From NCBI GenBank assembly GCA_010093705.1, contig MU006089.1:2219561-2283560 (forward strand): a stretch of 64,000 nt of DNA, written 5' to 3'. Positions 1 to 64,000 of the stretch are shown piece by piece (the first letter of the stretch is position 1; the number at the start of each line of letters is the position of its first letter). The notes beneath the pieces are model-generated. The model ran no database searches, was not told the DNA's origin, and saw nothing but the letters and a program-made list of their open reading frames with translations. This DNA comes from Patellaria atrata CBS 101060 (Eukaryota). The position numbers and the translations under genes were made by a program.

Positions 1-12
1 CAGTCAGCTTCC

Positions 13-1236
13 GTGGAGATGTATCCGAAAAAGAGTGAACGCGTCGAAGGCAGAATGAAATATGTCCGAATCGATCCCCCATGGTCCCGGACTGTGACAG
101 CTGCACTCTGCTTTGTCGGTATCTGCGGTATTATTCTCCTGTTCCAACTGCGTCGTAAAAGTGGACTTCTGAGCGATCCCAAAGGCATTGCAGGCATAGC
201 TGCTATGGCTACCAGGAGTCACATTCTCAGTGACTTCAACGGACTAGATACAGCTAATCACAATAAAATCCATAAGCAGCTAAAAAACCGCCGCTATATT
301 CTCCATAAAAGCTCTCTCTGGCAGGGAGAGTATATCAAGCACACGGCCGCTGACCACAAATCCGACCAGAAACGGCCTGAGAACCCGCACCCACTCATGT
401 TACGCCTCAAAGCTGGGGTGCCATATATCATATTCCTACTCGTATTTGCCGGCTTCATCCCCATTTGCATGTTCGTCGAAGGTGCCAACATCATTACAGA
501 AAAGCTGCCTTGGTTTCTTACCGCGGTTGCTACCATTATCAAGTTGATCTGGAGTACTCTTGATTGCGATGTTAGGATGATAGAACCTTTCTATATCCTC
601 TCCCGCCGTCACGCTTCACCCCGCACTCTTACCCTCGATTACACAGGCACCGTACCTGGCTGGCTGCCTATCAAAGCAGCTATTAACAGACACTACCTCG
701 TCGCACTAGTTGGACTTGGCGCCGTGCTGACCGAAGTGCTTACAGTTTGCGTCTCATCGTTTAGCGTGGACGGAAAGAAGTTCATCTCCGGCAAAGGCGA
801 CGAGCTAGATGACGACGAAAGTCAGGGTGATTCCCGCGACAACAGCGGCGAGACCTTCAAATCGTTTTGGGTGTCTTTCGGTCTCGCCCTCGGTATCCTC
901 CTCTATCTCTTCCTCATCGCCTGCCTCGTCTATTTAAAACGTCGCCACAAGTTTCTGCCGCGCCAACCAGGAACCATCGCCTCAGTATTAGCGTTCATCC
1001 ACCAGAGCAAGATGTTGGTGGATTTCGTGAATACCGAAACGTTCAATAGTAAGCAAATGACTCAGTACTTGGAGCGTTTGCCGAAGACGTATGCGCTGGG
1101 TTGGTTTAGCGGCAGAGATGGCGAGGACCACTGCGGCGTCGATGAGGAGGAGATCTTGGCAGAGTATCAGCATGGTGTTGATTGGACGAAGAGTAGGTTG
1201 TTGGGTGGCCATATTGGGACGTGGGAGCATTATTAA
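13..1236 (+). CDS. 3' part of a multi-pass membrane protein, DUF3433-like; 5' end lies upstream of the window
   Basis: Long ORF with several hydrophobic helices. Motifs such as 'DVRMIEPFYILSRRHASPRTLTLDY' and 'LPRQPGTIASVLAFI' resemble fungal DUF3433 proteins. Confidence 0.65.
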   Translation: MEMYPKKSERVEGRMKYVRIDPPWSRTVTAALCFVGICGIILLFQLRRKSGLLSDPKGIAGIAAMATRSHILSDFNGLDTANHNKIHKQLKNRRYILHKSSLWQGEYIKHTAADHKSDQKRPENPHPLMLRLKAGVPYIIFLLVFAGFIPICMFVEGANIITEKLPWFLTAVATIIKLIWSTLDCDVRMIEPFYILSRRHASPRTLTLDYTGTVPGWLPIKAAINRHYLVALVGLGAVLTEVLTVCVSSFSVDGKKFISGKGDELDDDESQGDSRDNSGETFKSFWVSFGLALGILLYLFLIACLVYLKRRHKFLPRQPGTIASVLAFIHQSKMLVDFVNTETFNSKQMTQYLERLPKTYALGWFSGRDGEDHCGVDEEEILAEYQHGVDWTKSRLLGGHIGTWEHY

Positions 1237-2088
1237 GACGGACAGGCGCCTCTTTCTTTTGGTAAATAAATAAATGGGAGTAAGGTGGGATATGTTGGGT
1301 TACAGGTAAGGTGTTTTGAAATGATCAATACTGGTTTATGTTTTTAGGCTGCGGAATATTTTGTGTATGGGATATCTAATGTTACGTTTATGTTGGGCGG
1401 ATATTGTGTCTATATTATACCCTATCTTTTAGCTGTTGATATAGCATTTACGGCAGTACGGTATTTTTATGGAATTCTGGGTGTCTCTTTTTGTATTATG
1501 TCACCAATCGAAATCATCTTTCGTAAAGCGCGATAAGCTTGCGGACATAATTCACACCGTTCTCTCAACCCAAGGATATAGGATCGCAAGAGATGTTGAA
1601 TAAACAACGTGGCCAATGTTTTTCATCTTCAATTGCGTTAGTAGGTAGTCCGTACCAGAAATCTTATTGGAACATCCACCAGATCCAATATGGAAGAGGA
1701 CGTCACTGGTAAATGAAAAGAAAAGTAAGTGACTACCTCACCCAGTTATACCACACGGATAACAAAACGTTGTATTTGTATTTCGACTGTCAAGAAGACG
1801 TATGCTATGATTGATTATGCTTTATATTAGATTCTCTTTATTAAACACTGGTGGCATGGGATGACAAGCATCAGCCGCCATACCCTATGGGGTCAGCCCA
1901 TTAAGCCGTGCAACAGACAAGGTCCCCATGTTCCTCCGGGAGTTGATGCCCAGACTCATCTTCTCTTTATATTTTCTGTTCTTCAAACATGACTGCATCT
2001 ACCGCTCAGGTTCTTATAACCACCTTTTCCAGATGGCCTTGTAAACAGTCGATATCCGACTGATGGCGCCGTCAATCCGGGAAACCCG

Positions 2089-4651
2089 ATGGATCCTCAC
2101 TCGCTACGTGCGAGTTCAAATAAGACCACTCGGTCCAAAAGAGCTGCATGCCTTAGCTGTAGAAGAAGTAAAATAAGATGCATTAGAGGGAGCGATGATT
2201 CGATATGTGAAAAATGTCATCAAAGCAATACCGAGTGTGTAGTTCCAGAAGACTACCACGTCGGACGACAGAAGGGCATTAAGAAGTGCGTTCAACTTCC
2301 TTCCTATGACAGATTGGTCTGATCATTGAGACTGTAAAGCAAGCGGACAGGCCTGGATAAAGCTCTGCATCAAATTGAACAAGCTCTCAAAAAATCAAAG
2401 GCTACTGGATCACCTTTGGCAAATCCTTCTGGGAGGTCCATACCAGAACTCGAAAATCTACTCAGTGAAGCGCAATCTCAACTAAGTCCAACTACACCTA
2501 ACAAAGCCACGACAGAGCAGAACGGGGCACCTGGCAGCACCGCATCAACGCAGCATATTAATCAAGATGATAATCTGGCGTTAGATGATGCTGAAAACCC
2601 TCTTCAGCTGCTCGCGCGAGCGTCAGAAGCTCGACTTCCCCAATCCTCTAGACAAAAAGCACATTTGTCTGTGTCACCGCAGTCATATTCGTCTACCAAT
2701 GGTCATTCTACGAGCGAGTCTGATGAAGCTAACGTCAGCTGGTTCTTCGTCCCAGTACGGGCACATTTGGATGTTGGCAGAGATCTGGATCCCATTGATC
2801 TCGGCCTTGCCACTTTAGAAGAAGCTGAAACGCTATTTAGATAGTATGACTCCGTATAGACTCTGCTGGCCTGAGTTATAACCTAACCAATTCCGTAGTT
2901 TCTATCAAAAGCTCTCACACACCCGTTGGGGGCTTGATCCAACTATCCATACCCTCGACTTTGTTAGATCTCAATCGGCGTTTCTCTTCACATCGATACT
3001 GGCTGGATCTGCGCTGTTTATCCCATCAGAGGCAGCTCTCTCGAAGCGTTTATCAAACCACCGAGACCTTCTAGCTCAACGCGTCATATTAGGTCGTAAC
3101 CGCTCCGTCGAGATCGTCCTAGCGTTCATGCTCAATGTGCCGTGGATGTCCCCAGGAGAGCGATCTTCCGATGACGAGACCTGCTCATATATGGCGATGG
3201 CTTTGAAAGTGGCCATTGATCTTTCGTTAAACAAAACCGTCGTGCCTGTGCTTCCTATGGATTATTGTTATTCAACACGATTATCAAAATCCGACTGCAT
3301 AGATAGTAGAAAAGCGTTGGTTATGGACGGATTCAACAATGTCGATCCAGATTCGGTTTGGGGCCGACGATTGTTACGAAGACGAGAAAGAGCGTGGATA
3401 TCATTATTCGTTTTAGAAAGAGGTGTCTGTCTAGCTCGCGGAAGGAGCTTCACAGTTCCAGTCAATCCATTAATCAAGAACTGCGAAATGTGGCATGTTT
3501 CGGATATTCGCGATACTCAAGATGGTTCGATTGCTTCTATGGCAGTGTTGAGACGTGACCTGGTGAGCATAGCAGAACACCTGGGTCAGCAACTATAATA
3601 ACCTTAGCAACAGGACTCACTATTTAGGAGCGTGAGGTCAAGTTGTGATAATTACAAAGATACCGATATTGGTTCGGAGATCGCTCGCTCGTATGATTTC
3701 AAGATCTGTTGCTAGCTTGACACATAATGACTTTCGTCTAGGATTAAGAGAACGATTGAGGCTTTCTACGATCGATGGTACGCAAAGTGGGCATTTGCGA
3801 TAGGTGAAGGAGAGCGTAAGTGTGCCTAATGTTTCCTCTTCCCTCAGATAATCTGATACTTTGTGGTGGAACAAGTCAGCTGGTGACAGTGCTAATGCAG
3901 CTTGGACAAGAGTAATATGCATTATATTGACTGGGCTACAGGGCGTACGTTACCGCCGTATGTCGAAATCCTTGTGATACATACAAGACTTTCCACCTAC
4001 AGTGGCGTCATCAATCACCCAACAGCGCCGGTAGAGGTAAAACACTTCTTCAGAGCAGCCGGTTTATCCGCCTCACTCAACGTGATGCGTGCTGCTATTC
4101 AAGGCGAGACAAGACTGAAATCAATGCCGAACAATACGGCAATTATGATATCGTTCGCAGCCTGCTTTGCCCTAGGCTTGAGTGGTGCAATGTCCGGGAA
4201 TAACTCGAATTTGGCACCGAGCGTACGCAACCTTATTGAAGAAGTGGCGGATGTGCTAGAACGAATAGGTGCAACACCTAGCCATAGAAACGGAGCTTCA
4301 GTTCTGTATGGCAGATACCTTCGGGGCTTAGTGAGGCGCGTTCCTGAAAGATCTATTACTGCACCAGAGATGAATTTCAATAGAATGGCTACAGTTGACT
4401 CCCATCATGAGATGCATGGAGCTGGACTCTATCCACCAGGAGCGAATACGATCCGTGCGAGAACCACCACCCCCGGACTAGATGATGCAGGCAACCTATG
4501 CTGGCAGTTTTCTGCGATGTCGAATAACCAGATTGACGACGCAATAGATCAAGCAGATACAGCATGGGATACCGCTATCACAGCTGTTTCGTGGGACAAT
4601 ATAACCGGCTTAGATTGGTTTGATTGGGGTAATGGGGACTTTGGGTTTTAA
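2089..4651 (+). CDS. Zn(II)2Cys6 fungal transcription factor (multi-exon)
   Basis: Binuclear cluster motif ACLSCRRSKIRC-x7-CEKCHQSNTEC, followed by 'ENPLQLLA' and a fungal TF middle region ('RRRERAWISLFVLERGVCLARGR'). Several GT-AG introns; the exact start is uncertain. Confidence 0.85.
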
Positions 4652-5533
4652 AGCCAGCAAGGTAACCCTTTCTCAAGCTTGAATCTAGGAGATTCGCGAG
4701 AAGGCTCATGGGGTATTTGGCTACCCTTTCGATGATATACACAAACAGGATCTATGGAGTCAAACATCAACCAGCGTCTACGTCTCACGCATGATATCGT
4801 GCACTCATACAATGAGAAAGATAATGTCTCCCTTTCATCACGGCTCAAACCCAAAATGGAATCCTCGACCAACCAACATTAATCAAATAATCTCTCCACG
4901 TGACTTCTCCAGGCTATTCTCACATCATACGGGTGCAGTCTGAGCAAATATCCGGTTAGGAAAGACCTGATGTCAGGATCTGAATCACTTCATGGCTCTG
5001 ATGGCTAGAACCATAAGCTCAAATCAATTCACTCATGTGCCAGGATTGGTTCAAAGTCCCTCAATAATATTTATTGAAATGGAGAGATTAAATCCCCCGG
5101 TGATTAAATGACTAGCGTTCTGAAAAGCTACTGGAACCCTTGAAAGAATCACAGAACAGCTTTCGGACGAAATTCTCAGGTTGGGTGTGGATTCAGACTC
5201 GTAGTTATGACATAGGACACCGTTTGACTGAGCTTTAATCAATATGAGAGTACTTACGAACATAAACCTGATATTATAAAAATCAAGCGTTCCAGATACA
5301 TATCACATAACAACATAGAAACTTAGGTGTGACCGGGTGCGTCATAATTTTTAAGATCGGCTGTTGGGAATACCTTATACAGATGAAATTTTCGTGCTTC
5401 AAAGTTTTAGGCGTTAAATACTCAGCATCTTGAGAGATCTCGCCTCTCATCTTCAAGATCATCTGTAAGTTAGCTATTCATTACTCAGTTATGATGGTGC
5501 CGTGCTCGCCCAGGCCAGAAAAGGTTGGAGGAC

Positions 5534-5541
5534 TGACGTCA
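5534..5541. promoter_or_regulatory. CRE/ATF palindrome TGACGTCA upstream of the dehydrin-like gene
   Basis: Perfect TGACGTCA within CTGACGTCAG, about 700 bp upstream of the ATG at 6245. A TATA-like TATATAAG lies at about 6092. Confidence 0.35.
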
Positions 5542-6244
5542 GAAGTTACTTTCCACAGAATTTCCCGTTTAGGAATAAGGGCTACACCTAGAAGCGAACT
5601 TGGAAACCTACATTCAACTTCAGAGCCCCGTCCGGTAACAGCACGTGAGCACGCAAGCAGTGATGTCAGGTACGAGAATTGTTTGAGCCCATTTCAAGTT
5701 TGAAAGGGACCTAAGAAGCCGAACTTCTTGTCACGCGTCGTGCCACATACTAAGAATATACCAAGAATATGACGGCGAATAGGCGATTGGCGGAACTTCA
5801 GCCCTGGACCATGACGAAGGGGAGATCCATCGGGCGATCGACCCTGTGGCTGCGTAATGTCCTGTCAGGGTTTCGGTTGTGGCAGTTCCATACCCAGTTA
5901 GGCATCCGGAAGGTTTGAGGTATGTGGGGTACTTAGGTAACGAGCGAGAAGAGCCTCAATCCGGATTTTGGGTCATCTTGCAGTCGAAGAGACGTGGGAG
6001 AGTGGAATATGACGAAGTCACCTGCTATGGGAAGACGTTATTGTCGCAAACAGAATACTCATAGTCATTTGCTCTTTCCCATCTTACGAGTTATATAAGA
6101 ACAGTTCTCACCTCCACTAACCTGTCCTTTCTTCTCCCATCAACATCAACTCTCTACAAAGCAAAGCAATCCGAACTTTCCAAGCATACAAGCACATCAA
6201 AACCCACGTTACCACCTCAATTTCAATTCGAACAATCAATTACA

Positions 6245-7143
6245 ATGAATACTCGCGGAATGACTGGTGATACTGGCTCTGGCAATGCCCCAGAGAACTA
6301 CTCCTCTACCAACCATGGACCTCACTCTTCCAACATCATGAACAAGTTGGATCCTAGAGTCGATAGCGACCGTGGTACGCAATAACTTATCCCCATACTT
6401 TCAAACATCTACTAACTTTAATAGACAATCGTGCTGACGGTCCCGGTCTGACAAGCAGTCATGGCACAACCGGCCACACTGCTGGTTTGACTGGCACTCA
6501 TGGCACCACTGGTAACTCGACTGGCTTGACCGGCAGCCACGGCACTACAAGCCACTCCACCAACGCCGGACCCCACTCATCCAATGTCATGAACAAGTTG
6601 GACCCGACCGTCGACAGTGATCGTGATGGTCGCTCGGGGCTTACTGGCCCAACCGGCGCCACCGGTCATTCTTCAGGATTGACTGGCTCCCATGGCACTA
6701 CCGGTCACTCAACAGGCCTGACTGGCTCTCACGGTACGACGGGTCACTCCACTGGCTTGACCGGCAGCACTGGGACTTCCACCAATGCAGGACCTCATTC
6801 CTCCAACCTCATGAACAAGTTAGATCCCACCGTTGACAGTGATCGGGACGGCCGTTCAGTTGTTCCCGGCACAACCGGCCACTCAACCGGTCTGACCGGT
6901 ACTCACGGCACCACGGGTCACTCCACTGGTCTGACCGGTACCCACGGCACCACCGGCTCTACCAACCACGGCCCTCACTCCAGCAACTTGGCGAACGCAG
7001 CCGACCCGAGGGTCGACTCTGATCGTTCGGGTCATACCTCAACTCTGACTGGTAACACCACGACTGGAACGACTGGTGGTTCGCACCCCCCTCATAGCTC
7101 GTCACTTCTCAACAAGCTTGATCCTCGTGTCAAGACTTCTTAA
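6245..7143 (+). CDS. Fungal dehydrin-like (DPR-repeat) stress protein
   Basis: ATG at 6245; intron 6375-6424 (GTACGC...CTAAC...TAG). Five GPHSSN-x-NKLDP(R/T)VDSD-type repeats are separated by G/T/H/S-rich 'GLTGSHGTTGHST' repeats. Confidence 0.8.
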
Positions 7144-8050
7144 ACATGTCTTACAGTCGACGACAGCCCGCTTATGTGGTATGCCTACAACCGTCTTTAT
7201 GACCAAGCAAGAAAGATGCCATGCAAATCCAGCTATATGGCTTAGCCGGATACGAAGATACCAATTAGATACCTACTTGTAATTTTAGCAGTTGAAATGG
7301 AACGAAATATTCCTACCTCTCTCGCCCTTTGATGGCTTTTTGTTGATCGTGATATGCTGTCCCCATCCATTTAGTGAAAATCTAATCTACTATGAGTTTG
7401 CTCTTCGCCGCGTCAACTACTTTACTCTACTTGCATCTGACAAAGTAGTTTGAATAAAGTGAGCGGCTGGTGGACGATCGATTAGCTGCTCATGGCTCGA
7501 AAAGCTATTGACATGTCAATTTCGAGCTTTCGTCGGTAGAAGTCACTCAATTCACGACCGAAGGGTAGGTGATAGAGCTCTAAAAGGTTCCGTGGACCAA
7601 TGTTAACTTACCGTTTGGATGATATGCAGAGAACTTACGGACATGTTACACAATAAAAACACGAGGAAAGGCCAAATACATGGGGTACCAAACAGGCAAA
7701 GGAACTAAAGTCAGTAATGCGCACAGTGAAGAATGAGGACATCGTTATAACTGTTTGGGGTATCATTGATTCTACGGTCTACATGCAGGAAGAACACACG
7801 AGCGCTAATGGTAACAGCGTCGATGTTCAACCCTTGACCTTTTTCAACTGCCTCCTATACATGCCATATATCGTCTGACTCCAGCGTGGATTATCGCTGG
7901 AAACATGACGGGCTCGGCCTGATCTCATCCTTCAACCTCTGATATTATTTGTACAAATGTTTGCAATGGACGTTGTGTTGCCATGTGCTCGATATATTCG
8001 CCTGTCGCATCACTGGACTCGTGATGGACAGGGCTCACTCATCACTGAAC

Positions 8051-11000
8051 TTACGATTCGCTTGGCCTGAATTCGTCCTTCAAAACCCACCTGCCCCTGC
8101 CAGAGCTGAGTCCCGGTTCCAGGTTAGCGATCCGGCGGAGCAGAGCCTTGAACTCCTCGATCCTCGCCGCATCGCCGTTCATCTGGTACTGGAAGTGGTT
8201 CGTGAGCATCCTGGAGGGAACTGAGCCGCCATGGAGGAGGATAAAGTCTCGCAGTTGGGCCAAGACCACCGTGGGCGGCTGACGGTTTCCCTGTAGAGGA
8301 ATGGCGGGGCGGCCGGGTGGTCCGCTTCCTGGGCGATTGGAAACGTTGCGTTGACCGCTTGACAGACGCGATAGGACTGCTGAGGATGAAGGGCCGCCGC
8401 GGCCACCGCGACCACCGCCTCGGACTGCAGGTGGAACCCGTTGAGTTGCTTGTGGATTCGGACGCGATAGAACTGCTGAGGGTGAAGGACCGCCGCGGCT
8501 ACCGCGACCACCGTCGCGTGGTGAAGGTGGAACCCATTGCTTTGACGGAGGACGGCCACTGACACCAAAGGCACCAGTCCAAGTTGGTGTCCCTGCAGGA
8601 ACGGTACGAGCGATTTCAGCGTTGCGTTGGAGCTCTTTAGCTGCTTCTGCGGCGACGCGTCTCGCTTCACGCGCGATATCCTCGGGATCGGCCTCAATCT
8701 TACGCTTGTCGCCGCTGTTAGAGGCGAGGATGGCGTCGTGTTCGAGCGCGGACTGGACGCCATTGCCAGCGAAAATGGCGGAGAGGAGGCGGTCGTTCCT
8801 GGAGCATGCATTCTCTTGTTTGGTGTCCTCATTATTGCGAAATTCTTCTTCACGCGCAACGGCGTGGATGTCTGCAATCTCGGTGTCAGTGGGCGGTGTT
8901 GGGATTCCTTCGCTCTGATCTTTGGAATCTTTATTGGAGAATTTGACTTCCGTGCCCTTGAAAATAGTGCTGGTCTCAGTCTCTCCATCATCTGAGCCCA
9001 AGGCAAACAAGTCATGCAAATCGCGCAACTGAAAAGTCTGGCGTTGTTTTGGATCTCGCAAAATCTTGTTCGATAGGAACTGTTTGAAGATCTGACGATG
9101 ATAAATCTTCTCCTCAATAGTGCCTGCGGTCATGAGACGGTAGACCTCGACTTCCCTCTTCTGACCTAAACGCCATGCTCGCTCACGTGCCTGCACATCC
9201 GTCGAAGGGTTCCAATCGGGGTCATAGATGATGATTCGATTCGCCCCGGTGAGGTTCACGCCGAGACCTCCGACCTTAGTGGTGAGAAGGAAGACATGCA
9301 TTTCGGAATCGTTATTGAAATCATCTACCATAGTCTGCCTGTCTTTAATCGCCGTCTTTCCATCCATACGACAGTAATTGAAACCATCCATCGATCTGAT
9401 CAGCTTCTCTAAGATGTCTATCGTAATACGATGTTGAGCGAACAAAAGAGCCTTATACCCGCCTTTCTTCCACGTTTCAAGCAGAGCTTTGACGACGTGC
9501 ATTTTCCCAGACTTGCTAATTCGTCCATAATCATAGTCACTCTTCTTAGAGAGGTTTTTGTGGTCAACGAGATCAGGATGGTTGCAGATCTTACGAAGTA
9601 TGTCGACGCCATACAAGGGCTGACGCCTGCCATTCATGATAGACTTCATTTCTTCCGAATTTAGGAAGATCTCATATGACTGTCGTTGTATTTTGGTCAG
9701 TTTGCAGAACAAGACTCGCTCACGCTTCTGAGGAAGATCAGTCGCCACGTCGACCTTATAGCGCTGGAGAAGGTACCCGCTAATGGTCTCCTTCAAGGTT
9801 TCCGCACATTTTATCGCGGTTTGGACCTGGAGATTCGAGGCATTCGCATAGCCTCCTATCTGAATTGGGATTCCAAACTGTGTACGAAAGCTGACGAGAG
9901 TACCAAGGCGCATTGGAAATACGAAGTCGAACAACGACCAGAGTTCCGTCAAATTGTTTTGCATCGGTGTACCCGACAATATGATCCGATTGGGCGTTTT
10001 AAGCTCCTTGCAGTAAATCGTGATACCTGCATTCGGGTTACGGATCTTATGGCCCTCGTCTAGAACTACGTATTGCCACTTAGTAGGTATGATATACTCC
10101 GCATAGCTCTGGAGACCTGTATATGTTGTAATTAATACGTGACCTTCCTTTATCGCTTTATCGACAATATCCTTGGCCACATTCGGGAACTTAGACGACC
10201 TCTTCACTTTTTCGTATGAGGAACCGGCTAGCTCGTCTTCACGGCGGGTTTCGCTTCGAATACTTACCATACCACTTCCAGAAGAATGTAGGATGGAGAC
10301 TCGGAGCGGAGGCCACCAGCGGTGGAATTCATTTACCCATTGCTTCATGACCGTAGCTGGGGTGACGATAAGAACAGGTTTCGTGAGCATCTTGGAGTAA
10401 TGTAAACCAGCTATGAATGAGATGGCTTGTATTGTCTTGCCAAGACCCATCTCGTCCCCTATGATTCCGCCGACCTGTTGAGAGTACAACTCCGAGAGCC
10501 ACTTAACGCCAGTCTTCTGGTAATCGAACAAACTGGGATAGATATCGCCTGGTATGCGTAAGCCGCCATCGAGCGTGGTATCAGGTATGCTGGGGTGTGG
10601 TAAATAGCATTCCTCGGCACCGCTCTCGAGTGCCTCTTCAAAAACTCCCTCAGCTGTGCTGGAATGTCCTGTTTCCCTAGCTACCCGCCTCGCTACACTT
10701 CGCCGTTCAATCCAGCTTCCTACCCTTATCTGAAATACTTTCTCATTGCCATCATCAATACCAGTTAGGTCTTCCACTTCGTCAGAATGAAACTTCTTTT
10801 TTTCCTTCCCGGCGGCCTTGCGTTTCCCGGAAGCCGGGATGGTATCCATGGGGAACATATCTTCAAAATCAACCTCGGAATCTTCCGATTCTCCTAATGC
10901 AGCTAGCTGGCGATCATTTAGCTCGGGCTCAAATTCATCATCGGAGCCGTCTCCTATAGATTCATTCAGGGTATCTGCAGTGCCATCCGGACGCTTTTGC

Positions 11001-11785
11001 TTCTTGATTGGTCGTTCAGCTGAGGACTTAGTTGCCCTGACATCTTCAAATCCAGGCTTGGTGAGGTTGCGATGTGACCTTGGCTGTTCGGCGCTTGTGA
11101 CTATAGGGTTTTCTTCTTCAATATCACTAACATCATCACCCATCTCCGCGTCAAGCATTGCTTCCTCTAGATTTGAGAATAGCCGAGCAGGTTTCCGGAC
11201 CTTGGAAAAAGGAGTGATTTTGCCAGTCCGGATAAGAAAGTCCCTCTCAGATTCGTGAGGCAACCGACCCTTACAAGTTTCCACATTTTCGGATCGAGGA
11301 TGAGCGTGACGCTCATCGATACGACTTTGAATTTGCTCGAGTTCCGTGTTGATACCATCAAGACGAGTTTGTGTCTGGAGAATATCTGAGCGTATCTTGT
11401 TCTTAACTGCAGAGCTGCCAGGTTGTAACAGACGCCGTTCCAGCGTGTTTAATTCTCCCGTGAGTCTCAGTTTCTGTACTTGCGTCTTTTCTAAGCGCTT
11501 TTTATCCCGCTCGTCAGCTTGTTCGGTGAGAATTTGGTCCGCTTGACGACCAATGTCCCGCTCCAAGTCATCTTGATCGCGAACCGACGTTCCAAGCAAG
11601 GCGAGCCTTGCCTCACCATCCAAATGGCTTCCAGCTGCCTCCAAATTTCCATTCTCGTCCTCTTCATTGTTGGTGATGGTCTCTATCAGCGATGTAGGGT
11701 TTTCAAAATTGATAGGGGCGACTCCCACTAGCTGATGCCCACTACCTTCAGTCGAGTGGTCTGGGCATGTCCCTGATTGTGACAT
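8051..11785 (-). CDS. RAD26: Transcription-coupled repair SNF2 ATPase Rad26/Rhp26 (CSB/ERCC6 homolog)
   Basis: Motifs 'ERDFLIRTGKITPF', 'GGIIGDEMGLGKT', 'LDEGHKIRN', 'GGYANASNLQV' and 'YDPDWNPSTDVQARERAWRLGQ', plus a C-terminal winged-helix-like 'FKALLRRIA...WVLK'. Likely ATG at 11785. Confidence 0.93.
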   Translation of the reverse strand: MSQSGTCPDHSTEGSGHQLVGVAPINFENPTSLIETITNNEEDENGNLEAAGSHLDGEARLALLGTSVRDQDDLERDIGRQADQILTEQADERDKKRLEKTQVQKLRLTGELNTLERRLLQPGSSAVKNKIRSDILQTQTRLDGINTELEQIQSRIDERHAHPRSENVETCKGRLPHESERDFLIRTGKITPFSKVRKPARLFSNLEEAMLDAEMGDDVSDIEEENPIVTSAEQPRSHRNLTKPGFEDVRATKSSAERPIKKQKRPDGTADTLNESIGDGSDDEFEPELNDRQLAALGESEDSEVDFEDMFPMDTIPASGKRKAAGKEKKKFHSDEVEDLTGIDDGNEKVFQIRVGSWIERRSVARRVARETGHSSTAEGVFEEALESGAEECYLPHPSIPDTTLDGGLRIPGDIYPSLFDYQKTGVKWLSELYSQQVGGIIGDEMGLGKTIQAISFIAGLHYSKMLTKPVLIVTPATVMKQWVNEFHRWWPPLRVSILHSSGSGMVSIRSETRREDELAGSSYEKVKRSSKFPNVAKDIVDKAIKEGHVLITTYTGLQSYAEYIIPTKWQYVVLDEGHKIRNPNAGITIYCKELKTPNRIILSGTPMQNNLTELWSLFDFVFPMRLGTLVSFRTQFGIPIQIGGYANASNLQVQTAIKCAETLKETISGYLLQRYKVDVATDLPQKRERVLFCKLTKIQRQSYEIFLNSEEMKSIMNGRRQPLYGVDILRKICNHPDLVDHKNLSKKSDYDYGRISKSGKMHVVKALLETWKKGGYKALLFAQHRITIDILEKLIRSMDGFNYCRMDGKTAIKDRQTMVDDFNNDSEMHVFLLTTKVGGLGVNLTGANRIIIYDPDWNPSTDVQARERAWRLGQKREVEVYRLMTAGTIEEKIYHRQIFKQFLSNKILRDPKQRQTFQLRDLHDLFALGSDDGETETSTIFKGTEVKFSNKDSKDQSEGIPTPPTDTEIADIHAVAREEEFRNNEDTKQENACSRNDRLLSAIFAGNGVQSALEHDAILASNSGDKRKIEADPEDIAREARRVAAEAAKELQRNAEIARTVPAGTPTWTGAFGVSGRPPSKQWVPPSPRDGGRGSRGGPSPSAVLSRPNPQATQRVPPAVRGGGRGGRGGPSSSAVLSRLSSGQRNVSNRPGSGPPGRPAIPLQGNRQPPTVVLAQLRDFILLHGGSVPSRMLTNHFQYQMNGDAARIEEFKALLRRIANLEPGLSSGRGRWVLKDEFRPSES

Positions 11786-12621
11786 GTTGGATACAGCGGC
11801 TAGGCTGTGAGAAATTAAATGAACGTCGATGCGTGCGCGAAGCGATGTTAACCAGTGGTTATTCGAAAGGAACGTTGTCGCGAAGAACGGGGTGGCGAGA
11901 GACGAAGTAAACAGTAGTAAACAAGCGGAAGTTTGAGCAAGATAGCTCCGCGACAATGTCGCTTATCGTGCCGTAGTGCCCCTCATCAGAAATTACGCGA
12001 GGGTTTGTGGAGCTTGAATACTCGAGGTTGTGAATAGAAAATGTGTGCGAAAGTGAATTGAAGAAAAACGCGCAGCAACGTGAATGTAGTTCGTCATTGC
12101 AGCCTTATTACGGCAGACCACGCAGGCCCTGTACGTCGGTGTCTCGGTTAGCTCTAGTGCATGATCACGTGTTCGGTAGAACTACGGATGAAGGAGCCGC
12201 CATCCCCTTAAACTCCATCGCCAGAAGGTAATTTGTCCCTTTCCCCTCATCTCAGCATCCTCACTTTACAAGGACTCCCATCTCTGTCTGAGCTTTCGGC
12301 TGAGCTTTGATTGAGGGATATCAAGCTTTAGTTTCTCCGTCCTGTCAGTCACGGTGATGGACGATCAATGGGAAGTATTGCACGTTTAGCCAATAATTTC
12401 ACCTTTTTGGCATCTCTCCATGTCAAGACTGTTCGATCTGAATATGACGGATTTACGTCTCTAAACTGCTCTTAATAGGTTTTACGAACTCCGCATATTG
12501 ATATTTTGCCATATACAGGGTAATTTACCTCCATAGCGTCTTAGAAGATGGTATATAAAAATGCACTCTCCTCTGGTCCTGCGATTACAAGTAAATCAGA
12601 AGTATACCATCCTCCGTCATC

Positions 12622-13746
12622 ATGCTCGGTAAACATATCACTTTCTTTTTTGTGGTTCTCTTTGAGGTTGTATTTGCGGCTACAATCTTTAAACCACCCT
12701 CCAATTATAAGGTTCCTCGTACACTATACGCCCGAACGCTACTACTTAATCAGACCGATAATGCAATTCTTGCGACTTGGGAAAACTACTCGCCTGAACC
12801 ACCATACTTCCCGGTGTACCAGTCCAAAGATCTGGGGAAGACATGGACGGAGCTATCAAGGGTAACGGATCAAGTAAATGGTTGGGGTTTACGATACCAG
12901 CCTCATCTATATGAGCTCCCAGTTCAGATGGGGAATTTCTCTGCAGGAACACTCTTGATGGCGGGGAGCTCAATCCCCGAGGACTTAGCTATAACACAGA
13001 TAGATCTCTATACTAGTACGGATAGAGGGTGACGTACCCATCACAGATTCTGGATTCCAGTATACTTACATCTGAACAGACGTACATGGACTTTTGTCTC
13101 GCACATTGCTCGTGGCGGACGTGGTCTTCCCAACAATGGGGAGACACCCGTCTGGGAACCCTTTTTGATGGAGTACAAAGGCAAGATGATCGTTTATTAC
13201 TCCGATCAGCGGGATCGTTCAGCAGGCCAAAAAATGGTACATCAGGTCTCCAGCGATCTGATCAATTGGGATACTCCGGTAGATGATGTCAAGTATAGCA
13301 CCTATAGCTTGCGCCCAGGAATGCCCGTCGTAGCTCTATTGCCCAACGGCCAGTATATCTATGTGTACGAGTATGGAGGGAGCCCTATCAAATCCTTTGG
13401 TATATACTATCGTATGTCAGCAGACCCACTCAACTTTAGAGCAGCACCAGAACAGGTCCTCAGAGCGACCGACGGAACAATACCGACTTCATCCCCTTAC
13501 GTGGTATGGACTCCAGCTGGCGGTTCAAGCGGCACTATCGTAGTAAGCGCCAACTCTCACTCGGAAGTTTTTATCAACAAAAATCTCGGTGCTGTGAATT
13601 CATGGGTCAAGATGGCGACACCCTCAAGCAGATCATACACTCGCAGTCTACTCACGCTTCCTAGCAAGAATGATATATTGATTGTGGGTGCCGGAGTGCT
13701 AAATGGGAACAACAATGCTGTCACTGCCGAAACGATCAGAGTTTAG
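12622..13746 (+). CDS. Secreted GH93 exo-alpha-1,5-arabinanase (BNR/Asp-box beta-propeller)
   Basis: Signal peptide, 'LATWENY', Asp-box 'SKDLGKTW', 'NGWGLRYQP', 'PVWEPFL', 'YYSDQRD' and 'RPGMP'. Intron 13029-13079 restores the frame. Confidence 0.85.
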
Positions 13747-14031
13747 TTATTATTTGAACACTATGAACACGAGCAGCTATAGTCCGAAGTAAAATATCAC
13801 GCTTACATACGACAATCTTCGACATCTGTTACTTTACATGATCTTGACTTCTCGGCAAATCTTGGTCACAATCCCATTCTCTCTATGCGAGAGTTATTGG
13901 TACATTACCTTCATCTACAACCGCTCCACAGTATTGCAGTGATATTATGAACCTTGATAAGTCTTTACCAGATATATGCACAAAAACATACAATTGCATA
14001 TGATGAATAGTTAGCTCTAGATTTACTCACC

Positions 14032-17000
14032 CTAAGTCTTCTTTCCCTTCCCCTTTTCCGCCTCACCCTTCAGCCCTCCCGCCTCACTGCTGACTCTCTC
14101 AGGCTCTATAACAGCCTCGACACAACCGCCAACCAGCCTTGCCCAAACTTCCCTACTCTCACCTTCCCCACCACTCAATGTCCCCTTGTCTCCCACGACA
14201 ACAACACCCCTTTTCGCCCTCGTCATCACGACGTTTATCCTCCTCAAGTCCTTCAAGAATCCCATCTCCCTGGACAAGTTGCACCTCGTCGTGGAAAAGA
14301 CAACATAATCTGCTTCCCGGCCTTGAAAACCGTCGATGCTTGAGATCGAGATCGAGGATGAAGATGGGATGAGGGAGGATAGGAGCGTGCGTTGTCGAGC
14401 ATAAGGGGTTAGGACGGCTATTGAGGGCGGAACGGGTGAAGATGGAGAGGAGGACTGGGAAGCAGGGCTCTGGAGGAGTTTGACGATGCGTTGACAAAGG
14501 AATGCTTGACCCTGATTTGATTTCGATGCGTTGCCGAGATCTTCGGGTGCGGAGCACTGCACGAAGACTCTACGGCCTGACACCGGCCAGGGAAACTGCG
14601 ACGGATGGAGTTCCCGCGCACTATCCGAAACACCAGTGCCAATTTTTTCGTAATAGAATTCCCTTGAGCTGAAGGAGGCGATATCCCTGTGCATGCGATA
14701 CTGCGTGTCGAGCATGATCTTGCTTACGTCCGGGCGTTCGGGGGCTTCGTACAGTCGCTCGAAGAGCGAGACGTCTAAACCGACTGCTAGAGCGCTCTGC
14801 TGCACCGTGGCACGCAACTGGACGTGGTCACCTACGATGACAGCGCGCTGGCACCCTTTAACAAGAGAAACGAGCGATGTTGGTTCGGTTTGCTGAGACG
14901 CTTCGTCGATGACAACAATGTCGAAATTTTCGTCGCGGAGGAGACCGAGTCCGGCGCCGATACAGGTACTGAAGATGATACGGCATTGTTTGATGAGCTT
15001 TTGGGCTTTGCGGCGAGCTTCGGGTTGAGCGTTGAGGTCTTTGCCGACCATGGCGTCGCAAGTGTGAGATTTTAGATCCTCTGCGACTTTTCTGACCTAG
15101 GCGATGTCAGTATCAGAGATAAATTTACTATTTATTGGATGCAAATTACATCTGTAGATACCCTTAGAGGTATTTCACCAGTTATCTCGGATCCCTTTTC
15201 GCTAATGAACTTCCGCAGTACATTATCAACCGCATTATGTGTTGGAGCGGCTACAAGAACACGCAGCGTTGGAGCCGCTATGAGCAGTTGCTGCAGAATC
15301 GCTACGACTGTGCGTGTTTTTCCAGTACCTGGCGGTCCCCAGAGGAACGTTAACGGAGAGGTTAGGGCCACTTCTAGAGCTCTATTCTGGCTATCGTTGA
15401 GCTCTTCATCTTTATGGTATTCAAGCTTCATTCCATACCGCTCAGTAGGCACATACGGTAACCCCGAGAGACTGAAGTACAGCGCGCAGCATTCCTCACG
15501 ACGAGTATACAGTGAAGTAACAGCATCGAAAGCGGTCTTCGCCGATGCAAAAGAGCCACACTTAATGACTGACCAAGAGCATTTCTCAATATAAGAAGGT
15601 AGATCGTGCAAGCACCGAAATACAACTTTACCGTGTTGACTGTTCTCAACAATCGCATCCATTGTATATGGCCTTGCTCCGGGTGAATTGGTCGGAATGC
15701 TGGCTGCTTTGAGCCTGACATGATCTCCAGTATTGAGGACGCCAGCAGAAGATGCATCGATGCGGAGACGACCTTCGACGTAACGTTTCTCATGATCGTT
15801 GACTGTAAGCTCTATTAACCCCTTTCTCTTAAGCCCACTTTGAGTCACCTCGTCAATATAATCCAGAGCAAGGCCAATGAGGTTCTTCACAAATTGTTTG
15901 ATAGCTGCTGGTCGGCCGATGAGTAGACGTATGCTTTCAGGCTCGAGGCAATTTTCACCCATCAGGAGGTCAAAAGCTAATTCTGATGAGCGCACAGTCA
16001 GTGCAATGAGCTCCACGGTCTGTGCGAAATCCTGGAATGAGATCTCCTTTAGTTCGGCTAATACGGCCTTGAATGGTTCAACTATAAGACCTTGCATGGT
16101 TGCGGCCGCGAGAATAAGAGATCTCAATAAAATGGGTGCGTCGAGCAGGAAGTCTTCCTGGAAATTAGTTTGGACCCCCTTCCATGTTTCAGACCTAAGA
16201 AGGAGGGCCGAAAGATAGGGGACATGTTGCAGAAAGTCCACTAGATACTTAATTAGGTCAATGAGTGAGAGCTCTTGGGGAATGTTATTCTTTGCATCTT
16301 CAAGCAAATGGTTGTAGATCGTCCTAATACGGGTTTTCTCGTCTCGATCTAGGAGCCAATAGAGTAGGTGATGTAACTCATTCATCGATCTAATATTCCG
16401 GAGCGCAGCTAGGTCATTATTCTTTACTACCTTAACCAAATATGGTGGTTCCTCAGTCCAATTGACGTTGCGCAGAGTAAGTACAGAGTACTCTCGAGCA
16501 ACCTCCTCGAACAGAGGAAGCGTTTCTTGAGTATCGATATACTGTAACCATAGATCTAGAGTAGCCAAAGCCCTGGTATCTCGATTACTGATGACGTAGA
16601 TCTCCTATAGATGGGATTAGCCTCCCCGATGGTTATTTAACCTATCAAGATACATACAGCTGCTTGAATCCCAGCGCGATTTAGTCTACCTACATGCCGT
16701 CGTATGGGCTCGCTTATCTTGTTCAAAGCTATACTCGCCACAAACTCATGATTAATTCCAGCATCAATGGTCTGTTGCTTTTGCCTTCGTTGATCACCTC
16801 TACTTGGAATGTTTTGGTAGCTAGACCTATCAGCGGCGGCACGATTAAGAAAGATCCAGGTATCTGCTCTCTTATCGTTGTATAGTTGGAATGTTGTGTC
16901 ATCACAATAAACTCGATAGTTCTTTTTTGTTGGGACTACACGATATTGCGCAGAATCGCTACCCTGCGAACGTGGTAAGGCGAAGACTCGAACACTACTA

Positions 17001-19401
17001 TCGACAACGCTCTCGGTCCTCTTTTCGATCTTGTTTGGAATGTATAGCGCCACTGTTAACCTTTGATCGACCTTCAAGATAATCATCTTCTTGTGGAATA
17101 GCTCTAGGATTTGATTTGTAGCACTCATAAATGATCCCATTCTATCTCTGGAACTATCGAAGACTCGTTTCCATCGCAACCCGGGGTAGTGCAGCTTGAA
17201 CTGAGATAATTCCTGCGAGTCAACAAGATTACTCTGAAGCATAGCATTCATGACTAAACATGATGATTCCATTGTTGGTGGAACCTTTCCTAAAGTCCAG
17301 GCTTTCTGTTCATCACTTAAGCTGTTGAAATCAAAATAGGGAAGCAAGTCTACAAAGTCGTAGTCATTTGCAGCGCACCATCTCAGAGCTATTAAAATAA
17401 GTTCAAACTCAGACATGGCGACATGATTCTTGCTCAAAAGAAACTGCATATCATCGAACGAATAAGTATTTTCAGAGAAATCTATTCGGTTTTTGATGAT
17501 TTGGGTGCCAGATTCGTGAAGAATATCAAGGACAAATTCCGGCTGATCAGGTCCGGGCTTTGGCGGGTCTTCCAATTGTGGTGGAACTCTGATGCGATTC
17601 CCGTCCACACATTGAGAAAACAGTCGGTTCAGCTGTTGGCATTCTGCGCTCATTGGACCTTTCAACCGGGCCCAGTCGAGGAATAGATTCTTTACACGCC
17701 CAAGAGACGCGTTAGAGTATCGCGCAAAGAACTCAATTCGGTCTTCCTCAGTCACTGCTTTGAATGTAACATGTTCCTTAGCGGCAGGATATTCCGCAGG
17801 TTCCGATACAGTACTTGGTACAAGGTCAGGATCCCAGCAAACAAAGACTACTGCAAAGGTTAGAAAATTTAAAATGCAAGGGTATGGAATTTCCTTACAC
17901 TTATCTCCATCTAGATCACCACCAGACATCATGTCTGCACTTGGTCTCTTCCCTTGTGTGGGAAAAACGATACAATCCACGAGGTGGGAGAGCTCCGGAT
18001 AATGTACCGTCTTGAATTTTTGTAAATCGCCCGGGTGCAAGCAAGGATTTCGAGTGACTAGCACTTCTGCATTCTTAAGCGTTTGAGGCTGACCGTCGAC
18101 GTCCATGGTAACTCGGACATAGCATTCACCTTGGCGAAGGATACCCCGAGGGTCACAAATTCCAAGGAGCAGTCTAGATTCCATGATGAGAATCCGAGAC
18201 CTTTGCTCATCCCTCTTGTTGAGCATCTTTGAATACTCTTGATTGACAAGCTTCTGCAGTGAGGTTTTGATTGAGCCCACGCCTTTGATAAGAAGTTCCT
18301 CTGCAAGATCTAAGCGGTCACAGAATGACAAGAACTGATAGGAAGTGCGAGGTTCCAAGAAAAACGCATTCGAGAGAAAGTCTAAATACTCAGCTTGCTT
18401 TCGAAGAAGGGTCTTGGTGGAGATTCCTAGAGCATGTAGTAATAGTATTACTTCGTCGTTCAAGTACCCAAATGCATACGGCTAGACTGTTAGCATCCAT
18501 ACCTCGAAACGTAGAGGGTTCCGATGGAGCTGATACTTACCTTTGAATATGCTACTGCAGAAAGAGATAGATCAGTGGCGTCGCGAAACTTTCTCATGGA
18601 ATCTCGGAATTGGACTAAAATCTGTCCTTTCAACAAGGGTTCCAGAGTCAAAACCCCTTTATAGCCACGGTATCTTATTTGATAGACGGACGGAAGATAT
18701 TTCTTATTGCGGAATGTAATATTTGACCCCTTGACAAGTAGTCTTGCCAAATGGGGTGATATGAGACCACAACCATCAGTGAAGGTATAGTCCTGGACTT
18801 CTATGTCTGCAATATCTTCGCATCGTGCTGGGTCTAGTTGTATGCCCATTTCCGTTGATGAAAACAGCAGTCCTATTCGCTTTGCTTTCTTTGCAGCTGT
18901 TTTCAGTTTCGAGAAGTCGCCCATAGACTCTACCTTTTGCTTAATCTCCTCTCGCGATGCAGCTAGGAGAAAGCAAGACCTTGACTTGAGCTGTGAATTA
19001 CTATGTCCGAAGAAGTTATAGTGAATATCATTGATAAAAATACCCCTTTGAAGGAGTCTTGAGATATAGTCTGCCGAGACTCTTGCTGGAACTGGCACCG
19101 TCTCATTCTGTGTCCCTTGGACTATCTGTCGTAACCGGAAGTCCGCAAAAGATATAAGTAGGATACTGGAAGAATGCTGGTTATTGGTAACTCGATTGGA
19201 AGGAAGAGTTTCCAAACGAATCATTATAGATTGCATTGATTTGTTTGACACGACGGATATGGCCTTGACTAATTTATGATGATCAAGCGCAAATGCTGTA
19301 GGAAGGTCATCGAGTTGATATTTCCATGATTGATCATTTACTTCAATGCGTTCCTGAAGAGTACGTTGGTACGCCCGAATGTTGCTCTTCTTAGGAGCCA
19401 T
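14032..19401 (-). CDS. RNA-dependent RNA polymerase (cellular RdRP, QDE-1/SAD-1 superfamily) fused to a C-terminal Upf1/Sen1-like SF1 helicase, ~1717 aa
   Basis: Introns at 18482-18540, 17848-17898, 16605-16657 and 15097-15149, all GT...branch...AG, give a 5154-nt CDS with no stops. RdRP motifs: FTDGCGLIS, QIRYRGYKG, RNPCLHPGD, DCIVFP, GGDLDGD. Helicase motifs: GPPGTGKT, APTHNAVD, DEASQ, GDHVQL, QYRM, DGFQGRE, RINVVMTRAK. Confidence 0.88.
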
Positions 19402-19694
19402 TCTTGTGGATGCTTGGAGAAATTGCTGAAAACAGACTATAAAAAAATCTTCGAGTTCAATGAGAATAGGAAGAAGGTAATCCAAAAGACAGATGCTGTA
19501 AGTGCAAACGAAGTGACTTATTTGAAAGATCAGATAGGGTATTTCTCCTCCACTTCAAACAAGCAAGGCTGAACCTACAGATAAGGTTACACTGCATGAG
19601 CGGGGAATAGGCAGAAGCAATCTTCCAAATTCGTGCCCCTGAAGTTCTTCGCATCTTCTAGTCAAGCACCGAACTATTCAAGTGGCTATTCAAT
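19402..19694. promoter_or_regulatory. Probable bidirectional promoter shared by the RdRP-helicase and AAA_28 genes
   Basis: Only 293 bp separate the divergent start codons (19401 minus, 19695 plus). Function is inferred from geometry alone. Confidence 0.5.
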
Positions 19695-20354
19695 ATGGAG
19701 CAACAAGTCAGAATCTATATCATTGGTGCTCAGTGCACAGGCAAGACCACACTTATCAATGCGCTGGAAACGCACTTCAGCGAACCGGTTAACCGCGATT
19801 GGGACGGTAACTCTTCCAACCCTCCAAATGTTATTAAGGAAGTCGCTAGAAGTGTTCTTCGTGAGCATAGTTTTATCGCAAGCGACATCACCAATTCGCG
19901 GACCAGATGTCTCCAGCTCCAGGAACTCATTCTCAAGGCGCAACACTCTGCAGAATTAGAAACAAACTGGAGTTGGTATTTGTCGGATCGTTCTGGACTG
20001 GACCCCGTGGTGTATGCCACAATTTACGTTGGTCCAGACGAAGCGATGGCACTCATGGAGAGCCAGGAGTTCCAGGAGCTGAAAGAGAGGATGCGGAACT
20101 CATTAGTTATTCTCTGTGAAGCTGGAGTACTCTGGTTAACAGACGATGGAGTGAGGTTGATGCCGAAGGATAACGAAGACTGGATGCGAGTTCATCAGAC
20201 ATTCTGCGAGTTGCTAGTACTCAACGATATTAGGTATAACGTCATTTCCAAAGACATGACAAATCTCGATGATCGTGTGCAGTTAGTGACCAAGCTTTGG
20301 AAAAACTTCAACGTGGATACTAGGAAATTAAGCGGATACATTGAAATGGAGTAA
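19695..20354 (+). CDS. NadR/Ttd14-type (AAA_28) P-loop NTPase, nucleotide-kinase-like
   Basis: Intronless 219-aa ORF. N-terminal 'RIYIIGAQCTGKTT' Walker A, plus 'EVAR', 'LSDRSGLDPVVYA' and 'DDGVR' motifs characteristic of the family. Confidence 0.8.
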   Translation: MEQQVRIYIIGAQCTGKTTLINALETHFSEPVNRDWDGNSSNPPNVIKEVARSVLREHSFIASDITNSRTRCLQLQELILKAQHSAELETNWSWYLSDRSGLDPVVYATIYVGPDEAMALMESQEFQELKERMRNSLVILCEAGVLWLTDDGVRLMPKDNEDWMRVHQTFCELLVLNDIRYNVISKDMTNLDDRVQLVTKLWKNFNVDTRKLSGYIEME

Positions 20355-20949
20355 AGAAGGGAGAAGGTAAAAATCATATCCTTTCTTGCTATGACTGGAG
20401 ATCCTCGGCCTCTGTACACTTGCTCATCATCTACTGGCGAGCGAATGGGGCCGAAACTTAAGAAGTCTTCCTGAGCTGTACATTTGAGCCAATTGTATGG
20501 GTACAAGTCCAGCCTACATTTTTATCTTTCTCGTACAGTGCAGTCGGAGACGGTGTGAGGTGGGAGCGTACTGTACAGTAGGTGAGAGATGCTACAGAAC
20601 GAGAATGGACGCAAAGACAACAGCAAAACAAGTAAAAGCAACGATGATATTGAGATGTAGACTTATACAAAGATGTAGAGAGCTCGAGGAGGTCAACGTT
20701 CAAGGGGCAAGGGTGGTTCAGTCTGCAGCCGAGAAATCTCAAGCCGAATTCAACACTGCCAAGCTCCCTCGATCACATGGAGTGGGAAAATCCAACCCCC
20801 AGTCCGTACGACGTAACCTCTACTTTCCTGATTTCCTTTGTATTTGACTTGCTCTATCGACTTGAAAGTGCACCTGTATTTACATTTGAGCGTTTTCATC
20901 TGCATTTGATACCCCCCATATTGCGTTCTTTAGATCCGACTTCTAATGA

Positions 20950-23019
20950 ATGGCGCAGCCTATAGTGATTAGGGCGTCATCCCGACCTCAAGGTCCTCCT
21001 AGAAGAGAACCTATCAAGCGGTTGATACTGGCCTGTGATGGTGTGGCTCATCATACTAGTCCTTCAGTTCCACCAGCTTGTACTTACGAAGTATGATAGG
21101 GACGTGGTTAAACTCCGATAACACAAAGTTAAACGGAGAACTAGCCATCCCGAGCAATGTGACTAGAATCACCCGAGCTATCAAGCCGGAGAGTTCAGAT
21201 GGCACGCAACAGGTTGTCTTCTACCAGGAAGGCATTGCAACCATGGGAGGTATCTTCACCAGGGTTGTTGGAGGTAAGCAGACAAGAGCTAGGGATGACA
21301 GGTCCGATTCAGATCTGATGCGTTGTATCAGGTGCGATCGGGGCGGGAGTCCAGGAAAATGTTCGAGAAGGCTATTCATTCCTATGCAATAACTACCATC
21401 CGGGCGATGAAATAATCTTGTTGGGTTTCTCGCGGGGAGCATTTACCGCTCGTAGTATCGCAGGACTGATAGCTATCATTGGTCTTCTCACAAAGAAGGC
21501 ATTAAACTACCTTCCAGAGATACATAGGGATGTCCGTAATAGAAGGAAACGAGACTATAAACCCAAGAACCCGGACATTCCTTTCTCTAATAAACCAAGT
21601 GCGAATGACCCAGCTTATGCTCTTGAACTAGAAAGGGCAAGTATCCTTATCGTCAACAAGTCCTTCATGGCTGATAATTAATTCAGCGAGGAATGACATG
21701 GCTTAACGTATCCATCAAAGCAATTGGTGTCTGGGATACTGTAGGAACACTCGGGGTGCCTCGCGTAGGCCTTTTAAACCACCTCCCTATCCAGATGGAT
21801 GATTCCACACACTTCGAAGACACCAAATTAGGAAATCACATTGAAAACGCTTTTCAAGCTCTAGCATTGGATGAAGAGCGCACCAATTTTGCTCCATCTC
21901 TTTGGGAGAAGCCTCCAGGCTGTACAACAGTATACCTCCATTTCGTTGCTCTAAACCCCTCCCTCCAACACCCTGATGGCCCCTATCCCCACTTCAAAAT
22001 TTCTACCTTTATGAAACATATAAACTCTCTCGAACTGAATACTTTGCATTTTTCATATCTCCTATTTTCATCTCTTTATCACACTTCCTCCCCCTAATGC
22101 CTCCATCTCCCACTAACCCCTCTCCAAACAGACCCTCCGCCAAGTCTGGTTCCCCGGCGTTCACTCTAACATCGGCGGCGGCTATCAAGACTCCCAACTC
22201 GCCAACATAACCCTCGCCTGGATGATGTCGCAGCTTGCGCCCCTCCTCTCCCTCAACTATGACTACATCCTCCGCGAGGAGTCCTCAAACGCCGCCTACT
22301 ACCGCTCCACGCGGCAGAAAATCCGTCCCTGGTCCTTCGGCCGCATCTACGACTCGCTCTCCGGCCTCTACAACCTCGGCGGCGGCACCGCCCGCACCCC
22401 CGGCACGTACTACGCCACAGACCCGCGCGATCTCAACCCCACCGAGCGCCCGCTCAGGAACACGTGCGAGTACATACATCCCTCGGTGCGGACGCGGCTC
22501 AGGCTGGGCGGGCCCGGGATGGAGGATGAGGGCGTTTACGGGCCTGAAGCTCTGAAGGACTGGCGCCTCGTCGTAGAGTACCCGAACGACGATCCGGACC
22601 ACGGCGACCCGGATATCTACTGGCGCGCCCGCTTTCCCGAGAAGAGAGTCAGCACGCGTGTGCTCCCGGAAACCCCGTTGTGGGACGTCGAGCGCAGACT
22701 GCTGAGCCGCGACCCGGAGATGATGGATTACGTGATGTTTCCGCCGCCGACGAAGAAGAGGGGGGAGAGGCCTGTCTCGCTGTCCGGACCGGCGAGCGGG
22801 AGAGACGAGAGAAGAGGGGGAAGAAGGGAGGGTGGGGCAAGTGATTACGGTATCAATAGGGAGAGAGATAGAGATCGGGAGAGGAGGAGGTCGGAACCCC
22901 CGCCCTCGAGCTATCAGGAGTGGATGGATCAACAGCGACAGCAGCAGCAGCAACAGCCACAGAGACCCCGTTACTCGGATAGAGATAGGCCTGAGAGGTA
23001 TTATGCGAACCTGGAGTAG
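20950..23019 (+). CDS. DUF2235 (Tle1-like phospholipase catalytic domain) alpha/beta hydrolase
   Basis: Motifs 'KRLILACDGTW', 'SNVTRI', 'GFSRGA', 'GVWDTVG', 'FQALALDEER' and 'QVWFPGVHSNIGGGY'. Four introns, including 21637-21686 (GC-AG) and ~21930-22131. Confidence 0.88.
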
Positions 23020-23882
23020 AGCACACGTCGGAATTCGGAAAACCGTATCGTACCTTGCCCGATGGATCTCCCAATCACGCTCGGAGAAACCAGGTTCCCC
23101 ATTCCTCCCATCTCAGGCTCTCAGCTCTAGCTTCACCATCCCATCCCCCGACATGTATCCAAACCCATCACACCACCACCACCCAATCCGCCTTTACGAC
23201 CCTTCGTCCTCCTAATTACGATACCCCTTCTACGCGCCTCCACAAAAATCCCGCGCATCGAGCTTCGGTAAACGGAACAGCAATTCATCATTATTATCCG
23301 GGATCCCAGAATAGCATCTTATCGAGACCTTAGGTCGCGGGATCTAGACCTAGCTCAGACTACTATCACGCGGGCTCTCTACACGGGCGATCCTCGGCAC
23401 TCAAATCGCCATTACCCAAAGCGGTAGTCCCATTACTTTCATGTCGAGATCCTCAGGTGCAGCATGATCACACCTCAGAAAAACCCAACGCACCAGGAAA
23501 GAATCTCAAATATAAACTTTTTAAATTATTTTCAAATCTACTGTCTTCCTCTCAACCAGGGGTGAAAAAGAAATACCTGATAGATAAGGTATCTCTAACC
23601 CCATCCACCAGAAAAGTAAGAAACGTATCTATCGTACACACAAACCCCCCAACTCTCCCGATGCTTTTGTGTGTATTAAATAAAAGAGGAAATATCGTTC
23701 CGTGGGGAAGCTCAGTCCAGCACGAGTCCCAACCGCCGCAACCCACGCCCTCCTTCCTACTCGTACATTCCTCCTGAGCCCGATACCCAGTTCCTGGTGT
23801 GCATGCGCTAAATCGAAAGTGAGAGAAAAAGAGATATATTGAAAAAGAAAAAGCAAAAAAAAAATCTACAAACGCAGTGAAA

Positions 23883-23982
23883 NNNNNNNNNNNNNNNNNN
23901 NNNNNNNNNNNNNNNNNNNNNNNNNNNNNNNNNNNNNNNNNNNNNNNNNNNNNNNNNNNNNNNNNNNNNNNNNNNNNNNNNN
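23883..23982. other. Assembly gap (100 N)
   Basis: Run of Ns with A-rich sequence on its left flank. Confidence 0.99.
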
Positions 23983-24129
23983 AAACCGCAGGAATAGAAA
24001 CCGACCAACATTTCAGGACCATGACGCCGTTTTCCACAATTTTGTGCGCCCAAGAATGAAATTAAGAGCAATCTAACCAGCCAAGACTGCAAAAAAGGGA
24101 AAATTGATAAGGGAAAGGGGGAGGAGGTA

Positions 24130-25470
24130 TCACAAGCAATCCCCGAGCAGATCATCCAGCTCATCGAGCTCGATGTTTTCTGGATTTTTGAGATCGGACC
24201 AACCCCAGCCTTCTTGAAGCAATAGCTCCTCGCCCAATGGACCCCTGACATCCTCCATCTCATCTGCGAACGTGACCTTTTTGGGTTGAGGGGCTGGGGT
24301 CGGTTTGATCAGCGGACTGCTGGAGACACCTCTCATCGCAGATACGGAAAGGTGATCAGAACCGAACAGTGCGGCCGCGGCTTCCCTGTTACGTTGCGCC
24401 GCACGCTCCTCCGTCTCCTCGGTCGTCTCTAGCGGCGGGCCATCCATGGTGATCTCCGGTGTCCTATTTCCATCCATCGATGCTTTATTTTCTAATTCTC
24501 TGCTCTTGCGCCTTTGCTGGAGTGAGCTGGCGGTCTGCGTAAACTCGCGTTCGTCTCGTTCCAGCGGAGGACTGACGGCGCGACGGTTATGAGAGTGATT
24601 ATTCGAGGAAGGTGGATGCGTCCCATCGCGGGATATGGAGCCATGCCTTGAGAATTGATCGCTTGTAGACTCGTCTTCTAGCTCTGGAGAGCTTAGATCT
24701 ACTTCTGGCGAAGGTGAGAGTTGTGCGCGCTCGCGAGCATCTGAGAATGCTTCCTCATCGTCATCAGCCGCAGACGAAAGCGACGGTGAAATGATGCGAC
24801 TCGCAGCTGCCGGAGTTGTAGGAGGTTCGGGGAAGTCTTGTCGCGGGCAGTTGGTCAGGTAGAAGTACATACGCTTAGGGTGGGTGCCAATGAGCTCTTT
24901 GCCGAGCGGGCATCGAGCTAATGCACTCCATGGTCTGCGCAAGTATATTGAAAGTCGATTCGAGATGATTGCAGCAGGATTTGCGGAGCTGTACGGATTG
25001 TTAGCGATGTCCGTGAAGCCAAGCGTATGGTTGTGCATGTCATACCTTTGGACAATGGGGACAGTATTGGAGAGCACAGCAGCGAGTTCTTTGACCAGAT
25101 GAGGTCTGTTACCCGTCTTTTCTAGTTGTTCAATGACACCGACCACGATATCATCATCGATGCCTCGCGTGTCGACTTTGTACCCTCCCGCGTCGCCCGG
25201 AGATGGTGGCGGGGTCTGTTCCGCCACCCGGCCTGCACTCACCGGACGTTCATTTCGAATGGCAATACTTGAGGATTTGGGTGGACTCTTGGGCGACGGT
25301 GAAGTAGCTGACAGTAAGCTGTGCGACCTCTTCACTTTTTTTGAAGGTGGTTGATCGTTGGAGGTGGTGCTAGGCGGTGAGCGGTGGGATGACGATCGCG
25401 AGCTATCCTTGGGAAGCTGGATACCGAGCGATGGCAAGGACAATGACTTTCTCCTTGTATTGTACGGCAT
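24130..25470 (-). CDS. GDS1-like winged-helix domain protein
   Basis: 'MPYNTRRKSLSLPSLGI' start and 'SANPAAIIS-RL...CPL-KELI--HPKRMYFYLT' core, ending in the 'PENIELDELDDLL' tail. In-frame intron at 24989-25045. Confidence 0.7.
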   Translation of the reverse strand: MPYNTRRKSLSLPSLGIQLPKDSSRSSSHRSPPSTTSNDQPPSKKVKRSHSLLSATSPSPKSPPKSSSIAIRNERPVSAGRVAEQTPPPSPGDAGGYKVDTRGIDDDIVVGVIEQLEKTGNRPHLVKELAAVLSNTVPIVQRYDMHNHTLGFTDIANNPYSSANPAAIISNRLSIYLRRPWSALARCPLGKELIGTHPKRMYFYLTNCPRQDFPEPPTTPAAASRIISPSLSSAADDDEEAFSDARERAQLSPSPEVDLSSPELEDESTSDQFSRHGSISRDGTHPPSSNNHSHNRRAVSPPLERDEREFTQTASSLQQRRKSRELENKASMDGNRTPEITMDGPPLETTEETEERAAQRNREAAAALFGSDHLSVSAMRGVSSSPLIKPTPAPQPKKVTFADEMEDVRGPLGEELLLQEGWGWSDLKNPENIELDELDDLLGDCL

Positions 25471-28222
25471 TTTGGGGTACAGATGGAGATGGTGATTGAG
25501 ATTGAAATAATGATGATATGGTGGATGAAGATCGGTATGAGGCGAAAATGTTATGCTCTGTTCCTCTCACTTGTCAACTGATCGTTGTCGCGCGACCGGT
25601 AGAAGAGGTTAGGTTTTCTTTAGTGTCGATTTTCCTGGGGGAGTTTGTTGTGCTGGATGGAAGAAATTGGTAACCCTTGCTTTTCGGGTGATGTTATTGG
25701 TTGCCGCAGGAACTTTTGGAATGCACAACGGTCAGACGGTGAGACTGGTCCTTGCCTAAAGCATCAATCGCATATGCGGGCCTCAGACCTCTAATCCCGG
25801 TCCTAAACAGAAAAAAAAAGTTGGAGTGTCAAAATCTTTTTGCCTGATGTTGTAAAACGACAGGACAAAGTATTGGTGAGGGGAGTTTGTCGCAGAGGTG
25901 ACGGCAAAGAATAAAGATCAAAGGTTTCCGTTTATTGCGGCGGCGAATCCTTTCAGGGGAGAAATATGAATGGTAAACGGACAGCTTCGATGACAGCTGG
26001 TCCACGTAACTTGGTATTGGGAGCACTCAAAACGTCGACCCGCAACCTTGAGCTTTTTCTATGCGCCACTACTGCAGAAACGTAGATGACTGAAGTTGTT
26101 GCAGCTAAAAGTGGAGATGTCAAGCCAAGATGGATTCGATGGAAGAAGATGTGATGGACGATGAAGATGCAAGTCCAAGAAGATGATGTTGGGATGGGAA
26201 AGTCGAAGGTTGGATGGAGGGGAAGAGAGATGCACGGAAAGAAGGGGGGGGGGGGGCCGTTGGTGGTGAGAGGAGGATGAGGGATGGGAATTGGGAAAGG
26301 GCAAAAGCATCTCAAGAGGTCAAGATGGAAGGAAGGCATGGGGGAGAATGGATGGGGGAGAATGGATTTGGGGGCACAGACGGGGGCAGACTGGGCTCTA
26401 CGGTATGGTTCACTACTGGCGGCTGGTTGCACTGCGCTACGGGGTAAAAAGGGTGCCCCTACTGGTCCATTTGCTGGAATACTGGGGGTATTAAGGGCTA
26501 CGGAAGTTGTGGAAACCTGCACAGAAGGAACGAAAATGTTTAATGGCAGAAAGTACGAAACGCCCGACCTGGCAAGCTGGGCAGCGAGGGCTTCGCTAGT
26601 ATCAAAATAGTAACGACTCAACTCCATACTTAGGCGAAGGCGTACAGCATGCAAGGCTCATCATAACCCAAACAGCGACCACTTCGGATTCCTACTTTTG
26701 TCTGCTGCCAGCAACCTAAGTCGGATTATCGCTTTATGGCACATCTTAAGACAAAGAACATAAGTCAAGATAGCATGTCCAATGATTACGTCTTCTTATA
26801 GGAAACCTTCGGAATCTAACGAAAGTCTACTGGATAGTAAGGAATACTACCGTATTAGGCGTCAGCGTAAAGGTTCAAACTGCCCCTACACCATTTCATA
26901 GACTATCTGGGGTACATAACGATTTTCTTTGTCTGATACCTGGTTCTTTTATCTCTCACGTGCGAAGAGAACACGGAACCTTGAAGCAATATATCGGAAG
27001 AAATCAAGTTGGATGTCTGATCGTGTGCGTGGTAGCCTTGAGAAAAACACCGTAGCCCCTATGACGATGCTGATAGACGGGAGTTGTTTTATTTCATAGT
27101 GCTGCCTTAACTATATACAGTAAACAAAGGTGAAGATCCGATGTATTTTGCATCACTGACTGACAAACGTCGTCGAGCATCACCACAGAGACGGAAACAC
27201 CACACATCGCCGCATCTTGGGATTTTCGGATTTCTTCCTTTGTCCCTTTTGGCATGCTTGAAGCCATTAACCCCTGCCGGCTTCAAGTTTAGGCTCCTCG
27301 CCCTAATGTAAATACTTAAATAGTGTCACACGGCGCCCACTTAGGCACAGCCGCTACACTGTCCCGTAAAACCGTCAAATCGTCCGGCGCACATGGAATG
27401 AAGAAAAAACGAACCTTTTTTTCCCCTTGGGCTTGTTGGCCGTTCAGGCCGTGCCTTTGGTGTCTTTGATGCTTTTTTTGTGCCTCTTTTTGGCTTGTGA
27501 CGGGAAACTCTTTTGCCCGTTGCCCCTCTCAGCCCCTCTATATCCTTTTTGGCTCGGAATATCCAACCGAATCTTCTCAACAATGAAAAGAAAAGACCAC
27601 GTTTTGGTATGCCGTATCCCAAGACGCAGATTGCCTTCGTTGTCAACAAATCTCATAACTTGTCACACATCCAATATTGACTATTCCCGTTGATGGTGTT
27701 GTAAACCTAGGGATGACTGCAGAAAGAGAGAGTGATGTAAGACAGCCGGTGAGAGCTCTGACCAGTAGTCTAGATTGACAGTGATACTGTGATAAGGTTG
27801 CGATAGATGATTATATCCCCCAAGTTTCCACATCGTAACGTCTTCCAGCTCACTGGACAGCTAAGCGTCATTACTTTCAAGTTAAACGACGTCTGTCTGC
27901 ATCCGCGTGAATCGGGAAGTGGATTCCTTTAAGCTGATTACTGATGTTGTGTAGCGAGTCATCAGTCGTGTGCCCGCTGCCGCTCCATCACACCAACAAA
28001 GAAACTTTCCGGGACCTGCATCTCTAGTCTCTAATCCATCATTCGCGGAGGAGATGCGATGTTGATCTTTTTGAGCCCCCGTGCGTACTTCCGGATACTC
28101 ACCTCGGTTCGTGTAGATCGGTCCGGACAAAAACCTGAATATGGGACGGAAGTGAAGAAGTGATGTCGATAGTCCAATAGTTGGTTTCGAACTCTCGGTA
28201 AGATTAGACGAAATATCATGGA

Positions 28223-29206
28223 TCACTTCCACAAGCTCCATCCAGAATTATTACTTTGTGTGACCTTCTCCACAGTCTGTTGCTGCATGTCTGACTGTAT
28301 TATTCGCGAATCGTCCCGCTGCGTGTTCCGCGCCTTAGGTTTGAGCTCCACCCACCATGTGGTCCCAAAGTTGTATCTCTTGATTTTAACAACTTCCAAG
28401 CCACTGTCTTCCACTATCCTTCCGATATCTTTGTTCCACCAGCAACCGTGCTTGTCTGCGTGTGCAGCTGCAGTCTTGTCTAATAGATTATCGAGCCATT
28501 GATAGTGCGATTTGCCATGCTCCAGTAACAATATCTGTCCGCCATCTTGCTTTACCATTTCTCCCATGTTCTTTAGCAATACCACTGGTTCCGGAGTCGA
28601 GCATAACCCCATGGTCTGAATAACTGTATCAAAACCTTCAGGTTCGGGACATGGTACTGGTTTCGCAGCTGATTGTACTCGAAATGCAACTCTCTTGAAG
28701 AGATGTAGCTCCTCCCATTTTTTCTTTGCAATATCAATCATCGGGACACTTTGATCCACGAATGTGATGGACTTGCAATCCTGCAGGTTGTAGTATGGGA
28801 AATTTCTCCCCGTTCCGACAGAGGTTTCCAGCACATGTCCCCTTGCGAGCTTTGTCAACGACTTTCTGTATCTATTCATTCCCATAAGCCATTCTGAACA
28901 ATCAACCTCGCTATCAAATCCCTCCGCAGTATTATCGTATCTATTCGTGACATCGAGTGGTACATCTTTCTGATAATCTCTTGTCAATCCTTTGTAGACG
29001 GCGACACTGTAGAAGCTGATCCCGAAAACGATCGCTGTCCCGACAAATAGCGGCAAGACCCTGAACCGTGCGAGTTCTCGGTGATTTGTTGGAGACTGTG
29101 GTATTCCTGAAGAATTTGATACCGGATTCCGTGGACGATATTGAAGCGGTTGTGGTGTATGTTGTCTTCGTGAAGTCGAAGAATCCGGACACGATTTAAT
29201 ACTCAT
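28223..29206 (-). CDS. SAM-dependent methyltransferase, OMS1-like (mitochondrial); start uncertain
   Basis: Single TM segment followed by 'VLETSVGTGRN', 'FDTVIQTMGLCS', 'LLLEHG' and 'GCWWNKDI'. Confidence 0.8.
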   Translation of the reverse strand: MSIKSCPDSSTSRRQHTPQPLQYRPRNPVSNSSGIPQSPTNHRELARFRVLPLFVGTAIVFGISFYSVAVYKGLTRDYQKDVPLDVTNRYDNTAEGFDSEVDCSEWLMGMNRYRKSLTKLARGHVLETSVGTGRNFPYYNLQDCKSITFVDQSVPMIDIAKKKWEELHLFKRVAFRVQSAAKPVPCPEPEGFDTVIQTMGLCSTPEPVVLLKNMGEMVKQDGGQILLLEHGKSHYQWLDNLLDKTAAAHADKHGCWWNKDIGRIVEDSGLEVVKIKRYNFGTTWWVELKPKARNTQRDDSRIIQSDMQQQTVEKVTQSNNSGWSLWK

Positions 29207-29600
29207 CAATTCGGTATAGAGATGTCCCGCAAAGGGCGTTGTGGTGTAAGGTAGCAGAGTCAATTGCTGCAAGTCTCTCACGTGAGGAGTACGTTACGCT
29301 GTGTGATGTGGTCAATCGACGAATTAGCGTCCAATCGATGGTGTTGCAAATGGTGTTGTAAATGTTTCGTCGCGGTTTAGAGATCGAACTTTGATATCAA
29401 GCTACATTAGGACGCCAAGTTTGACCGACGTTTTCCGTCACTTCCATCTCAACCTCCAACCATCGAACAGCCGATAACGCACCAGCTCGGGGATTTTTAA
29501 AAGATGAATTCCGTATCTCCTAATCTTTATATAATACCTATGTATCTTCTCTTTACTTTTGTGAATGTGTCGGATAGTTATGGGGATATATTAAAGGACA

Positions 29601-31286
29601 ATGGCTACTCTTAATGACAAGACAAGACCTATTCCATCTTCCATCCTTATTGTCGGCTCCGGCGTCTTTGGCCTATCGACAGCATATGAGCTTGCTAAGG
29701 ATGTGAAATACAATAATACTAAGATAACTCTTGTAGACAGATCTGTCTTTCCGTCAGCAGATGGCTCAAGTGTGAGTATATTCCAACAAATCTATCTCCT
29801 GCACCGTCTATCTTATGTTCGTTTTTTAAAGATAAGCTCCCTACTTTCTCAGTAGCAAGGAAAAAAGACAAAATATCATTTGTATAAGATTCAAAAGTCA
29901 GTATTTCCATCAGTTTAGAACATGCGTCTTCTCGTTCCTTAAAACCATAATACCACTTTTCTACCTCAACACCCATACCTTATCCACCTCAACCCTTTCC
30001 CCCTTTTACACTACCCATCCTCCTACTTCGTCTCCCCTCTTCCTCTCCTTAACCTACCCTCTCAGATCGACACCTCCCGCATCATCCGCGCCGACTACGC
30101 CGACCCAGCCTACAGCGCCCTAATGGCCCTCGCCCACACGCACTGGCACGGCCCCCTCGGCGCCTCAGGCCGCTACCACGAAGCCGGGCTGGTCCTCACC
30201 GGCGACCCCGGCCAAAATGAAGACTACGTCCTGGGTTCCCTGGCCAACGTCCTCGCCCTCGAAGCCGCAGCGCTGAAAGCCAACCCCTCGGTCCCCTCCC
30301 GCGGGCTCAAAGCCGTGGAAGTGCTGCGCTCTAGAGATGAGATCAAGTCGGCGATGAACGGTACCGGCGCGGCGGGGAGTATGGGATACCTGAACCGGCG
30401 GAGCGGATGGGCGGACGCGGAAGCTTGTATGCGCTGGCTTCGAGAACAGGTCGAGGGGACGGGACGGGTGGAGTTTGTCAAAGCGACCGTTGTCCGACTT
30501 CTCTTCGACCGCTCGTCCACTCCCCCGCGCGTCACCGGTGTCAGACTATCAGACCACGACCCAGATACTCTAACCGCCGACCTCACCATCCTTGCGGCTG
30601 GCGCGTGGACACCAAGTCTACTAGACCTCCGCGGCATCGCCACCGCGACCGGGCAGATAATAGCGTACATCCCCCTCACGGAGCCCGAACAAGCGACGCT
30701 GGGAAAAAACCCCACGATCCTCCACCTCTCCAGCGGCATGTTCGTGATAACGCCGCACAACCGCCTCCTCAAGATCGCACGTCACGGCTACGGCTACGCT
30801 AACCCGACGCTGATCCCGCACCCGGAATCTCCAATACCGTCGTCCCTCTCCCCTGAAGAAGGAACTATAATAGTCTCCCTCCCGAGCCCCGACACAACCA
30901 CCCTCCCCCCCGAAGCCCACACCGCTTTCCGCCATACCCTGACTCAACTCCTCCCCGCCCTCGCGACCCGCCCCTTCGCCCGCACGCGCATATGCTGGTA
31001 CACCGACACGCCGACCGGCGACTTCCTGCTCTCCCACCACCCCCTCTATGCGGGTCTCTTCGTCGCCACGGGTGGGTCGGGGCACGCGTTCAAGTTCTTA
31101 CCTGTTATCGGGGATATGGTTGTGCAGGCGCTGGAGGGACGGTTGGAGGAGGGGTTGGCGCGGAAGTGGGGGTGGCCTGGGGAAAGGTTGAAGGAGGGGG
31201 GATGGGGTGGGGATGGGAGTCGTGCGGGGGGGAGGGGTATGGTTTTGGCTGTGGAGATGAGGAAAAAGGAAAACGGAAAGTTGTGA
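29601..31286 (+). CDS. FAD-dependent oxidase of the sarcosine / pipecolate / fructosyl-amino-acid oxidase family
   Basis: Rossmann motif 'ILIVGSGVFGLSTA'. Intron 29772-30065 joins 'DGSS|IDTSRIIRADY'. Also 'ICWYTDTPTGDF' and 'ATGGSGHAFKFLP'. Confidence 0.88.
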
Positions 31287-31322
31287 AGGAGGCGGGAGGA
31301 GGAGGAGGAGGAGGAGGAGGAG
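31287..31322. repeat. (GGA)n microsatellite just after the oxidase stop codon
   Basis: ggaggaggaggag... tract read directly. Confidence 0.8.
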
Positions 31323-32455
31323 AGGGGGGGAAATTGGAGCGGGGAAGAAAGATGGGGGGATGGGGAATGGGGGAACGGGGGGATCTGTGATATATGGTAT
31401 AAGAGTGATGATCTCTGTCTCATTGTATTGTGGGGATTTGACGAGCTTGTTGGACACTTAAGGTAGCGTTTGCATTACTTGTCTGTGGGTGGAAAGCTTT
31501 GTCCGTGTTGTAGACGAATGCAACTAAACCTAATCTCAAAAGTTTGCGAGAGTCCGTCATAATGGTAATGCAGGAGAGGGTGGCCGTGTCTCTTCAGAAC
31601 CTTAAAGCATGCTGTAAGTTCAAACGTGCGCAGGTACGTAGAGTAGCAAAAGGTATGGACGGGAGTGAACGTCGATCATACTAAAGCTATCAAAGTCAAG
31701 TGATTCAATAGAACACCAAGCAAGTAACATCACATATATCCAAAAGCGCAAAATAGTTGATCGAGATATCTTTTCGTATAATATAGATGGGAATAAGCCC
31801 CAAGATCAGTCCAGCATGCAGAGAGGCATACTTCAAGACCGATACTACGTGCAATAAGCTCAACCACCACCGAAGACCATAGCTTCAAAACGGCAGCTAG
31901 AGGGTCTTCCAAACAAACATCTGCCAGCCAGTCTCAATCTCTTGTCATCCTTCATGCAATCTACTTCCACCACCAAATGGCAAGCCAAAGCTTCCATTCA
32001 ATAGAAAAACCAAGACTAATTATCGACGATAACTATTCGCCCACGCGCAATTCCGCCGCCAATGGAAGCGAGCGTGTGCCCCGAACCATTCTAAGTGTGT
32101 TGGAAAAGGAAATGAAACAGACATTTTATGATGAAAGGAGCCTCCAGGTAGAAAACTCCATGATACCAGACCGCCGGAACACCATGCAATGCCGCAATTA
32201 ACAACAGATAAACAATGCAAATGAAAATGAGGAGGAGATGAAACCCTATGCAGAATAGACTGCTTGGGTGAGGTGGCTAAAGCTTTTCCACAAGGCGTTT
32301 CCTGCAATAAGGTTGCGTCGGTCGACCGATCGAGAAGCGACACCGGACTCAAGATCGGTCTGTAGGCGAAGCATTAAAACAGGAGCTTATGATGATAGTA
32401 CATGGTGTCAGTGATGAATCACCTGTCCACAGAGACCATGCTTGACTGGAACCGA

Positions 32456-33359
32456 TCAAGGCTTGCGGAAATCTAGGACAAGTTAGAAGAAAGCTCACTC
32501 GAAAGAATATATCAAGGTTAATTACCTGAGAGAACGGGGTAGATCATCTCGAAAGCTTGATAGATTTCCTCGCGAACTTTGGCACCAGTGAGCACGATTT
32601 TGCCGGAGACGAAGATGAGAAGCACAATCTTGGGCTTCATCATACGATAGATCAAACCGGGAAACAACTCAGGTTCATAAGAGCTGAAGTTGTGATGACG
32701 ATTTGCCAAGCCTTCAAGGCGGATGGGGAACTTGATGTCGCAGGAGCCGACGATATTCTGGATCTTGAAGTCGGTGAACTTCGCATTGAAACCAAGCTTC
32801 TGAATTATACGAGCGTACTTGCGGGATGCAAGTTTTGAGTCGTCTTCAGATTTGGCACCAGTCACAACCATCTTCCCAGATGCGAAGATGAGCGCAGTTG
32901 TCTTGGGTTCACGGATACGCATGATGACGGCCGCGAAACGCTACAGGATGGTATTTAGTTGAGGAAAGAACATAGAGCGAACGGAAGGGCATTTACCTTT
33001 GGATTGTATTCGGCATTGCGAGCATGCAAGGCAATCGTCTTGAGATCCAAGCGACAATCAAGATTGACGGTGGCGACGATATTCCTTTACGAAGTTATAA
33101 CCTCTTGTCAGAAACAATGAGGTTGGATCAATACTCACTGAAGGACTGGCACAATGCCACTCACGCCCTGGCCAGCACCTGGAGTGGCAGCCGGGGTCGC
33201 AGGTGTAACGCCGTTCCCGGCACTGTTGCCCTGAACTTGTCCATCTTTTTCAGAAGGGGGTGTCATGTCGCCGACTCCACCTGGGAAGGAAAGAGAGGCT
33301 GGTGATGTAAAGGCCTTGGCCTGTTGCACAGTCGCTGGATGAGTAGTGAGAGTATCCAT
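32456..33359 (-). CDS. SPT15: TATA-binding protein
   Basis: Motifs '[16 protein letters not shown]', '[29 protein letters not shown]' and '[14 protein letters not shown]'. Three introns; the last exon reads DFRKP-stop. Confidence 0.97.
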
Positions 33360-33586
33360 GATGACGATTGATGACGGAAGAGAAAACTTGGTCGAGATCG
33401 AATTTGCGACAACAAAATTCGCGAGGTGAAAGTCAAGCAATCAGCAGTCTGAGAGGTCAGGCAATGTTAGAATAGGTCGATCCAAGAAGGGAAAAGAAAA
33501 AAAAAAAAAAGGAAAGGAAACTGTGCTTGAGCGACCTTGATGACCTTGAGATCGACGACAGTGAGGTGAGGTGCCTCGTCTTTGAT

Positions 33587-33607
33587 CGGTCGGTCGGTCG
33601 GTCGGTG
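33587..33607. repeat. (GGTC)n tetranucleotide repeat upstream of TBP
   Basis: cggtcggtcggtcggtcggt read directly; a poly-A tract lies at about 33497-33510. Confidence 0.7.
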
Positions 33608-36110
33608 GATGCTCAAACTAGGTTGTAGTAGGGTTATATCGTACCGTCGTGGGAGATCAACTATTGAAAGCCTCCCCTACAGCAAATGCCTAAAGTTTCA
33701 AGCTTGTCTTTCGAGAAGTGTCTGACGGCGATCCAACAAATAGGCGTCGATCAAGTTAAGTCGACGAATAGAGATCAAAGAGAATACCAGCTTGCCTTTG
33801 ATCAAAGGCGTCGAGATGAAGAAGAGAGATGCGGGGGGGGAGAAGTGAGGTTGTGGTGGGGGTTGAGCGAAAGTTATCGCGATTTGTCGTGCCTTGTCGA
33901 AAATTGGCTATTCCGGATGTGGAAGAAGTCAGAAAAGGTACCTTTTGATATAAAGGACGATTTCCTTGGGGTTTCAGAAATGTTGTAATTAAGAAAATGT
34001 GATTATTGAGGGCAGCAAGAAGGCGTTGAGTGTCTTGATGCTGTTTGATTCTGAGATGTAGAAGTGTTGGAGGCTGTAGTGCGGATGGCGGGCGCAAACA
34101 ACCGAACGTGCAAAATGAGCGAAATTGAGCTTAGGGGGGGACGGGCCTTTAAGTACTCCAGGCAGCAGCAGCGAGAAAAAAAGGGAGGCGCGCACTGTCC
34201 AGGTCAACAATGTCCCATCCCTGCTTCTTTCCCTGCTGTTGTCATGACCCGTATCCACTTAAAAGCAGTTAGACCCATGATCCTTGTCGAAAAGGGAGCT
34301 ATACTGTCAATTAGGCTGACGCACTGTTCTCTGAACCACATCAACCACTGGCACTCAGCATAAATTTCACCAATGAAAGCGTCACGGCATCACAGCCTCA
34401 TCTTTCTTTCTTTCTGCCGGGGCTGGCCCCAAATTCCAACATCCTCACCACCCAACTTTCCAACCCCAGAGGAATCCATCTCACAACAGCCACCGGAAAT
34501 ATTCAAAGGAGCCACCTAAACTTCCGTAGCACACATCTCTCGCCATCCATCAGACTTTTCCGCGATAAGGGATAATGTGTCCCCTATTGTCGGCGATACC
34601 ATTGTTACCTTGTTATTGCTATTGTCGATTTTCTCCCCTATTGACAATTCCCCCCCCTGCAGGCATGATGTTTTCGATCATGTTTGGGCTCTCCCGATCG
34701 GGCAGCCTCGGCTGGCTGCAAACGTTTCAAACTTACCCTTTGCCAAGCCAATCACCCAGTGTCCGCGTCACCCACGAACTCTCCTGTCCCCCAATGGCTC
34801 TTTCCTACGCCCCGCCCTGACAGGATGAGTCGAGCAACAAAAACATAACAATATCCCATCAGACTATGCAGTCAAATCGCGGGCCCCGGAAAGATAAAGA
34901 AGACCCTGAATATGACCTGCTTACATGCATTAAGGTGTCATCTGGGGTATCATCATTCTTCTTCAACTAAGGTAAAAGAGATGCACTCAACATCCATCGG
35001 CCTTGTATGATTTAAAACCCGTTGCCCGATGGACTTCAGCTGAGCGCTTGCCGGATGTCGCACGTGCAGGAACGGTCTGGCCAATCCTTTGCGCATGAAT
35101 CCATCTGCATTTGCGGAACACTACTCAAACCAACTTCACCGAAACACTCTACCTTACAGGCGACCCATAGAATGATCGCGATGACAGTAACCTTACTGTG
35201 ACCATATCCCGCTCTTCCTTTCTGCCTATCGGTTTTTATTCGTGGCGATAACCAGTAGCGCTGGGGCAATATTTTCGTCATCTTGCTACGGCATTACCGG
35301 TCGTACATTCCCTGTTGCCTTACCCTCCGCATCTAGCCGTGGTACTCCAGTCATCAAGATAACTCGTATCCACGGTATCCTAGAAAATATTGTATAGCGA
35401 AAGAAAGAGCTTGGAAGGTAGGGATGGCAAATTTGATATTGGTCGCGAAGAGATGGCGGTTCAGGATCAAAGTAAGAGCAGAGGAAGTCCTTTACCGAAC
35501 CAGCGATTTACACCTACGTCCTGTTGAAGATTTCGTTTGGATACCAAAGGCTGGCACAGAATACCACTCCAGGCGGAAGCCTTATCGCCTGAGCAACCGT
35601 CAATGAATTTGAAGGAATTGTTGATCTGCGTTTTTGTCTAGAACTGGATCAAGGTCTTCAAATCAGAGCCATGAGGGAAGGTGTATCTATAGACTCAAGG
35701 TAGGTGGTAGTTTCCGGATTTGGCAAGTACGCAGAAGGGAAGAGGTAGGTAAGTCGTTGGATTTCGTCATTGGATTTCGTCATCAGTCACGACCTGAAGT
35801 ATGGTACCTTAAAGCAGTGTCATACTAAGGTGTCTTTCAAATAAATCATAGCGAACATCAGTCATCGCATGCAGTACAGCTCAGCTATTAGTGTCATATA
35901 GATCATATAGTTCATAAAATAGCACTCAAAACCTAGAATTACAGAAAAAAGCACGTTAATAGTCAGTTCAGCAAAAAGTAGCAAAGCATCATCTTAATGT
36001 AGTTTTAACATTCATTCGAACAGTGAGAAATACCTTCCATTCTCCCAAAGGTGATCTAAATCTCTCCACATCCCCCTCCCCCCTCCCTCAACTAAATTTC
36101 CCCTATCAAA

Positions 36111-36556
36111 TCAAACTCCCCCCGCCCCAAACTCCCTCAAAACCCTCCCCGCATCCCCCTCATCCCCCTCATCCCCCCAATCCACCCTAACTCCCCTCCA
36201 CTCCCTCGCACACTCCCCACATCCCCCGAACCCGCCCCAAAACCTCACCTCCGGCCGCCTACACCGTCCCGGTAACAACAGCGTCCCCCGGTTCAGCGCT
36301 CTCAGCATGTTCGTCGGCAACGATACTCCGCTCCGCTGTAAGGCGAATAGCTCCGCGGCGTTTTGTTGCAGGACGTCGCTGGCGGGGAGGTCGCGGGAGG
36401 CGGCGGCGCAGAAGACCCAGAGGTCCGTTTGCGGGGGGGTGGAGGGGTTGGATTTGAGGGTGGAGGGGGAGCGGATCGGGAGGCTGGAGGTGGTGGTTGT
36501 GGGTCTGGGGGGTTGTGGGGGCAGGGTGGGTGGAGGGGATGGGTGACGATGCACAT
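36111..36556 (-). CDS. Small Cys/His-containing hypothetical protein, apparently frameshifted in a C-rich tract
   Basis: TATAAAA upstream (~36698-36704). ATG gives 'MCIVTHPLHPPCPH' in one frame, while 'DLWVFC...GCGECAREW' lies in another. Confidence 0.4.
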
Positions 36557-39353
36557 TTTGTCGTTCTTTTTGAGCGGCGGCATGTAAGATTGTGAAATTT
36601 CCTGGGGTCGCTGCGGATTTAGCAAGATGGGGTTTGGTGGTGTGGTTCTGGTTTTTAGGCAGGATGTTGTTCCTGGTCACTTGACAGGGTCGTTGTCGTT
36701 TTATAGGGGGTCTTGAGCGCCGTGAACAATGTCGGCGGTAGGTTGCGTTGTTTCTGAAGTATTCCCTCTAACGTGTCTGGATAGTCGGAGCATAGCGTGG
36801 TAGTCCTCACACTGTCATGCCCACGACCCTGTTACCGTGACAAAGACGCTCTTGAGACATGGGAGTCCGACCAGCAAACCCTCTTCCGTATCCACGAAGC
36901 TGGTGTCAGAGCACCGACGTGAACTACACCTAAGACCTCTAACCCCTATTTCTTCAGTCTCAATTAGGTGCGAAAACATGATATTTGCTGTAAGAAAAAG
37001 CTGACTTGTACAAACGCGTGTCGTGCTAACTCTTACCAATCAATAGTATCAAGCATCCAAACATTCAATAAACTAAAACAAAAATACCGCTTAACCAACC
37101 CAAATCCCTATCATACTCGTCGTCAACGTGGCACAGCCGCCTCGCTCGATCTTGGGTCGTAATGCGAATTCCGCATCACCACGTCACGGTAACCGCTACG
37201 TACGACATCGGAAAGAGCAAGAGAAAGAATAAGAGTAAACACTGCTCCAACGTTTCGCGCGCTTCTCGCCGGACCTGGGTCTTGGGGGATCGTGAATTGT
37301 GTGTCTACGGCGCGTAGTTCGATGCGCGGATGAAGTTTTATGTGGCATTTCTCTCTTTGTTTATTGGAGGGTTCTGGGATAGGGAACAGGTATTTAAAAC
37401 AAAGTCTGAATGTGGGAAATGATTTAATTTTACTTTGAGACGGTTGAGGTTTGCTAAGGTACTTGTAGGTTGTATTGTCCCTGAGGCACTCTTAGGTTCA
37501 CACACTCTGATGTTGTCATGGGAGCCTGGGGTCTTACGAAAATATTCGCTGAATATGACGCTAGGGTGACGCCTTTGTCATTCGTTGAAACATGGTTTTG
37601 GATTCCTGTCGTTCCTTAGGAGGGTCTGCGTGGATCGATGAAAGGGATGTGGAAGGGATAAAGCTCGCTCGTGTCTTATTTCGTGTCGGGTCTTGGTATG
37701 AAAACACTATCATCTGCTAAGTATACGCTTTAAAACAACCGAACAAGGCTTCAGGTCAGTGAGGTGGACGGTGGTTATGATTAGCTATGCGAAGGACTTT
37801 TAGATGTCTTTCCTAAGATAGGATTGTTAGGTAGGATACCATATAATCATTTAGTCGAAAAAGAAATAAAGAATAAGAGGTCGACTTCCCTATCGAAGTC
37901 TCTGGAATAACCACCATTGATCGCTCTGGGAATAATTACTGAGACTACCTCGTTTATAATGCTGAAATATGAGATACTTTGTCACTCAACCCCCTTCCTT
38001 CGGGTGAGAGTTGTAACACCAGAACCCTTAACCGAGAGAGCTCGTAAGATACGTGACGTTGATGGAAGAGTTAGGAGGAATGGTGTGCCGAGTTTTGGGG
38101 GAAGGATACCACTCCATTACTAAGATGAGATATGTTTTCTCCAAAATCTCGTTTGAGAGCCAGGCGGAAAAAAAAGTACTGCAGTGCGTAGAGGTGAAGG
38201 AGGACTGTGTTCAGTAGGGTGCCGATTGAATAAAGTGATATGAGAAGGTTGATTCGACGTTGGATCTATTCTGCTACTAAAGATAGCGAGCTAGAAACTA
38301 AGCGCCGTCATCTGGCCGAATTCAAGTAGAAAGAAAGGGAGAATATAGTCCTTCCCTAGAAGAGTGTGATGTCTTTCAGATGATGTACTTCATTCAGGAA
38401 TGATTAAGGAAATAAGCTGTCGAGAACCTTCTGCATCACTCACCGATCGCTTGATTCCTGCCTAGGCTCAAATTCCTTTCAGCACTTCCCTCCCTTGAGG
38501 GCCCGTGCAGGTACAAAGCTTTCCAGGCGCTTGTTCATCACGGTAGAATCTGGTAGAACATGTGGATGGCTGATGAGGCATGATTGTCTAAGGCACAAGA
38601 GACGATAAGTGACGCATACTGGAGCGCTTATGAATCTATATGTCTGTGAGACGGCGATATGACCAAATTTGTGAAAAAGGGTTGGTGGACTGTTACGAAG
38701 AGGTTGATTTTACATTGGATCTATTTGGATACCCCAGTAAAGCTTTCAGGGGGAGACCGATCCACAAGCTTTGCTTGAGACGGAAATAGACGAATGGTTC
38801 GATCCTCTTCCGCTGAGACTTCCCGAGCCTTGGTTAGGGAAAGACATTTGGCGAATGGTAGGATTCTTTCCGCTCAGACTTGCCTCAATGTCGACTAGGA
38901 AAAGAGTTTGTCATTTATGCGTCTACTAGATATTATCCTCTTCACGAAGCGAGACGACAGAATTGGATCGTCGATAATCGCGGCGAGAGATATATCCGCA
39001 CCACTTCGCGATGTATGGCATAATCATGGGACAATATGACCCGATCACTGCCATATATATCCACCAAGTTTGAAGTGGAGGATCGTCAAAGTCACGTGCT
39101 CTTACCTGTTCGGGCGTCCTCTGCGAATCCATACCAACATCAGGCTCCCGCCTGCGGCTGAAGGCTGAACATATGCGAGGATTTAGAAAAAATATAGACG
39201 ATACTAAAGCATTAAAGAAATAATAAGCGAATATATAACAAAAAAAAGTATTTAAGAGAGTCGCGTTGTCGCTGAACGAAATGCACCATCACTTACCAAT
39301 TCAGCTCGTCCACTCACATCAACAATAAAACTCAACCACCCGAACAATTCAAG

Positions 39354-40206
39354 ATGGGAACACCATTGCCAAAACCCCTCCCCATCGTCGTCCTCGTTCC
39401 AGGAGCCTGGCACTCTCCAGCCCACTATGCTCTTCTTATTCAAATGGTAGAAAACGCAGGGTATACAGTAGTCACGGCTGCTCTCCCTAGCTTGAACTCC
39501 CACGATCCCGCAAACCAGTCTGTCGCACGCGATTCTGCATACATACGCGTTGCCCTTCTGGAGCCGCAGATAGACGCCGGAAAGGAGGTCCTACTTGTCA
39601 TGCACTCGTACGGCGGCTGCCCGGGGGCTGCTGCAGCGAAAGGGTTGAGCGTGGTGGAACGGAAGGAGAGGGGCGAAGAGGGAGGGGTCGTGGGGATGGT
39701 GTTTTTAGCAGCTTTCGTAGCTGGCGAGGGGGACTCATTGAAGGGGAAGTTGCCGGGCGGGGTGTATGACTCTTGGGTTGTTGAGAATGTAAGATCCCTT
39801 GCGGCCGTTGGTTTAATGGGATAACGCGAGGCTGACAAACGCGTAGACCCAAACCAAACAGTTGATAGTCGACAACCCACAGGCTGTCTTCTACCACGAT
39901 GTCGAGCCTGAGCTTGCTCAAAAAGTCATCCTTGAGCTCAAGACCCAGGCGGAACCGTCGCTTTCAAGCCCGAGCCCTAGTCCTGCATGGCCGGACAAGG
40001 GATTCGATGGCCGCAGGGCATACATCCAGGCGCTACAGGATAGGGCGATTCCGTTCGTCGCGCAGGATGCGATGGTTAAGTATAGTGGTGTTGGTTGGGA
40101 GGTGAGACAGTTGGATACGAGCCATAGTCCGTTTTTGAGTAAGCCGGAGGAACTGGGAGACGTTGTGTTGGAGCTATTTAGAATGTTTGGGGGTTTGGAG
40201 GTGTAA
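39354..40206 (+). CDS. Alpha/beta hydrolase (Abhydrolase_6 / methylesterase-like)
   Basis: 'VLVPGAWH', nucleophile 'HSYGG', 'DRAIP' and catalytic His 'TSHSPF'. Intron at 39789-39846. Confidence 0.88.
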
Positions 40207-41709
40207 ATTGGGTTGTGTATGATTGTGGATTTGTTATGTATGAAATTGCATAGTGAGAATGGGGATGAGTCTTAAATTGTAGTTTGTCTTCAAACATCCA
40301 TAGAGTGATTCCTACGATCCGAGATTTGTATAATGGTGTAAACTTAAAAGGAGGGATAATTGATTGCGGGAGTTGGAAGCTTAAATCAAATAGAAAATGC
40401 GATAGTTCTAAGGAGATATGAACCTTTGCCCCTATATCATAGTGAATCTTTCGGGATTCAGTCCTAATCGCGTAGCACTTAATGTAAAGCGGGTGAATTG
40501 AAATACCCCTCTAGTTTATCTGGCTGCTTTCCCATTGTGTGAAACGTTCTCTAAAGGCATGCTAATAGCATCCTTCCTTTAGTGGAATTTGACTTGCTCA
40601 ACAGAAGGCGGATGGGGGAAAGTTATTATAAACAGTAAAAGATGATAAAACAAATACGAAAAGAATACAATAGAGAACAGGCGTCTCAAGAATGTCAGTT
40701 CCTCAGGTAAAGGCATACTAAACGGGAATCATGTCCATGATCTCCCCTGGCAAGTTTTGGGACAGAAAGCTGCCTATCTAGTTTCCCTGTTCGCTTCAAT
40801 ACTCCATAATATGTACAGAATCCATGACGTTACCAACAGATAAAGCGACACGTCTGCGATAAGGTAGGCTGAAGGTTGATTGTTCGCATCTGGACATTCG
40901 CCGTTGGAAGGAAACCTAAGTTCGTGGGAAAAAATGGTCGTTGTCCATCACTATTTGAATTACCTTATCTGAACGAACTTGGCCTCCAAGTTCCATAAAT
41001 TAAAGGCACATATGCAAGACTGGGGAATGAAGTCGAGAGATGTGGGCTGGAAATTTCGTATTTGAATGGGACGGTTGAGGTGGACGCGTTCAAGGTGGGT
41101 CAGTGCCTTGGCGTTGGAAAACTTTTGATGAACGGAATATCAAAGTCGTTTCTCTCACGATTGTAGTTCAGACTGTTTGTTCCCTATCAATAAGGTCACC
41201 CATAGTACGTATATTAATTTCTTATTTATAGGTCTTTGGATTTTCTGCGCAATATATGATGATTTCATCTTTTATTCAAGTTTCAAGACGGATCGGAGAG
41301 ACATTTCTCGTACTTCTGTCTCTATGAATGAGCAACGACATCTGATTCATATTCTTCTAAGTCTTATCAATATTTGGTAAATCTCCATATAACTCACTTG
41401 CTGATTATTCTAGGCAGTATCGAGTTGCGTGCAACTTCAGTGAGGTAGTCGTCACGTAACGCCCCTACCGGACACGAAATCTGACAGATCACAGATCATT
41501 ACGAAGTTCACATTGCAAATAGATCTTTTACATGAAGTTAAATGACGAAGTATCCCTTTGTTGCCTAGTAACCACTACCGATAGATCCCTCACTTTCCGA
41601 CTGGTATACCAGTCCACCCCAGTATCACCCATCGTAATCCCGTCGTAAATCCCTTTCCCGATCTCCCATAAAGCTCATCAGACCGTACAAACGTATGAAT
41701 CTAAAAAAT

Positions 41710-42473
41710 TTACTTGTTTCTCGCACTCCTCCTAGGTTGACCATCCTCCGTTGCAGCTTTCTTCGGTTCTCTCTTTTTCTTTGGCTCTGCTTTTGGCTTG
41801 GGCTCTGAGCTATCCTTCTTCGGTCGGCCTCTACCTTTCTTCGCGGCACCATTCTCTTGCGGCTTAGCCTCCACGGGTTTGGTAGCCTCCACCTTTGCAT
41901 TCTTGGCCTTCTTTAATGCAGGTTTGGCGCTTCCCTCCTTCTTAGTCTCACCGTTCTCTTGCGGCTCTTCGGTAGCCTTTCGTTTATTGCCTGTTGATGC
42001 TTCACCATTCTCCTTTGGCGCCTCTTCCTCCTTGGTGCCCTTAGACTCGTCTGATTCTTTGGGTGCTGAGTCTCCAGCGTCGGCTTTCTCTTGGACTTCT
42101 AATTCGGACGCGTTCTTCACGACATCATTTCCAGATCGAGCAATTTGGACGGCTGGATCACCAGGCTCCGCGCTCTTCGTGATGGTGTTACTTCGGTGGG
42201 ATTCCACTGAGACCTCGCCCTTCTCGGCTATGTCAGCAACTTTTCCGCTTGGAGTGCTGTCATTCCATTGCCATGATACTAAAATGACTATTCATTAGCA
42301 CTGCTGTATAAATGATGGCCTGGCCAGTGAAGGAGTATGGGTATGCTACTAATAAGCTTTCTGGTAGGGTTATAAGGAATGCGCGAACGCGATTTATGTA
42401 GTTCGAACGGTACGTTTCAGGGGTAGTCAAGAATCTTACCCTTATCGCCTTTCTCAATGCTTCCTTCAGCCAT
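41710..42473 (-). CDS. Hva1 Tudor-like (DUF2945) domain protein with an AT-hook tail
   Basis: 'IEKGDK|VSWQW...PSGKVADIAEKG...DPAVQIARSGNDVVKNASEL', then a K/E-rich tail containing 'KKGRGRPKK'. Intron at 42279-42439. Confidence 0.75.
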
Positions 42474-43059
42474 CTTGTCTCGAATGAACTGCTTCGTCGT
42501 TTAATCCGAGAATTGAAGGTCTAAAATGAGGTACGCAAATAAGTTAATGATGTAAGAGTAAGAGTCGCAATAACGATGCGACAATGCGCGCCCTAATCAA
42601 TGACAATGCGCGTGTTTTGGTGGATGGACGCGACAGAGAGGAAGGATGGAGGTTGGAGGTCGGGACGATGTGAGGTTAGGTCGATAGCCTGATTTAGCAA
42701 GAGCGACTGTGGCAGGGGTGAGACGGCACGATCGACGTCCTCTGTACTAAACATGGCAGCCAATTAGATGCAATATGCGGGGAAGCCCATCTAGCCGAGA
42801 CGCCATGTGGTTCGTGCTTTTGATATTCGCGACTACACCTCAGAGAGAGATCTTGGTTGTTTCCTCCTATTACGAACACTAATGCTCTGTTGCGGTAACT
42901 TGAGATTGCGAAAAGAGTAATCGTGAGGACTTTGATGGATCAGGCACTTCTTTAACCTCAAGACTCCAAAAACATCTCCCAGATTAGTTCCAACACTTAC
43001 ATCTGTACCAACTTACAATAAAGCAGTCTGCTCTGTACAATTCGTACATCAAAGCGAAG

Positions 43060-44054
43060 ATGGATACACCAACAGATCTATCGACACCAGAACAATTAAG
43101 CCTAAAGGAATCTCTGAACCAGGTCCTAAATCCAGAATATCAAGACCATGAGTCCTGGTCATTAGAACCTTGCAACAACAACTATTGTTTCGAGGGTAGA
43201 ATGGAAACAGTTGAAGCGTTTCCACCCACAGTTCTATATTAACTCCATAAACATCGCTATGGGATCATCAGCCTCGAAGCATTTTCAGAGGACTCCAAGG
43301 AAGCACAATACCTGTTTAGTCAGCATTCTAAAATACTTGCAAAAGGATGTGCTATGGGTGACGCATTACGGCAAAAGTAGACGTACGAAGGCGCAGGTAT
43401 TCTAGGCGATGCTGAACGCACAGAAGTAGTAGCAGCTCAAGAAGATGATACTATACAAGAAGATGATATTGCACAAGGAGTTGTCGCTGTGCAAAAGAAT
43501 GCTGCTGAATTAGGAGCTCCTCGTATACAGGGAAACGCTACTATGCAAGAAGATACTAATCACGAAGCTATCTCGGAGATAAAGTCGACACCATGGGCCA
43601 TGACAGTTCTTTGGACGGATGGACCCACTTTGAACTCTTTACTGAGTCTGCTAGTTCACCAAAGTACATAGCTCGTCCTTTCTGCGAACGGCAGCGTCAT
43701 CAGAGTAGCAGCTGCAATACCCCATTCTACAGCAGAATCTCCTCACAGTTACTCACATACCGCATCATTGTCACTTTTGGCATGCCGCCCCGAGCAAATG
43801 GTTCTATGGACAACAATTGTTGGGAAATCGTACTCCATTACCGCGGTGGATCGAGTACGCTGAGGTTTTGGGACTATGGTGGCTCTGCACGTGTGCAATT
43901 CCAAGGTTGTGAAGAAGGGAGAAATGACGCGTTGGAGCTTGTTAATTACTTGACAGGTTTGGATTGCTGGTACCACTGCGGTATGCAAGCTGGGACGGAA
44001 GCTTTTGAACCAGCTGATTCGGTTGCTGAATGTATGTTGTATATAGGGGCATAA
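43060..44054 (+). pseudogene. Disrupted member (copy A) of an uncharacterised three-copy family
   Basis: Homologous blocks are spread over three frames, with an in-frame TAG at 43378. The C-terminal block 'RISSQLLTYRI-VTFG-PP...W...L-F-D-GG...F-G...DALELVNYL' matches the other copies. Confidence 0.65.
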
Positions 44055-45028
44055 AATAGCCTCTAAGTCGGTAAGATTATCTGAATCATTGTATCCCTCC
44101 CCCCGTTAGTGTAGTCTCCTCCTATTGTATGCTAGTTCATTAAGCGATTTCGCCCACTTCACGGTGCGGAAAAGAATCAAATGTGCATGGAATTCCTAGT
44201 CTTGAGTATGACCTAGTTGTGTAGACTTACGTACTGTGCACAGAGTCACCCAAGGTACCCTAAATGATATATATTTGACTCTACATGAGACCTGACGGTG
44301 CCGATAGTCAAGGGTTTGTGATACTTCGTACTCACCAGGTGCTTCCCTCTTCCTTTACCAGTCCCTATCTCAAGCCATATCATTATAGTATAGAAGTGTA
44401 AAAAGATTAGCAAGCAATAACAAAAAGATTGAGGAATTAGACCAAATTGCAAAAATTCAGCAAAAAATACATAAAATAAATAATATTACATCTGGGCAAC
44501 ATGGCGTTGACGTGACTCGAACCGTCGACCTTGGTCCCGAATTAGGAATTGATTAGTGACAAATAAAATTCCTAGCTATTACCCATGCTAAAATTGAGTA
44601 TTCTAAGGGATTTTGGCCAAATATATAGTGTAGTGGTGCTTTCCTAAATTGAATGTGCGGATCTATACGCTTCTATAGTCTACACAATGAGTCATAGAAT
44701 ATTCTACATTAGTCTTCAGCTAATGAAGATGGTCTTACAGATATTATTTCTTGAATGCACTCGTTCATTGGTTAGAATACTCGCCCTTAGTTTGTTTGGC
44801 TCACGTGCTCGATCGAGGTAGAACAGTACCTGCAGCAGCTCAGCTGACTGTCCATCTACTTATCACTCTCCCACCAACACAAGACATCTCTGCTTCCACC
44901 CCGCCTGGTGAAGAATTGTCAACCGAAGAAATATCATCGTAAACTAACCCATCATGCAATATATACACTGATAACTGATAACTTACCCTTTACATAGTCT
45001 AGATTCACATCACCCAAAATCAAAAGCC

Positions 45029-46078
45029 ATGGACGAAATGTCAAAGGTGACCCCATCACTCGAGACTTTAAGTTCGAAAGCATGTCGCAAACAATTGCTG
45101 AATGCAAAGTTCCGGCCTTCGGATTTCGCTTCCCTGGAATCTCGTCTGATCGAACTCGTGTTCATTCGCATGCGCAAGGAGATCAATCGCTTGCAGACCA
45201 TGGAGAAGGAGTAGAAACGAATGTGCATGCTTTGTCCGCAGACTGATCTCGAGATTTACTAGTGGCGTGGTACTGACTGCGATATCGACCGCATGGATGA
45301 AGATTAGATGGCTAGACGGTACAACTGGCCTAAAGGGAATGGAGATGATCTCGCTGCTGCCCTCCGGAAGAAGTGGAGATACTCCGCCTATGACTCCTCC
45401 GACGATGAAAGTAACGAAGGTTCTGATGGAGTACCCGAAGCCTCCACAATTCATATCAATGCGGAGGGTGCACAGGGTACCACCTCTAACGTTGATACTC
45501 TAAACGAAAATGAAGCACAAAACGATGATATCCCAGGACAGCGATGAAAAAAACACTGGTGATGATACTTCATGCGACAATGAAGCCAACACTGGCGATA
45601 CTACAAAGGACATCAAAGCCAACACTAGCGACAAGATCGTGAATAAGAGCAAAACAGCAGGCGAGGCTAATCATCCAAAGGTCGATAAGACCCCAGGTAA
45701 GGACAAGACCCACATAGACTCGAGACCAGCTCCCCTAATGCAAAGTTTGAAATCTCCAACCGACACCTACCCGCTTATGCTAGAGATGGTCATCGCGACA
45801 TCTATAAGCGAATTTCTGCTCAACTTCTTCTCTACCGTATTACCGTCGTTTTTGGTATGGTACCAGCGGACTTGGATTATTACAAAAGCTGCTGGCAAAT
45901 AGATCTTAAACACCGTCAGGATACCAGGATGCTGACGTTCGGAGAGTGGAAAGGTGCAGCAAGTGTACGCTTCCAGGGCACCGAAGAAGCTAGCGACAAC
46001 GCTCTCTAACTTATCAATTACTTGGTCGGGCTGAAGTGTGTACATCCCTATGGTATGGAGGCAGGTACCTATGCATGA
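45029..46078 (+). pseudogene. Disrupted member (copy B) of the same family
   Basis: N-terminus 'PSLETLS...SLESRL...EINR', then three in-frame TAGs and frameshifts. An unlisted frame reads 'RISAQLLLYRITVVFG...SCWQIDL...FQGTEEASDNAL*LINYL...GMEAGTYA', with TAA at 46007. Confidence 0.7.
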
Positions 46079-47559
46079 TAAATCGTACAAGATGGAAAAT
46101 TATCCAGTTTGAGTCCTGGTGAGTTCCAACATTTTATACAATTTAGGAGGTCTTCTAACTGTAAAGTATAGTTAGCTATGGACGCCCCGGAAGCGAGAGA
46201 TCTCCATGGATTAATTTTACACTTGGTAGAATTCTCAAACACTCTACTAGCTGACTAACTTCAAGCTGTTGAAATGGGTTTTCATTTACGGGAATACCTT
46301 CTAATATTGATGTTGATATTGCGCGAAATTTAACTAGTTGCTGCTTTCGGAGGATGGCATGATCGATCAGTTATCATAGACAGCGGAAATAGAACTGTTT
46401 CTCAAAAACATCATGAAGTTAAAGAAACGTGTGTCATGTAAATATGCTATGCCATTAGGGGATGTGAAGCGATCATGTCAACCGGCACCCCTTATATTAT
46501 AGCAAATACAGTAATACGAGATCGGACACTGGACTCCACCGAAACCTAATAAGGTAATTCAAAAGGAGATTGACACGAGGCTAAATCACTTTGGAACGGG
46601 ACAACGAAGAAGTAGGAACTAGGTATATTTCTGAACGATTGATAAATACTTTAACACTATTCTTTGCTTATCCTGACTAATATACTCTTGTCTTCGTCAC
46701 CTAAGTAGACCCTAGATCTTCAATCCCTAATTGTTTGGATATGTATAACATAGATCAAACGCCCACACGAAGGCGTATGAGTATGCTTCAAGTAGAAATT
46801 TCGTACCTTAAGGGAGCTTGCGGTCAGTTGGCGGAACCGTGGAAGTATGATACAAGATGTAGCGGTTGCCACATTTAGACGGTTTCTGAAACGTTCGACC
46901 TCTTCAATTGAACTTCATAAGGAACCAAACGATGGTGAACTCCTACCGCGCATTCTGTTCACATTTGGAGTGAAATGACCTACCAAAGAGAACCGGGAGT
47001 TGATGGTTATGCGAGATAGTACTTCTGACTAAGAATGTACTCCTCGTCAAGTCGAAGGTTCTAATTGAATGATCGAATTTGCTTGAATGATTCTAGAACC
47101 GAAAGCTAACATCAAATACGAGAATGTGTACCGCGGCGTATGAATTATAAGAGGTAGATAGAAGGGCACTAGACATGCAACTGGATTAGATGGTTGAGGT
47201 CTGGTTTATATTGGGGCCATTCCTGTTTCGGCAAGCGTAACAGCATCAATCCGGAAGACACTTTACCGCATACGGGATTCACGAACATGTGTGGTTGTCA
47301 TTACACCCTCACTACGACGGCCTCAGTCATATCTCAGTATTGATACATGAGAACACACCGCATGCTCTCTACTTGACCGGCGGTTGAACCTACCTATGGC
47401 TGACTTGTGCGACGGCTCCACGTGGACATCAAGTGGGCGCCAGGTTATTTAGTTCATTCAGCAAACGTACGTTGTTATGTTCATCCTCCGTCATGGAATG
47501 TTCTATTTCAGAACTCACAGCGGGTTCGGAATCCAACTTCAACTCCGTTGGGAAATGGT

Positions 47560-48725
47560 CTTTGCACATGTTCAACACTCAGACGTCGTCCGTGATTTTT
47601 CCATATTGAGAGGATGCGGTACGGAGACTGAAAGCAAGAAGCATGGAGCGAGCTCTAGCACCTCCAATACTTTCAAGGTCCTCCATATCTGTTGAACTCG
47701 AATCTAAACCGAATAAGCTTTTGAGATAGGAGAACGCTGACTGATAATCAAGGTTGGAGGGGTGGCTAAGTTTCAGATCTGCTTGGGCGAGGATTGGTTC
47801 TGAGCTCTAGTAATTGCATAAAGCAACGACTCGATCATGAAGATCATTAATTCAGCCACATCTTTGTATTCCTGGCTATGTTTGACAAGAAATTTCAGCA
47901 TTGTGGATGCGACAGGTGTGTCCCTAATAGGATATCCTCTTTGGGTACACGTTGTTGATTAAGATCAATAATGTCGCATAATGCTTTCATTCCTGGGCGC
48001 TTGCAACGTAGTGATGTCGTTACCAACCTAGTGGCGATCCATTTCTTCCATCTAATAACCTGGTGGCCTGCTATCGGCGATTTTTTGGTAATTCCAGATG
48101 ATAGGACAGAGATCCACTCCTAAAGAAGGCGTTGTCGTCCCTCGATAATTAGTACCGTGGTAAGATTTCTGATGAAAGTGCCAGAGAGCATGAAGTCTTC
48201 AGACCATATGAGATTGCTTGCCCAGAGCCAATTCAGAAGGCTGGAAGCTGGTTTCGCGTTTCGAATCCATCGTTGTTCACGCTCTGATATTGAACTTTTT
48301 AGTGATGGTGCTGTTTTATATAAACATTGTTCCGCATGGTAAAAGGTCGCGGTACCATTCGCAGCAAGGTTTTTAAAATAGGAGAGTTCGTGGTCCTTTA
48401 AGCGATGAGATAGGTTTATATCCTGAGGCTTCTCTGAGATAGTACCAAACAAGGGATTAGACAGAATAGAGTCTATATGTTTGTCTGCCACATGACGTGA
48501 ATTGCGAGACGGGTGTGATATTAGAGTGAGTCCGGATCGGTGAGCAACTTGGGGCTTCTTCTCTCATCTTGTAGAAGGGAACTCATCCACAAGCTGCCTC
48601 TCAAACGACGTGGTTAGTAAAGATAGAAGCTGCTGGGACTCGCGTGGACTGAGCGGAAGCTGAGGATGTATCCTAGATTTTAGATCGCGAATAACGGATC
48701 TGAGTACGGCGGTTGACTGCATCAT
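47560..48725 (-). pseudogene. Disrupted copy of a conserved Pezizomycotina hypothetical gene; 3' limit approximate
   Basis: From ATG 48725/48722 the frame reads 'RIHPQLPLSPRESQQLLSLLTTSF...', hits TGA at 48564-48566, continues 'ADKHIDSILSNPLF...LLNWLW...EG', and hits TAG at 48120-48122, followed by frameshifts. Confidence 0.6.
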
Positions 48726-49400
48726 GAACAGTACAGTCTATCACAACTTAGGCGGGACGAGAATGCGTACAGTAACGGGAAAGGAGGTCATCCCTACGGT
48801 GAGGCGGGTATTGTGGTGGATGTCGTGTGCTCTCGGTACAGTACAGATTGCTGTTGGATTGGGGCCTTTCCGGTGTTTTATTCGCCGTACGGAAGTCTTT
48901 TATGGGCATCTTGTGACTTGTGATGGTGTCGTTTGGGGTCTGGAAGTCGTTAAAAGGCGGAGGGTCAGGGCAAGTTGGGGCTGATTGGGCAGTTCGGGCA
49001 CGGCGTAGGCGTTTCACACACAGCTCAGCACGACGACGCAGACACTAAGACGCGACGCCTTTTGGTTTTGTCTAACGGCAACTTTTCCTTCTTTCTCTTC
49101 TTCAAGATTCTTTCTTTACAGATGAAGTTGCGGTAGATTCCACTTTCGCACCACCCGCATCTTGCTTTTAACCAAGTACGAAGCCTCACTTAGGCTCTCT
49201 TGCCTCGGACATCGAAGCTTTCGGACCTGTACCTGCCCTGCAACTCTCCTAGCTGGCGTGCACGCAACCCAACCCAAGCAATCCCCCTTCGTCATCTACA
49301 CCGCACAACTCAAACAACTTCCATCAACTTAACACAACAAACATTCTCCCCACACTATTCTCAGTCCTTTTGCAAAGGCGTGAGATACACAATTCTCACA

Positions 49401-52400
49401 ATGTCTACTGAAGTACACACCCGACAACCTGCCTCGCGCGGCAGGTCTACAACTCGTGGCGGTAGAGGTAGTTATGCTTCAAGGAGCGGTCCTCGAGGAG
49501 GAAATAGACATACCAACGGCGACTCTAAGAATGCGGTACCCGATGAAACCGATCTTGGTGAACTTGGAGAGCTGAAAAAGCAGTATTCCTCGCAATTGAG
49601 CATGCTTAAGGAAATGTTCCCCGATTGGGCAGACGTGGACCTCTTATTTGCAGTCCAGGAGACTGACGGTGACCTACAGCGCACCATTGACCATATCACT
49701 GAAGGTAAGAAAGTTATGGGGATGCAGACTAACTCGCAAAACTGATCCTACAATCTGATCTCTTACTGTCGCCGGGTTTTCTCAAATCTACATCGCTAAC
49801 TGATCTTTGTTAGGAAACGTTTCTCAATTTGCTGAGATCAAGAAGAAAACCAAAGACAGGGCCCGTTCGAAAGCGAAGGAATCATCTGCAGCAGCTCCAG
49901 ACGCTTCTTCATCTCGCCCAAGTCGTGGCAGAGGCGGCCTAGATAGCTCACGTGCTGGCCGTGGGCGAGGTGACCGTGGCGGACGAGGTGGTTTTCGCGG
50001 TAGCAGAGGAGGAGCTCATGCAACCACAAATGGAACCCGCACTATAGGTCAACCATCAGTCCCAACTACGGAATCATCAGCATGGGATACTCCGCAAACT
50101 GAGGCTGGCGGTGACTGGGATAAATCTGTACCTGCAGCTACAGCTGAGGCAAATGATCAGTCGGCTGCGCCAGAGGCTCAGAAACCCGCTCCAGTTCCTG
50201 CCGCCGTCCCGAAGAAGACCTGGGCGCAAATGTTTGCTCAACCTAAACCTGCTCCAATTCCGGCAAAGAAAGCTGCAGAAGCCCCTCAAGTTCCTGATGT
50301 CGGGCTTCCACCCCCTAGTGAGGACATTACAGCTCCAGAAGAGCAAGTGGAAGCTGCGATTGAAACGGAAGCGCTATCTATCCCACCGGTAGCAGACGAA
50401 GCTGCACCGGATGAGCCCATTGCCGAGACAACGGAACCTTCTATATCGACACCTGATATTACTGAGGATACGGCAGCATTGGATTTAACTCCCTCCAAAG
50501 ATGAACTGACCGTTGACAATGTCGAACATCTCCCAGACTCATCCCATCCGGTTGTTTCGGAGACGGTCGCGAGTACAGTCGCCAGCACTCGCGATGCGGG
50601 AAGCACACTCAGCGCAATTACACCCTCTATTCCACTGCAGCAACAACCGCCTATTGGACGGCCTCCTATGGGAGGATATGCCACGACCGCCTATAAAGCG
50701 ACCGCTACTCCGGGAACACGAAGTGCGAGCTATCAGCGTAGGCTCCTAGAACAACAAGAGGCCGTTGTCTTGCCTGGCAATCATGCTATAGACAAGGTGG
50801 GAGTTCAGTTTGGTAGCATGGGCTTGAACGGTGATTTGGATTCCGATACTCTTGATGTGGACGAAGATAGGGAGGAGGCAGAGACGCGTACACAACCCCC
50901 ACAACATTCTCCTACCCAGCAACCCAGGGCATCACTACCTCCAGTTCCTCGTCAACCGTCAGCTCCCACAGAGGCCCCTCAGCCGGAAACTCTCCCAACC
51001 CCTAAAGCTGCTCCTGGTCTTCCTTCTGTACCTCAGCAACATCCGCCACCACAGCAGGCTGCACAAAGTTCACCTCCAGCTCCATTAGGTTCTCAGGTAA
51101 TGTCACAGCAAGGCTCTCAAGGCGCACATCCTTACAGCCAATTTGGCCGTTATGGACAACCCAATCCAACAGATGCTTCAGCCCCAAGCCAGAAACCTTA
51201 TGATCCATTCGGTCATCAAGCAGCGCAGTCGAACCAATTTGAGGGGTTCCCAGGGCAATCAAGCGCTCAAAGTCAACAACCCCAAAATCATTCCCAGCAA
51301 GGTGCTTTCTCATCAGCTCCGTCGGATTACTCTTCCTATTACACTTCTGAGCAGCAACGGAATGCATACTCAAACTATTATGGGCATAATTATAACCAAC
51401 AGGGTGCAAGCGGTCAGAATGACAGTGCTCCATCTCAGCAAAGGGTGGGCAGCGCTTTCAGTGCTGCTCCTGGCGACTCGTCATATCCTACGAGTCAGCC
51501 GCAGCAGGTGAGAATAGATTCTATTCACAATACGTCATTTTCTCGTAGTCTTTTTCAAGGACTTGAATATATTGATCATTTATTGCCATCTTATCAGAAT
51601 AATTCTAACAAACGCAAACAGAGTCAGAGCCGTTACAGTGAAGCTCAAAATAGCGGTCACACAACTCCAAATCCATTGGTAGGTGGCCAAACTCAGACTG
51701 GAGCTCAATCTCAACAAGCCCAACATATTGGTCAGCAACCTCACGGACACAACAGTGGACAACATTTTGGTGGTTATGGCGCCCAGCCTTATTTCAATAA
51801 CCCACAGCAATACTACAATGCTTACATGAACCAGTACGGGTACGGTCAAGGCGGATATGGTGGCGGTCCATTTGGAGCTGGAAAGGGTGGAATTTATGGC
51901 CAACCTCACCAGTACGGCATGTCTCCACATGCAGGCTACGATCAACATTCCTCTTCTCCTGCAAATGCAGCTGCTTTCACTCAGTCATCCCTACACGGTC
52001 GTGACAGTGCTCTCGGCGGTGCCTTGGGAGACTATGGACGTTCTGGATCGGCGCAACCTTCCCAAAGTCAGCAGCACGGTACTGCTAGCGGATTTGGCGG
52101 CATGCACGATGTCTTTGGCAGCCGTGGTCAGGGTGGATTTCCCAGTCAAAGTCAAGGTTATGGTCAACAGCAAAGCGGCCAGCAATCCGGTAACGAGGAT
52201 TCTTTGAAGCCGTTTGGCGACACGAAGGCGACCGCAGGACCTAGTCCTTCATTAGGGCAACCACATCGTCCGAGCTCAGCCACAAATACCGCCCCTGGAC
52301 AAGGAGCCCAATCTGGATTGCCCCCACAATCGCACCAGCAAGGCTTTGGTGGATATCCTGGTGGACTTCACAACAACCAAGGCTCTCAATACGGTGGACT

Positions 52401-52527
52401 TGGGGGTCTTGGACATCAAGGCGGCAGCCAAGGACAAGGCTATGGTGGAGGTTACGGTGGATTCGGGGGTACCTACGGCAGCTATGGAAGTCGTGGTGGC
52501 TGGGGCTCGAACTACCCTAATCATTAG
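49401..52527 (+). CDS. DEF1: RNA polymerase II degradation factor Def1 (CUE domain, Q/G/Y-rich tail)
   Basis: CUE motif 'LKEMFPDWADVDLLFAVQETDGDLQRTIDHITEG', RGG boxes, 'KTWAQMF', 'EQQEAVVLPG' and 'VQFGSMGL'. Introns at 49705-49813 and 51508-51621. Confidence 0.88.
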
Positions 52528-53239
52528 CCTTTTGGACATGTGCAAAGAAGTGAGCCTCTCTATCCCAGACTGGACAATAATTGAGACACAAGCAAGGAGG
52601 ATCACCAGGAAATAACCATCCATTTATCCATCTACGAGGAACAGCGGGAATGGGATTGTATTATGACGGGAATGGGCCACTTTTGACTTAATTCCGATTC
52701 TTTTCTTGCTTGTGCTTTTACTACTCTCCTCTCGTCTCTCCCTTTTCATTCTACAGATTGTATCACAACAAATGGGCAAGGGTGGTTTCGCCGAAAAAAA
52801 TTTCTAAGGGTATGAATGGATAGTGTTAAGGTTTCTTTGCTTTATACGGCGAGTCTGCGATTGCAGGGTGTGTTTGGCGGATTATGCTGAGGTTTAGGAA
52901 CCAATGATAGGACTATTGGAACTGGGGGCACTAATTTTGCTCGATCTGATTGCTTAGCATTAACGATTAAATCGATGAAGTTGCGAGCAGGACTATCTAT
53001 ATTACCTCTGACACGTGACCGTTTTTCTCCTTGCCGTTCAAGGGGTCGATATCCCTTAAGCCTAACCTAAGCTCCGAACCGGGTATCGGAATCGGAGAAA
53101 TCCCATCCCGAGAAGCTCCCAAAACTTCACGTCACCTCGAGATAAATACTCGATCTAGACAACGAAGGAATAAGATGGTCCGATAACACCTGGACATACT
53201 GTATATACACCTCGAGCTCGTGTTCCATCCCGTCAGGCC

Positions 53240-54322
53240 ATGGCCAAACCATCGCGCCGATCCAAATCCTCACTCCCATCCTCCACCTCCACAAACGCAA
53301 CCACACCACCCAACCCGCTGCCTCCATTCGCGCCCGCGCCCGCAGCGCTAAAACCGTTTCTTCGCACCCTCGATTCGGGTAAGATGTATATCACCCACAT
53401 CGATACCTTCCCCGCCGCGTTCAAGAAACGAATCTTCCTCGTCCCCTTAACCCTAAATCTCACCATCTTCCTGCTGCTTGTCTGGAGAATATGGGTCATC
53501 TGGCCTCTCTACTGGCGCATTTTCGTGGTGCCGTTGGTGTTGAGGGGCCAGGGCCTCGATTTGAGGCCGAAGGATATGACATGGGGTGAGATTGCGTGGT
53601 TAGGGACGAAGAGGGGTGCGACTTTTTTGTTGGATTGGTTTCTGCTAACGATCGTGGGAAGATGGCCGTGGAGTTTCTTTTTGGAGCGGCCGGGGAATCC
53701 GTGTGAGTGGAGATGGAGGGTGGGGTTCAGGGAAAGGGAGGTCGTGGTGAGGGTGAGTAGGGGGTGGGGAAGGGACGATTTACTCGAGGGGGCTAAGAAA
53801 GGGGGAGAGTCACCATTTTTTAAAGTGAGGGTGTTGCCGGCGGTGCGGAGGGATTATGTAAAGGCGAAGACGGGGTATGTTATGATGGGCAAGGATTGGG
53901 ATTTGGAGTTTGCGGCTATGGTTACTGCTCATGACCTAGTCGACAAAAACGTGGTTGAAGAAGAATTACTGCAGAAGAGCGTGCTGGTCTATGGCGGAAC
54001 CGATAAGGGGAAGAATGACAGTGATAATTGGTGGATCTGGGATCTCTGGCGTTTGGACGAGGGTGCAGAAACTGAAGCGAGGAACAAGATCGTCGAGTTC
54101 AAGGATAGGTTGACCGCGATGGGTAAGGAGGGCCTATTTTTCAGGTGGATCGAACTCGTGCAGTACGAGAGCAGTCAGCCGGGCGGGTTCACGAGGGAGA
54201 GGCAGGAGAACGCGGTTAAGAATGCGAGAGAGCTGTTCAAGTTAAATGGGATCGATTTTGACGACTTTTTGAGGAGTATTGGGGGGTTAGAAGAATTGCC
54301 GGGCATGGAGAGTGCTGCATGA
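53240..54322 (+). CDS. Conserved fungal hypothetical membrane protein
   Basis: 360-aa ORF with two TM segments and plausible conserved blocks ('YITHIDT-P--FK--IF-VP', 'KTGYVMMGKDWDL', 'LFFRWIELVQYES'). Confidence 0.75.
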   Translation: MAKPSRRSKSSLPSSTSTNATTPPNPLPPFAPAPAALKPFLRTLDSGKMYITHIDTFPAAFKKRIFLVPLTLNLTIFLLLVWRIWVIWPLYWRIFVVPLVLRGQGLDLRPKDMTWGEIAWLGTKRGATFLLDWFLLTIVGRWPWSFFLERPGNPCEWRWRVGFREREVVVRVSRGWGRDDLLEGAKKGGESPFFKVRVLPAVRRDYVKAKTGYVMMGKDWDLEFAAMVTAHDLVDKNVVEEELLQKSVLVYGGTDKGKNDSDNWWIWDLWRLDEGAETEARNKIVEFKDRLTAMGKEGLFFRWIELVQYESSQPGGFTRERQENAVKNARELFKLNGIDFDDFLRSIGGLEELPGMESAA

Positions 54323-54877
54323 TAAGCCATAAAAGATAATTAGTACGTTTAATTGTAAACAGCAAATGGGTGGTACGTCAGGTGAGTGTACACAGTGGTC
54401 ATGTATAGACCACGGATATGATATCGTATCTTAGCAACCATGGTACGATAGTGTACAATTACTGTAAACTAATGGATAACAGGCCAATTGTTCTATTTGT
54501 GACGGATCTTTCTGGCAACCACTTGGGTTAATCGCGATACCTCAGCGAGCCGTGATGGCTTTCCGACGTTGCTTATTCACGTAGATAAATGAATTGTCGA
54601 TCCGGCATTAAGAGCGGTCAATCGAACCGATAAGGCGGGATAATTCGATATCCGCCGGCACATTTGTTACTCTTGCTTGTTATTTAACCTCCGGAGAGCT
54701 ACTCCAGGTTCTTCTCCGTCGACTTCAGCGTTCAGCGGTTGCTTTCCGGTGTACCCTCATGGTCACAGACCGATATTTACCGGCTATCTCCCTGTAAGTA
54801 AAAATATTTTAGGGCATGATGAATGCGATCTAACGTATCAGATAGTTAAGATCAAAAATTTCCATATCAGACCGAGA

Positions 54878-55646
54878 ATGGCTACGTCACCAGCGTCACC
54901 CAATGCGGTTCCGTCCCTCGAGAAACTAAGCACAAAGGAAGTCCTTGAGGAAATTCTAGATCCCAGCTTTTTGGATACCGAATTCATATCGTTAGAATCT
55001 CGACTAGAACAGTTCATATTCCACGCAATGCGAACTGAGATCAACCGCACGCAAGTTGCCGCAAGTAACTAGACACATTTTACTAGTCATTGCCGATCTC
55101 TAGATCTCGAATGCTTTGGATTAAAGTCTGAGGCTACGCTCTTCAGGGACGACGGAGAGTATAACAGGAGACTTGAGGAATAGGATTGAAGAAAGTGGTG
55201 CTATAGGCCGTGCTCACATTGGAAAATGGACGCTTTGTTTGCAACTAGATACTAGAGCCTTCTGGATACAATGCGAAAGGGAATGGAATTCCCATAATCT
55301 TTTTATGGAATCGCCCAATTCACCAAAGTTCGAAATACGAGACTCTGATTCGTGTCACGCTAGTCTTAATAATCGCTTTTCTACGTATTTCTCGCAGCGA
55401 ATCTCACTACAACTATGTCTCTACCGTCTTTCAACTCTTTTTGGTAGGCCAGAACCACCAATTGATTCACGTGGATATACCACTTGGTACTTTATGCTCA
55501 AGCACTATAACAATGATAGTTCCACGATATCATTCTATGAAAAGTCAGGTGGTCCACACGTATGCTTCTCCGGTTCTGAGGAAGCAAGCAAAGATGCTTT
55601 AGAACTTGTCAATTTTATTACAGCGTCGGCGTATTGGTTCCAATAG
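54878..55646 (+). pseudogene. Disrupted member (copy C) of the three-copy family
   Basis: 'PSLEKLS...SLESRL...EINR', TAG at 55070-55072, further stops and a frameshift, then 'RISLQLCLYRL-TLFG-P...W...F-G-EEASKDALELVNF'. Confidence 0.65.
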
Positions 55647-56986
55647 AGCGTTGCGCGGAGCCGTAGAAGACGATAACGAAAAGGATCGATACCATGTTCA
55701 GCGCTAACTTTCCCTACGGCATGATTTATGGCTTAAAGACCGGCGAATCCAGGGTTATAATTATCAAGATACCTCATACCAGTGTTAACAAACTGTCTCT
55801 TGCGGCTGTGCTCTCGTAAACGCTAGAATAGGACGGCATTTTGCACTCAGTCCTTCCAAATTTCTTTCATAGAGAGAAAAGATTTCCTAGGGAAAATGTA
55901 CATCAAATTTGACTATGCTCGACTACTTCTCCGTTAAACTAATTTGATTCTCCCTAATCCCCTATCTGTGAAGCTTCACATATCTTGAAATAATGGACCT
56001 TCTCCCAAATGCAGTGATCATAGGCTCCATAAGTAGCACGTAGAATATCTACAAGACCGTTCTGCTATAGAAAAACTGCGTTGAATGCGTACGAGGTTAA
56101 AAGCTTCATCCACATTAGGAGTAACAGCCTCTTCGACAGTAACTACCGTATGTGGAATATAAAGGCCACGTACGATGTCAACAGATTTACTATGTTAGGG
56201 AAAGGGCTTTCGGAATGCACATGTCTAAATAAAAGAATAGTGTTGAATGGGAAAACAAATTCCATCCGTCCATGGGAAATAAAAAGTTTCGCTACCGTAC
56301 GTCCTCCCTGCTTCCCAGCGAGCGAGTAAAGTAAGTATCACAAAGGTGATATTGGTAGTGGCTCTATATAAGACCATATAAATGAACGCGTACGATATCA
56401 AAAATTTTCTCCTGGTATAAGGGATCGCATGCAATTACATCTGGTCGAACTTTACAAAGTTATTTTTACACCCAGTCAAACATGATGAACACTTGGTACC
56501 GTGGTACTGTAATCAATGAATGAACTGCTGGAACTAAAATTCAAGCCGATCGGTACGTACTGTTAAGGTACTGTAGGCAGTGGTTCTGTACGGGGCAGGC
56601 GATATTTTGAACCCCTATCCCTGAACCTTCCCCCTACGAGACATTTGGGTTCCCAATGTTGGCGAGTGGATACCCCAACGGAAACGTCACTTCACAAATA
56701 TCGCAGGTTAATGTTTTGAGCAGATGTATTATGTAAGTATATAAAATCTCTCCTCAATCATCGCTTTTCTTTCACTAATTCTTCCCCTATTACACTTCCA
56801 CGATACACAACTTCAATATTCCTCTAGTACGCTCTACATCTATATCTCATACAGTCAATATTCACCATCTACTTTCTACTCTCTTCTCCCTTCTCACTAC
56901 TCATCTTCCATCTCTATATCAAAATCTCCTAACTAGTACAAGTACAATAATATTCACATCTCCGTACGAAGTACAGCCCTCCCACA

Positions 56987-57490
56987 ATGGCCTCCCGCAA
57001 CCACTGGAAAGAAGCCAAAGCCATGATCTCAAAGTCGGTCGACAAAATCGAGCTCAACAAACAGCTCGACAAGGAAGCCGAGATCCGGAATGAAAACGTT
57101 GCCGAACTGGCAGAGTCGTACGAGAATATCTACGGGAACGACGGCTTCATAATCCGCAAACGGCTTAGAGCCAAGGGACGTAGGCAGAGGCAAAGGAAGG
57201 AGAATGCCTGGGCTGGAACGAGTGGTGGGGGAGAGGTTTTGCTGAGCGGGAACGACGGGGACTGGGACGTAGATCAGACCTTGGAGATCCAGAAGGCTCA
57301 GGCAGAGGGAGAGTTTGAGGAACAGGTTTGGGAGCCGGACACAGAGTTAGAGATGAAGACAGAGGAGGAGAAGAAGAAGTTTGTGAGGGGCTGGGAGCCG
57401 CCGAAGAGGAAGGTTAAGGTTCCGAAGAAGGTCCCGGAGAAAGACCCGTGGGAGGTTGATGACGGACAGCTGAGTTTCTTGCCTTCTTAA
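56987..57490 (+). CDS. Small charged hypothetical protein
   Basis: ATG in good context (CACAATGG), a pyrimidine-rich leader and a TATATAAAA element at about 56738; 167 aa. Confidence 0.55.
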   Translation: MASRNHWKEAKAMISKSVDKIELNKQLDKEAEIRNENVAELAESYENIYGNDGFIIRKRLRAKGRRQRQRKENAWAGTSGGGEVLLSGNDGDWDVDQTLEIQKAQAEGEFEEQVWEPDTELEMKTEEEKKKFVRGWEPPKRKVKVPKKVPEKDPWEVDDGQLSFLPS

Positions 57491-58738
57491 TAGGGTTCAA
57501 TCCTTCGTAAAACCACCCCAACTGGTCCCTCCTCGTTTCTGCTTTACCCTTTCTGACGTACCACCACTGCGACTGGGAACTCAGCGATGGTGGATCATCC
57601 AAGTGCTCCCATCATGTCCCCATCACGTGTACCTCAGCGCCAACCGGTCTGTCCGGTTGTTGACGGAAACGAAGAGGGCAACCATGAGGCAGAAGAGAAG
57701 AGATCAGTCCTCCACCTCCATCGCGGCGGATGAGGAGAGGGGCTGGGCGATTGTGAGTGGAGGTCGGGGAGTCCTACTCCTCCAGAGATCATTATCTCTG
57801 CAGCTCTGCGGACAGATAGTTGTGACCACAGCAGTGTTTCGAACTGTGCTCCGGCTCCTAGCAGAGGTGGATTCCGCAATACGGGCAGTGAAGATGGAGG
57901 TATTAGTATAAAATATTGAGGGGCCGGCTCCGGCCATCCACCCACCGTCATTGACGCCAGGTCAAGAAGATCGAAACAACTCAGCGTAAACTCCTTAGCT
58001 CCGCCCTCAACCTAGGGTCTCAGGTGAATCCTATTACACAAGCGAAGAACAAGTACAATGCACCCGACCCTCTACCCAGGCATCTCAGTCGGCATCCTCG
58101 GGCCGGACGTCAACATAGGGCTCGGCACCAAACTCACCCCCTCGACTACACCTGTCGCTTCCACCACCATCGGCGTAGCCCATACCTTCTACCCGGTGCC
58201 GTTCTCTACCGCTCGCCGCAGGTTCGCAATTTTGATTTAGCAAACGCGGTGTTCGTCATCGGTGACCCTTTGCGAGTGCGTAACTATCAGGCTCTCCTCG
58301 CGCGGAAGGGGGGAGTTATTTTCTGTCCTCGGGTAACATCCCCACGCGAAAAGATGTAAGTGTTGAATAACACATTTTCTGTAGAAGCGAGCTTACGAGT
58401 TGCAGGTGGCCTATATCATAGACAGGGCATTTGAAGTATGGAATTCGTATTCAATTAGTGTAACCTGCTTTTCCTGGTTGTTACCTGCTTCGAGGCTTGG
58501 ATTTCTTGATTTTTATAGAAAGTATATTTCGCGGGGTACTGGTCAGCGTTGATAGATTTTGTTGATGCTTTTGCATTCTGCGGTACAGTCACTCGCTTTT
58601 TGAGATTCTGCGAATAAAGAGGTTCGTTCGATTGTCTTTCGGACTATCTTCGTAGATTTCTAAAGGTCTTGAGGACGCGTACAATAAATTTGTTTTGTCT
58701 ATACGCACAAAAACTTTTTATATTAGCTTTATACTCAT

Positions 58739-60417
58739 TCAGCTCATTTTCCCCATCTCAACATCACCCTCTAGCATATCATCATCATCCCACCCTCCAC
58801 TTTTCACCTGCTTCCCGACCCAGATACCCGCCGCCGTCAACGTGGTAACCGCGAGGAACCATCCCTCAAACCAGCGTTCAACAAAAACAGGTTCCAGTGG
58901 CGCTCCCAGAACTTCTGAAATCACAGAACTAACCTCTTTCGGCAGATTACTCCGTAGGAGCAACGCAGAGCTGATTACATACGTAGCGCTGACCTGCGAC
59001 ACTATTAAGGCGAGGTTTGCTTGCGCTTGACGAACGACTCCCGGCGCGATGCGAGCGAAGAGGAGGAAGGTCTGAAGGACGCTGTTGAAGGAAGCTAGGA
59101 GCATTACACCGGAGAGGAAGAAGCTGATTTGCCGACTCCAAGCTGCACGATCAAGGCTGGGATCCCAGTGCTTAGCCAGTAAAGCTAGCATGTTGTTAAT
59201 CGGATCGCTGTTCGAGAAGCTGGTAGCAGGTGAATAGAACCGTCTTAATGTTGCGAACGCAGTCGCACAGATGCGGTACAAGCAATAGAGGGAAAAGCCG
59301 TAAGAGAAGAGATTCAATAGGCGCCCGAAAGCTGTTCGTGAACGGATTTGAGTTTGGCGTCGCGCTTCGAGTGAAGTAACAGAGTTTGAAAGTGAGAAGA
59401 GCATGGCTTCTAGACCGGAGATTTCCATCTGGAGACTATTACGTTCCTGCGCTTCTGGGTTACCTCGGACAGTGCTGATCATGCGTGTCATGAAGCCTTC
59501 GGAAGGTATATCGGACATCTTGCGCTGCAGTGCTCGTAATCGACTCCTCTTTGCTTCAAGCATTTCTTGAGTTGCGTCGAGACCGGTCTGCCTGCGCGTA
59601 ATATCGGATTCAGTAACCTGATATAGAGTCAGCGGGTAACTTAAAGGATAGGACTATACATGACGGTTGGAAGAAGGAGGACAGTGAGATATACCATCGC
59701 AGTCTTTGCCCCAAAGGTCTGCCACAGAGAGCTAATTGCGGCGAATCCAGCCAGAGAGGCCATCAATGATATACCGATAATTCCTATTCTCTCTAGACAA
59801 CCCTCGCTAAGACTATGATCCCTAGTGTAGAATTCCTCGTGCAGGTACGAGCCTAGGAGGCCTTGACCAAGGTACCAGAAAGCAGATAGCCAGGCAAATA
59901 GTCCCAGACATTCTAGTACCCATGCTGTTTTGAATCTGCGCTTTCCAGATTCTCCAAGACCAAACCCCGCAGAAGATATGACTGAATGTATCTCCAATGC
60001 TGGCGCAACAAGAATTAAGAGAAATAAGAGCGAAGGGAGGGTGACCTTGAGAGCAGCGGTGCGTGCGGCGCGGTTTAAGGAATCCGAAATTTCGCAAAGT
60101 ATCAATTCAACGAGGACGGTTGATAGCGCAATATTTGCAGAAAATGTAAGACTAGCCAAAGATTTCGCATTCAAATGAATCCATCTTTCTCTGGAGGACG
60201 ACGGTCGCCACACGTCTTTGCTTTCATTGCGTTGGCTCCTTGAGCTTCCGGAAGATGCTGAGCCCGACAAAAGGGGAAATAGCCTGATTGATACAACACT
60301 GGCAACTATCAAGAAGGTAAGAATGAACGGAAGAGCTGAAACAAATGTCGAAAAGGCGTTCGTATGTCGCATATATTCGGGGATGCAGTCATCGCAATCA
60401 TCTTCAGAAGGAAGCAT
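58739..60417 (-). CDS. Golgi pH regulator / GPR89-GTG (ABA-GPCR-like) membrane protein
   Basis: Motifs 'ELILCEI', 'ERIGIIGISLMASLAGFAA', 'FSLYCLYRI', 'DPI' and 'YVISSALLLRSNLP'. Intron at 59618-59694. Confidence 0.85.
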
Positions 60418-60881
60418 AAGGGTCGTCAAGTAGAGTTTATAGGTGAGTGTTCAGATATTGAGTACAGGTAGAGCGATCGGAATGGACTAGACATCGATGT
60501 AAGTTTGATAGAGAAGTGAGCTGAAGCAAAAGAAAAGCCACTTGAGCAGTGGAGGTTGATTTCACCCACACGTGATTAGGTGAATCGCAGTGACGCGTTT
60601 ACGCCAAGCTTCAATGATTGACCGGAAAGACCCCACGCCAAGGAATCTTACTTTGTCTTCCCGCCGCGCTCCGGACGACTTCAAAGAATCACTTGTGGTT
60701 AACCTTTTTTTGGTCTTATAATTATTTACTAAGTCGTCTATAAGTCGTGATGATATTCATGTCTCCCGCCAATACCAACAAAGTACTTCTACCTAGACTC
60801 CCGACCAGAATAAGACCTATCTTGCTGGATAGACCCAGCAAATCCTTATCAATTTATCACTCCCTACCCCGATAGTCTTTG

Positions 60882-62578
60882 TTATTGCTTCTCCTCCGCC
60901 TTGCTCGACTGAGAATCGGATTGACTGCTACTGCTAGGGTTGATATTTTCGGTCAAAATGAGCCTATCAAGGCTTGCAGTAGTATGGTCTACGGCTGTTG
61001 ATTGACCCTCCTTATTCATCGATTCAGGCGATTCAACCACGAAGTTGGAACCCACCCTTTCCTCGATACTGCTCTCTGTATCACTAGATATATCACTTGG
61101 TGGCGGACTGTCCACATCCCGAAGTTCCGGGCTCTTCATCACTACTCCTGGACTTCGAAGATCTTCTGGGGATGAGCCGCCAGCGTTGCCACTGGCTACG
61201 CTATCTGGTGACATTGGGGTTGGACCCACGTTCGTATCAATTCCAGGCGGGACAATAGCATCTTGAAGTGGCTTATACCCGATCGCTGCAGCAACAGCTG
61301 CGGCTTCGGCGTCAGTTGCGGGAGGAGCTTCTTCGACTAAACTGTTCCTGTGGCTCTTATCTAGGATGTGACCCTGGGAGCCCGCCCTATCGAGAATATC
61401 CCGGTATCCTTGTCTAGAAGGATCGTTCATGCGCTTCTTTTTGTTCTTCGTCCTTTTTGAATTTGGTCGCACAACAATCACTGGAACAGGCGAATGTTGG
61501 AGACAATACTTGGATACTGAACCGGGTAGAAGCCCTTGGAACCCACCAAGACTTCTCCCTTTGGTACCCACAATCAAGATGGCAGGTTCATAGAGGTTAA
61601 TCTGCAACCTTTAGAATTGCTAAACATCAATTCAGAAAGCCACTTACCATTTCCCCTATAACCTTGTTTACTTTGCCTACAGAGAATTCAAGGACCAAGT
61701 TTATGGCTTTGTTCTCTTGATTTTTCGACTCTATTTGCTCCATAAGCTGCCTTGCCTCTTCCCGGTATCTTCCTCGATCGACGCTAGAATCCCCTGCAAT
61801 AGAAGCATCTCTTTCTACCACTCTCAAACATACAATCTCATCACCATCATCAACCAGCTCATCAATCAGCCATTCGAGAGCGTACTCAGAATACTCGTTG
61901 GAGTCTAAGCCGCAAAGGAAAGTTCTTGAACGTTTTGTATACTCGTAATCCTTGTGTTTCTTGATTAGTGTGAATGAATTCTCCTCGATGAAATCTGCAG
62001 GTTTGTCGAACGTGTCGAACGAGACGCGGGGTTGAAAGTTCCTAGTGATGTCAATCAGTCTGATTTTATAAACCCTTGAAAGCATAAAGCCACATCAAGG
62101 CAGCAATAGACGAATCAGAGCCGGATAAGCAAGCAGATTGACGGTTGATCACAACGTACTCGGACATCACCAAGGGAGTATGTTACAAGTCATGGGGTGA
62201 GACGATCTAGTCTGAGACCTTAAAGCAAGAAAGTCCGATACGTGAGTTATATTGTAAATCCAATGCCTTCACACTGGAGAGATTGCAAAACTTAGAAAGT
62301 TTATATACTTACGGTGGAGGAGGAGGTGATGACATGCGTCTAGGTTTCCGGCCTTTACCCGCCTTCGGACTACCAGTTGGCAGAGAAGCCTGAGGCGGAA
62401 GGAATTGAATCGATGGACGTCGTACATCTTGTGCATCGTGGTCCGCTCTCGAAGCCCCGAGAGCGAACGGACTCACAGTAGGTCGTGCAGGTGCATCGGG
62501 AATGGTGGTCGGTGACGGCGACGACTCGGGTAGCGCAGAAGCCTTAGATGTGGGGGAGGGCGTGGGCGAAGAGTGCAT
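60882..62578 (-). CDS. Universal stress protein (USP) domain protein
   Basis: 'RTFLCGLD-NEYSEYALEW...DGDEIVCLRV' and 'LIVGTKGRS...GSVSKYCLQHSPVPVIVVR'. Introns at 62042-62312 and 61602-61647. Confidence 0.88.
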
Positions 62579-63538
62579 CTTTGGGCTCCGATTGGTATAC
62601 CTGAGCGAAAGTTGGGGCAAATCTCCTCTGAAACTGTCAGAAGTAGTCAAGTAGAATCTGGGGCATCGAATCGATCGAACCCTCTGCGCGATACCCGCAG
62701 CTTTGTGGGGTTAAAGTGCCAGCTGTGTGCCTTGCTCACACGACAACAACTGCAGGAAGATGTCTTAACAGACGGCCACGATGGCCCTGGAATCCTGCCG
62801 TGCTGGATCGCTGCTGTTCGTGGGGGTTCGGCAAAGCCAAGAGTAAAGAATGTCACTTTGTCGTATGCGCTTCGTGCTCGGCACAGCTGCTATGGAATAT
62901 TTCCTCTCGAAAGAATAAAGACCAATGTGCAACATTCAAGGGGTAATATGGATGCTATGAAGAATGGAGGAGGGGTCGAGATGTTACGGAATGTCTTGTC
63001 TACATCATCTCTGGTAGAGGAAAGAAGCATTCACGGGCTTGGCCTGTGATGCATTTGTGCATAGCTGCTACCTAGCCAAGAGGATGGCGCTCTATCGTCC
63101 CTCCTTTGAAAGAAAGTCGAGACTCTACGGTACGATGCTTTCATAATAATGAGAGAGGTTGGTGTTCGGGATGCAGCTACACAATTTCCTAGCCGCATGA
63201 GAATTGTCCAGCGTAAGGTATCTAGCTGTCACCAAACCATCGTGGGTGGTGCGTTCAAGAAGTAAACAGCTAAGCATTAGCAGCTAGGGGTCTTTTGTGG
63301 CGATTATTATTAGGAGCATTAACACGATCATTACATCTATCAACATAGTTTGTAGATATACCTTAGCAACTAAGGGCTAAATTTGAAGAGACCGAGTTGA
63401 CCGTGGACATTTTAAAACCCATCTATCCTTTCATTTTTTATCATGGCTAAGTATCTCCAGGTAAACCGTACGCGACTACGAAAGGAGTGGTGAAGATATA
63501 AGGTAGTAATAAATATGCCGCTAAAGCTCAAAGACGGC

Positions 63539-64000
63539 TTATGATAAGGACTTAAGCTCACCGTCCTTGAACTTGCCAGCATCCACCAGCCTCTTGACCT
63601 CCGTTGTGAATATCTCCTTGATATCAGCAACATCTTTCTTCCCGTTGAGTTTGCCAGTCAAAGCTGCTAGCTCGTCTACATCGAGCTTTGCAATAATGGC
63701 ATCTACATCGTTGAGAGCGGAATCTATTTGAGCCGGTGAGGCGGTCTCTGTCCCACAGAAATAGTTCCCATCCTTGGCAGCTCCACGGATTACTCTTTTA
63801 TTCTTCTTCGCCGCGTTCTTCGCCGCCTCTTTAGCCTTCTTACTCTCGGCCTTTTCAGCTTTGTCGGCAGCATCCTTCTCCGCCTTTAGCCTTGCTTCCT
63901 CCTCCTTAGCTTTCGCTGCCTCCTCGGCCTGCCGTTTTGCTTCAGCTTCCCTCTCGAACCGTTTTTTGTTCTTCTGAGCATGCTCCTCCTGTCTGAATCT
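63539..64000 (-). CDS. ZUO1: Zuotin (ribosome-associated complex J protein), C-terminal part
   Basis: Open frame from the window end: charged helix 'KKAKEAAKNAAKKNKRVIRGAAKDGNYF', then a RAC-head-like region ending 'GKFKDGELKSLS*'. Confidence 0.85.
   Translation of the reverse strand, partial: RFRQEEHAQKNKKRFEREAEAKRQAEEAAKAKEEEARLKAEKDAADKAEKAESKKAKEAAKNAAKKNKRVIRGAAKDGNYFCGTETASPAQIDSALNDVDAIIAKLDVDELAALTGKLNGKKDVADIKEIFTTEVKRLVDAGKFKDGELKSLS

Follow-up and report, generated by a model that had tools for sequence, protein, structure and literature searches.

A divergent RdRP-helicase and AAA_28 kinase-fold gene pair conserved among filamentous ascomycetes

Introduction

The RDRC of Schizosaccharomyces pombe consists of Rdp1, Hrr1, and Cid12; in it, as with SAD-1 and SAD-3 in Neurospora, an RdRP works with two further proteins, namely an SF1 helicase and a small third enzyme. 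The cast of fungal RNAi known so far comprises RdRP, Dicer, Argonaute, QIP, and the SAD proteins. In vertebrates, a nucleotide kinase gene (CMPK2) adjoins the gene of an antiviral enzyme (viperin), and the two are co-induced. A further RdRP clade, the fourth, is represented by FgRdRp5 (FGSG_09076) of Fusarium graminearum, to which a phenotype was assigned only recently. According to the accessible text of PMC11237814 and PMC4515635, FgRdRp5 forms a branch apart from QDE-1, SAD-1, and RRP-3 and nearer the plant RDRs; PMC11237814, in the same portion, links it to small RNAs and ascospore discharge and cites Hrr1 and SAD-3 as RNAi helicases. FgRdRp5 may be non-critical for hairpin-RNA silencing (PMC4870495, available part), and knockouts of Cryphonectria parasitica RdRPs, which belong to other clades, are described as lacking an antiviral phenotype (PMC4182546, available part).

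Here, we analyzed a stretch of 64,000 nucleotides from Patellaria atrata CBS 101060 (the window), in which a large RdRP-helicase gene and a small AAA_28 gene lie head to head. In contrast to RDRC and SAD-1/SAD-3, polymerase and helicase are predicted to form one polypeptide; furthermore, the helicase is nearer Upf1/Nam7 than ZNFX1, and the third enzyme has a kinase fold and is not a nucleotidyltransferase. By its architecture and size, the large gene is a predicted member of the FgRdRp5 class: in both proteins the RdRP is followed by a DEAD-like/AAA_11 helicase and then AAA_12, the lengths are 1,721 (FgRdRp5) and 1,718 aa, and FgRdRp5 has the same head-to-head P-loop neighbor, of 217 aa. Fusarium proteins are ~38 to 40% identical to exon 4 of the window gene, matches to Fusarium proteins other than that of F. 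graminearum have E values of 1e-90 to 1e-92, and dozens of proteins of ~1,650 to 1,850 aa have the same Pfam set. This class has already been described; the pairing itself is, within the reach of our searches, new. The accessible parts of the FgRdRp5 papers (PMC11237814 and PMC4515635) mention neither the neighbor gene nor a TLDc-like domain nor a shared promoter. Literature searches returned nothing relevant on AAA_28 with RdRP, on FGSG_09077 identifiers, on TLDc with fungal RdRP, or on a bidirectional promoter with RdRP, P-loop, and mycovirus, and the literature on RdRp5 and mycovirus held nothing on the neighbor gene.

Results

Positions of all features are collected in the table. The sequence-only reading had placed the two genes 293 bp apart, and Pfam together with our gene model confirmed both the positions and the distance.

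Table 1. Features of the gene pair and its surroundings (positions within the window)
Feature	Position	Strand	Remarks
RdRP-TLDc-like-helicase gene	14032..19401	-	5 exons, 1718 codons + stop
Exons of the large gene	19401-18541, 18481-17899, 17850-16658, 16604-15150, 15096-14035	-	splice sites read from sequence
Stop codon of the large gene	14034-14032	-	
RdRP domain PF05183	17513..19224	-	Pfam, E 2.4e-46 and 2.2e-62
Catalytic DLDGD of RdRP (DxDGD loop)	17917-17903	-	read from sequence
TLDc-like beta domain	16587..17248	-	interrupted by intron 3 (16657-16605); coordinates mapped via P0125 alignment
All-alpha domain, no family assignment	15849..16577	-	P0125 model helices 434-676
Beta-barrel before helicase core, Upf1/SETX 1B-type position	15552..15824	-	P0125 model strands 685-775
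Upf1-like SF1 helicase core, AAA_11 + AAA_12	14035..15551	-	Pfam
Helicase motif I GPPGTGKT	15338-15315	-	
Helicase motif II DEASQ	exon 5	-	
Intergenic region, presumed bidirectional promoter	19402..19694	.	293 bp ATG to ATG
GTTACAC element	19586..19592	+	102 nt upstream of AAA_28 ATG
AAA_28 (NadR RNK-like) P-loop gene	19695..20354	+	intronless, 219 aa, Pfam PF13521
P-loop GAQCTGKT	19725-19748	+	
DUF2235/Tle1-like hydrolase	21060-23019		multi-exon, right-hand neighbor

The large gene was assembled from four stop-free blocks on the minus strand between 14032 and 19554. Its introns of 59, 48, 53, and 53 nt are all of the GT..AG type, and each has a branch site (CTAAC, CTAAT, or CTGAC). A gene-model artefact was rejected, as all four splice junctions fit the consensus of 39 full-length homologues; the alignment with the homologue P0125 runs unbroken over the exon 3/4 junction. 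PF05183 scored 159 and 212 bits (cutoff, 23.8), and in the DLDGD motif the L, the second D, the G, and the third D are invariant across the 39 homologues, the first D nearly so. The nearest solved structure of the RdRP is Arabidopsis RDR2 (E = 7.7e-29), with QDE-1 reaching only 6.5e-13, which agrees with the placement of FgRdRp5 nearer the plant RDRs. The helicase matched AAA_11 (E = 4.1e-17 and 2e-22; 63 and 81 bits) and AAA_12 (E = 2e-48; 165 bits) above the cutoff of 27, and among solved structures it comes closest to Nam7/Upf1 (E = 5.6e-44), ZNFX1 being weaker (7e-23). GPPGTGKT and DEASQ are both invariant across the 39 homologues. The catalytic motifs of polymerase and helicase are thereby intact throughout.

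Between polymerase and helicase lie three further regions, which were delineated on the AF2 model of P0125. Residues 220 to 433 gave as the top six of 48,161 chains only TLDc domains (NCOA7B, Z = 13.2; OXR2, 12.9; mEAK7, 12.1; TBC1D24, 11.0; Oxr1, 10.7; Rtc5p, 10.6), and Foldseek matched the segment to the NCOA7-AS TLDc domain at a TM of 0.58. The spacer segment matches in its fold the TLDc proteins NCOA7, OXR1/Oxr1, TBC1D24, mEAK7, and Rtc5p over 146 to 166 residues, but at ~10% identity. On exon 3 of the window gene, the Pfam TLD model (PF07534) scored 17 bits (E = 0.006) and so fell short of its cutoff of 24.5, with a sub-threshold match at the same place in 2 of 9 proteins scanned. These proteins act on the V-ATPase, according to the titles of the matched entries, whereas the TLDc-like segment has no apparent V-ATPase link. 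The presence of a TLDc-like domain within an RdRP-helicase was unexpected, and this architectural link escapes Pfam annotation. The helices that follow (residues 434 to 676; pLDDT mostly 82 to 92) had middling structural matches and no Pfam match. SETX, Sen1, Upf1, ZNFX1, and Aquarius align to model residues 611 to 927 with Z scores of 8.2 to 10.6 (SETX, Sen1, and Upf1 alone, 9.1 to 10.6), a span that takes in the barrel (residues 685 to 775) along with its surroundings. An ESM Atlas search with exon 4 returned AAA_11 helicase clusters only and none for the middle domains, and PADLOC had no family for exon 3 or the AAA_28 protein.

The small protein matched PF13521 with an E value of 3.5e-24 (86.3 bits; cutoff, 27), and across 34 homologues its motifs GAQCTGKT, SDRS, and DDGVR show little or no variation. 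The best structural match of its AF2 model (pLDDT, 91.5) was a NadR kinase domain (Z = 19.2; rmsd, 2.6; 179 aa), another NadR reached a Z of 17.2, and Foldseek (E = 7e-6; TM, 0.64) and a profile match (E = 2.2e-5) also led to NadR, the P-loop, E.AR, the Walker-B Asp, and W..DDG.R being common to both. The NadR RNK domain (PDB 8x7f, 6gye, and 1lw7) belongs to the same Pfam family and has the same fold; however, identity is 15 to 19%, and the small protein is a stand-alone eukaryotic protein without an NMN adenylyltransferase or HTH domain. A further difference from the NadR RNK domain is the SDRS motif, which resembles the DR(Y/S) motif known from thymidylate and deoxynucleoside kinases. That it is the trifunctional NadR proper was rejected, since it has 219 aa, a single domain, and no fused NMN adenylyltransferase; the NCBIfam NadR models scored 23 and 17 bits on it against cutoffs of 341 and 201. 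All of the top 30 structural matches are small-molecule kinases, with NadR, thymidylate, and deoxynucleoside kinases at Z scores of 12.8 to 19.2. The sole tRNA kinase stands at rank 31 (Z = 10.7), and no polynucleotide 5'-kinase of the T4 Pnk or Clp1 type was among the best 50. As the fold comes nearest to that of the NadR ribosylnicotinamide kinase, phosphorylation of a nucleoside or nucleotide would be the most likely activity of the protein. Action on RNA ends, which had been suggested from the sequence, finds no support in this comparison. Relatives of the protein are named 'nicotinamide riboside kinase' at JGI.

The intergenic region is short in other lineages as well (estimated ATG-to-ATG gaps of 194 to 619 bp; 233 bp in F. 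graminearum). The heptamer GTTACAC is found in 14 of 23 nonredundant intergenic regions of the pair, 13 times in the same orientation as in the window and 10 times at 98 to 152 nt from the AAA_28 side. Its density is 1.84 per kb there and 0.048 per kb elsewhere in the same loci, a difference of ~38-fold. GTTACAC is a candidate cis-element for a fungal antiviral transcription program. The unrelated hydrolase genes that the sequence-only reading had seen on both sides could be verified on the right (DUF2235/Tle1-like); on the left there is nothing but a weak BNR/Asp-box hint (E = 0.0026).

To follow the pair beyond the window, 80 metagenome loci anchored on AAA_28 were collected; 8 without an AAA_28 tblastn match at E 1e-5 were dropped, and clustering of the remaining 72 at 95% nucleotide identity left 50 clusters. 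Of these, 10 are distant nonfungal types, 13 of fungal type do not reach far enough upstream, and 27 were testable. RdRP exon 1 lies immediately upstream on the opposite strand in 22 of the 27 testable fungal lineages. The other five are L043, L050, L052, and L057, which have no upstream RdRP, and L038, in which an AAA_28 relative is divergent from an ORF resembling only the middle domains. Of 11 ORFs flanking the pair in the window, none matched any of the 80 loci, and comparing 9 representative loci in all 36 combinations revealed no flank similarity. With the divergent pair present in 22 of 27 lineages and not one flanking gene in common, the adjacency exceeds chance; both chance adjacency and general macrosynteny were rejected on these counts.

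Named genomes carry the arrangement in Leotiomycetes and Sordariomycetes. Locus tags are consecutive in Cudoniella (G7Y89_g9545/g9546), Oculimacula (VTL71DRAFT_5358/5359), and Colletotrichum (CORC01_14095/14096); in 10 further named genomes both genes are putatively on the same contig, and in the sole named genome of the Dothideomycetes (Lophium) the evidence is a shared contig only. The available supplements of PMC5907747 place FGSG_09077 (minus) and FGSG_09076 (plus) of F. graminearum head to head, describe FGSG_09077 as a 217-aa P-loop NTPase encoded by a 653-bp intronless gene, and have the F. venenatum orthologues as consecutive. We equated FGSG_09077 with the AAA_28 orthologue by size, P-loop annotation, intronless gene, and position. 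The RdRP gene thus travels with the AAA_28 gene in at least four ascomycete classes, two of them from named genomes with proven adjacency and the others from nearest-match metagenome loci. Over 14 loci, the pairwise distances of one protein correlate with those of the other (r = 0.86), as would fit co-inheritance. Fusions, for which a search had also been suggested, were not found: the best 150 of 371 representatives had 76 to 455 aa and included no AAA_28-RdRP or AAA_28-helicase fusion. At least 15 species of Trichoderma, and Claviceps as well, have AAA_28 orthologues, and no Trichoderma or Claviceps protein was among the best 120 of 204 RdRP-helicase matches; AAA_28 may therefore also exist without the RdRP-helicase partner.

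Published expression data from F. graminearum support co-regulation of the two genes in this one species. In Table S1 of PMC4071046, the log2 fold changes of FGSG_09076 under FgV1, FgV2, FgV3, and FgV4 are -2.1 (not significant), 4.8, 3.8, and 3.4, and those of FGSG_09077 are -1.3 (not significant), 5.7, 5.3, and 2.5 (P = 0.11, not significant). For FGSG_09075, the neighbor on the other side, that table shows no significant change under any of the four viruses. Within the FgV2 top-up block, FGSG_09077 has rank 10, beside RNAi genes (Table S2 of the same paper), and both genes rank among those most strongly induced by mycoviruses in this species. During sexual development both fall into Mfuzz group 9 of 10 and rise 14.6-fold and 15.3-fold, as given in Table S3 of PMC5310905; we calculated a correlation of their log2 values of r = 0.95 (n = 6) from that table. 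The supplements of PMC6028722 and PMC11237814 have no row for either gene. Linkage in 22 of 27 lineages and co-expression in F. graminearum are the opposite of the unlinked, independently expressed genes that would have spoken against the sequence-only reading.

Discussion

Our data point toward a module of two genes that filamentous ascomycetes (Pezizomycotina) have conserved and regulate together, with the kinase tied to the function of the RdRP-helicase, a reading to which we give a probability of roughly 60%. The small gene is thus a likely, so far overlooked partner in fungal RNA defense and a concrete new component that can be tested. In our model, the first gene encodes an RDR2-like RdRP of the DLDGD type, joined via TLDc-like, helical, and beta-barrel parts to a Upf1-like 5'-3' RNA helicase, and the second a stand-alone protein of the NadR ribosylnicotinamide-kinase type with a nucleoside/nucleotide-kinase fold; both would be driven by a short bidirectional promoter with GTTACAC. 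The helicase may load on and translocate along a target RNA, which the polymerase would turn into dsRNA for Dicer-dependent small RNAs. The kinase would work in trans on a nucleoside or nucleotide and not on RNA ends, and it may supply, license, or tune the nucleotide of the polymerase. CMPK2-viperin offers a comparison in logic only, its proteins being of other families and viperin a radical-SAM enzyme. Whereas our analysis shows the anatomy of the genes, the retention of the pair, and the promoter element, an antiviral or silencing role of the pair would derive from the published work on FgRdRp5 and not from the window gene, and we infer that the two proteins may act together biochemically. 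Against the module reading stand the five lineages that lack the arrangement, the lack of fusions among the best 150 representatives, co-expression data from a single species, and the published results on hairpin-RNA silencing and on the C. parasitica knockouts, the latter in other RdRP clades.

A compact bidirectional promoter that responds to stress or virus could also be all that the genes share, their products being unrelated and the kinase serving, for example, NAD or nucleotide salvage during stress. Divergent pairs can stay together via a common promoter without a common function, and the short intergenic regions with their conserved element, the closeness of the fold to NadR ribosylnicotinamide kinase, the JGI names, the lack of fusions among the best 150 representatives, and the AAA_28 genes of Trichoderma and Claviceps, with no partner among the best 120 RdRP-helicase matches, would fit such an arrangement. 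We nevertheless regard it as rather unlikely, because the pair alone is retained at ~50% protein divergence while none of the 36 flank comparisons is positive, which exceeds typical fungal microsynteny. Furthermore, a housekeeping salvage enzyme would not have such a profile, with tenth place in induction by FgV2 and RNAi genes next to it, and the AAA_28 relative in L038 is again divergent, there beside the mid-domain-like ORF.

The same locus, which pairs AAA_28 with the mid-domain region alone, suits the idea that the small protein binds the large one, perhaps via the TLDc-like or the helical domain, and either gates helicase and polymerase as a switch dependent on NTP or phosphorylates the 5'-OH RNA ends of templates or products. 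Conserved pairing and co-expression are compatible with a bound subunit, ~690 residues of conserved noncatalytic domains in the large protein could dock it, and the fly AAA_28 protein Ttd14 is said to be a GTP-binding regulator and not a kinase. However, what the small protein has in common with NadR (P-loop, E.AR, D, and W..DDG.R) is the motif set of an active nucleoside kinase, and the structural ranking, with small-molecule kinases ahead of the tRNA kinase throughout, argues against RNA ends as the substrate, so that we consider either variant distinctly improbable. A predicted-binding run with P0141 residues 596 to 1290 and P0020, in which the tool left the alignments unused, scored 0.05 against a mark of 0.34, which favors neither binding nor its absence. 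Any two genes can adjoin, but chance neighborhood in one genome without wider meaning is next to negligible, given that the arrangement is kept in 22 of 27 lineages as well as in six named genomes, in four of them with consecutive locus tags and in two according to supplement tables.

The module reading can be taken further. AAA_28 may be an obligate, so far unrecognized enzymatic partner of the RdRp5-type protein in virus-inducible RNA defense, making or licensing a nucleotide, possibly an NAD-related or otherwise noncanonical initiating one, with the TLDc-like domain as a docking or sensing module; we put this forward as a speculative possibility. If true, polymerase, helicase, and nucleotide kinase would make up a self-contained immune cassette kept since the radiation of the Pezizomycotina. 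As Fgrdrp5 deletions and complementations lie 233 bp from the start codon of the neighbor, they may also have changed the expression of FGSG_09077.

Results

The divergent gene pair in the window

In the window, two genes, both intact and with their catalytic motifs conserved, form a divergent pair that has been selectively kept over deep divergence and shares a conserved promoter element. We interpret it as part of RdRP-based RNA silencing or defense, with a newly recognized conserved accessory gene. The RdRP-helicase gene lies within four stop-free blocks of the minus strand between 14032 and 19554 and has Pfam matches to RdRP (E = 2.4e-46 and 2.2e-62), AAA_11 (E = 4.1e-17 and 2e-22), and AAA_12 (E = 2e-48). 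Its five exons comprise 1718 codons and are separated by introns of 59, 48, 53, and 53 nt, each bounded by GT..AG and having a branch site of the CTAAC type. All four junctions agree with the consensus from 39 full-length homologs (in order, with a slash at the junction: ..YSK/PY.FG.., ..DLDGD./..VCWD.., ..AA/EIYVISNRD.., and ..RVST./VRKVAEDL..). The AAA_28 gene was identified with Pfam (E = 3.5e-24; 86 bits, cut-off 27), and its product shares at most 57% identity with any other database protein.

The sequence-only reading had placed an RdRP-helicase gene and an intronless AAA_28 gene on opposite strands with starts 293 bp apart, and both ORFs and Pfam matches bear this out. Its statement that they lie between hydrolase genes is borne out on the right, where a multi-exon DUF2235/Tle1-like hydrolase gene follows; on the left, a weak BNR/Asp-box match is the sole hydrolase sign. 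None of the SNF2, DUF3433, GDS1, methyltransferase, and FAD-oxidoreductase neighbors was found again beside the pair in other loci.

Positions of features in the window and in metagenome loci anchored on AAA_28 (L handles)
Feature	Sequence	Position	Strand	Remark
RdRP-helicase exon 1	window	19401-18541	-	splice sites from sequence
RdRP-helicase exon 2	window	18481-17899	-	splice sites from sequence
RdRP-helicase exon 3	window	17850-16658	-	splice sites from sequence
RdRP-helicase exon 4	window	16604-15150	-	splice sites from sequence
RdRP-helicase exon 5	window	15096-14035	-	splice sites from sequence
RdRP-helicase stop codon	window	14034-14032	-	read from sequence
Intergenic region	window	19402-19694		293 bp, ATG to ATG
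GTTACAC element	window	19586-19592		102 nt ahead of AAA_28 ATG
AAA_28 gene	window	ATG 19695 to stop 20354	+	intronless, 219 aa
DUF3433 ORF	window	1-1236	+	
SNF2-family ATPase	window	8051-11962	-	single 1303-aa open block
GDS1 winged-helix ORF	window	24130-25566	-	
Methyltransferase ORF	window	28223-29293	-	
FAD-oxidoreductase ORF	window	29943-31286	+	
AAA_28 paralog near NPHP3_N/NACHT and DUF7791 ORFs	L043	1206-5860		38% identity
AAA_28 divergent from exon-4-like ORF	L038	397-2497		42% identity
Rearranged copy	L055	1-2184		RdRP missing
Rearranged copy	L031	3218-3314		exon 3 equivalent absent
In-frame stop	L033	7352-7354		inside exon-3 equivalent

Conservation of the pairing

Metagenome contigs were scanned with an AAA_28 alignment, and 80 loci, including as much as 10 kb of flank in either direction, were retained and searched with the five window exons. 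Eight loci (L073-L080) had no AAA_28 match at E = 1e-5 and were excluded; the remaining 72 formed 50 clusters at 95% nucleotide identity. Ten clusters carried distant marine or bacterial-type AAA_28 genes (25-36% identity) without RdRP, and 13 fungal-type clusters with less than about 640 bp upstream were left out of the count, so that 27 were judged. In 22 of these, RdRP exon 1 lies directly upstream on the opposite strand, at an estimated ATG-to-ATG distance of 194 to 619 bp, and the later RdRP exons succeed in order as far as the contig reaches. The adjacency that had been predicted for AAA_28 and the RdRP-AAA_11/AAA_12 clade is the usual arrangement in the lineages judged. General synteny can be rejected as its cause, because both flank controls were empty: 0 of 11 window flank ORFs matched any of the 80 loci, and nine representative loci, compared in 36 pairs over about 4 kb and 10 kb of flanking sequence, yielded no pair with flank similarity at E = 1e-8. 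With these controls and the pairing in 22 of 27 lineages, chance adjacency is effectively refuted.

The sequence-only reading had suggested a check for co-inheritance: pairwise protein distances of AAA_28 and RdRP (means 0.48 and 0.43) correlate across 14 loci (r = 0.86), which is what joint vertical inheritance would give. By their closest named relatives, which are nearest matches and not identifications, the loci belong near Sordariales, Xylariales, Helotiales, Pleosporales, Geoglossales, and lichen-forming fungi. In named genomes, the locus tags of the pair are consecutive in Cudoniella acicularis (g9545/g9546), Oculimacula yallundae (5358/5359), and Colletotrichum orchidophilum (CORC01_14095/14096), and in 10 further cases both proteins come from contigs of equal size. 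In Fusarium graminearum PH-1, the RdRP-helicase gene FGSG_09076 (chromosome 4, 7638366-7643698, plus strand) is head-to-head with FGSG_09077 at a distance of 233 bp, and the F. venenatum orthologs of both are consecutive (PMC5907747 supplement). FGSG_09077 is presumed to be the AAA_28 ortholog from its size, annotation, lack of an intron, and position and from a 217-aa AAA_28 protein of F. oxysporum.

The five judged lineages without the arrangement count against the preferred reading. L050 has a frameshifted AAA_28 gene, L052 a FAD-binding ORF upstream, and L057 only a short AAA_28 fragment, and in L043 a paralog directly follows NPHP3_N/NACHT and DUF7791 ORFs on their strand. In L038, AAA_28 is divergent from an ORF that matches only the helical and barrel region of exon 4 (27-36% identity to its middle region), and the 1.9 kb of upstream sequence contains no RdRP; on this short contig, the neighbor may be a paralogous partner with middle domain and helicase only. 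A further point against is that many Trichoderma species and some of Claviceps have listed AAA_28 proteins, and no RdRP-helicase of either genus was among the best 120 of 204 exon-4 matches.

A shared promoter element

Among 23 non-redundant intergenic regions of the pair (22 loci and the window), the 7-mer GTTACAC (extended form GTTACACAAC) occurs in 14, versus at most 9 for the most widespread 7-mer in 200 shuffles. It is oriented with the AAA_28 coding strand at 13 of 14 sites and lies 98 to 152 nt from the AAA_28 side at 10. Its density is 1.84 per kb compared to 0.048 per kb in the rest of these loci and the window (336 kb), and a count of 14 regions was never reached in 200,000 background-rate simulations. 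Part of the recurrence reflects shared descent, because some loci are related; the sequence around the element has diverged between loci. A second short word, CCCCGC/GCGGGG, is present in 11 of the 23 regions, often adjoining GTTACAC; in the window, it follows within 20 nt.

Co-expression in F. graminearum

The predicted co-induction by mycoviruses was recovered for FgV2 and FgV3 in published F. graminearum data (PMC4071046 Table S1). The log2 fold changes after infection with FgV1, FgV2, FgV3, and FgV4 were −2.1 (not significant), 4.8 (P = 5e-5), 3.8 (P = 4.5e-4), and 3.4 (P = 0.016) for FGSG_09076 and −1.3 (not significant), 5.7 (P = 1.25e-3), 5.3 (P = 8.5e-4), and 2.5 (P = 0.11) for FGSG_09077. 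The Zn2Cys6 gene on the other side, FGSG_09075, gave 2.2, 1.8, 0.7, and 2.0, all not significant. FGSG_09076 has been described as strongly upregulated under FgV2 and FgV3 (PMC4071046), and FGSG_09077 is tenth in the block of genes most upregulated under FgV2, right after FgRdRp3 (PMC4071046 Table S2).

Both genes also fall into group 9 of 10 expression groups in wild-type RNA-seq of sexual development, an earlier study re-analyzed in PMC5310905 (Table S3). Over six time points, the values are 74, 549, 541, 1079, 1084, and 768 for FGSG_09076 and 95, 920, 1081, 1437, 1449, and 565 for FGSG_09077, with maxima of 14.6-fold and 15.3-fold (r of log2 values = 0.95, n = 6). Two data sets thus support joint induction by virus and in sexual development; that they come from one species is a point against the preferred reading. 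FGSG_09077 is also among the small RNA-producing genes, with sense and antisense counts, in a table from which FGSG_09076 is absent, and its degradome tag density over the coding sequence is about four times that of FGSG_09076 (PMC5310905 Tables S7 and S12). The published Fgrdrp5 deletion and complementation constructs (PMC11237814) act no farther than 233 bp from the neighbor's start codon (chromosome 4, 7638132-7638366); expression of the neighbor may be altered in these strains.

Domain architecture of the large protein

The RdRP-helicase fusion itself is already known. FgRdRp5 (FGSG_09076) is placed on a branch separate from QDE-1, SAD-1, and RRP-3, is induced about 10-fold at sporulation and at the sexual stage, and is needed for ex-siRNA accumulation and for normal ascospore discharge (47.6% of the wild type otherwise), as stated in PMC4515635 and PMC11237814. 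Among the best 120 of 204 exon-4 matches, dozens of proteins of about 1650 to 1850 aa, belonging to Leotiomycetes, Sordariomycetes (Fusarium among them), Dothideomycetes, and lichen-fungus assemblies, have the identical domain set. The window protein has the RdRP catalytic loop DLDGD and the helicase motifs GPPGTGKT (I) and DEASQ (II), which are invariant or nearly so across 39 homologs. The closest solved structures are Arabidopsis RDR2 for the RdRP part (E = 7.7e-29; QDE-1 is well behind at 6.5e-13) and Nam7/Upf1 for the helicase (E = 5.6e-44), followed by SETX, IGHMBP2, DNA2, Sen1, and ZNFX1 (7e-23).

The roughly 690 conserved residues in between have no above-threshold Pfam match. They were modeled with the homolog P0125 (927 aa), to which window exons 3 and 4 align unbroken, and 46 relatives (mean pLDDT 78.9), and the model was compared with 48,161 solved chains by a structure search independent of Foldseek. 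For residues 220-433, the top six chains are all TLDc domains: NCOA7B (Z = 13.2, rmsd 2.9 over 154 aa), OXR2 (12.9), mEAK7 (12.1), TBC1D24 (11.0), yeast Oxr1 (10.7), and Rtc5p (10.6). SETX, Sen1, Upf1, ZNFX1, and Aquarius rank after them, on residues 611-927. Foldseek concurs, with Upf1 on top and the NCOA7-AS TLDc domain at TM 0.58, and a sub-threshold Pfam TLD match (E = 0.006; 17 bits versus 24.5) lies at the same place in window exon 3 and recurs in one of eight homologs scanned. From the Pfam domains and the structural matches of the model, the predicted order is RdRP, helical linker, TLDc-like domain, all-alpha domain, beta-barrel, and Upf1-like helicase. The TLDc-like and helical domains may serve as docking surfaces.

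The small protein and how the pair may work

The alignment of 34 AAA_28 homologs has an invariant P-loop, GAQCTGKT, and the motifs E.AR, SDRSG.DP, and CE..W..DDGVRLMP. The AlphaFold model (pLDDT 91.5, pTM 0.87) best matches the NadR kinase domain (Z = 19.2, rmsd 2.6 over 179 aa; another at Z = 17.2; Foldseek E = 7e-6), followed by thymidylate kinases, deoxynucleoside kinases, herpesviral thymidine kinases, and AbmG (Z = 12.8-15.8). At the sequence level, the family profile likewise recovers NadR (E = 2.2e-5) and aligns P-loop, E.AR, Walker-B Asp, and W..DDG.R. These matches place the small protein in the nucleoside/nucleotide kinase fold, as a member of the NadR-RNK type. It is not NadR itself, since the adenylyltransferase domain is missing and its scores with the NCBIfam NadR models stay far under their cut-offs.

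The FgRdRp5 phenotype suggests that the polymerase-helicase would turn selected RNAs into double-stranded RNA that feeds Dicer-dependent small RNAs. The co-expressed kinase may work on a free nucleoside or nucleotide and so supply, license, or tune the input of the polymerase. A small-molecule substrate is preferred because every one of the top 30 structural matches is a small-molecule kinase and the protein has catalytic motifs in common with NadR. That the kinase-fold protein is instead a bound regulatory NTPase or acts as a kinase on RNA ends is the less probable of two unlikely alternatives. The other, to which we give slightly more weight, is that the promoter alone joins the genes, with the kinase engaged in NAD or nucleotide salvage in stress. 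No AAA_28 protein fused to RdRP or helicase was found among the best 150 of 371 representative relatives (all 76-455 aa), which weighs against the preferred reading of a kinase that serves the polymerase. So does the absence of an antiviral phenotype on deletion of other fungal RdRPs, as reported in PMC4182546. In open papers and preprints, the scope of our search, with most subscription journals outside it, we found no report of the constant kinase-fold neighbor, the shared promoter element, or the TLDc-like domain of the FgRdRp5 class; these may be in print elsewhere.

Other settings of AAA_28 genes

Two loci hold rearranged copies, L055, in which a C-terminal AAA_28 fragment abuts exon-4-like sequence, and L031; they could be deletions, pseudogenes, or assembly artifacts. 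Introns 3 and 4 are absent from L033, and its in-frame stop could reflect a pseudogene, a sequencing error, or a small intron. The NACHT/DUF7791 ORFs of L043 represent an NLR-like gene and thus a second, different immune-type setting for AAA_28 kinases. In P0360, a representative relative of 339 aa, AAA_28 is joined to a Ricin-type beta-trefoil lectin domain.
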